DNA from: Pocillopora damicornis
Taxonomy: Eukaryota
NCBI RefSeq assembly: GCF_003704095.1
Contig: NW_020844993.1
Span: forward strand, 1 to 64,000
Reading direction: 5' to 3'
Length of the DNA stretch: 64,000 nucleotides
Below the pieces are notes generated by a model that saw nothing but the letters and a program-made list of their open reading frames with translations, was not told the origin of the DNA and searched no databases. Every line of letters begins with the position of its first letter. Position 1 is the stretch's first letter. Positions 1-64,000 of this stretch are shown here, one piece after another. The position numbers and the translations under genes were made by a program.

Positions 1-382
1 GGCAATGTCAAATTCTCGTCTTCCTAGGCTTTCCAACGTATGGAAGAAAATTTCTCAAATACCTCGCACTTAAAAACGTAACCAGAATCTTACTCTTTCA
101 CCAATCCGGAGCGTCCCAAAAGGTGTCAAGGATAGCCCATGAAATTCTCAAACTTCGAGCGCGGAAATCTTAACGATCTTTTTACACTTTTGCTTTGCAT
201 CCCTCCCCTAGTTGGGAAGTGACACGCAGAAGACACGATCACAACGCACTTTGATTGGAAGAAGTAAAACTGCATTCTATTGGTTATAATGTGTGAGGAC
301 ATAACCACAACGGAAGACACAACTGCAACGCTACAATATTGAAGCACGGATTTTATCGAGGATTCCTTTAAAACTCAGCAGC

Positions 383-2258
383 ATGAGCATAAAAGAGAAG
401 ATTTGCTTTCCTTCCGAAAATAAACAAGGAGCCTGTCCCGGAGTGCTCACTGGGGATGTAAGTAAATCAACGATGGGTCTTGTTGTCGTGCAGGAATGGT
501 GGGGGATGAATGACATCATAATTGACGAAGCTGCAGACATCTCTGGAAGAGGCAACTTGGTAACTCTAGTGCCCGATCTTTATCGAGGGAAGGTAGCAAC
601 CGATCATGAAACAGCTGGACATTACATGTCTGATCTGGACTGGCCTGGAGCGGTGCAAGATATCGCTGGAGCTGCCAAATTTTTGAAAGAAAAAGGTTGG
701 TCCAATATTGCCTTTGGGAGAGGGGTGAGGGACTTCATAGAGGGTGGCAAAGGGTTTGTGCGTGATGCGTGATTAAGCGCAAAAATAATACGTGACGCGT
801 GAATTTTACAGAAAGGAAACATAGGCAAAGTGGGATTTGCATTTCTCCCTTTTAAATTCATGACGTGGGAAGTAAATTTTTCTCAAATGCGGACGCGAAA
901 CCAGTTCAGGGCCCACTCAGCCCCCCTCCCCCCCTTCTCCCTCTTGTTACCCTCTTCACAATGTTGAATAGATACGGCATATAAGTAGTGCTATAGGGAA
1001 TCTGTTGTAAGAAAACACTCTCCAGGACAAGGGAAAATTTTGGGTACAAAATAGTCTTTCATTTTCTTTTCATTTTTTTCTATTTTTTCTGCTTACTCTT
1101 GGGTTGTAAGAGACATGTTAAAAGTACACCCTGAACTTATCAAGAAGCCTTTGTTTTATGGTAGCACCATGTCTTTCCCAGAAAACTACATGCAAATTGT
1201 TTGCATTAAATTAATGATCTGCGTGACTTTTTCTTTCATCTCTAAGAGGTTTCAGACAGAGCTCTCAAATTCTTATACAGCTAAAGGATAAAGTTTTTTC
1301 AACCACATCACATAGCTGTTGCTTGTGATGCCATGGACAAATACCTTTTTACAAAGGGGTGGGGGGTCATGCTCCCCTGGAAAATTGAGATGAACAAGCA
1401 TAGCTAAGACATTTGTTGCTTTATTTGGAACATGTGTTGATAAAGTCCATGTTACCAGCTTGCATTGACATGTGAGCATGTGCAATAGTGGATAATCCTA
1501 CTAAACCATGGAAAGGTTGCTCTGAATGAGAATTACCTCTGTTAGAAAATATTTGAAGCAAGCACAAAGGAAATAAGGAATAAATTATTTCTAGAAAAAT
1601 AAAGCAGCATCTCTCTAAAGGTTTTCTTTACTTCATACTTTGTGGCTGGTAGGTCCTCTTTTCTACCCTGATCTCTGTGTTATCTTCCCCTTCCCCAGCC
1701 ACTCCCCCCTCCAAAAAAAAGATCTCTTTTAATTGTCATTAGCCACCTTAGGTCTGTAAGTAAGTCATCTGGCCAAATTATAATTAGAAGGGGTGGATCA
1801 ATTGTAGCACAGGCAAGAGCACAAGCGTACCAAGTATACCAGAGCAAGTATGCCAGGTTACCTTATTCTGTTTCTTTTTAGGTTGCAAGAAAGTGGGTGT
1901 GACAGGCTTCTGCATGGGTGGGGCTCTGTCTCTGGCAGCTGCGGCACTGATTCCTGAAGAGATTGCAGCAGCAGCTCCTTTCTATGGCATCCCCAGTGCA
2001 AAGCTGTGTGATTTGGGGACAATCAAGATACCTTTGCAAGCTCATTTTGGGAGTAAGGATAATCTTGAGGGGTTCTCATCACCAAAAGATGTGAAAGCTT
2101 TAACAGAGAAGCTGGATGCTGGAGGAGTGAAGTATGAGCTTCATATGTATGACACTGGCCATGCTTTCACCAACCCAACCAACCCAAATTACACTAAAGA
2201 AATTTGTGATTTGGCTCTTGGGAGGATGATAGATTTTATGAAAAAGCACTTGGCATAA
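383..2258 (+). CDS. Dienelactone hydrolase / carboxymethylenebutenolidase family protein (usf-like), 2 exons: 383-695, 1882-2258
   Basis: Motifs VVQEWWG, VPDLYRG, nucleophile loop GFCMGG and catalytic GHAF. Donor AAAAG|GTTGGT at 695/696 and acceptor TTTTTAG|G at 1881/1882 join in frame (KEKGCKKVGVTGFCMGG). Confidence 0.93.
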
Positions 2259-2720
2259 ACCTTGTTTTCTAAACTTTACGTGAGAGCTCTATGTCACAAA
2301 GATTAGGATAGTTTTTTTAAAAGATGTTGTTAACAAAGATTTGAAAACATCGTGTTAACTGGACATTTAAACATAAATGGAGTTTTACAACAAAAAGCTG
2401 GTGTAAAAGTTGCAATGCATTAGAATCTCTCTGTATCATCCAAATTAAAAGCCCATTTTTGGCGAGGTGATATAGTTGAGGGTTATAAGGGTGTGACTTA
2501 GCTCTCTCCTTGAGGATGAGGCCTAGAGGAAAGCTGCATGGAAGGGTGGGGGTGGGGATGAGAAAAGAAGAGGGGGAGGGTAAGGGAAGATACCCATTAC
2601 AGCTGCCATTCTACCCCCTTGTAATCAACCTGTTTTTTATCTTTTATATATATGTCACTATCCATCCCCACTTGGATTAATTATCATAAAATTAGATGGT
2701 CCCCTTCTACCTCTTGACCT

Positions 2721-2890
2721 CACAGAGAAGCCAGATGTTGGAAAAGTGAAGTATGAGCTTCATGTGTATGACACTGGCCATGCTTTCAGCAAGCCTACCA
2801 ACCCAAATTACACCAAGGAAATTTGTGATTTTACTTTTGGAAGGATGATAGATTTTATGAAAAAGCGAATATGATAAACTTTGTTTTCTG
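2721..2890 (+). pseudogene. Partial duplicate of the 3' end of dienelactone hydrolase exon 2
   Basis: Closely matches about 2104-2270 (GTGAAGTATGAGCTTCAT..GACACTGGCCATGCTTTC..GGATGATAGATTTTATGAAAAAGC); it lacks the 5' part of the exon. Confidence 0.85.
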
Positions 2891-3086
2891 CTGTTGCTGT
2901 GAATTATCAATTTCCACAAAATAGAATATGTCTATCTCCTGGAGACGTCTCATATAACAAGTTGCTGGAAATCTGGATATCTCTCACTCCCTGAGGCCAT
3001 CAGGTCTAATTAAAGCAACCATGGAGTACAAACATGCAGGCAGCCCCCAAACACAGCTTCCATCCTGCTGAATTAGAAGTCGCTTA

Positions 3087-3096
3087 NNNNNNNNNN
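3087..3096. other. Assembly gap (10 N)
   Basis: Run of N in the sequence. Confidence 1.
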
Positions 3097-4354
3097 CCCC
3101 CCCCACTTCCTTAGTAGGACGCCCTCAAAGGTTATTTAAGTGATAGAATTCAACACCTACAAATTATGGGAACTTTTACGTGGATTCAGGTACCCCAAAC
3201 AAGACACCAAACTAGTTGGAGAAAATTGAGGTGAAAACTTGAGATCGAAATTCCAGGGCTCCATTCTACGACAAAGAACAGCAATTCTGGTACCCTATGA
3301 CTGACGAAATACTGACTTATGCGCACGACCCACACGCGAGCTCATAGCGATTCCAACATGATCCACTTGAGTAGTCCGTAAAAATATTCCACAGGGGGGA
3401 CAGTGTTCCGTGTTCTATCTCTGTTACTGTCCACAACGCTAAGGCTTTAAATCGACCTCCCTCTGCTCTCCCTGATGACCATGTGACCCCCCCAGAGAAA
3501 AATCCTCTGAAACCCACAGGAAGTAGAAAATGATTGGTCCCTAACATTTTAAATGGAAGGAAACGGAGGGATTACTGGATATAGCTTCTGAGACGAGATT
3601 TTCTCAGCGTCTGTCGGTTACAAAAAAAATTTGGCAGGTAGCTTCGAGTACATTGGGAAAGTCCGGTTGTATTTTCGACTTCGATGTCATACATTTTCCT
3701 CGGCTCTTACTGAATTAAGTTTGGAGCACACCCTTAATAGGAATGGTAATAAAGGAAGCAGATATCGATGAACAGCTGATCCCTTCACAAAACTGACTAA
3801 CTTAATATGGTAGTAATAGATAGCTTGGACGTGACCTGAGCCAAGTTTTCTGATGTTACTTGCTCTCGAATTAATTTTTGATTCATAAGGGCAAATTTAA
3901 AATCATATTCGGTTCTCTTACCTCAATATGTATGACACATGAAAACTTTGTCACATTAAACTACCTCTGAAAACGGTTAATGTTTTGCTAGTCGATATGC
4001 AACTAAGGAGCTGATTTTAGAGCAGTTCTTCGATGAGATCTTTTCTTGTTCTCAATCTCAGTCTATGTCTGTGCTCGCACATAAAACGTAACGTTTTACA
4101 GAATTACATCCTGTCAACTCCTTCATTTTAGTAGAATGCCTGTAGAATTCCTCTTTAAATTATTTCCAATTAGCAATTATTTTTTCCGTGAGGAAAAGAA
4201 AAATGTGCAGTTTTTAAGAAAATTGGGAAATACATGTACTTGTACTATGCCGTGAATGAATTCAAATAGAAATCAGATCAAACTTATTCAATTGAGATTG
4301 CATGTTAAAACAACATGATTTTAAACAACTGAGAAATGCCGACAAGGTCCAGTC

Positions 4355-4386
4355 GGAACTGAAACCGGAAACTGAAATCGAAAGTG
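4355..4386 (+). promoter_or_regulatory. Tandem ISRE/IRF-like motif upstream of gene A1
   Basis: GGAACTGAAACCGGAAACTGAAATCGAAAGTG contains repeated GAAANNGAAA units. Confidence 0.5.
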
Positions 4387-4579
4387 CTGGCATCACTGCT
4401 CTTCGTTTTTGTGTCGGTTTGTTTGGTTTTTTTCACGGAATAATAAGGTCGTAATTGTACGCATGCTCAGTGATACAGGAAAGAGTTTCTACCACTGGTG
4501 ATCGTCGCGTTTTAAAACAATAATTTCATCTATTTTCCGGATTAAAGCAAAATATTAAAGCATTTCCGAAAAGAAACTA

Positions 4580-4613
4580 CCTAAGACCTAAGACCTAAGA
4601 CCTAAGACCCAAG
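4580..4613. repeat. (CCTAAGA)n 7-bp tandem repeat
   Basis: About 5 copies visible. Confidence 0.9.
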
Positions 4614-4813
4614 AGCTACGTTCTGTGTAATTTGACTGAAGAAAACGTTTGGACTCTTACTTGTAGTCACTGTAAGCTGCTTCTATTGCATGGATTTGAA
4701 TGAAGACCAATTCCTGTGGTTTTCTTTATTTTATTTTCGGTTTTTCTTTTTTGTTGTTTATCATAAAATCTTACCTTTTTATAACCATGGTTACGAGCTG
4801 CTTACGTCACCAA

Positions 4814-4852
4814 CCTAATATGGTAGTTGTTTTGAACTTGGATATATAAAAG
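4814..4852 (+). promoter_or_regulatory. CArG box (CCTAATATGG, 4814-4823) and TATA box (4843-4852) of gene A1
   Basis: Perfect CC(A/T)6GG, preceded by TACGTCA and followed by TATATAAAAG. A CArG box precedes all type A paralogs. Confidence 0.7.
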
Positions 4853-4915
4853 ATATGCCCCTGTCTAGCTTTGCCCTCTGATGACCGCCAATCATCACAA
4901 ACACACACTCACTAA

Positions 4916-7085
4916 ATGACAGACATACTTAAATTTGAATACAGAGCTGTTTTAGTTCGGATTGCTCGCGATCTGGACGAAGAACAGCATAAACAACTCT
5001 TCTTCCTCTGCAAAGAACAAGTTCCAAGACGAGGTTTAGACGTTTGGACACTTCTCACTTCACTGGAAGACTCGGCGAAGATATCGTGGATCGATGTTTC
5101 CCTCCTGAAGAAATGTTTGCACGTTATTGGAAGGGAAGATCTCGTTGTCCTCCTGACCGAGTTTGAAATGAAACGAGACCTGTCCATTCTTATGAATTTC
5201 TACGTCAAGGAGAGGAATGGCCTACACCTCTTCTACCGGTCGTCTGCGACTGAAGCGGCTATCCACCTTGTGCGGCTAATGGAAAGGTATCCAGGCAGAG
5301 AAGATCTGAGAGGAATGATGAGAGGCTCAGACAAGAAAGCGAAAGATCTTTGGCTGCAATTCTTGTCTGCAACTCCTCGGACCTCGAGAATGACGTGGGG
5401 CAAATTTTCCATGCTGGTTGCGATTGCCGGAGAAATAATAGCCAAGACATCATCGAATCATTGCGCAGGAAGTTCAGATGAAGCCATCATGGATATGTGC
5501 GTAATTTTGGCGGATGAGCTTTGTACTATTATGGTTCAGCTTGGATGTTGGGTAACTGAAATTAACTTAGTACAAGACTATTTCTAAAGCTAAATCCATT
5601 GATTAATATTTGTCTATTGGTTATAATTGTTGTAATCAAAATCGATGCAGCCGATGTAGATCTCGAAAGTGAAAATGAAGTTTATTCAAAAATTATTTTG
5701 AAAATCATTCTACCGTAGACTTCACAACTGATACTTGGCTTATCGGTTGTTTTACTTTAGAACATCTAACCGCTTCGAAAATAGGCAGTTTTTAAATCAT
5801 AAACTGAGTTTCACGCTATTCATATCAATAATTCGGATTTCGATAGAAAGTATTACACCTTGTCTGTGTAGGAATAGACAATCGTTCTAGTAATCTGCTT
5901 TACTAATTAGGTATCATCTTAACTTTTCACCGACCATCGTTAAATTTCAAACTGATCTTGACGTAGAGTGAACGAGACTTAACTTATTGGCAAAAAGATG
6001 ACCTCATCGCGAGTAATTCGGCGCGGGTTAGAAAATTGCCTTTCTTCACAATAATGGCGTGCCAGCGTTAGTCATAAGGAATTCGATAGTCAACAGTGAT
6101 GTGTCACAACACATCACATCAACTTGCAATTTGATTCTCACCCGCGTACTTCCCCTCAAAATGATAGCTTCAGTAAGACTGGCGATAGAAAGCCAAACCA
6201 TTATTCTTTACAATGTGCTTGCAAACTTTCAATTTGGTAAAAAATTTACATGCCGACCAGACCATGATAACTTAATTAATTATTAATCTGCATTCGGTTT
6301 ATATACAAATTTAAAGCTACCGGTCCACTGAATTCGACTCCCGTATTTATTTGATGAATCTACAGAGTCGAATCTTTGTCGTCGATCCGATCGGGGCATG
6401 AGTTTGAGTTTCAAATAGGAAAAGAGAATCATTTCGCGTTATATTTCCCCCTATAAGTTCAATGAAATTTGCATTTAGTGCTATTCTATTCTTATATATT
6501 GCAGTACGATCATAATGTTTCTATCTTTAATTCACACCTTCTGCCCAAATGCATGCTTTAATTTCCTGCCTCTTCTCTCCCCAATCGCTTCCCTCACTAC
6601 CTCCATCAGTTTATTTTATTGCGAGTTCGTCAGGTAACTTGCCTTCTTGTAAGCTTACTTATGTGCTATAAGGAAAGGTCTTCAGTTCCTTATTTACAAA
6701 CATCTGAACAGCCTTGTTTACCCGCGGAATAAGTTCAGCTCAAGCACCGTCGTCAATTCTTTGATTACTGTTGAGGAATTTGATACCAAATGATAATTTG
6801 AACATCCATATATATCAATGTATTCTTTTGATAAGGTATTTTCGTCCCGCAAATGCTGTAGGTGATGTTGACCCGTGCATGGGGAGTGTTGCATCTCACA
6901 TAAACTTACCTTGTTGTTGATAATTTTTCTTTTCACCACATTTTTAGGAAAACTTTTGCACTGATGTTGAGAAAAGAGCCCAGCGGATTTGCGGACAGGA
7001 TGTCAATGGCAGCCCCTCTTTTGCAGGCTTTAGAAAGCAAATAGCCGACGCCATTCATGAGTTGGAGAACAGCATCTTTTCCTAA
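4916..7085 (+). CDS. DED + Bcl-2-like domain protein, type A copy A1; exons 4916-5551, 6948-7085
   Basis: DED (LFFLC..GREDL), BH1-like MTWGKFSMLVAIAGE, BH2-like LGCW|ENFC split by a GT-AG phase-0 intron. Exon 2 reads ENFCTDVEKR..ELENSIFS* and is homologous to paralog exon 2s. Confidence 0.85.
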
Positions 7086-7559
7086 TTGATGTACTCAACT
7101 CTTGACTGTGTGGAGAGAGGAAGCTTTTTTTTTTTTTAGTAGCTTCATAGATCATTACACAAGAAAATGTCTTTAAAGTCAGTGTTGTTAGCTCTCCATT
7201 CTCTGAGATTCTGTTTCAGATTTTATTTGTTAACTTCCTAAAAAAAAATAAGGCATCTCGTAATCGTAGCTTGAGTATGCAACTGCAGGATGAAAACCAA
7301 CTGACATTGATAGTCTTAAAGGTTAAAGGTGTAATTGCAAGTTTTTCTTGTGTAATGATCTCCTTTTTTTGGAAAACAAAACAAAAAAAAATATTTCAGG
7401 AAAAAAAGAATTGTAAACAAAATAAGATACAAGAAAAAAAAATCGAAAAAATTTGCCAAAAAGGAAAAAAAAATATGAAAAATAAGTCACAAAATTCAAG
7501 AAAAAAAAGGTTGACTGTACTTAGGTACGGTACATAAGAAAGATGCAAAAAAAATTGTT

Positions 7560-7937
7560 GCGAAAGGCTAAGCAACCCTATTTTGCTACACTGTACAAGT
7601 ACAAGAGAAAATGATCTCTTGACAGCAAAGAAAAGATAAGTTTGTATTCCAAAGCTCACATAAGAAGCGATAAGCAAGGGAATACTTAACAAAAAAGAAA
7701 AAAAAATTATTGAACACGAGGTTTCAAAAATACAATGTTACAAACAATAGCGAAAGGCTAAGCAACCCTATTTTGCTACACTGTACAAGTACAAGAGAAA
7801 ATGATCTCTTGACAGCAAAGAAAAGATAAGTTTGTATTCCAAAGCTCACATAAGAAGCGATAAGCAAGGGAATACTTAACAAAAAAGAAAAAAAAATTAT
7901 TGAACACGAGGTTTCAAAAATACAATGTTACAAACAA
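7560..7937. repeat. Perfect-looking 190-bp direct tandem duplication
   Basis: 7560-7747 is repeated at 7750-7937 (GCGAAAGGCTAAGCAACCC...TGTTACAAACAA). Confidence 0.92.
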
Positions 7938-8204
7938 GCAAATGACGCATCAGAGAAAAAAAATGTGGCGGTTAAAAAAATTCTCGTCAGAGAAACAAAA
8001 AAAAGAGAAATATCTAATAAAGTTTACTACTTTTTTTCCTCAAACCTGTGCTTAATGTTTGATTTGTCTAACAAGGGTAAAATGTCCGAAAAGGTAATGG
8101 GAATTGATAACCACCGAGTCAACTTTCATGGGAAGATTCTATCTCTGAAAAAGAAGAGTTCGAGTTAGAAATTTCAAAGGTGTTGATGATGCAATGGTCT
8201 GAGT

Positions 8205-8350
8205 CGTAGCCCTGGCACTGACGAAGCGTTGTGCCTAAGGCAACTCTGGCAGTGTCTCTCTCAGCCAGGAGTATAAATGAACACCCCCTAAATTGCCATG
8301 GAAACCTGGTAAAATGCGGGAGCCTAACCCTACGATGAATTGACATCCTA
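8205..8350 (+). mobile_element. Degenerate SINE-like fragment
   Basis: CTCTCTCAGCCAGGAGTATAAATG resembles the conserved central body of cnidarian tRNA-SINEs (from recall). Confidence 0.35.
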
Positions 8351-8906
8351 ATATTGCTATATATCTGGGAGGGATGAGCTCAGAGGGGAAGGAACAGATA
8401 CTTCTTACCGTTGCGTCACACGCATTGGACGCATTCGCCCGAGTTGGAGACGGAAAGAATTATGCCAAATTATTTTCTATAAAACGAGTGATTAAAGCAT
8501 TAGCTTGATGCTGCTGTTCTGCCAACTTGGAAATATACTCCATTCACTCTCCATGAAAGGGTTCGGCCTGCAATGACAGAGATAATGTATATAGGGTGGG
8601 TTCTTCGGAAGGTAAGTTCCCTGAATCCAGTCTAAAGTGACTTTACCTTTCGTTTAAACCGCCCAAGGAATAGTTCGGGCCAGGAATCAAAATTTGACGC
8701 TAGAAATCATGAAGGCAACTCGGAGAGATGCCTTTTCTTAAGTGTTCGTTGACCAGTGACTGCTCATAGGACCGCTTTAGGAAGTTATCGTGATAGGCTG
8801 ACTAAAATGGAAATTACATAATTATAGAGTGCCCGGATGCTTAAGGCACTATATTTTCTGCGCACTCTCCTTTATTCCCCTGTGAGAAGGTCACACTCAA
8901 TTAGTA

Positions 8907-10600
8907 ATGGCGTCTACAGCAGCCTCAACCGAAAGGGAAAACTTTCCATCATCGTTCAGCAGCATGAAATATCAGTATCCACCTGTGTTCAAAGATTTCC
9001 TCATCCGCCTTGCCAAATCTTTGGACAGCGAAAATCGTGCAGCATTCCAGTTTTGGTGTAAGGGTCTTCTCCCGGGCTCGATGTTGGATGGCGACATGAC
9101 CACTGATGCTGAGTTCTTCGCATTGATCGATTCCCTTCTGAATTCTAATGAATTATCTCTCACCAACATGAAAGTGCTTAAAGATATCCTCTCAAGTATT
9201 GGCCGTATGGATCTGCTGCAGGAGCTTAAAAAAGTAAAATTGCGAATCTCAATTGGTATCATTTTAGAAGATTACCTGAAGTTCAAATCTGTTGATGACT
9301 TCCGCCAGGGCACTCCTATGAAATCTCCTGAAAATCACAGTAATATTGTGAAGCTTCTACTTACCACTAAAGAAGAAAATCTTTACCTGATAACAGAAGT
9401 CCTTGGACAGTTGAAGCCACTTTGTTCTGATCAAAACTTCGTGAAGAAATTTACAAATATTGCTCTTCTTGGCTCAAAACTATCGTGGCCGATGATTAGC
9501 TCATCTTTGGTTATTATTGGCGAGCTTTATGCTTTGCTTACACCACAGTCAAGAAGTTTCGAGAGTGGTTTTTATGTTTACCTGTTTTCCATGACCAAGG
9601 CAAGCAAGTTGCTATCAGATTGGATTTTTGAAAACGGTGGTTTGGTAAGTAAACTGGAGCTACATACGCTCAATATATAAAAAGCTCCCTGAAACATAAA
9701 TTTGTGTGTCACGACGTTAAATTACCTGATTAGTGAACAAAAGTTTACACTTTCATGTACATAAAGAAAAATGACAAATCTTGATTGCGGTAGCTGTGAT
9801 TTGGCTAACTTTTGTTTCTGCAACAGATGGCAACCCTGGCCTAAAGGAATACATTGTGTCAATGTTGTGATTATCCTTCGAATTCAATATGCACAATTTG
9901 CAGTTTTAGCGTACGTTGGTAATGAGAATAAAAAACAGCAGAAGAAGAAGTGATGAGCCAGTTTTAATCATCATTTATAGTTTTCTATTCAACATTTATC
10001 TGCTTAAAGGGACGAGCATTTGAGTGCAAAGTGCTTTTGTAAAGGAAAAAAGTTTATTAATTCTGCCATGCTTGAGGTATGCTATTAAATACTCAGGCCC
10101 TCCAAGGTGCGAATTCTGTCCGCTTGTCTTCGAGCTAGAAACACCCAAAAACTGCTACCTAACTTTTCCTTTCTTGAGAAAAATTTTGTTTTGCATGAAG
10201 AGAAAACTAAATGCCCATAGTGGTTCATTGCAAATTTAACACCATTCGATGACTCTGGAAGACCTTTCAAGCAAACACAATTGTTGTATTCACAACGAGA
10301 GGTCATTGGCATGCATGAAAAAATATACATTACAGCATAAAATGTTGACAAGTTGTAACTGATAGCCTGCAATCAAAGTCAAACTCATTTCTAAGCTAAA
10401 CTTTTTTAAATGTCATCCAAAATCTGTATCAATTAATGCTCAAATGTTCTTTCTTCATTTGCCAGAAAATGTATAATGAATTCATCAGCAAGAAACAACG
10501 AGCAACAATCAGTGAATCAGTGCCATCTTCCCTTGGGAAATCTCTGAAAGACAAAATCGAGCTGCTTGGAAGTCGTGTGGGTCTACCGTTAAGAAATTAA
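8907..10600 (+). CDS. DED + Bcl-2-like domain protein, type B copy B1; exons 8907-9644, 10466-10600
   Basis: DED (FQFWC..IGRMDL), BH4-like IILEDYLKFKS, BH1-like LSWPMISSSLVIIGEL, BH2-like WIFENGGL|KMYNEF. Donor TTG|GTAAGT, acceptor GCCAG|AAA. Confidence 0.85.
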
Positions 10601-10675
10601 GTTGAAAATGCTGTTTACTTCTTTACCATCCTGAATATCATTTGTGTGATCTTTTTATACCTACCCCCTCTTATG

Positions 10676-10813
10676 GACTGCCACCTTGCCGTGGTGGAGG
10701 GGCTTATGCGTTTCAATGATCCTGAGAACTCAGCCGGTGGAGGCATGTGAGCCTCTGGCAGGTACAACCAAGCCGGAAAGATCAAAGGGGAGAAACCAGA
10801 CCAAAAGGCAGTC
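10676..10813 (+). ncRNA. 138-nt conserved structured element, copy 1, about 75 nt after the B1 stop
   Basis: Closed by GACTGCC/GGCAGTC with several internal stems; near-identical copies follow B3, B6 and B7. Confidence 0.7.
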
Positions 10814-12644
10814 AAAATTCCTACTCTGTACATCAGCAGAAATCAGGTACATTTTACTCCCGCAGTGAATTTGGTCAGTGGTTTTGTCGAGTACTACTAT
10901 GCATGCACTTAATATAAATGTAAAAGTGGATCTAAAGTTTATTTGGTCAAGAGACTGATTAGCCAGATAAGATTGAAGAACTAGGTATGAAATGTTCGAA
11001 TAGTGGATACAAAAATATTATAGTTGAAGTTTTTTTTAAAAACAAACTGCATTTATTTTTAACAATTTCAGGACTTTTATTATCTCTTGAAATGGAAGAA
11101 TTGGCCTCTATGGACCAGCACATGGGAACCTTCAGCTCATTTGTGTGATCAGCTTATCAGGTACTAGCTGAAGTATGTTTTTGGAAAGTGCTAGAAATAA
11201 TCATCAATGCATGCAGCTTGGGTCCACACCAGGTCTGGGTCCATACAAAGCTTATGCTTTCTTTTAATTAATAATCTTATAGGACCTTATACAGCAACCC
11301 TCCTGTCTCCATGGAAAGGTTACAGAGTGTATCAGCTTCATTTCTGGAAGGCATCCTATCCTTGAGGCGGATGCAATCAAAGTTTATTATTCCTCTGAGT
11401 TGAGGGTGGATCATGATATTGTTAGATATGGTTTTTGAGGAAAAGGTAAAAAACCACACAATGGAGTTAGCATGCTCTATGAAGAGGACAATTTTTCTTG
11501 CCCTGGGCTTTCTCCAAATTGGTGGTATTATTTATTATAAATGAACTTGGAGAAGGAATAGCAGTTGACTTTCCTTTCAAGTTAAAAACTGTTCTTACTT
11601 ATTCAAAACATAAGCACACTTAGCATGCAAGAGTTATTTTTTGGCTGGGTGGGTTGAGATGGGACAGTTTGTTTACTTAGTATTTTCATTTTTGTCACCA
11701 AAAAGAGCATAACCTTCAAAAACAAAAATATCGCTGAAACACAAGAAAAAAACCTAATTTATCTGAATTCACACAGAGATTATGTGATCTGTTTCTATTG
11801 TTATTCTAAGTTAAATTGAAATGCATGGGTGCCACACTTACTGTTGTCTCCTTTGCAGCTGTTAGTTAGTCTCGTCACTCAACGCCCTCTATTTCCTGTT
11901 TGAGAGAGAGCGCACGTTGCCTGACAAGACCAAATAACAATGGCGAAAAAGACTATGCAACAATATTTCAAAGAGGGCTCCTAATTGGTTGTTGCCCATC
12001 TGGACTTTACCCTATGTGTGTGAAATGTGTGATAAAATGCAGGTTCTTTTACAATGAAATTAACTCATAATTGGTTAAGTCCAAGGTAGCTTAAAGCAAC
12101 TTTTATCCATAGAAAAGTCAAATGCAGGAAAATTACGTGGTAAACTCAACATCAGTAGCATCTAGTTCCATGTGAATTTTTTTCAGTGGGGTTGGACAAT
12201 GCAGTTATGATATGTAATAGAATGCAGGTTGTTTACAAGAAAATGACATGTAATAGAGCAAAGTCCAATGTGGCAAAATGGAATTTGATTGGTGGAATAC
12301 AACTGAAGCACATAAAAAATTGCATAATGTTCATATAGTGTACTGATGAGGTATGTTCTGATTGGACCTTAGACGTTGTTTTCATGTTACAAGATGGTAT
12401 GTAAGTTGTTTGGCATGTGCATTGTGAGCAAAGGAGTGAAAAAAACACGATTTAACTTTAAAATTTAAATATATGCCTTTCATATCCCGATAAATCTTAT
12501 CCTCAGTCAACGAGGCTCTTGTGAAGGCCACAAACCTTTACACTTATCAAATGAGCCCAAAATTTCTGGTTAATGTCATTCTTTGTGCACAGTCAAGTGA
12601 TCAATGACAGCATTTAAAGAAAACAATTTACCCAAACGTTGTGC

Positions 12645-12752
12645 TTGGTGCAGGACATTCAATTGCTATGATATGATTGGTGCAGGACATTCAAATGCTA
12701 TGATATGATTGGTGCAAGATACATATCCTAATGTGGCAATCTGATTGGTGCA
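12645..12752. repeat. Short imperfect tandem repeat (about 32-bp unit, TTGGTGCAGGACATTCAA..)
   Basis: 3-4 imperfect units visible. Confidence 0.7.
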
Positions 12753-13398
12753 ACATACCACTCTTTACGTTAACGTAGAGTCAAAATTTTTTTGTTGAAA
12801 AAAAAAACTCAAAAAGCATTTCATGTCATGGAGTGGCCAAATCAAATTAGTGCCAAATTTTCCAGTTGAGAAAGTTGTTTTAATTTAACAGAATAGCTTG
12901 TAATTCCACAAACATTTAATTTTCTTTAGGGCAGGTGAATATAATAATCCTTTGCATATGAATATAATCCATTGTCTGACAATAATAATAATTTTGAAAA
13001 CATATTTAAACACGGGCAAGCAAACAGATGGAAGTTTAAGTATTGAAATAAAGATAAAAATTATTTACATATTTAATACAGATGAAAATTATTTATATAT
13101 TTGTACAATCAATGAAATTAAATACCTAAACATGTGTACATCTTTATTGTTTTTGTTTTGTTTTGTTTTGTTTTTTTTGCTGCTAAAAGTTATTGATTTT
13201 CCTGCAAAAGCTCAATCAGTAGTCACTTTTTCATCCCGAATGCTGTAATGCATTAAGATTTTATTTCCTGTCACAACTGATTGACAGTCATTCTGTTGTA
13301 TTCATCCTCAATTAAGTTGTTTTCTGGTACTTCAGCTTCATTATGGTTCATGATTGTTCATTATGGTTATGATTGGGAGTTCTCTCAAGTAATTTGAA

Positions 13399-14189
13399 TC
13401 AAGAAATTGTTTTACAAGATCTTGTAAAGTTGCAGAAAATGAAAGTTGTGCAGCCATCGGGGTGCTGACCTGGTGTTCTTTCAATGTGGCATAGTTTAGT
13501 AAGTTCATTCCTTTTTTGTTTGATCAAGTAAGACCTTGGTAAACTCTCAGAGAAAACAGACAACTCATGGTAAAGCTCATCACTGGCACAAAATTTGTCT
13601 AGCAAAAATTTCTAGGTTTTCCTGGTCAGCATCATTTGCTGATGGCTGATCAAATTCCAGGGAATGCATTTCATTAATGGCAGCCTCCTGGACCGTAAGG
13701 AAAGGCAGCTTGAGCCCGTATGACTCTAGAAACCAGAGGGCAAATTCTGACTTTTCATTAGGTTCCCTCAGTCTTCTTAATTGTTGCGTTTTCCTACTTT
13801 GTCAATAGTTTTCCCTTGACAAAGAAAACCTCCTTTTCCCTCTACATTCTGAATGTACTTAGAGAGTTCTTTATTTTTTCCTGAATTTCTCTCAACTTTT
13901 CTTCTGTATTTTTTACTGTTTCTTCAATTTCATTCTCTTTTCTCTTTAATGCATTCTTCGTTTCTCTTTCCAACCTTTCTTTCTCCTTTTCCAGATCCTT
14001 GTTCTTCAGTTTCCATTCTTTTATTCCTTGCTCTACAGCAAAGAGATTATCTTCTATTTCATGAGGCACCATTAGCTCACGTTCATAGATGTTCAGGGTC
14101 AACCGTTTCTTCTTAACCTCTCTCGTTCTTTCATTGATCTTTCCGCTGTATTTGTTAACTACCACCAGCTTCACGTCCAAACCTTCCAT
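13399..14189 (-). pseudogene. Decayed, probably transposon-derived coding fragments
   Basis: Broken ORFs: a coiled-coil piece (13842-14189) and LDKFCASDELYHELS..LPRSYLIKQKR..HIERTPG (13399-13605). The latter resembles the N-terminal part of repetitive cnidarian RAG1/Transib-like ORFs (from recall). No catalytic core is visible. Confidence 0.4.
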
Positions 14190-15384
14190 GGATTCTTGGT
14201 CCGTTTTCTTTGCTCACTTTAAACCGTCAACTTAGATCTAAAAGTGAAGGTGGTCAATGTTGTCTAATTCGTTTGTTTTGTGGTCTTTTACTCTAACAAG
14301 CTGATGCCATTTCATCAGAATGGGGTAGGGGATGTATTTATATAGCCTGAGCTATATCATAATTATGTACCCGTTGCTGTTTTATGTGACACAGAGGAGA
14401 TTCTATGACTTACGCTGAAACTTTGGAGCCTTTTTTTGCTTCTCGAAATCAGGAAAAATAGAGAAATTTTAAAGCAATAAGACTGGCCATGGAACTCACA
14501 GTGATACAAGGTCTGGTGTTTGAATTTTGGCGCAAAATTGGCGCTTTACTAAGACAGCATGTTTTTTTTTAACCAGCGGTAAAAGCTTGGTTACTAAGCT
14601 GTAGCATATGTAGTAAACATGGGAGAATTTCTCGACGAGTGGTGCGGTGGAAAGTTTCCATTTTTCTGCATGCCCAAATCTGCAAGCCCAAATGAAGCTA
14701 AATCTATCCGTAAAAGTACCCTTTTTGGTTTTTAATTTGTGGCCTTCCATTTTATCAGAAAAGGCTCTACTTTACGTATTTTAGAAGATCGTAAACTGAA
14801 GAAATTTTTGAGAGGTTAGCACTAATGGAGACATGATAGACACCGGTCGTTTTAAAGCCCTAAAGTGCGGGTAAGTTAAGGTAATTTGATGAAATGAGAG
14901 TCGAAGTACAAACAGTAACCCTTGTTCTTTTAAGATCCTCTTTGCAGCCACAACAGTAAACCAAATTATCAATCATAATAATCAAGAAAGATCACTTCAA
15001 TCGTGTGTTGACGCATGAGGGTTCCAAGCAGCAGCGAAATACCTGAGTGCAGTAACTCCATGGCGGCGATAAATTTCTCTAACTTGCTTTATAAAATAGT
15101 GTCGAGGAATTTTTTGGAAATGTTTCAATGAACTCCCATGTTCTCGATTTTGTCTCCTACTTAGAAAGTTTAATGAATGGTTGTGGAAGCCACCATGGAG
15201 AAAAGGAAATGAAATAGAAATGTGAAGAAAGAAGAAGGAGGGAAGAAAAAAATTTCAACCATGCTTAAAAAAACTACGATGTTGATTTTCAATTATGGTT
15301 GTTGATTTTTTTTTCCGCTGATAGCTATCCTTCTTTAATTCAAAATAGTCCATCTTATTGTAATAAACAGAACAAGAAAGATGT

Positions 15385-15705
15385 TAAGTTTTGGGGTCGG
15401 TAAAGAAATAGAGAAGGGTGTTTTTTTCTTCTTGTCACGAGCGTGAGGTCCCAATGAGGAATCGAACCTCAGACCTTCGGATTCTGCGCTACGATGCTCT
15501 AACACTAAGCCACAGAGACTCTGTGGTAAGCTACGCCCATTACGAAGCTCATATATGACTCACGTCCTGCATACTGCTAACTAGGATTAGCGATTTATCT
15601 AGAATCGGAGCGCGGAATCCGTACCTTTGAAGTGTGATTCCTCATGGGGACTCGGAATTTCCTTCTTTGTCCCACGCTTGTGACATGACGAAAAACATTT
15701 TTCTC
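15385..15705. mobile_element. tRNA-derived SINE, two inverted halves
   Basis: Reverse B-box GGAATCGAACC in the left half and the inverted counterpart GATTCCTCATGGGGACTC..TTTGTCCCACGCTTGTGACA in the right half; a related copy lies at 48620-48890. Confidence 0.7.
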
Positions 15706-16190
15706 AAGAAAGAATAAATAAAAACATCTTAATCTTTCAGAAAAAGTTTTCCTCCCTCACCCTTCCTCTCACCCCATGATTTATCGAAAAAAACCAGGGT
15801 AGCTTTGAACCAAAAGAACATGATCTTTTTCAAGCAGATTGCAAAAAGACTAAAGTTGATGAGCTGATTGAAATTCGAGAATGATATGGGGTCTCCATAT
15901 TTTCTATTTTTACGAGCACATCATGCTCAACTAAAGGGTGTTTATGAAGATATAGAATATCCATGGAAACGTGTTGTGTCAGAGAACAATCTCAGCTTGC
16001 TATGCAATAATTGGGCGTCTCTTTCCGTACTATTAGCCGGGAAGGGAAGAGAAAAGTTGTACTAGTGACATCCATCCATTAATGATTTCTTGCTTAAAAT
16101 AACGAGACCAATCTAAACCGTCTTGAAATTACCTAGGGGAACTGATAACTAGCTTTGTAGTGGCACCACCAGAGAGAATGCGGAATAATG

Positions 16191-16200
16191 CCTAATATGG
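16191..16200 (+). promoter_or_regulatory. CArG box of gene A2
   Basis: CCTAATATGG, followed by TACGTCA and TTTAAATAGG. Confidence 0.7.
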
Positions 16201-16311
16201 TATTTCTACGTCAGTTTCTAGTTTAAATAGGACGTTCCATCTTGTTCTCTTCAGCCGTCATATTTAACTTCCTCAGAGCAAGACCTTTTAAGCAAAAGCG
16301 TCATATTTTCA

Positions 16312-17910
16312 ATGTCTTCGAGAAGATCACCCATGGTTGAAGACTTGAAGCAGTTGTATAGAGCTGAACTTGTTGAGATTTCTGAACATCTGACCAAAGA
16401 GGAATTTAAAAAACTCTTATATTATTGCACAGATTACATTTCGGAGAGTTCTTCGAGTAGCTTCTCGACGCCGGAGGAAATTTTTCGGCGCTTGGAGGAA
16501 AAGGAAAAAATTTCGTACGAGAAAGTAGGCTTTCTGACGAAATTCGCAGACAAGATAGGAAGGAAAGATCTGGTCACAAAGCTTAACAGATATGAAATAA
16601 CCAGGGAGCTGATGATTTTTGCTGTGAACAGGCAAGGATTAGGAGCAACCATTAATTCGTCGACCACAAGTGTGGGTCATCGTTTAGCAGAAATGGCGGA
16701 TGTAGTCCAAGATCGAGTTGATGTACGAGCCCAAGGAATGATCAATTCCCTCCTTGGGTCCGGGAAAAATGTCTCCAACATTTTGGACGTAATCATCCGA
16801 GAAGCTGTGCCTGGCTCAGATGAAACCCAAAACTGGAACGACCTGGCTTTGTGCTTCGTCATTGCAGCGGGAATTGTCTGGTTGGTGCTCAGAGAGAACC
16901 AAGAATCAGACAACGATGCATTACAGGTCGCCATCGACCTGGCCAGTCATCTTTGGTCTATGATGGCCAAAATTGGAACATGGGTGAGTGGAATTTAATG
17001 TTAAATCCTTAGCTATTCCTTGCATTTGAGTCTCTGTAATCGAACTACTTTTAGAAACATACAAACAACTATGTAGAATCGAAAGCGGAAATGGATCAAC
17101 TGTTGACACCATTCTATGAAACTTAAAGATTACCATTCAAAAAAGATTTCTATGAAATGGTTTGACCGGATGAAGTCAGCGTTTCTATCTTCGCAGCATT
17201 CTCTAAGAAACATTGATTAGCTCCAACAGAATCGTAAACACGCGAGGCCGTTCAATTTTCACGGGCATATCTGAAATATTATGCTAATTGATAACTTCGA
17301 ACCACTATCGAACCCCTCAGGAACTTAGCGATTTCCAGCTTTTTATCAACGGGAGCTGTGATTTCTTGCTTGCACTGAATTTGATGCGGTCTAAAGCCAA
17401 GAAATAGACTTAAATACAGGGTGACCCCCTAAAGAAGTGTGCCTGGCTTGTTCGCTCGGTACTTGAAATAATGGGAAAGGGAAATGTTCATGTCTACTGG
17501 TAGAGATATCTGCATAATTTTAATTATTTGAGGGTTGTCAAGGGACATAGCAAATAAGTCTAATATCTGTGAACAATTCAAGAGGAGTTGTGATATAACA
17601 ATAATTAGTGGCCAAGAGGTAAACAACTCAACTATTCGTTTTATGAGTTTATAAAACTAATTAAATAAGTAAGATGAACTCGAGTGTTGCGAATTACATT
17701 CGGACAATGGCCTTTATAACGAATTCTGCAAGACTACAGAGTATCATATGTTGCTTTCATATGTAGGAGGAATTTTGCAAATTTGTCCGTAAGCGACACA
17801 CTGGATACAGTTCAGTTCCTGAGCCAGCGACTGACTCTCCGTGGAAGATGACGTTAATCGACTTGATTGAGAAGATGAAGGAAAACTTCTTTAATGAAAA
17901 ACAAGGATAA
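16312..17910 (+). CDS. DED + Bcl-2-like domain protein, type A copy A2; exons 16312-16983, 17767-17910
   Basis: DED (..IGRKDL), BH3-like RLAEMADVV, BH1-like QNWNDLALCFVIAAG, BH2-like KIGTW|EEFCKF. Donor TGG|GTGAGT, acceptor TGTAG|GAG. Confidence 0.85.
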
Positions 17911-19541
17911 GTAGCATCCAATTTAACGTAGTCATAGATTAATTTAGCAAACATTGGTGGGATAAAATATCTGAGCACTTAAGAAAGGAGTAGAAAGAGT
18001 GAACTGAAACAGATAGCTGGTTCATTTTTCTCTTTGTATCGAATATTTCAACGTCGTTAACTTGAAGATAATCTTTTTCAAGGGTCTACAATTTTCTTAT
18101 CGGTCTGGGTCTGGGTCTTGGTCTGAGTCTGGTATTTATGTGAGCAGTACAAATTTTCACACTGACCATTTTTATGGTTTTATTACTAGGTTCGCTGAGT
18201 CGTGAACCAAGTCAACAACAAGCAAGGAAGTGATGTCTTCATGTTGGACACCAACTTCCACTTATCCAGACTTGCGGTTCCTTTTTGTGAACCAGTTGGC
18301 AAGAAATAACTTTTATGCAACGGAAGTTGCGAAAACCACACAAGCGTAGCTATTGCTACACTCTCAAATAACTGATATGCTTTAAAGCATTCAAATCCTG
18401 TTGAGCTAAATTTAAGGAGGGGGCATTGGGGTCTATTAAAAACTGCAAAAGCGTAAAATCCTGATGCACCCCTCTTTAAGCTCACACTGATTTGCTCCTG
18501 AGGAAGATGAATATGGCGGCTCATTTACGTTGTAACAACGGCTCATGTTACCACATTTGAGCACAGCATAAGTCTTATTTACAAGGTAAGTCTTATTTCC
18601 ATGCTCACTACCAGTCAGACGAAAAGATCAAAATGACCCAAAAACCGATAGAGAAAAACCCAAAACTGATAAAGTAACAAAGTTAGGTCGACATCTTAAG
18701 TAGTGGGTAGTAGTAGATATAAATTTAGGTTGCCGAGTTTCGATCAAGCATGCTATATCAAAGGAAGGAACTGAAATTCGTCGTAATAGATCCTTCACTC
18801 TCAAATGATATTTAAATTGTTATAGTCTAGTGAGAGTGTACACTCAAGGGTTTTATAGGTCCTTCACACAATTAGTGGGAGAAAGTAGTTAAAGTGATAT
18901 TTCGCTTTTATTAAGAATCTAATGCTTTTTGAAGTCCCATGTAGAGTAAACTTATGTTTGAAGCTTGTATCTTCTAGATAACCGTCTCAAAGGTAATCAG
19001 GTAATTTTTTTTGTAGTATTTTGGCATTCTGCAAATATAGCTAAATGTTTTTCGATACTATGTGTCGCGATGATAGTTTAGTAGAAAGTTGCCCCTTCCG
19101 ACTGAAATTCCTGCAAATAAAAGGTTATTAACCCCAGAGATATGATTTGCGAACATCTCAAATTATTATATGCCACATTTCGCCGGCACGTTCCAGAATT
19201 CTCAGTGACAACTGTAGGAATGCGAGCGGGTATTATAGGATTAGAATCTATAATTTGCACAGTGTTCTCGAGTGAGACATTCTACGCGGTTCAGGATGGA
19301 CAAATGTCGGCCCTTGACTGGATTGAATCTCCCGATCTCCCAAACGTGTTCGTGAGAGGCACCTGGCGCTCTTATATGTTGTGGCTATATTGCATGGCGC
19401 TCACTGAGTATTGTTTTTATTATTTTCTCAAGGTAAGGTTTAAGGCTCTCATCATTGCTCACTCATTACTCAATCACTCTCATCATTATCATGTTATCAT
19501 TCATTACTGCATCAGACGACACCTTTAGGCCCGGTTATCTC

Positions 19542-19751
19542 TTAACCCTTTACACCCTAACATCAGTATGCAAACTCTCCATACCATGCTCTATACATTT
19601 CCTAAGGTGCTGACAAGGAGAATTTGTTTAACAACCAAAAGCTTGTTTAGTTAGTGATCATCTCCTTTATTCTCGTGATCTAGATGCGTGATTCGGGGAT
19701 GATATTGTAAGGAGAAATTAGGTGTTAATCACCCTTAGAGGTTAAAGAGTT
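19542..19751. mobile_element. About 200-bp MITE with TTAACCCTTT-type ends
   Basis: TTAACCCTTTACACCCTAACATCAGTATGC...AGAGGTTAAAGAGTT. Related copies at about 27432-27635, 58478-58683, 59455-59665, 59060-59170, 61480-61645 and 63820-63930. Confidence 0.8.
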
Positions 19752-22419
19752 CAGCTCCTGAGGTGACTTACACTAGGCATCTTAGGGTAAAAAATCGTAG
19801 TACTCAATAGCCTACACCAATGCTCTTGTTATTATCATTATCATCATCGCCAGCGTCGTCATCATTATTATCATTACGTTTATCTGGTGTTATGTTTTGT
19901 ATGTTTTTCTTGTTTTGTTTTCTGAGAAATGTTTTGCACTGATTTCTGGTCGAAGTCTTCATCGTGATCACGCAAGGCTGCGTCGTTGATGGAGAACCTG
20001 GAAACTGAATTACTACTTTCGTCTGTATGACCCTTTGAACGTTCCTCGTTATGCCTATGGTAACCATCATGGTGTCCTGGGTATCAGCATACTTCTAGTA
20101 AAGCCCATCTGCTGTGCACTGTTTCTGCAGTATTTTCTGGATTTCTGCATCAGTTCCTCTTTCTGTGCAACCAAGTTGTTGCATGATCTCGAAAGCGTTG
20201 GTTCAGCAACAGGCCACCCCACAGTTGTTACAGTCAAACGGAGAGGGTCCTGTTTTGCGTTCTCGCCCTCCAATCACCGAAAGGAACCGCTCAAGGCACA
20301 ATACCTCAAACATTTAATGGAAAGAACTGATATGAACGATTTCTCAAAATTGAAATATTTGGTTTTTTCATTAGCCATTACAATTTTCTTGGATTTTCGC
20401 AGTTTTCCCCTTGGCGATCGATTTATTGTCATTTTCATCGAAAAGAATGGGACTTATTAGTTAAGGGAGGCACAGTCAGTAGTTATCTCAATTTCCAGAT
20501 TCAGTATTATCCAACGGCGTTACTAAAATCATAAAGGAATTCTTCACCGCTTTCTTTAGGTTATAGCTGGTATGTATTTAGACCGATATCTGCCTCCGTG
20601 ACTTTGAGACGTTTGGTTTCGATTGATAAGCTTTGGTTTAATGTTCTTGTAGGGATTACTTTTTGCATATATTGGCATTCGTTTATCTGTGTAAATGATT
20701 TTATTATGTAGGAAACCCTAAATCCCCAAGGGTGGCACCATTGCTTTGGTCGGGGGTACACGTTCCCCGTTTTGTTCCATCTGCTGCATGGTTTTAGGGG
20801 TTTTCGTGTCCGGCTTTGGTGCATTTGCTCTTTTTTTTTAACTTGTAGCACAGTTGATATCTGTAAATGTGTTGTAGCTAGATAAAAAGCATCTTTTACT
20901 TCAAGGAAAAAAGGAATGAAAAACGTAGAGTCTAAAAATTTGAAATACCCGCTCGACTATGTAAATATGTAAAAAAAAACCAAAACAGAAAACAGTGTAA
21001 ATAGCAATAAAAAAGTATTATTTAAATACATCATATCAAGGTTTGAGTTTCTAAGCAGCAGTAGAAGACCAAACAAGTGCAGCGACCAGGGGCAGCTATA
21101 CGTTGACTAAAGCGCAAGCGCTTTTTCTAGCGAGTATTTCTGTAAGCTCCTTAATGCCCCGTGGGTAAATAAGCTCACTTATCACTCTTGCTTAGAATGT
21201 TAAAATGTCATTAGAAAAAAACGAAAGAGGACGGAAAAAGAATAGAATCGTAGGATTTTAGCAAGATATGATCATGACTTAAGCCTTGATTAGAATCATA
21301 AGATCACTGACATTTTTCTCTCCTTAATGAAAACATGTTATTGTTCACTCTTTCAGAATTATCTACCTCCCCCCTCCCCTCCCCACTACACTTTTTGGGG
21401 TTGGACATCAAACTAAGGATCAGTTATGGTTGGCAAGTTCAGTTGGGAAAGGAAAAATATGCTTTGCTTGCTTTAATTTTCAAGATAAAGTCTATCACCA
21501 AAAATGCAACTTAATAGCATCTAACCCCACGAGTAAAAACGTGCAGTCTCAAAAATCTATGTAGTTTAGCTTTGCTTTCGCCATCAAATCCTACACCAAT
21601 CTCGTTGGCCAAAATAGGTTACGATAGAGAAAAAAAATGACCTCTTCGCGAGGCTTAATCAGCAATTTATCTCCAATATCTTGCATAGTGTAGGCTGCGA
21701 GCAGACTCCCTCTCCCCACTGTGTTAAGGAATTTTTTTTTGTATTAAATCGCGCACCAAATAACACAGAGAGAGGGGCCGCAAGGGATACTGGGATTGTG
21801 CCCGCACTTGTGCACAGCGATGCCACAAACTGTGCTTTTGCGTGGCAATGGTTTAGAGAAAAAATATCTCTTTTTATTTACAGAAAACTAAGATTCTGAG
21901 GTATATTGGTTTTAATATTTTTGAAGGAAGTTCATTCATGTTCCGAATTTTGCTCCACGTTCCGCATCTTCATCTGCTAATAGGAACCAATCTTCGACAA
22001 AGTCTTTTCGATTAACCATAAGAGCAATATCTCTGGCCCAGCCCAGTGGCTCAATTAGCCAAACCTAAAAGCTAAGCTTCGAACGCCCTTTCGCTGAAGT
22101 AAAGACTTGTGAGTAAGCGACTGGAAAGATTCCCCATCTGTTAAACTTCTTTGATCAAATTCCCGTTGAATATATATAAAGACGTTCATGTGTCAACCAT
22201 AACAACATATGGGGTTTAGAAATCTTTTGATTGCATAGAGATTCAGTTAGAGATCGCACACAAAGGTTTTCAATTTCGTATTTCGTTTCGCTTTCAACGC
22301 GCAACAGATTCACCTTGCCGCAGCATCGGGCACACCAATTGCATTTTAAATTTGCAAAGTTATTTGAACTAAATGAAGAGAACTGAGAACGAGCCTTACG
22401 GAGGTAGGGGATACCTCTG

Positions 22420-22460
22420 CCTAATATGGCGATGTTACGTCTGTTTCTGATATAAATAGG
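22420..22460 (+). promoter_or_regulatory. CArG box (22420-22429) and TATA box (22451-22460) of gene A3
   Basis: CCTAATATGG ... TATAAATAGG. A reverse ISRE-like GAAAGCGAAACGAAA lies at 22281-22295. Confidence 0.7.
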
Positions 22461-22545
22461 GTGCTCGTGTTTTCTTTTGGCCGCCATATTCGTCTTTCAA
22501 AGGGGGAGAATTTTAGGGCAAAATTTTCACAATTTTTGTAAGTCT

Positions 22546-24166
22546 ATGTTATTATTACCTATGTTAGAGGAGCTAAAGCGTTGGTACCGAATTGTACTTG
22601 TCAAGATTTCTCAAGATCTGACTGAAGAGGAAAGGGAAGAACTCTTGTTTTACTGTAAAGACCACATTCAGAAGGGCTTGTCGAGTAATTTCTCCGTTGG
22701 CGTTCAAATTTTTGATCGCTTGGAAAAAGCAAACGTAATTTCCTGGGAGAAACTTGACTTCCTGACTGAGTTCCTTGGCGCAATAAAAAGGCAAAATCTT
22801 GTAACTATGCTGACTGCATTTGAGTTGACAAGAGAACTGATGATCTACGTTTTGAAAAGGCAGGATTCTCAACCACCCATGACTTCGTCGACCGCCAGTG
22901 TGGGACTCCATTTAGCGGAAATGGTGAACCATGTCCAAGATGGAGTTTACTTACCGGCCCAAGGAGTGATCAAGGCTATCCTTAAATCCCAACAGAGAGC
23001 TTCTAACGTTTTGGATGTCATCCGCCGGAAAGCATTGCCTAAAGCCAAAGAAACCGAGCCGAACACCTTCGCGTTGCTCGTCGCCATTGCAGCCGAAATT
23101 GTCTTGCTGGTGTTTGATGAGAACCAAAAACAAGAGAAGTATGCATTGGACGTCGCCATCGAGCTGGCTGACCACTTAGAGAAGAAGGTAGCCAACTATG
23201 GCAGTTGGGTGAGTGGAATTTCATGTTCAGTGTTATTTGCTGTTTTTGTCTCTGATAGTGAATTATTCTAATGAATATGTCAGCGTCATAGTGAAATCGA
23301 AAGCGGAACAGGATCATCATGAGTGAAACTGAACTGAACTTTGAAAAAAGGAGACATTTTTGAAACTAGAGCTGTTGGATGGAATTAACGCCTATTATCT
23401 CGGAAAGCCACCTAAGAAACCTACAAAACTCGTTATTCTTTAATTTTTTTAATTAATCAGCCGATCATTCCATTCAACGCTTCTAAATGAAACATAAACA
23501 TTCATGGCCGACTCTAATTACCTAATGTTCAATGTTGTTCGTTTTAAATCGTCCTTGCAAGACGGAATTCGCATTGCATGGATTTTTAGTGAGAAACCGC
23601 AAACGAACTTTTCGGTTTCTACGTGATTTTTGGCCGTGATGTTTGTTTTCTTACGTGCGCTCGGAAGCTTTGGAGTCGCTAGAATACGGGGCGAGTTGAT
23701 AAGTGAAGTCACGAGGGTGGAAAATATTATAATCTGTTCTAAAATAGTACGGTTTATTGTTCTCTTAGTAACTTGTCCGGAACTGGTAGTCGAGCTCAAA
23801 ATAAGGATACCGGAAATGTTTGATTCTTGGGAGCATTTCTAAAACAATAATACAACAATATCTTGAGAAGCAAGGCGGCTATAATTTCGACAGTTCGCGT
23901 TACCAATTCAGAACACAAAGTAGATTCAATTCGAGAACTGAACTCGGAGATAATTCTATACTTTATGATTTGTGTGGAATCGCACGGAAGAGGAACTTAA
24001 TTAGCTTTTATCTTTCCTATTGTAGAAAGAATTTTGCCGATTTGTTGGAGAACGACATAATGGTTATTTCTGTGAGCCTGTCGCTGAGCCAGCACCTGAC
24101 TCGTCATGGCAGTCGGTGTTGACCGACCTGGTAGGAAAGATGAAGGAGGTTTTCTTTAGTTACTAA
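22546..24166 (+). CDS. DED + Bcl-2-like domain protein, type A copy A3; exons 22546-23208 (ATG may be 22561), 24026-24166
   Basis: Close paralog of A2. DED ends in RQNL; NYGSW|KEFCRF; donor TGG|GTGAGT, acceptor TGTAG|AAA. The BH1 Trp is lost (EPNTFALLVAIAAE). Confidence 0.83.
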
Positions 24167-24435
24167 AAAGCGTAGAAACCCATAACCGATAGGTAGATTC
24201 TTTGATTTGATTACGTGGTATAACTGGGTAAGATTTCGATTATAGTGTAATCAAGTAAGTCAGGGGCAAAAGATGGAAAAATTTAATTAGAATTTAAAAT
24301 TTGATATTTGAATCTAAGCAAAGCACACTCATTGCGAGAAGATGCTGTTTATAGAGATTTTCTTGTTTTCTCAAAATTTAAAGCGTGGTTAATTTTTAAA
24401 AATTTTTATCCAGGGTAACTTGAGAATTTATCGCT

Positions 24436-25570
24436 TATTAAGTGGCTGAGAGCCTATTTCATAGAAAGTTACATTATGAGGTAAATTGTTTCAGACTCAA
24501 TAGGTAACCTGAAGAGGTCAGTGGAGATATCTCACGATAGTGTTGAAAAGTATTTTCTTATTCAGAGGTTCAGTTACCTTGAATAATAGCAAGCAACTTT
24601 CATTGCTCTCATTTGAATTCATAACTGATATTATGAATCATTTTGTATACAATATGTATCGTTTATGCCAACCAGAAAACATGGTTGCAATTTAAGGCAG
24701 ATGCCTTTAAAACTGAATTAATGGTCTATGGTAATGTTACAGAAATTGATCATTAAGTTCGTGATGTTTGACTAAATTTCCAGTGGGGAAAACAGTCGTG
24801 TCACATACCTGAAAAGGTAAATTTTGCGGAACAAAAGAAGGAAATGTTCCTTTCGTCAAGAGATGTGGTTCTTAAGATGAGCTCAAATCTCGGACACGTC
24901 GCTGCTATTACACTCCCATTGTTGTAGCTTTGAGAGCTACTTGGTGGATTGTAAAGATAAGCTCAAATCTCGGAGAATTGAGAATTTATCGATCACACTG
25001 AGCCTACTTCTATTTATGAGAAATATAAATTTAATGCAAATTTACTGAATTCATGTCACGAGATTCGCTCAACGTTCATTGTTTATTAAGTGGCTGAGAG
25101 CCTATTTCATAGAAAGTTACACGATAATGTAAACTGTTTCAGACTCAATAGATAACCTAAAGAGGTCAGTGGAGATATCTCACAATAGTGATTGAAAAGT
25201 ATTTTCTTATTCAGAGGTTCAGTTAGCTTGAATAACAAGCGACTTTCAAAGCTCTCGTTTGAATTCATAAGTGATATAATGAATCACTTTGAAGACAATA
25301 TGTATCTTTTATGCCAACCAGAAAACATGGTTGCAATTTATGGCAGATGCCTCTAAAACTGAGTCAATGGTCTACTGTAATGTTACAGAGATCGATCATT
25401 ACGTTCATGATGTTCGACTAAATTTCCAGTGGGGAAAACAGTCGTGTCACATACCTGAAAAGGTAAATTTTGCGGAACAAAAGAAGGAAATGTTCCTTTC
25501 GTCAAGAGATGTGGTTCTTGAGATGAGCTCAAATCTCAAATCTCAAAGCTCAATTCTCGGACACGTTGCT
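24436..25570. repeat. About 470-bp imperfect direct duplication (24436-24905 and 25086-25570)
   Basis: Both copies begin ATTAAGTGGCTGAGAGCCTATTTCATAGAAAG and end near TCTCGGACACGT. Confidence 0.9.
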
Positions 25571-28500
25571 GCCTTGGTGGGTTGTAACGTCTGTAATCAA
25601 GTGCTGTGTTTTGCCTCGTACTGATTACATTTCAAACCTGTGTGATCCATAGGCCATTTGGCTATGTGTCACATGGTAACTAAGTGCACAGTGACGGTTA
25701 ATGAGGATTTGTTACTGTGGAAGATGAATATGGCTGCTCATTTGTGTTGAAAAACGGCTCATATTTTCACATTTGAGCTGACGTCTGCTCAAAATTTGGC
25801 TGACGTCTCTTTTACAATGAATTCGTACTAGGATTCATTCAATGTTTCAGTGTTTCAGTGGTACAATTCGGAAAAGGTCAACTGACCTCAAAATACCAAG
25901 AAGCAAAAGCCTTTCAAAGTGCCTTAAGGCTCGTTAATTGAATACTGATGAAGTATTACGATTTTAAAGAGAAGTGTAGCGATTTATAGTAGATATGAAA
26001 GTTCCTAATGACTTGGTCATAATAGCCGTTTAGCAGTTATATGATATATGAGTGATGGAATATGCCTAGCCTTGGATGAGAAAGTTATCGTAGATTGTTA
26101 AGTAGGAAACTGGTACTCAAGTACAAAAACTTGATTATGTTTTTTGATTTATGAATGGTTTAATGTATGATAGATGCTCTCTTTGGTAATGTAGTTATTT
26201 TTAATGTTGTAAGTTGACAATTGGCCTTACACAGGAGAGTGTAAAACGAAACTCGGTTTCGCTAAAACAGCTCTGGAGATTTTCATGATCTGAAATAATG
26301 GAGAAAATAAGAAATAATATTTTTTCGATTTGTGAAACAAAACAGACTAGTATATTTCCATTAGTATGAAAAGAAAGGAAAACTAGAAACTACGAACTTC
26401 GATGAGCGACCAATATCGTAAAGACAAGGTGAAAACGTTAAAAACTATTGTATCTTGATCATTTTAACGTTTTGTTGTTTTGTATGTACAAGCCAATTGT
26501 CAACTTGCTCATGTTTAGAATTTATTTATAGTAATAGGGTCAATAGCATGTCAGACGTGGTGACTTAGAAAATTTTGTGATTCAATAAAATGTGAAAAAT
26601 GGCAATTCTCTCCTAGTTCTTAATCTTTCATGAAATCTCACAATACTTTCGGGAGGGGTGATAAGCTCTCATTACTGGGATAGAGCAGAAAACGGTGGAC
26701 ATATGTTACAAACTAAGTGCCCGTAAAAAAAAACAAGTAACATGAACCTCGTTGCGGTTTGAGATCTGTATGTCTCTCAAAACTGAGATTTCGCCTTTTG
26801 AAAAAACAACGTATGTTCCAGAGAAAAGGAACGCTTTTCGAGACGTGATAAACAAGTTCATCACGAAAATATAAAAGTCTGAGTATCAATTGATAGATGG
26901 TGAAAGTTCCCTTTCAGTCAGTTAAAACATCAGTTCTCCCTCTTTTCGTCATCCTTTCACTAGAAACCATGCCCTCCGCGTGTGCACGGGGAGCTTGAAA
27001 ATCGCTATCGTCCGTAATGCTCACTGTTCGACTCAATTTCATGATTGTCCTTTAAACGCCAAATTCGCGAAAGTAACATGTCCCTAAAATTCGCGTAATA
27101 GGGTATAATCCCATCGGAAATGACATTTCAACGCAATAGGGGTAACCCGTTGAAAAGCTGTGAAAACCAGAAGGTACTCGACACTTGACATCAAATAAAT
27201 TATTTGTGTCATGATTGCTTTTGACTTAAAGTTCTTTCTTGCTTTTTATTTTCGCATTTATTTATACAGTGCTCACAAATTACAACTACAATAAGAATAT
27301 TGCTAACACAACTTACAAAGCTAAAGTAAATCTAGCCTAACTGACACAAATAATATTAATTCCTAATATACACGTATAATAACTACCCGGCCGACATACA
27401 ATACTCATGGAAACATACTGTAACTTGACTCTTTAACTCCCGTTAGTGACCAAGACAAAATTTCTCCTTACAATATCAATACAATATCAACCAGATAAGT
27501 GACGAGAATAGAGAAAAAGGTCAATTTGGGGATAGTTAGTTGATCCAATACTAAATTCTCTGAACTAACATTATAAGAATTGCATGGTTGACAGTAAGGA
27601 ATATCAAACATTTTATCTGGGAGTTGAAAGATTAACACACTTTACTTTATCACATGCCGAAATAATCATTTGCATCACAATCGATATGATACTTAAATAC
27701 TGACTTAAAAGTTACTCAGTGAACCAGTACAGGATCATGGGGCAAGATTCCGAGCTATTCCTCTTGGATAGGATTTTATTTTTGACTTATTAAACTTCAT
27801 ATTTAGTGATTGGCGCCATAAAGATATAACTTCGTTAATATTACAATGATTTAATGTAATAACGATTAAAAATGATTGATTCAATAATGATTTATGTAAT
27901 AAAAATAGATTATGATTGATATTATGATGACTGATATCATAGTAAATCTAAAAGCAACTAATTTCGTCCAATTTGAAACAAATTTAAAGATTGTATTCTT
28001 CTGATTAATAGTTTCCTGGAAACAAAACAAAAAATATTTCAGCATTAATTCGCAAAGTAAACAAAGTAAAATCGATACAACAAACTTCTGCTTACCAACT
28101 GACAAACCAGGGGAGTAATAAAAATGGTGCTAAACTTTAAACAGTTCTGCGTTCTAGACTTTAAGAAGAGAGATCAAACTTTTCACTCCGATGACCTTCG
28201 ATCAGGACTCACCAAAGAAATTGAATTAGAATTGTGATTTAATCTTCCCGAACGGCTTTCTAGAATTATCAAACATTAACGCAAATTTATCATTTCACTT
28301 TCTCTTCGCGCCTCAACGATCGTCTTACTAATCTAGGCTTTTTACACCGTCACACAGTTATGTCAATCGCACCACTAGACTTTTCTAACTGTTTGAAGAT
28401 ATTGAAACTAAGGATTGAAAAGGGAAGATTGAATTAATCAGAACAGAAGTTTTAATTTGAGAAGCCCGTGTAATTACTGGCGTGTCACAGCTACAGAATT

Positions 28501-28918
28501 TTTGACTCTGCAACCGGGCATATAATAACATATTCAAATCATCTTTACAAACCGCTTTGGACTAAATGATACATTGCAAATATTAAAAAAAATAAAAACC
28601 GTCAGTTACCAATATATCTGTTGTCAGTCATCCTAAATAGCACTGAATTGTAACGTGTGTACATTGAATTACGAATAATAATTGTAACATTGTTGCCATA
28701 TATATTTTCCGATGTTTGTTGCCTTTCTTCATACGTAAATACTCTTTTGTAGGGTCTAATTGTTATGAGTATCGCAGTTTGGGTTCGTCTAATTCGCAAT
28801 CCATTAATCAAAGTTTACTCTCTTGCCTGATGGTGAGGTCGATCTGCTAACGATATACTACTTATATAACGAGTTGCTTACTTCATACATAGGTTGTTGG
28901 TGGTCTCAATTTACTTAC

Positions 28919-29635
28919 CAAACCGCCATTTTCAAACATCCAATCTGAGATTAAGTTGCACGTCTTGGTCTTCGAAAACTAATACACGTAATAACCATCC
29001 TCGCAACTTGTGTTTGTAGTATCCGAAACGTTAAGCTCACCAATAATCATTAGGTATGAGGTAACCACTGGCCATGATAGTTGGGAACCCTTATCCAGTT
29101 TCAAGCGATTTATAAAATTATGAATGTCACTGTCTTGCTTTAAATTTTCAATTTCTTCATTAAACTTATCATGATTATTTTCTCTAGTCGACAGTAAGTA
29201 TTCTGCAATGTTAATGTTATCATCAGCAAGCATCGCACAAGTTCCCTGGCGGAAACCGCTGACGTATTTAGATTTAAATTAACATTCGATGATGATAGCA
29301 ACTGTGATTCGTAATTTCAAACATTCTTGCAATAATTCAAAATGATTTATACTTGTGAGGGAGTATTTCATGATCGACAGATTAATAAATGATAATTCTT
29401 CTGCATACTGTAGATTCGTGATTAAAGTAAACATTCCAGCATCAGTAGCCATTTTGCCATCTAACTTAGAGTCAAGAATTAAACTGCGGCACCAGGAACT
29501 AACTGCTGCACGATCATTAATATTAAAAGATTTTACCATTTCAATTGAAAACGCCCTAAAAGAAGGAGGGTGTTGATATTTCATCAAACTAAACGGATCT
29601 TCTTTATGGTGCGAGGTGATTGCTGATAAAGCCAT
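28919..29635 (-). pseudogene. Type B pseudogene B2 (exon 1 only)
   Basis: MALSAITSHHKEDPFSLMKYQHPPSF...WMFENGGL|GTAAGT in a single frame, with premature stops at 29279-29281 and 28979-28981. No exon 2 or 138-nt element was found downstream. Confidence 0.88.
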
Positions 29636-29937
29636 GGTTGATATGATTCGGTCAACACGGAACCATCTAAACAGAGAGTGCATGACGATGCATTGCTCTG
29701 AACTTACGGGCACTTAACAATTACGTAATATACACTTTCGCCCACTGTCAGGATCAAAATCTTCTCGTATAACCTAACAGAACCTCCCCGACACTTTCCG
29801 ACGTTTCGAGAGCACAGGAATTTCCATTTAGGATAAATTAAAATTATTAAATTTTTGTAATAAGAACCCCTCGAATGAACGCGGAACTGGAGTAAAGGAA
29901 AATTAAATTCCCTGCGACTTGTTTAGGATTGTATTAA

Positions 29938-29997
29938 GGCCTATTTACACGGCACGACTTTGTCGCATGCGACAAAGTCGTACCGTGCAAATAGGCC
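29938..29997. mobile_element. 60-bp near-perfect palindrome, probably a minimal PIF/Harbinger-type MITE
   Basis: GGCCTATTTACACGGCACGACTTTGTCGCATGCGACAAAGTCGTACCGTGCAAATAGGCC with TAA/TTA in the flanks. Confidence 0.65.
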
Positions 29998-30491
29998 CTT
30001 ACAGAAAGTTCCCAGGTTCCTGCGAAATTCAGGGAAATGCTAATTCAGACTCCTGAATAATGAAATTATGATGATCGATGTACTCGATTGGCAGAACTCA
30101 AATATCAAACACATAATGTAATATTATTTTATTATCTTTTTACATTTTTACATATCTGGGTGGGTATTTTACATTTTTACATATTCAACATTGTTCAACA
30201 CTTTTTTACAAAAACACTATTTACACATTTTGTATTTCTCCTTTTTTGGAGAAATCACTAATAAAAGAAGGTCCAGAGAAACTATTGAAAAAAGAAGGCC
30301 CAGAGAAGCTATTCAAAAAAAGAAATCATTGAAAAAAGAAGGCCTAGAGAAACCATTGAAAAAAGAAATGATCTTTAACGGCATTTTTTGCCACGTTGCG
30401 TTTTATTCACAAGCACAAAGACAGCGATTAAAGACGAAAAAAGCTTAGTGTCGCATCGAAAATAACTAATTCTCGCATGACTACAAATGCT

Positions 30492-30629
30492 GACTGCCTC
30501 TTAGTCTGGTTTCTCTCCTTTGATCTTTCCGGCTTGGTTGTACCTGCCAGAGGCTCACATGCCTCCGCCGGCTGAGTTCTCAGGATCATTGAAACGCACA
30601 AGCCCCTCCACCACGGCAAGGTGGCAGTC
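30492..30629 (-). ncRNA. 138-nt conserved structured element, copy 2, downstream of B3
   Basis: Same length as copy 1, about 5 substitutions, sense to gene B3. Confidence 0.7.
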
Positions 30630-30656
30630 TGTAAGAGGGGTGCGTGTATTGGTTTC

Positions 30657-30857
30657 TCACAATATTTAAGAACTTCCTGCATTGTCACAGGAAAGTCAAA
30701 AGTATTGTGAGACACCTTTGAATCGTATAAGATATATTTATAAAACAGTCTCTTAATTTTCACAATATTTAAGAACTTCCTGCATTGTCACAGGAAAGTC
30801 AAAAGTATTGTGAGACACCTTTGAATCGTATAAGATATATTTATAAAACAGTCTCTT
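30657..30857. repeat. 103-bp-period tandem duplication in the B3 3' region
   Basis: TCACAATATTTAAGAAC...AACAGTCTCTT at 30657 and 30760. Confidence 0.9.
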
Positions 30858-30872
30858 GATTTAAAAATTAGA

Positions 30873-32888
30873 TTATAGATCGACCCGTTTTCTGAGTAGC
30901 TTGATATTTTCACCAACAGATTCTTTCATGGCGAATAACACAGATTCACTAATGGCTGCTCCTTTCTTCTCCTTCACGAATTCTTTGTATGTTTTCTGGC
31001 AAACAAATTAAAGACAATATACCATTAGCTTTCGGTGATTTTAAATTGACCAGCTGCTAATTAAGGGTGTGTTAACAACTCGGTTCTGCAAAAAGTTTTT
31101 CATTCATACACACACTAATCAAAGTAATAATCCTATCTAGAACTAAACTCACGAGTTTATGTATTTGGTAGCATTTCTGCACATATTACGGTTGGGACAA
31201 TATACACTTATCAACAAGTATTTATATTGCGACAAAAAGTGACAAGACGTGAATGACGGAATGAATAGGATTAATGATAGCTCAAATGAATTGCTGATTA
31301 TGCAACAGGGTATGCGACCTTAAAGTCTCACCCCTTAGAGAGGAGTTTGAATTGTGAGCAATATTTGATGGCACCTTCTATAAGAAATGAAAATTCATCT
31401 CTAGACACTTAAGATCTGTTTGTTTTTTATTCAGATGGGTCATTGAATACATTGGATCAACCAGTGAATTCTTCTCCGCTTGAACAGCTTTCTAGAATTG
31501 TCGAACAAGCCTAAATTTACATTTACTCATCGAGCGATTGTTTTTCTCTTCGCGTTTTACGTGATGTTTCACTTCTTTAAAACATTCTTTCACTCACTAA
31601 CTTGTGTTTCACTTTCTGGGAGTTATCAACCAACGGAATATATAGAGACAACATGGCTGGAAAACAGTGAAGATGTAAGACAAATGAAAACAACTAGTAT
31701 TGTGAACAATCAGAGTATTTGTTGTTGAACCTCAAGCATGACGCCTGAAAATGTTTGACTTTACGGAAGGTCGGTATTTTATGAAACGCTCGTCTTTAAA
31801 AACAGCTATGTTTTTTAAAGAAAACTATAGATCGTTGTTACTATTCGCAAATCACCACTTTTTTGAAATAAAAGTCAATTCCTGCTGAATTGCAACTGTG
31901 AAAAATGGATTCGAATAATCATCAAACATCGACGCGATGTTTCCTATGGTTGTCGTTTCTGTTGCAGAAGAATGTGACTTAGGTCTTAGACACATGACTA
32001 TCCCAATTGTAATTTTTATATTTTGCATTCGCTCTTTGCAAACGTGTACTTTCTACGCCAATCAGGTAACGTTGCGGAAATCTAAACTCGATATTTGGAG
32101 GACTTATTTATATATTCAGGGTATGCAATATGTAAGTTCAGCTTACTCACCAAACCACCATTCGTAATAATCCAATCTGATAATAACTTGCATGTCTCGG
32201 TTTCGGTGAACCAACACACATAATAACCAGCTTCTAAAACCTCCACATCTCTTGAATTTGGGGTACAAGCAGCATATAACTCACAAATGACAACCAATAA
32301 GACTGTAAACACCGACCAAGACGGCTGAGTTTTACGAATGAACGCGTGTAGTATCTGATGACAGTCACTAATTTGCCTCAGCTGTTCAAGAAGTTGCCAT
32401 ATCATCTCCTGGTTGTTTTGTTTGGTGGTAAGTAAATGTTCCAGAACATCGGTGAGGTTATCAGGAGGCTTCGTCTCAGCGTCACGGCGGAAGCCATCGA
32501 CAGATTTAAACCTCACGTAATTTTCCAAAAGAACTCCAGTTGAGATTTGTAATTCCACTTTCTCCAGCTCTCGCAACAAATCAGCGCGGCCTATATCTTT
32601 AAGGATATACTTTAACAGTGACATGTTGGTGGAAGATAATTCCTGAGCATTTAGAAGAGACTTGATTAACTTATATAACTCAGCATCAGTAGCCATGTCG
32701 CCATCTAACATCGAATCAGGAATATTACCTAAACATAAAAAGCTAAAAGCTGCGCGATCATCGTTGCTCAAAGACTTTACAAGTTGAACTATAAAGCTCT
32801 TAAAGACTTGAGGATATTGGTATTTCATCAAGCTGAACGGATATGGAAAAGATCTTCTGTCTCCAGAAGAAGCTGTTCTTGACTCCAT
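30873..32888 (-). CDS. DED + Bcl-2-like domain protein, type B copy B3; exons 32888-32151, 30995-30873
   Basis: DED (FSFLC..IGRADL), VLLENYVRFKS, PSWSVFTVLLVVICEL, WIITNGGL|KTYKEF. Donor TTG|GTGAGT, acceptor GCCAG|AAA. Confidence 0.85.
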
Positions 32889-33661
32889 GATTTAGTAGGA
32901 ATCTTTGCAAAAAACAAGAACCTACGAAGGGCGCATGATAATATATTGCACTTCACAATTACGTCATTTCCATTTTTGTCTCATAACAATAGAAAGATGA
33001 GAATTGTTTTATACTCTGACACCGATATGAGGTGGCTAATGGAAAGTGCAGATGTGTCATCAATGGGAAATTCGTCCAATAGAGAAAGTTTCACAGTACA
33101 GCGTCGCTGTCTCCACTGTTTCACTGTTATAGGGAAAAAAATAAAGAACGAGATCGAGTGAATCGCCATAACTGTGTGTGCTACGTTCGGGGCACTGCAG
33201 ACAGATCCGTGGTGGCATTTCTATTTTGAGTGAGTTTACAAAGACAGTTGAGGCCGTTTTCTTACACGGGGTCTAACCCAAACCGTGCTTTAACACAAAC
33301 ACAGGACCTTAATATTATCCATGAGAGGGTTGCTTTCAGTAAATAAATGTCCTGCCCCCGTTACTTTTCGGCCTTCTTGACACTGTACACAGAAATGAGT
33401 GTTTAGATAAAACATTCAGCTAAATTGAAGATAGTTTAGAACTCAGTTTTGTTGAACAACGACTAATCTTTCTTTAGATAACCGGCCCTTGTGGTCTATC
33501 ACCATGGTAACTACAGACGGCATTGCCCTAATATGGTACTCTATTAAGTGGAGGGGGGTAAGGGAAATTTGTTATACTCATATAAATAGAATCCCAGACC
33601 CAACTTTCTGCCTCCTCTGACGACTGCGACAACATCGACAACTTACAGACTTACTGACGAA
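32889..33661. promoter_or_regulatory. Putative bidirectional promoter between B3 (-) and A4 (+)
   Basis: 773 bp separate the divergent ATGs. CArG CCTAATATGG at 33527-33536, TATAAATAG at 33581, TTACGTCAT near 32960. Confidence 0.6.
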
Positions 33662-35321
33662 ATGACTGACCGACTTAAACAAACTTTCAGAAATACTTTG
33701 TATCAGATTGCTTGCAATCTCGATGAAGAACAGCAAAAAGGACTTCAGTTTCTTTGTGTTGAACACGTTCCAAGACGAGTTAAGGAACGTCTTGACCTTT
33801 TCTATGCTCTGGAGGAAAATAAGAAGATGTCGTGGATCAACGTTTCCTTCCTGATGGAATGTTTGGACGAAATTGGAAGAAAGGATTTAGCTGAGTTATT
33901 AGCGAAGTTCGAGGTAAAAAGAAACATGTTTATTCTTCTTAGTTTCTACGTCAAGAAGAGGAATGGACAGCATTCTTTTGATGATGATGATGACGACCGG
34001 TCATCAGCGACCGAGTTGGCGGAGTATCTCGTGCAATTGATGGAAGGATTTGAGGGAAACGTTGAAATTAGAGACATAATGAACAGCTCAGATGGTGATA
34101 ATAAGAAAGATCTTTGGCTGAAATTTGTCAACGAATGTCCCGCATGGAGCTCAAGAAAGACATGGAGTAAGTTCTCTATGCTCGTTGCCCTTGCCGGGGA
34201 AACCATTTGCGCTTCAGCATCAATTCACCCTGGAGGAAACTCAGAAGAAGCCATAATGGATATCTGCATAGCATTGGCAGATGAGCTATATTGTCCAATG
34301 CTTCAGCTTGGAAGCTGGGTAAATAAAATCGCTTTGTATTAAGTGTTATGAATATAATGTAATACAATAGCATCAGTATTCGGTTGATTTTATCTAGCTT
34401 CAGAGACTAGTAAGAAATCGAAACTTCTCGATACGAAGTTGGAATATTGAAAGTGAAACTTAATCTGAACTTATAACTTTACTAAGTGACTAATGAGCTC
34501 AAAGGTTCTCTCTGAAACCAGAAAACTATTGAAAGAGAAACGAAATTGATACTGGACCAATTCAGCAAAGGATTGAGTCGTTTTCAAGTTCCAAATTTGA
34601 AGAATCAGCTGTTTCAGAGAAGTTTATAAGCGCACAAAATTTAAATTGTAACGTAGTCGATGCGCCATGGTTTAACTTAGTAGATTTTGCTGCTAAAATT
34701 ACCAAAGAAAACTTAATCAATTAGAATTTATCTGGCAGTATGTTTAAAAAACTTGTAATAAGTACGGTTAATTGTCTGCCACAAGGCATGTAGAAGCTGA
34801 GATATTTTTTGAAGCCTTGAAATGTTTGTCTCTTCGCAATCATACATATTTGCATATTATTTTTTGAAGCCTTGAAATGTTTGTCTCTTCGCAATCATAC
34901 ATATTTGCATATTATCCAAACGAATAAATTATTCATAGCTGGGGTTTTTAGGGGTCAGTAGAACAGAGATATGCAAACAGTTGTCACTTAAACAATTACC
35001 ATTTTTAAATTTGTAGATAACTACCGTCTTACAAACAGGAAGTGGGAGCGATTAACTTCTGCTGTTCTCACAATCGTAAAAGATCCCTCTCTTACTAAAG
35101 TGTTTCTTAGGTTCATTATTTTCTTTTCGTTTTTTTTCCTTTACTTTGTTTTTATTGTTTTATATTTACCTATTTCCTATTGAATACAGGAGGACTTTCA
35201 TACCTTTGTGAGAAGAAGACACAATCTGGTTTACGGGAACGACACGAGTTGCAACACTTCTGTGAACAGAGAGCAAATTGCAGACGCAGTCCGAAAGTTG
35301 GAGGAGGCTATCTTTTTCTAA
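33662..35321 (+). CDS. DED + Bcl-2-like domain protein, type A copy A4; exons 33662-34318, 35190-35321
   Basis: DED (LQFLC..IGRKDL), KTWSKFSMLVALAGE, LGSW|EDFHTF. Donor TGG|GTAAAT, acceptor TACAG|GAG; ends LEEAIFF*. Confidence 0.85.
34803..34916. repeat. About 55-bp tandem duplication in the A4 intron
   Basis: TTTTTTGAAGCCTTGAAATG...GCATATTAT occurs twice. Confidence 0.9.
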
Positions 35322-35513
35322 ACGAGACAAAACAAGGCAACCCCAGCCAAACATACATATAAAAAAATGAGAAAACTTAGAAAAAAAAGACAAAAGTTAT
35401 AAACGAAATCAGGTGAAAAAAAGGAAGGAGGAAAGACGCGTACATCAAAAAAAAAAAAAAAGGAAAACGAAAAAAAAAAAAATAAAAAAAAAGCCAAGCT
35501 TGTCATGAACAGA

Positions 35514-35750
35514 TCAAAAATAAAGTTCAAACCACCTCAAGATTTCATCATCATTTTCAAGATTTACCTCCATATTGGACACCGGTACATAGCCTAAGCA
35601 AAAAATCCTAAACGCAGCCTTATCGTCATCGCTTAAATCTCTCATACATTCAACTACAAACTCTTTTAAGACAAACGGACGCTGATATTTCAACAACCAC
35701 TCTCTTTGCGCAAATGATTTTAGCCTTGAAGTCGCCGTCGGTAAAGCCAT
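35514..35750 (-). pseudogene. Truncated type B copy B4 (5' part of the DED only; paralog of B6)
   Basis: MALPTATSRLK..LLKYQ..VNLENDDEI matches the start of the ORF at 44444, then breaks off. Confidence 0.88.
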
Positions 35751-36345
35751 GACTGAAGCTAATACTTTCAGTCAAATTAGGAAAGACTGCGCATCTTGAC
35801 GCACTCATTCAACATCCGGGCACTTACTTTCATTTGCAACCCGGAAGCCAACGTCGCCTTCGGTTCGGATCGTACTGGTGTCGTTATTGCTTTCCAATGG
35901 AGATCTGGGCCGGTTTGTTCCTAACCAGGGCTTGGTGCAAATTTTTCACTTAGTTTATACCTCTGCAAAAGGATTTTTCTTTTGCATCTTTCCCCTTAGT
36001 CTCGAGTCATATTAAGATAAAACTCAGCAAAATCTTAGTTCTTATACGCGCTCTTCTACATAAGAAATTAAAACCAAGGTTACCTTTTAATCCTAGATTA
36101 ACGTAAACACCCACTCGAAAAATTCGGCCCTGGGCTTTACGTACAATGACACACGCTTTGGAGGGTGATTGATATATGGTAAGCCGCATAAGTAGTGTTT
36201 TAAGACGCCATCGAAATTCGGAAGAAACAAGAAAGACGAAATCATTTATATCTCCTGCACGCCTTGCGTTCCTATCTATAAAGTTCTGTATTGGGAACAG
36301 GAAAAAAATTTGGTTGCTGTGGTTCCTCTCGGCAAAGTACCATTA
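35520..36345. repeat. Segmental duplicate of the B6 5' end plus the B6/A6 intergenic region (about 44215-45054)
   Basis: Long shared blocks, e.g. GGAGATCTGGGCCGGTTTGTTCCTAACC and CGAAAAATTCGGCCCTGGGCTTTACGTA. Confidence 0.9.
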
Positions 36346-36346
36346 T

Positions 36347-36962
36347 GATCCTGGCCACATTGAGTTGGGTGCGTTACCCAATGATACCCCCTGAATGGCT
36401 GTGATATGGCACCTGTTGAGCTTCGCCTGGGATGAAACATGAGCTGGGGTATCCTTCCCCGGGGAGTGCCCCGCGAAGCATGCAGGTGACCTTGCTATCT
36501 CAGTCACAGGATAATACCCTTGTTATTAAGAACAAGGAGGGGACCAGGAAACCGAAAACACTCTGAAAACATCGCCAAATATCATTTTCCAACTTCTTCA
36601 AACTATACAGAAAGTCTTAAGGAATTTGAAATTTCTAGCCAAAATCATAGGCTGACCCCCTTATGAAAAATCCAATATGGCCGCCATACAAGTCAATTCA
36701 AAAGAAACAAATGAAAAGTTATGGTGAGGTTGCTGGAATGCAATAGCAAACGAATGATACACTTTAAGAAGGCTTCAGTACCTCCATTGATGCTACCTCA
36801 GTGGGTGACAGGACTTAAAAAGCAGATCAATCTTGAAGGAGCTATGGCTGAAGATTAAAAGCAAATTTCTCATAGTTTTCATCTTTACCCCATACGACAT
36901 TATTTTTGCACTCACCTGTCCAAGTAACAACTCCTCAGCCTTTAAACTGTCTTTGAGGCAGA
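36347..36962 (+). repeat. Orphan duplicate of the A5 3' flank (39581-40192)
   Basis: GATCCTGGC..GATACCCC..GAGCTTCGCCTGGGATGAAACATGAGCTGGGGTATCC.. through ..TAAACTGTCT is shared by both. Confidence 0.9.
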
Positions 36963-37284
36963 AACCTCTTTGGCGGGATAATCAGTCCTAAAATTATGCA
37001 TGTTTAATGATGCAATGAAGAGTTTCTGCAGCCGCAGAATGTCGTGTTTTACAAGAAAGGTATTTCATCTGTTGGTGCATTTTCGTAAAGTTTGATTTAT
37101 TCTCCATGTAGTTTGGGGCTGACGCTAACGTCTACCTTCTGGCTGTTTTTATTGCATACCTTTAAATATATTTTTTGCGGGTTTCTCCTCTTTCATGCAC
37201 GAAAGTGCATGAAAATCCAATCGGTGTCGTGTTCACTGCCATCCCGTAACCATGGTTGCAGGCTGGCATTGAACACGTCACCGA

Positions 37285-37294
37285 CCTAATATGG
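37285..37294 (+). promoter_or_regulatory. CArG box of gene A5
   Basis: CCTAATATGG preceded by ACGTCA and GTAACCATGGTTGC, the same layout as A1. Confidence 0.7.
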
Positions 37295-37374
37295 TGCTTG
37301 TTTTGAACTTAGAGATGTAAGAGAGGTTCCTCAGTCTTGTTGCGCCCACTGATGACAGCCACATCATCACGAAC

Positions 37375-39575
37375 ATGGAGGAGAAACTAAAATGTTATTA
37401 CAGAGTTGTTTTATCTCGGATTGCTCGAGATCTGGACGAAGAAGAGCTAAAACAACTGTTATTCCTTTGCAGAGGTGAAGTTCCAAGACGTGTTACAAGC
37501 GTTTGGGAACTTCTTGTTTCACTGGAAGACTCGGCCAAGATATCTTGGATGGACGTTTCCTTCCTGAAAAGATGTTTGAACGTTATGGGAAGGGAAAATC
37601 TCGTTGTCATCCTGACTGAGTTTGAAAACAAACGAGGTCTGTCCATTATTTTACATGCCTTCGTCGAGGAGAAGCAAAATGTGAAGCCCATTACCCATTC
37701 GTCCGCGACTGAAGCGGCTTCCCACCTCGTGCGGCTGATGGAAAACTTTTCAGGCGGAGAAGATCTGAGAGAAGTGATAAGAAACACAGGCGAGAAAGCG
37801 GAAGATCTTTGGCGGCAGCTCCTGTCTGAAATTCCTTTCTCAAACCTGACATGGGGAAAATTTTCCATGCTAGTTGCGATTGCCGGTGAAATTATTTCCT
37901 CATCGGCCTCGACTCACCTGAGAAGAGACCATGCAGGAGAAGATGTCATGAATAAGTGTTTGGCTTTAGGAGGAGATCTTTCTTCCTTCATGCTTAAACT
38001 TGGATGTTGGGTAAGTGAAAAAAGGTTTTATGGTGTTAATTCTAAGATTCATTATCTACCAGTTTAGTGGCTGAGGTACAAAATCTGATCAATGCTATCA
38101 TTCAAAACCAGGGCAACAAACATCTTTTCCAAACGCGAGACTAATAAAAGCGAAAGATTGTAGCGGAAGCTGAAACACAAATGGATCGAATCTTACCATT
38201 AAGGTTGGCTCCTACGACTAATTCTTTGCTAATCTAAACTGGAGTGAAGTTTCTATGCAGAATGTATCTCTACCTCAAAAAATGGAGAGTTTTAAGGACG
38301 CAAAGTAAATATCGATTCCGTGTGCGCTGGAAATCACGCGAGAAATTCACATGAAATGATCATAACTTTGTTGTTACGGTTATTAATCGACTGCATATGC
38401 CATTGCAAAAGTTTAAATCTAGTCGTCAACTGTAGACTTATCATGGCGGGTGCTTTCAGTGTGCTGATTTGTAAGCGATCAGACTTTTCATAATAATATC
38501 AGTATCACTATGATTTGATCAGAGTACTCGTAGCTCGAGGCGCCATTTTGTTCACATTTGGCTCTTGAATTCTTATTCTTTCTCTGGTATCTCCGCTTAA
38601 TAATAATTCCGATTAACGATTAAGGCTAACAATGGAACCTCAGCACCTTTTCCTTCAAAAATGTTTAGATCATTTTACTCTTCCTTCTGCAACTTCGAAA
38701 GTTGCATGTAGACTAAAAGATGAAAATGATCCAAACACTGTGATCAATTGATGAATTAAATTGTTTTGCAATTTTACTATAAGTGTGACCATTGATTTCT
38801 CCTTCTACAACGATGGGACGATAATATTTGAGCCGGGGTGGTTAAATTTGAATCCTTGAGGAAACGAAACTCAGAACTCTCGCTTAGTTAACGGGAGGGC
38901 AGCAATCCGTCACTAATTTCCGGATTAGGGAGGCTGCGGCATTTGGACTTTGTACAAAACAAGAGAAGCGTGACTGGATTTCCTTTCACAGTGCTCTGGA
39001 ATGTAGATATTGAATGTAGAATCTCGGATGTAAATCTTAGTTATAAATCTTCCATGCAACTTGAAACCACGGCTTCAAAGGAGCCATTTTATAGCAAACA
39101 ATGAACAGTATGAACGAGTGGCCTAGATAAACAGAAACAACATGAGGATTTCAAATGTCTCAATTGTCTTTACCGAAGTTCTAGAAAGTTTGATAAAGAA
39201 ATTAAAATTAGATTTTATGTCGCGTCAAATAAATAGCTCCTTAAATTGGCCAAGGTCCTTTGAAGGGAAAAGGTCTTATCTTCGGCCAAAATGCCACCCT
39301 ATAGCTATTTGAACGTTGCTGAATCTCGTATTGAAGCTTTGACTTTGGGCAATCAGCGATAATAATGCAATGAACATAAAGGAAAACTTTATTTAAAGTA
39401 AACACAACAAGTCATGTTTCCTTCTTCACCACATTTTCAGGAGCAGTTCTGTAGTGATTTAGAGAAACGTTTTAACCGGATTTGTAGACGAGATGTCAGT
39501 CGCAACTCACCCTTGTCTTTTTGGAGACAAGTGGCTGACACGATTGGAGATTTGGAGAACGAGATCTTTTTCTAG
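37375..39575 (+). CDS. DED + Bcl-2-like domain protein, type A copy A5; exons 37375-38010, 39441-39575
   Basis: Closest paralog of A1. LLFLC..GRENL, LTWGKFSMLVAIAGE, LGCW|EQFC. Donor TGG|GTAAGT, acceptor TTCAG|GAG; ends LENEIFF*. Confidence 0.86.
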
Positions 39576-40344
39576 CTGGCGATCCTGGCTACAATGAGTT
39601 GGGTTGGTTACCCAATGATACCCCCTGAATGGCTGTGATAAGGCGCCTGTTGAGCTTCGCCTGGGATGAAACATGAGCTGGGGTATCCAATCCCCGGGAA
39701 GTGCCCCGCGAAGCAAGCAGGTGACTGTTATCTCAGTCTCAGGATAATACCCTTGTTATTAAGAACAAGGGGGGGACCAGGAAACCGAAAACACTCTAAA
39801 AACCTCGCCGAATATCATTTTCCAACTTCTTCAAACTATAGAGAAAGTCTTAGAGATTTGAAATTTCGAGCCAAGATCATAGGCTAACCCCTTATGAAAA
39901 ATCCGATATGGCTGCCATATAAGTCAATCCAGAAAGAAACAAATGAAAAGTTATAGTGAGGTTGCTGGAATGCAATAGCAAACGAATGATACACTTTAAG
40001 AAGGTTTGAGTATCTTCATTGATGCTACCTCAGTGGGTGACAGGACTTGAGAAGCAGACCAATCTTGAAAAAGCTATAGTTGAAGATTAAAAGCAAATTT
40101 CACACAGTTTTCATCTTTATCCCATACGACATTATCTTTGCACTCCCTGTTCAAGTGACAACCCCTCAGCCCTTAAACTGTCTGAGTGGCAGCAACTCTA
40201 CCATAGGCACTTTTCTTGTTTCCATAAATATTCGCAACCTAAATAGTATACGAATAAAAAACGCTGACTGAAACTTGTTTGAAATTGAAACTTTTGATAT
40301 TGATGCGATTTGAGAATTTTCTAATGATCGAGTATTACACTGAA

Positions 40345-41285
40345 AGAATGACTAAAGATTGAAACCAAGAAAGATACACAGTAAGAAATTACCACAATTT
40401 ATTTTATTTTAGCTTACTTTCCTCGAAGATATTAGCTCTACAGCTACACTGTGAATTTCGAGCATAAATAAAGTATATGTATGTATGTATGTATGTATGA
40501 ACCAAGAAACAAGTTGAACAAGAAGCAAACCAAGTACCAAGCAAAATTAAAACAACTTATGGTGGAAAAAACGAAAAACTATACAACAAAGACTGCATTA
40601 CGCACAACTTATGGCGGAAAATCGAATAACCTTACAATGACAAAAAAACATTGCTTACTACTTATGGCGGAAAAAAACTACTCAATGCAAAAGCAAACTG
40701 AATTATGACTTATTGTTGACTCAAGTGCCAAAGATAGAATGTTACAACGTATATTTAGGTATACGCAAAAAACACAACTGGATCGTCTTATGTATGCTTT
40801 AATCATACTACAGAACTTGAACACTGTTGAATAGACTGGAGTTGACTTTGTCCACCAACGGCAGTAATGTTCTTCTCGATAAGCTCATCAGACGTTGTTT
40901 TTATGATCGGCGGTGCAAGTAGGCGGGTAGGGATAGGTATAGTCCCCTGAGACGAACATATCATGGGTTGAGAGAGGGGGGGGCATATAATGGGGTGGGG
41001 GAGAAGGGCTGGGTGGCAAAGTCCCCATATTTTGGTGCCAACATTATCGCAATAGCAGCGTAACATTGGGTTATGGAAATATTCAACCTCTTGATCTTCA
41101 TACAAATCGTTCAACTGCACTTTGGCACTTGGTGAAAAATAGTATGTTTCAGAGTCATCATTTAAGAAACAGCTTTCTCGTGCAGGCAACATATCGATTA
41201 CAAACACATAAGGCACCTAAAGGCTTTCCAAGTAGTTTGCGTGTGCCAAACAACTATGCAGATGACATTTTGAGAAAATTCAGAA
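40345..41285 (-). mobile_element. Unclassified dispersed repeat of about 0.95 kb with decayed ORF, copy 1
   Basis: Second diverged copy at 47112-48119. Internal (CTTATGGCGGAAA) subrepeats; the reading frames are not conserved between copies. Confidence 0.65.
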
Positions 41286-41337
41286 AAGCTCTAAAAAGCT
41301 TGAGTGTATTGAGATTTCACCACGCAGAACAGAGACT

Positions 41338-41585
41338 GAAAAGATCTTCTGTTTCCAGAAAAAGCTTTTCTTGACGCCATAATTTAGTACGAATAAAAAA
41401 AAAAAAGAACCTGGGAAGGGCGCATGATAATTTAGTGCTCTGAATATCCGGGAACTTAAAAATTACGTCATTTTCGTCTCACTACAACAGAAAGATGAGA
41501 ATCGTTTTATACTCTGATTAGCTATATTAGGTGGCTGATGGAATGCGCAGAAGTGTCTTCAACAGGAAATTTGTCCATTCGAGAC
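41338..41585 (-). pseudogene. Type B remnant B5: promoter plus first ~14 codons of a B3 paralog
   Basis: ATG at 41380 gives MASRKAFLETEDLF; the DNA matches the B3 start (ATGGAGTCAAGAACAGCTTCTTCTGGAGACAGAAGATCTTTT). The upstream sequence matches about 32890-33085. Confidence 0.8.
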
Positions 41586-42426
41586 AATCACTGTGCAGCT
41601 ACGTAAATGCAAACGTAGAGAATTTACTATCATAGGTAGTTAGAAGAAAAATATAGTAAATTCTGAAGTTTACTATTAAAACTGAGGTAAATTTGAAACT
41701 TCAGCCGGAGAGAGTCGTGTTATGTAGCTTGTGGCATTAAATGCAGTTTCACGCAGAAGAAAGTAAAATCGAAACTCGTTCTCGCTAAGATAGATCTACA
41801 CACATTCATCCTCTGAAAAATTTGGGAAGATAGAGGATCTCAAAAAAATGAATGTTTTCAATTTGCCAAAAAAACAGTTTGATTTCGATAAGTACCTTCC
41901 AAAACTAGGCATAAAAAACCACTAACGGTAATGAGTCACCAGCATGAAGGAAACAAATTAATGATGCCGGGTGAAAACCTTGAAAACGGTTGTAGCTTGA
42001 TCACTTAAATGTTCTGAAGTTCTGTTGTTAACATTCACAAGTTTGGAAACCAATACTTTCTCCGATTTATACACCAGTATATAAACTAGTATTCCACAAC
42101 AGAGAGCTAACGAAATGACAGCCAACATGCAATTTAAATATTTTAATTTATTTTCATCTCTCTTCAAAATTCAATTTCAAATCATTACTCTTCAACTATT
42201 TTGCTATGACTTGTTTATGCATTTTGGTTCATGTTCTATAATTAAACATGTTTCTTAAATATCTATACATGTTTGTACGTGTGTTTCACATTTTTCTATT
42301 CTTTACAGTTTTTTGAAGTTACAAGCTTAGTACATTTAAATTTTTTAAATACGTTACGTTTCTGTGTATAGGCACATACACACAAGAATGTGACAGGAAC
42401 ATGGCATCCTGTAAAGTAAGTATTTT

Positions 42427-42564
42427 GACTGCCTTTTAGTCTGGTTTCTCTCCGCTGATCTTTCCGGCTTGGTTGTACCTGCCAGAGGCTCACATGCCTC
42501 CGCCGGCTGAGTTCTCAGGATCATTGAAACGCACAAGCCCCTCCACCACGGCAAGGTGGCAGTC
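42427..42564 (-). ncRNA. 138-nt conserved structured element, copy 3, downstream of B6
   Basis: About 3 substitutions versus copy 2, no indels, sense to B6. Confidence 0.7.
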
Positions 42565-42730
42565 TATAAGAGGGGACGTCTAGTTTTTGAATATTCGAAA
42601 TCACACCACTTAACGTTCTTAACTCATCCTTAACGCTTTACGTCTCAAAATAGTACTGTATTTGCAGTCACGTCCACGCACCACTTAACGCCCTTTAGTC
42701 ACGCGTCCTTACGAGAGCCTCACGAGTGCT

Positions 42731-44444
42731 CTATGTCTCAACGTAGAACTGTAGAAGCCTTCTTATCTCCCTCAGCGATTCTGGAATGTCTGTTCCGCTG
42801 TTCAGTACTCCTCGTTGCGACCTGACAAACTTCTTAAAGGTTTTCTGATAAATGAAAAAATACATGCATTAGTTAAATCGATGCGAAATCCCAACCAAAA
42901 ACGAATACAATGTACCTGTCTCTCCGTTTAACACTTATCCTTTGGTAAATATTGCACTTAATTCGAAACACAGGAAGTCTTTTCTTATTGATCAAAAATT
43001 TCAAAGGATTCCAAGACTAAACAAATGTAGGATAAATTTGCATAACTGTCTCATTTTTCAGCTTGGATATTGATATTGGCTGTTCAATCATGCATGAGTT
43101 AGAATAAACGTTTTAATCGCTTACTTTGATGGCGAAGTTAATAAACTTACATTAAATCAACGCAAAGAAACGATCGAGACTGATTGATTCAATACTTTGA
43201 TCGTTTCTTGTGAGCAGCAGGTTTCCTTTACACTTGCAGTTGGAGTCAACCTACTCAGTTACAAAAATGTCTGGCACAGACATGCACAGCATTCCATATA
43301 AATTGAAAGTCCACTCTTCAGAATGCTCCCGAGGAGCAGAGCGTCACAAACCGATTAAGCCGATGATATATAGCTAACTCGTCAAGTGCTACCTCTATGT
43401 TAAGTCAAAGTGAAGCTGGTAATGATTAAATACCAAGTAACGATGCATATGAAGTTGCAACTAAAGTTTGTTTCTATTCCGTCATGTATACATTATTATG
43501 CGGCGACTTTGTTGTCAGGACACAACTTTGTTGAAAGATACAGTCACACGTATTTTCACCTTTAACTCTATCTCAGTCTTAGTTACGTTTTCCTTCATTT
43601 TGTGTTAGAACCTGTGGCTGATGGCGGCGTAATATCGAAAAGATGTAGTTATAATAGTGATGTTTGATTCACTTACCATTCCACCATTCTCTAAAATCCA
43701 TTCTGCTAACAACTGGCTTGTTTTCGTTCCACTAAAGGCGCATACGTAAAACCCATCTGATGCCAACACATCGACCGGAGTTCCGAAATAAAGACCATAC
43801 GCGCCATACAACTCACCAATAATCACGAGGTAAACCATAAACCCAGACCAAGATAGATCAGAGCGAATAATTTCGTCACAAATACGCAGAAAAGTGCCAT
43901 CAACATCATCCATACCATCGTACATACCATCCATTCTACTCAACTGATTCAAAATTTCCTCAATCAAACGCTTATTCCTTGTTTTAATTCCTAATAAAAG
44001 ATCGACAACCCTATCAGAACGACCAGCACACTCCGAGAGACTGCTATCTTTCCGGACACAATCGCTTAACTTCACGTAACCTTCAACAATGTTGCCGAGA
44101 AACATACGTAATTCCACCTGCTTAAGCTTCTGAATTATATCCTCTCGACCAATCTTCGATAAATATCGCTCTAAAAATGATACATCCTTAACTGACAACG
44201 TGCTATCCTTAACAAGAAATTCAAACAACTTAAAGATATCATCATCACTTTCAAGATTTACATCCAACTTCGACCCCGGTACATCGCCTAAGCACAAAAA
44301 CCTCAATGCAGCCCTATCATTAATGCTTAAATCTCTCACACATCCAACTACAAACTCTTTCAAGACAGAGGGAATCTGATATTTCAACAACCCTTCTCCT
44401 TGTGCAAATGGTTTCAGCCTTGAAGTTGCCGTCGGCAAAGCCAT
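42731..44444 (-). CDS. DED + Bcl-2-like domain protein, type B copy B6; exons 44444-43677, 42844-42731
   Basis: DED (LRFLC..IGREDI), LSWSGFMVYLVIIGEL, WILENGGM|KTFKKF. Donor ATG|GTAAGT, acceptor ATCAG|AAA. Confidence 0.85.
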
Positions 44445-45157
44445 GACTCAAAGTCACAATTTCTAATAAATTAGGAAAGACTGCGCATCATAACCCTCTC
44501 ATTCAACATCCGGGCACTTACTCGACTTGCAACCCGGAAACCAACTTCGCCTTCGGCTCGATCGCACTAGCGTCGTTATTGCTTTCCGATGGAGATCTGG
44601 GCCGGTTTGTTCCTAACCAAGGCTTGGTGCATATTTTTCATTAGTTTTTTACTCCTGCAAAGGGATTTTTCTTTTGTATTTTTTCCGTTAATCTCGAGTC
44701 ACACTAAGATAAAGCCCAACAAAATCTAACCTGTCATACGCGCTCTCCTACGTAGGAAATTAAAGCCCAAGTTAACTTTTAATGCTAGATTAACGTTAAC
44801 CCCCTTTCGAAAAATTCGGCCCTGGGCTTTACGTATAATGACACACGCTTTGGAGGGTGACTGATATATAGTAAGCCGCATAAGCAATGTTTTAAGACGC
44901 CATCGAAATTCGGAGGAAACAATTTAACAAAAAATCAAAGACAAAATAAAATCATCTATATTTCCTGCACGCCTTGCGTTCCTATCTATAAAGCTCTCTA
45001 TTGGGAACAGAACAAAAAATAGTTGCCGTGGTTTCTCTCAGTAGATTATCATTAATCATTTACAATGCCCTTTTATGGTGCTTGTTTGGGCACCTAAGAT
45101 ATAAAGGGTCAGGCAGACCATTTTTCGTTCCCTCTACCGCCATCGACGACACCCGCC
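44445..45157. promoter_or_regulatory. Putative bidirectional promoter between B6 (-) and A6 (+)
   Basis: 713 bp separate the divergent ATGs. CArG CCTTTTATGG at 45069-45078, TATAAAG at 45100, ETS-like CCGGATGT on the minus strand near 44510. Confidence 0.6.
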
Positions 45158-46690
45158 ATGTCGTCACTGACGAACGAGGACTTTGACAAACTTCGACGGG
45201 CTTATTCGGTTGTTTTGGACCAGATTTCTCATAAACTGGATCAACTTCAGCAGGATAAGCTTCGTTTCTACTGTTCTGGACTAATACCGACGGAAGATAG
45301 AGGCTCTTTAAACATTTTGCGTTCATTAGAACATTCGGATAAAATTTCCTGGGCCAATGTTAATTTCTTGAAAGAGGCTTTAAGAGCAATTGGAAGATGT
45401 GATCTCGCCAAACTGCTAGAGACGTTCGAAGTTAGACGCGATCTAACGCTTCTTCTGGATTTCTATGCCAGAGAGAGACTTGAAGAGGATCCCGTTTACG
45501 TTCCCCTTTCGCTGAAAACGACCGCGCGTCATTTGTTGACAATCGTCACAGAAAACGAACACGAAAGCTGCAGATTTGACGGCACAAGAATGAGAACACT
45601 GGTGGAGGCAAACAAGAACATCCTCCAAGTCTTCGAGGAAGAAGTTGATGTGCGTAGTGGAGTGAACTCACCGTGGAGTAAACTGACCATGCTTGTGATA
45701 ATTGCAGGAGAAAGCATTGTGGCGGCACAAGCTTCCAGAAGCGACGACATACGCAGGAATGAAATGCTAGAGAAGTGTTTCAGTTTCGTTGAAATGCTTA
45801 GCTACAGGATGCTCGAACTTGGCAGCTGGGTAAGCTAAGAAAATCTTTCGTTCAAAAGTTTTAGCGAGAAGAATTTTCATTTTTCTGTAAATATTCAATG
45901 TTTTGTTCCCAGAATAAGCTACCTATTCCCAGAATTATTAAAGTGCGATGGCGGAAGTTGTCAGTTGTATTGATAAAGATTGTCAGTTTAATTATAGTTT
46001 GTCGCGCCGGAAGTCCACTTTAAAATGGCTAGTTTAGTTTGATTGAAACCGATCACAAATGACATTATTTTAGCAGTGAGGAGGCAGTACCAAAATTTAG
46101 CCTTTTTTGAAAGAGGCTCGCAATTCGTTCTCGTCAGTTCGATGCTTATGCGTAATGTTGTTTTTGATGGAATGTTATACTTTACAGCTCGCACGCTTTA
46201 AAAAGCTCAACCTTCGTAATATGTACTACAGGTGATAGTTAATACCAATCAAAACCAATAATTAAAAGTAAGATTGAAAACAATGATCGTCAAATTCCGA
46301 TACGATCATTCGGAAGATAAACGCATCGAAAGTAAACTTTAATAATTGGTTTCCAGTCCATCCTCTAGCTGTGAACTGGTTACCAGTTTCTACTCGCGTA
46401 CATACTTAATTTTTTTTTTTTTTTTTTTTCAAATATCATTATTGCTTTTTCTTTTGATCAATTTACCATGAATCTACTTCGTTTTAGCCGGTGGTTTAGA
46501 ATAAATGAGGCAGCCCGAAAATTTTTAGTGTTGCTCACAAATTTACAATAATCCCTTTCAGGATGATTTCTGTGATTATGTGGAGGAAAGATGCATTGAG
46601 GTATGGGGTCAGCGGGAAGGGTGCAACCGCAGCAACGCAGACGTAGCAGACGTGGTTCGACAACTGAGAGAATCTCCTTTTTTCCTTTAG
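45158..46690 (+). CDS. DED + Bcl-2-like domain protein, type A copy A6; exons 45158-45829, 46562-46690
   Basis: DED (LRFYC..IGRCDL), RDLTLLLDFYARE, SPWSKLTMLVIIAGE, LGSW|DDFCDYV. Donor TGG|GTAAGC, acceptor TTCAG|GAT. Confidence 0.85.
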
Positions 46691-47111
46691 ATAGATAATT
46701 AGTATAACAGCCTTAATCAGCGTAGCAAGTTTCCAGAGGATCAGGGGGGAGGTGTCACTTACCCCTCCCCTGAGCCTTGCACTTCTGTAGAATAGCAGGC
46801 GGTCTGGATCGCGCGGTTGCATGACAAAAAAAAAAAAAGGAAAAAAAAAGCTGCGAAGTAGAGACGCATTTTTATGTTTCATTTCACTTTAATTTTTCTC
46901 ACAGAGTATAGAATGTGTTACGTGCTGGCAATGGAGTGGAGCTCCACTTCATTGTTTTAGCACTTCGCTTTTAGCGCGCGTGAAAGACCGCTCTTTTTTT
47001 TGGGGGGGGGGGGTTGATTTATCATTGCCTACATCTTCCTTCTGTTGAAGTCTAAGAGTTCTATCCTCACTTCACCAGACTGACGCTCAGTGACTGACAC
47101 TGACTACAACC

Positions 47112-48119
47112 AGAATGACCAAAGATTGAAACCAAGAAAGATACACAGTAAGAAAGTACCACAAATGAACCAAGAAACCAAGAAACAAGTTTAACAAGAA
47201 GCAAACCAAGTACCAAGCAAAAATGAACACACAACTTATGGCGGAAAAAAAAACGAAAAACTATGCAACAAAGAAAACTTACTTACAATTAATGGCGGAA
47301 ATATCGAATAACTCTACAATGACAAAAGAAAACCTTACTTACTACTTATGGCGGAAACAAAATTACTCAAAAAAAAAAACTGAATTGTGACTTATAACTT
47401 ACTCAAGTGCTAAAGAATGAATGTTACAACGTATATCTAGGTATACACAAAAACACAACTGGATTGTCTTATATAAGTTCTAGTCTTGAAGTATTAGAGT
47501 ATATAATAGTTACTTATATAGTATATACTTATATATATATTATATACTTATATACTATATAAGTATATCTTATATAAGTTCTAGTCTTCTTACTAGAACT
47601 TGAACGGTGCTGAATAAACTGGAGTTGACTTTATCCAATTATTGCAGTGATGTTTTTCTTGGTAAGCCCATCAGGCGCTGTTTGCATGATCTTTTAACAA
47701 TGTTTAAGAACGCTGATTTTTCAGTCCTTTTTCACGGGCGGCTCTACAAGTAGGCGAAGTTAGGATAGGTATAGTCCCCTGAGACAAACATATAATGGGA
47801 CGGGGGGGGTGCTTATAAAGGGGTGGTAGAGTGGGTGGTGTAGTAAAGCTCTCATGTTTCGGTGCCATTATTATAGCAATGGCAGAATGAAATTGGGTCA
47901 TGGAAATATTCAGCTTCTTGATCTTCATACAAATCGTTTCATTGGGATTGCACTTTAGCATGTGGTGAAAAAAAGTATGTTTCAGAGTCATCATTTGAGA
48001 AACAGCTTTCTCACACAGGCCACAGATCAATTTCAAAGACATAAGGCACCCCATTGCTTTCCAAGTAGTTTGCATGTGCCACAGAACCATGAAGATGACA
48101 TTTTGATAAAATTCAGAGA
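47112..48119 (-). mobile_element. Unclassified dispersed repeat, copy 2 (see 40345-41285)
   Basis: Shared blocks, e.g. AAAGATTGAAACCAAGAAAGATACACAGTAAG and TTCAGAGTCATCATTT; it has an AT-rich insertion at about 47485-47590. Confidence 0.65.
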
Positions 48120-48619
48120 TGCTATGTGCTTAGTTTTGCATGCCAAGTATCTGCAAAATCCAAGGAAACAGTAATTCATACCACTGAAGGTTTATTATCT
48201 GTCTACATCTTTACACGTTTGTGCGTTTATTTCATATTTTTGCATGATCCAAATTGTTCGGTTTTTTTTTCAAAGTAGGCATATTTCACGCATTTTACGG
48301 TTTGAACCTGGGGATAACATGTGATCGAGTGGTCTGAAAAAAGTGACCGACTTTTCGACAACCTGAGCGGAAGTCAACATCAGAGTCTTCACCAAAATTT
48401 CAGATATTGTACTCTCATTATCTTAGTAGCCCGTGGGTTGATGCATTTATATAAATAAATAAGTTTACTCCGCGGGATACTCACGAGCAACCAAGATTGT
48501 CCCTTCTTGTGTAACTGTAAAGAAAACGTTCGATCTCATTGCATTAAAATTTTGAACGCAAACTTTTATCTCATCGGACGTACTGCTTAAAAAAAATTAA
48601 GGAATATCACTTTGGAAAT

Positions 48620-48890
48620 ATGACCGAATAGAGAAAGATGTTTTTCGTCTTGTCACGAGCGTAGAACAAAGCAACAATTTCAAGTCTCAATGTGGAATCG
48701 AACCTCAGACCTACGGGTTCCTCGCTACGAAGTTCATAAGACACGTGCCTGCATATATATACTGCTATAGGATCAACAATGTCGATAGCGTCATGTTTGT
48801 AAATAGAATAAGAGAGATGGTAAGTTAAGAGCTCGGTAAAGAAATAGGGAAAGATGTTTTTTCGTCTTGTCACGAGCGTGGGACAAATTC
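48620..48890. mobile_element. tRNA-derived SINE fragments
   Basis: GATGTTTTTCGTCTTGTCACGAGCGT occurs twice, plus GGAATCGAACCTCAGACC; same family as 15385-15705. Confidence 0.7.
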
Positions 48891-48987
48891 CCAATCGATG
48901 AATCTTCATCCAACGATACACTTAAATAGTGTTATACGCGCGTAATATTAATAGTTGTCTTGGAGTGCATGTACGTCATTAACCCGC

Positions 48988-48997
48988 CCAAATATGG
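48988..48997 (+). promoter_or_regulatory. CArG box of gene A7
   Basis: CCAAATATGG preceded by TACGTCA. Confidence 0.65.
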
Positions 48998-49054
48998 TAT
49001 TGTGCAGCATTTTTGGGTATAAGAAGTCGGTCATGCAATCGATTGGCACAAAAT

Positions 49055-64000: not shown

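Follow-up and report, generated by a model that had tools for sequence, protein, structure and literature searches.

Tandem DED–Bcl-2 fusion genes of Pocillopora damicornis fall into two classes whose head-to-head neighbors look more like an effect of array layout than dedicated partners

Gene content of the array

The window, that is, the whole 64-kb stretch of Pocillopora damicornis DNA analyzed here, carries a tandem array of 14 two-exon DED–Bcl-2 genes, 11 of them intact and 3 broken. Seven belong to class A, all of them intact, and seven to class B, of which four are intact and three (B2, B4, and B5) are broken. According to the trees, A and B are deep, distinct clades of one family. All seven class A genes are located on the + strand and six of the seven class B genes on the − strand (Fisher P = 0.005), a bias also found when only the intact genes were counted (Fisher P = 0.024).

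On the left side of the array are A1 (4916 to 7085, +), which has no head-to-head partner, and B1 (8907 to 10600), an intact gene in tandem behind A1. B1 is the only class B gene on the + strand and is 93% identical to LOC131774898 of Pocillopora verrucosa. A2 (16333 to 17910, +) and A3 (22561 to 24166, +) are unpaired. B2 (28919 to 29635, −) is a class B pseudogene with two in-frame stops in exon 1; it faces the tail of B3, and a search for its exon 2 found none. B3 (30873 to 32888, −; exon 1 at 32151–32888, exon 2 at 30873–30995) is intact and encodes 286 aa. Its exon junction is the same as that of a spliced relative (P0076), and LOC111342233 of Stylophora is 63% identical to it. A4 (33662 to 35321, +; exon 1 at 33662–34318, exon 2 at 35190–35321) encodes 262 aa and has a 60% identical relative in Desmophyllum (OS493_029247).

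B4 (35523 to 36345, −) consists of a 76-codon 5' fragment of B6 (35523–35750) followed by about 600 bp of copied B6 upstream DNA. The B4 region is 83% identical to the B6 region at 44217–45054 over 842 bp, and the copy stops about 15 bp short of the position of the A6 CArG box. A5 (37375 to 39575, +; exon 2 at 39441–39575) is a paralog of A1, with 57% identity in amino acids and 75% in nucleotides, promoter included. It is flanked by two copies of a repeat of about 620 bp (36347–36965 and 39581–40196; 91% identity), the second of which directly follows the A5 stop. B5 (41285 to 41599, −; ATG at 41380) is a degenerate 5' fragment of B3, 75% identical to 32793–33102 and extending into about 215 bp that resemble the DNA upstream of B3; it faces the tail of B6 and lacks an A partner. 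B6 (42731 to 44444, −; exon 1 at 43677–44444, exon 2 at 42731–42844) is intact, encodes 293 aa, and is 71% identical to LOC111327017 of Stylophora. A6 (45158 to 46690, +; exon 1 at 45158–45829, exon 2 at 46562–46690) encodes 266 aa. The last two genes are A7 (49055 to 51365, +), which is unpaired, and the intact B7 (54308 to 56306, −), arranged tail to tail with it. The segment from 30873 to 46690, to which an earlier sequence-only reading referred, is delimited by the exon-2 stop codons of B3 and A6. In five pairs of paralogs, dN/dS was 0.37 to 0.74, a range from purifying to relaxed selection that is uninformative on pairing.

In the Atlas, the A relative matched two cnidarian DED clusters (0.97 and 0.90), and the B relative gave only leads below 0.9. 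A scan of prokaryotic genome contigs returned 88 pattern matches and no confirmed relative. Six Stylophora gene identifiers had no match in three supplementary files of PMC5990304, and the main text of PMC13581030 contained none of four terms sought. A literature search, in which subscription papers were thinly covered, found no description of a DED–Bcl-2 fusion family or of head-to-head immune gene pairs in cnidarians.

A DED joined to a Bcl-2 fold without a membrane anchor

The Pfam DED model (PF01335) scored above its cutoff in all 11 intact exon-1 products, and the Pfam Bcl-2 model matched weakly in 3 of them. A profile of the family matched the DEDs of caspase-8, cFLIP, and FADD (E values down to 4e-15) as well as zebrafish BCL2L10 (E = 7e-6). 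Caspase-8, cFLIP, and FADD were the closest to the DED in sequence (E = 1e-14), and PEA-15 was much more distant (E = 4e-5). Because Pfam labels these proteins DED only, inventories of coral Bcl-2 proteins probably miss the family; a keyword check of the part of one such survey available to us (PMC4715348) showed no such fusion.

The folds were examined in full-length relatives of A and B, which are 60% and 63% identical to the products of the window and stand in for them. AlphaFold gave models with pLDDT values of 88.8 and 86.7 and pTM values of 0.86 and 0.83, respectively. Compared with DEDs, these models reached a VIA Z-score of 12.7 (root mean square deviation [rmsd] 1.5, 85 residues). Compared with Bcl-2 folds, they reached 11.8 (rmsd 3.1, 137 residues) and 11.5 (rmsd 4.1, 149 residues), scores in a range flagged as common for helical bundles; the sequence and the intron position support the assignment. 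In the VIA comparison, PEA-15 was a joint top structural match of the A-relative model. With Foldseek, neither two-domain model had a match at E ≤ 0.001, and the top rows were Bcl-2 proteins and DEDs. The two domains are joined by one continuous helix (residues 86–112 and 82–109 of the models).

As in FADD, cFLIP-S, the vFLIPs MC159 and K13, and PEA-15, whose DEDs superimpose on those of the models with an rmsd of 1.3 to 1.8 Å, the coral DED has an RxDL motif and an FL-type hydrophobic motif. In the alignment, 54 of 55 A rows and 34 of 41 B rows have the RxDL Arg, and 52 of 55 and 35 of 41, respectively, have the Asp; B7 has lost the Arg. Unlike the FADD, cFLIP, and caspase types, a single DED is followed by the Bcl-2 fold and not by a death domain, a second DED, or a caspase domain. 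The helical fold, of about 135 to 150 residues, is shared with Bcl-2 family members such as BCL2L10/NRZ, MCL-1, BAX/BAK, and Hydra HyBcl-2-4. A BH2-like GxW/NGG motif is directly followed by a phase-0 intron, and BCL2 and Bcl-xL have a phase-0 intron at the matching place after BH2. The coral proteins differ from that family in the fused N-terminal DED, in a degenerate NWGR motif, and in a C-terminal exon that encodes an amphipathic helix instead of a transmembrane tail. No hydrophobic anchor was detected at the C terminus (KD19 did not exceed 0.72 within the last 45 aa of any of the 11 proteins). The BH1 Gly is kept in 20 of 55 class A rows and the Arg in 4 of 55. In class B, Gly-Arg is absent; Gly is not among the six most common residues at its position, which is mostly Ser or Pro. 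A BH3-like motif, judged by eye against the consensus, is good in A2, degenerate in the other A proteins, and absent in the B proteins.

Lineage-specific expansions led by a DED have a parallel in marine invertebrates. As far as the excerpts of Kaur et al. (2021; PMC8195603) go, cnidarians have expanded DED–TRADD-N proteins, and members of the DEDD2 TRADD-N clade are fused to a Bcl2 domain. The coral proteins differ in having no TRADD-N, as the DED and the Bcl-2 fold fill the modeled protein.

Promoter motifs follow the class

A CArG box is located 67 to 142 bp upstream of the ATG in all seven A genes (A1, 4814–4823; A2, 16191–16200; A3, 22420–22429; A4, 33527–33536; A5, 37285–37294; A6, 45069–45078; A7, 48988–48997). 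The window has 12 such boxes against 4.8 expected, and 7 of the 12 are those in front of A genes. In six of the seven, a TATA-like hexamer follows the box by 20 to 21 bp. In five of the seven B genes, CCCGGATR is found 70 to 77 bp upstream of the ATG, for example as CCCGGATG at 44507–44514 (B6) and 56376–56383 (B7). Since the motifs were spotted after inspection, the shuffle tests on them are optimistic. We take the CArG box to be an SRF site and the class B motif to be ETS-like. Both motifs track the class and not the pair, as they are kept in paired and unpaired members. B3, a paired gene, is without the class B motif and might rely on elements in its spacer.

Head-to-head junctions

The sequence-only reading proposed that head-to-head B/A genes form a two-component module of co-regulated partners. 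Its spacings were confirmed: 773 bp separate the ATGs of B3 (32888) and A4 (33662), with the spacer at 32889–33661, and 713 bp separate those of B6 (44444) and A6 (45158), with the spacer at 44445–45157. Broken B4 does face A5, with 1,624 bp between ATGs at 35750 (−) and 37375 (+). The paired genes indeed come from different sublineages, with identities of 33% between A4 and A6 and 38% between B3 and B6, and the trees agree.

The number of such junctions is what chance would give. Three B(−)/A(+) junctions were observed among the 14 genes and fragments, versus a mean of 3.0 in shuffles (P of at least as many, 0.70), and 2 versus 1.9 with the 11 intact genes only (P = 0.72). Five of the seven A genes and two of the four intact B genes have no intact facing partner. 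Six-frame HMM scans found no hidden A remnant facing B1, B2, B5, or B7 and no hidden B remnant facing A1, A2, A3, or A7. B4/A5 is not an independent third pair, because B4 is a 5' fragment of B6 with B6 upstream DNA; we rejected it as a pair, and it is a rearrangement junction that joins this fragment to an A1 paralog. In length, the two intact divergent spacers are nearly equal, and of the 10 gaps that separate intact genes they are the two shortest (rank P = 0.022), a comparison tilted toward head-to-head gaps because these contain no 3' UTR. Equal and shortest spacers despite an old divergence could reflect selection for shared regulation.

With regard to a bidirectional promoter, the ATGs are less than 1 kb apart and the class motifs are separate: the proximal motifs of the two classes lie about 555 to 575 bp from each other (555 bp in the B6–A6 spacer). 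A co-duplicated bidirectional promoter was rejected, since the two spacers could not be aligned (score 20, reached by 256 of 300 shuffles); the only stretch common to both is the A-side CArG region. No NF-κB or ISRE site was found in the two intact spacers with consensus patterns.

How probable is it, then, that B3/A4 and B6/A6 are cognate modules, driven by bidirectional promoters and heterodimerizing as sensor and executor or killer and inhibitor? Sub-kilobase divergent spacers in two different sublineages speak for it, as does the missing class motif of B3. Database matches fall into 46 clusters for A4-like and 7 for B3-like sequences, at similar sequence numbers, which recalls a variable sensor with a conserved helper. 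The trees are partly congruent: A4 grouping with A1 mirrors B3 grouping with B1, and the B6+B7 clade that would mirror A6+A7 is absent from the best tree yet not rejected (P-AU for this alternative, 0.066). Against cognate modules stand the chance-level count, the many genes without an intact partner, the chimeric B4/A5 junction and partnerless B5, and spacers that share nothing alignable. In Stylophora, LOC111342232 (B6-like) and LOC111342233 (B3-like) carry consecutive identifiers and share a contig of 203,658 bp, a hint that two B genes may be neighbors there; the identifiers give neither order nor strand. According to Pfam, neither class has a sensor domain or an integrated decoy. Pairing through a BH groove is doubtful because the B proteins lack both the BH1 Gly-Arg and a BH3-like motif.

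Paired plant NLRs offer an analogy. Like melon Fom-1/Prv in the portion of PMC10883720 available, the coral genes are related immune or death genes of different clades in divergent orientation. Unlike paired NLRs, they have no NB-ARC, LRR, or integrated sensor, have class-specific promoters, and are mostly unpaired: paired NLRs occur and duplicate as pairs, whereas here 2 of 7 A genes and 2 of 4 intact B genes face an intact partner. What finds support in the module proposal is two old subfamilies of a death family in a divergent layout; cognate pairing on a shared promoter is not supported. We consider cognate modules unlikely. The data only weakly point to dedicated partners, and array layout seems the better account of the head-to-head "pairs". 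The array may plausibly descend from a B←→A unit, since two divergent lineages both have the sub-kilobase divergent layout.

An HDV-like element behind intact class B genes

Four copies of an element with an HDV-like pseudoknot fold were found in the 64 kb, each in sense orientation behind an intact B gene, paired or not: B1 (10665–10825, +; 64 bp after the stop), B3 (30482–30640, −; 232 bp), B6 (42415–42575, −; 155 bp), and B7 (54028–54187, −; about 120 bp). The copies are 91 to 96% identical, versus 58 to 68% for exon 2 of the same genes. AATAAA occurs downstream of the element in three of the four cases, and the element appears to lie in the 3' UTR, between the stop codon and a likely poly(A) signal.

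All four copies fit a nested double pseudoknot with P1/P2/P3, a 7-nt L3, and a putative catalytic C in J4/2, and 68 of 68 cells are paired. A descriptor fitted afterwards to these copies had no match in 40 shuffles of the window or in 5,000 shuffles of the element. No double-sided changes occur among the four copies. The central motif by itself also led to an unrelated contig (L002), which retains the pseudoknot and has three double changes in P2; L001 was discarded as a chance motif match. HDV-like ribozymes usually have G at +1 and a two-pair P1.1. Here, the first P1 base (+1) is C in all copies and not a purine (G), P1.1 has one possible G–C pair instead of two, and J4/2 is 1 to 2 nt long. 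No Rfam ribozyme model matched the element, and its pseudoknot-free stability was not unusual (z = −0.15). It may be of RTE retrotransposon origin. In the excerpts of the respective papers, RTE HDV-like ribozymes share the nested double pseudoknot and C-Y-A-A junction (PMC5786205), and the hammerhead of Clec2 shares the location between the stop codon and the likely poly(A) signal, where it removes this signal and lowers expression (PMC6765202). Unlike those ribozymes, the coral element has C at +1 and a large P4 insertion and is kept in every intact paralog of one gene class.

These features raise the idea of a class-wide guard switch, in which B proteins would be inhibitors and A proteins stress-inducible killers. 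An HDV-like ribozyme behind the stop codon would remove the poly(A) tail and make B products short-lived, and a host expression shutoff or SRF-driven induction would tip the cell to death. The conserved placement of all four copies, the fold kept in L002, the AATAAA signals, the Clec2 precedent, and a BH3-like motif in A2 with none in the B proteins agree with it. The departures in P1, P1.1, and J4/2, the lack of an Rfam match, and window copies to which the descriptor was itself fitted and which show no double-sided change count against it; moreover, the 3' UTR position is predicted and the killer role of A putative. We regard a guard switch of this kind as rather improbable.

Discussion

The reading that we favor, with some confidence, is that the locus encodes two differently regulated classes of DED–Bcl-2 adaptors or decoys, the pairs being an effect of layout. 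A coral family would have fused an N-terminal DED to an anchorless Bcl-2 fold and split early into A and B. The founders were most likely on opposite strands, possibly already head to head, and local duplication would have preserved the orientations; a head-to-head junction would therefore arise wherever a B gene precedes an A gene. As each gene would have its own promoter, a "pair" would amount to two independent promoters back to back, with control exerted class-wide: class A would use a signal-inducible promoter of the SRF type with CArG and TATA, and class B an ETS-like motif and a common 3' RNA element. We infer that A and B are soluble proteins that may dock by their DEDs on FADD/caspase-8 DED assemblies, in the manner of adaptors or decoys such as cFLIP-S, vFLIP, and PEA-15. 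Rather than forming a membrane pore, the Bcl-2 fold would offer another surface for docking, and the relative amounts of A and B, not fixed pairs, would set the death threshold.

Poxviral Bcl-2-fold proteins modulate NF-κB, and the PEA-15 DED binds ERK. Nonapoptotic immune scaffolds, with the Bcl-2 fold as a plain interaction domain and the DED bound to other partners, would suit the BH1 Gly-Arg lost in B and partly kept in A, the missing anchor, and the PEA-15 match of the A model, but are very unlikely given a DED sequence much nearer to caspase-8, cFLIP, and FADD and the retained motif residues needed for DED assembly.

Of all features of the locus, the head-to-head arrangement tells us least. 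The class promoters and the ribozyme-like 3' element offer cheap, direct tests. In vertebrates, separate proteins such as BID connect the extrinsic pathway (DED, caspase-8) with the intrinsic one (Bcl-2), and in reef builders apoptosis is associated with bleaching and disease. A two-class death switch, with CArG/SRF-induced A genes, a labile brake B carrying a domesticated HDV-like ribozyme, and a head-to-head founder, is a bolder possibility to which we assign a low probability; if true, single proteins, the DED–Bcl-2 chimeras, would connect the Bcl-2 network with the caspase-8 platform. A single locus with 11 intact members of a fusion family suggests that cell death may be wired differently in reef builders.

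Composition of the array and domain structure of the proteins

The window contained 14 related genes or fragments, 11 of them intact, belonging to the two classes (A and B) of the death effector domain (DED)–Bcl-2 fusion family. Their order was A1(+), B1(+), A2(+), A3(+), B2(−, broken), B3(−), A4(+), B4(−, fragment), A5(+), B5(−, fragment), B6(−), A6(+), A7(+) and B7(−). To the left the array was bordered by a dienelactone-hydrolase gene, and to the right by a gene with a glutaredoxin/GST domain, presumably PTGES2-like. All 11 intact genes had two coding exons, with a phase-0 intron directly 3' of a BH2-like motif, and the same exon junction was present in spliced database relatives. The sequence is animal DNA, of a Pocillopora-like stony coral. 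B1 was 93% identical to LOC131774898 of Pocillopora verrucosa; the remaining named relatives came from Stylophora, Desmophyllum and Oculina.

The exon-1 products passed the Pfam DED cut-off in 11 of 11 cases, and 3 of them also gave a weak match to Pfam Bcl-2. A family profile built from 15 sequences matched the DEDs of caspase-8, cFLIP and FADD (E to 4e-15) and, over its second half, zebrafish BCL2L10 (E 7e-6). Folding was done on two full-length relatives rather than on the proteins of the window: Desmophyllum OS493_029247 for class A (60% to A4; pLDDT 88.8, pTM 0.86) and Stylophora LOC111342233 for class B (63% to B3; pLDDT 86.7, pTM 0.83). When both models were compared with 48,161 chains, residues ~17 to 100 of the A model aligned with DEDs (Z 12.7, rmsd 1.5) and residues ~90 to 240 with Bcl-2 folds (Z 11.8, rmsd 3.1), and the picture for the B model was the same. 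In the models, a single long helix joined the two domains. Foldseek returned no row at E≤0.001 for either model, and its best rows were of the same families, DED and Bcl-2. The RxDL motif was retained in the DED, and the BH1 Gly-Arg pair was gone in B and mostly gone in A. None of the proteins had a membrane tail, and only A2 had a convincing BH3-like stretch.

Several further repeats were found. The dienelactone-hydrolase gene had its last exon in duplicate (2103–2270 and 2722–2889, 87% identity), and recent tandem duplications lay at 7560–7937 (100%), 24427–24891 with 25075–25537 (92%) and 30654–30862 (98%); the exact duplication could stem from the assembly. A decayed repeat in two copies (40345–41290 and 47112–48123), 73 to 96% identical in pieces and with short reading frames, had no convincing Pfam match and is probably a transposon remnant. 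A tRNA-like Rfam match (39.7 bits) at 15447–15519 (−), inside a repeated stretch related to 48627–48887, is possibly a SINE head.

Origin of the two classes

The representative search at E≤1e-30 gave 41 clusters. For the tree, 67 of 134 full-coverage matches were retained after removal of those more than 80% alike, and the 11 window proteins were added. In this quick tree, A (43 rows) and B (30 rows) formed separate clades (SH-aLRT 99); the two classes were homologous across 223 columns, and their members were 18 to 26% identical. Five unnamed rows (P0138, P0146, P0156, P0191 and P0197) fell outside both clades, and several of them had a more canonical BH2 end, which suggests that the DED–Bcl-2 fusion predates the A/B split. 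Database proteins resembling A4 (33662–34318) formed 46 clusters, versus 7 for B3. Across the 36 A4-like clusters compared, mean pairwise identity was 92%, with 43 variable sites; the excess may reflect high allelic diversity, extra copies or a clustering artefact.

Head-to-head arrangement

The sequence-only reading had proposed that facing B and A genes form a co-regulated two-component module. Its ATG spacings of 773 bp for B3/A4 and 713 bp for B6/A6 were exact, and B4 did face A5, across 1624 bp. The layout was confirmed, and the interpretation was supported in part. The number of junctions was at shuffle level: 3 B(−)/A(+) junctions versus 3.0 from shuffling with all 14 members, and 2 versus 1.9 with the 11 intact genes. 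The strands of the two classes were biased (p 0.005), and among the 10 gaps none was shorter than the B3–A4 and B6–A6 spacers (p 0.022), in a test biased in their favour because head-to-head gaps lack a 3' UTR. What stands out is therefore the strand bias, together with how short these two spacers are, and not the junction number. The spacers could not be aligned with each other.

B4/A5 was ruled out as a third pair. B4 consisted of the first 76 codons of B6 with B6 upstream DNA (83% over 842 bp), the copy ending ~15 bp before the promoter box of A6; it was followed by a 620-bp repeat and then by A5, which together with its promoter was a copy of A1 (75% at the nucleotide level). This repeat was direct and lay on both sides of A5 (36347–36965 and 39581–40196, 91% identity). 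B5 was a 5' fragment of B3 and faced the tail of B6. Since B4 and B5 are fragments, only 2 of 7 A genes and 2 of 4 intact B genes face an intact partner.

Gene trees agreed only partly with co-duplication of A and B. A1 and A5, relatives of A4, paralleled B1, a relative of B3, but A1 and B1 are in tandem. A6 grouped with A7, whereas B7 joined B1/B3 (96/93) and not B6, although the test (25 rows) did not reject a B6+B7 clade (p-AU 0.066). On one Stylophora contig, genes resembling B6 and B3 had consecutive ids, and no A gene of this genus was named among the database matches. We consider it unlikely that A and B work as cognate pairs. The pairing is in itself little out of the ordinary.

Class-specific regulatory elements

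A CC(A/T)6GG (CArG) box was found 67 to 142 bp upstream of the ATG in all 7 A genes, paired or unpaired, at 4814 (A1), 16191 (A2), 22420 (A3), 33527 (A4), 37285 (A5), 45069 (A6) and 48988 (A7). A TATA-like hexamer followed 20 to 21 bp past the box in 6 of them and at 44 bp in A4. Inducible genes that respond to SRF have this arrangement of a CArG box with a TATA element; a literature search for a coral test of such a layout found none. The motif CCCGGATR, which we take to be an ETS-like site, lay 70 to 77 bp upstream of the ATG in 5 of 7 B copies, one of which, B4, is a copy of B6; B3 had no motif and B2 a variant. The A-gene boxes were 7 of the 12 in the window (expected, 4.8±2.2) and the B-copy motifs 5 of 6 matches (expected, 0.9), shuffle figures that are optimistic because both motifs were spotted before counting. 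The regulatory motifs track class. In the pairs, the proximal elements of the two partners were 555 to 576 bp apart, and this separation fits two promoters back to back.

An element of 155 to 163 bp occurred in exactly four copies in the window, at 10665–10825 (+, B1), 30482–30640 (−, B3), 42415–42575 (−, B6) and 54028–54187 (−, B7), each in sense orientation 64 to 232 bp past the stop codon of an intact B gene. The copies were 91 to 96% identical, versus 58 to 68% for the adjacent exon 2. No comparable element common to the A genes was found. With a descriptor fitted to these four copies, the element fits an HDV-like nested double pseudoknot (P1 of 7 bp, P2 of 7 bp, P3 of 3 bp) with a 7-nt L3 and a C-Y-A-A junction. 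The four copies showed no double-sided changes among themselves. A search with the central 22-base motif alone found two contigs. One was a chance match; the other (L002) retained P1 and the junction and had three double changes in P2, and is independent support for the putative fold. L002 is 1,410 bp long and listed under a Prosthecobacter MAG, with a compact version of the fold at 242–305 (+); it looks eukaryotic, judging by leucine-rich-repeat-like frames. Counting against activity, position +1 is C, P1.1 is a single pair, and Rfam gave no match for the element. The element may be of RTE origin. HDV-like ribozymes head RTE retrotransposons, according to passages of PMC5786205 and PMC6765202. 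A passage of the latter also describes a hammerhead in the Clec2 3' UTR that lowers expression by removing the poly(A) signal, a precedent for how the B element might act.

Discussion

We lean towards a reading in which two ancient classes of soluble DED–Bcl-2 fusion proteins, with founders on opposite strands, multiplied locally and would be controlled class by class. Structure, history and motifs are established by the analysis; what the proteins bind and which way they act we infer. Through their DEDs, they would serve as adaptors or decoys on assemblies of FADD and caspase-8. A switch with a labile brake, which would likewise operate class-wide, seems to us improbable, more so than cognate pairs. 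That the proteins form a non-apoptotic scaffold is the least probable.

Neither a DED–Bcl-2 fusion family nor pairs of this kind turned up in the literature search, which is weak evidence, as most subscription journals lay outside its coverage. The architecture was absent from the passages seen of PMC4715348, PMC2246300, PMC8195603, PMC11251625 and PMC11463336; a passage of PMC8195603 mentions fusions to Bcl2 within a DED–TRADD-N clade, whose architecture differs from that of the coral family. A keyword search of PMC13581030 returned nothing, and three supplementary files of PMC5990304 held no match.

The family combines known death-pathway parts, and its two classes differ in promoter and 3' element. 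It was the pairing that led to this DED–Bcl-2 family, and it is the family that is worth testing.
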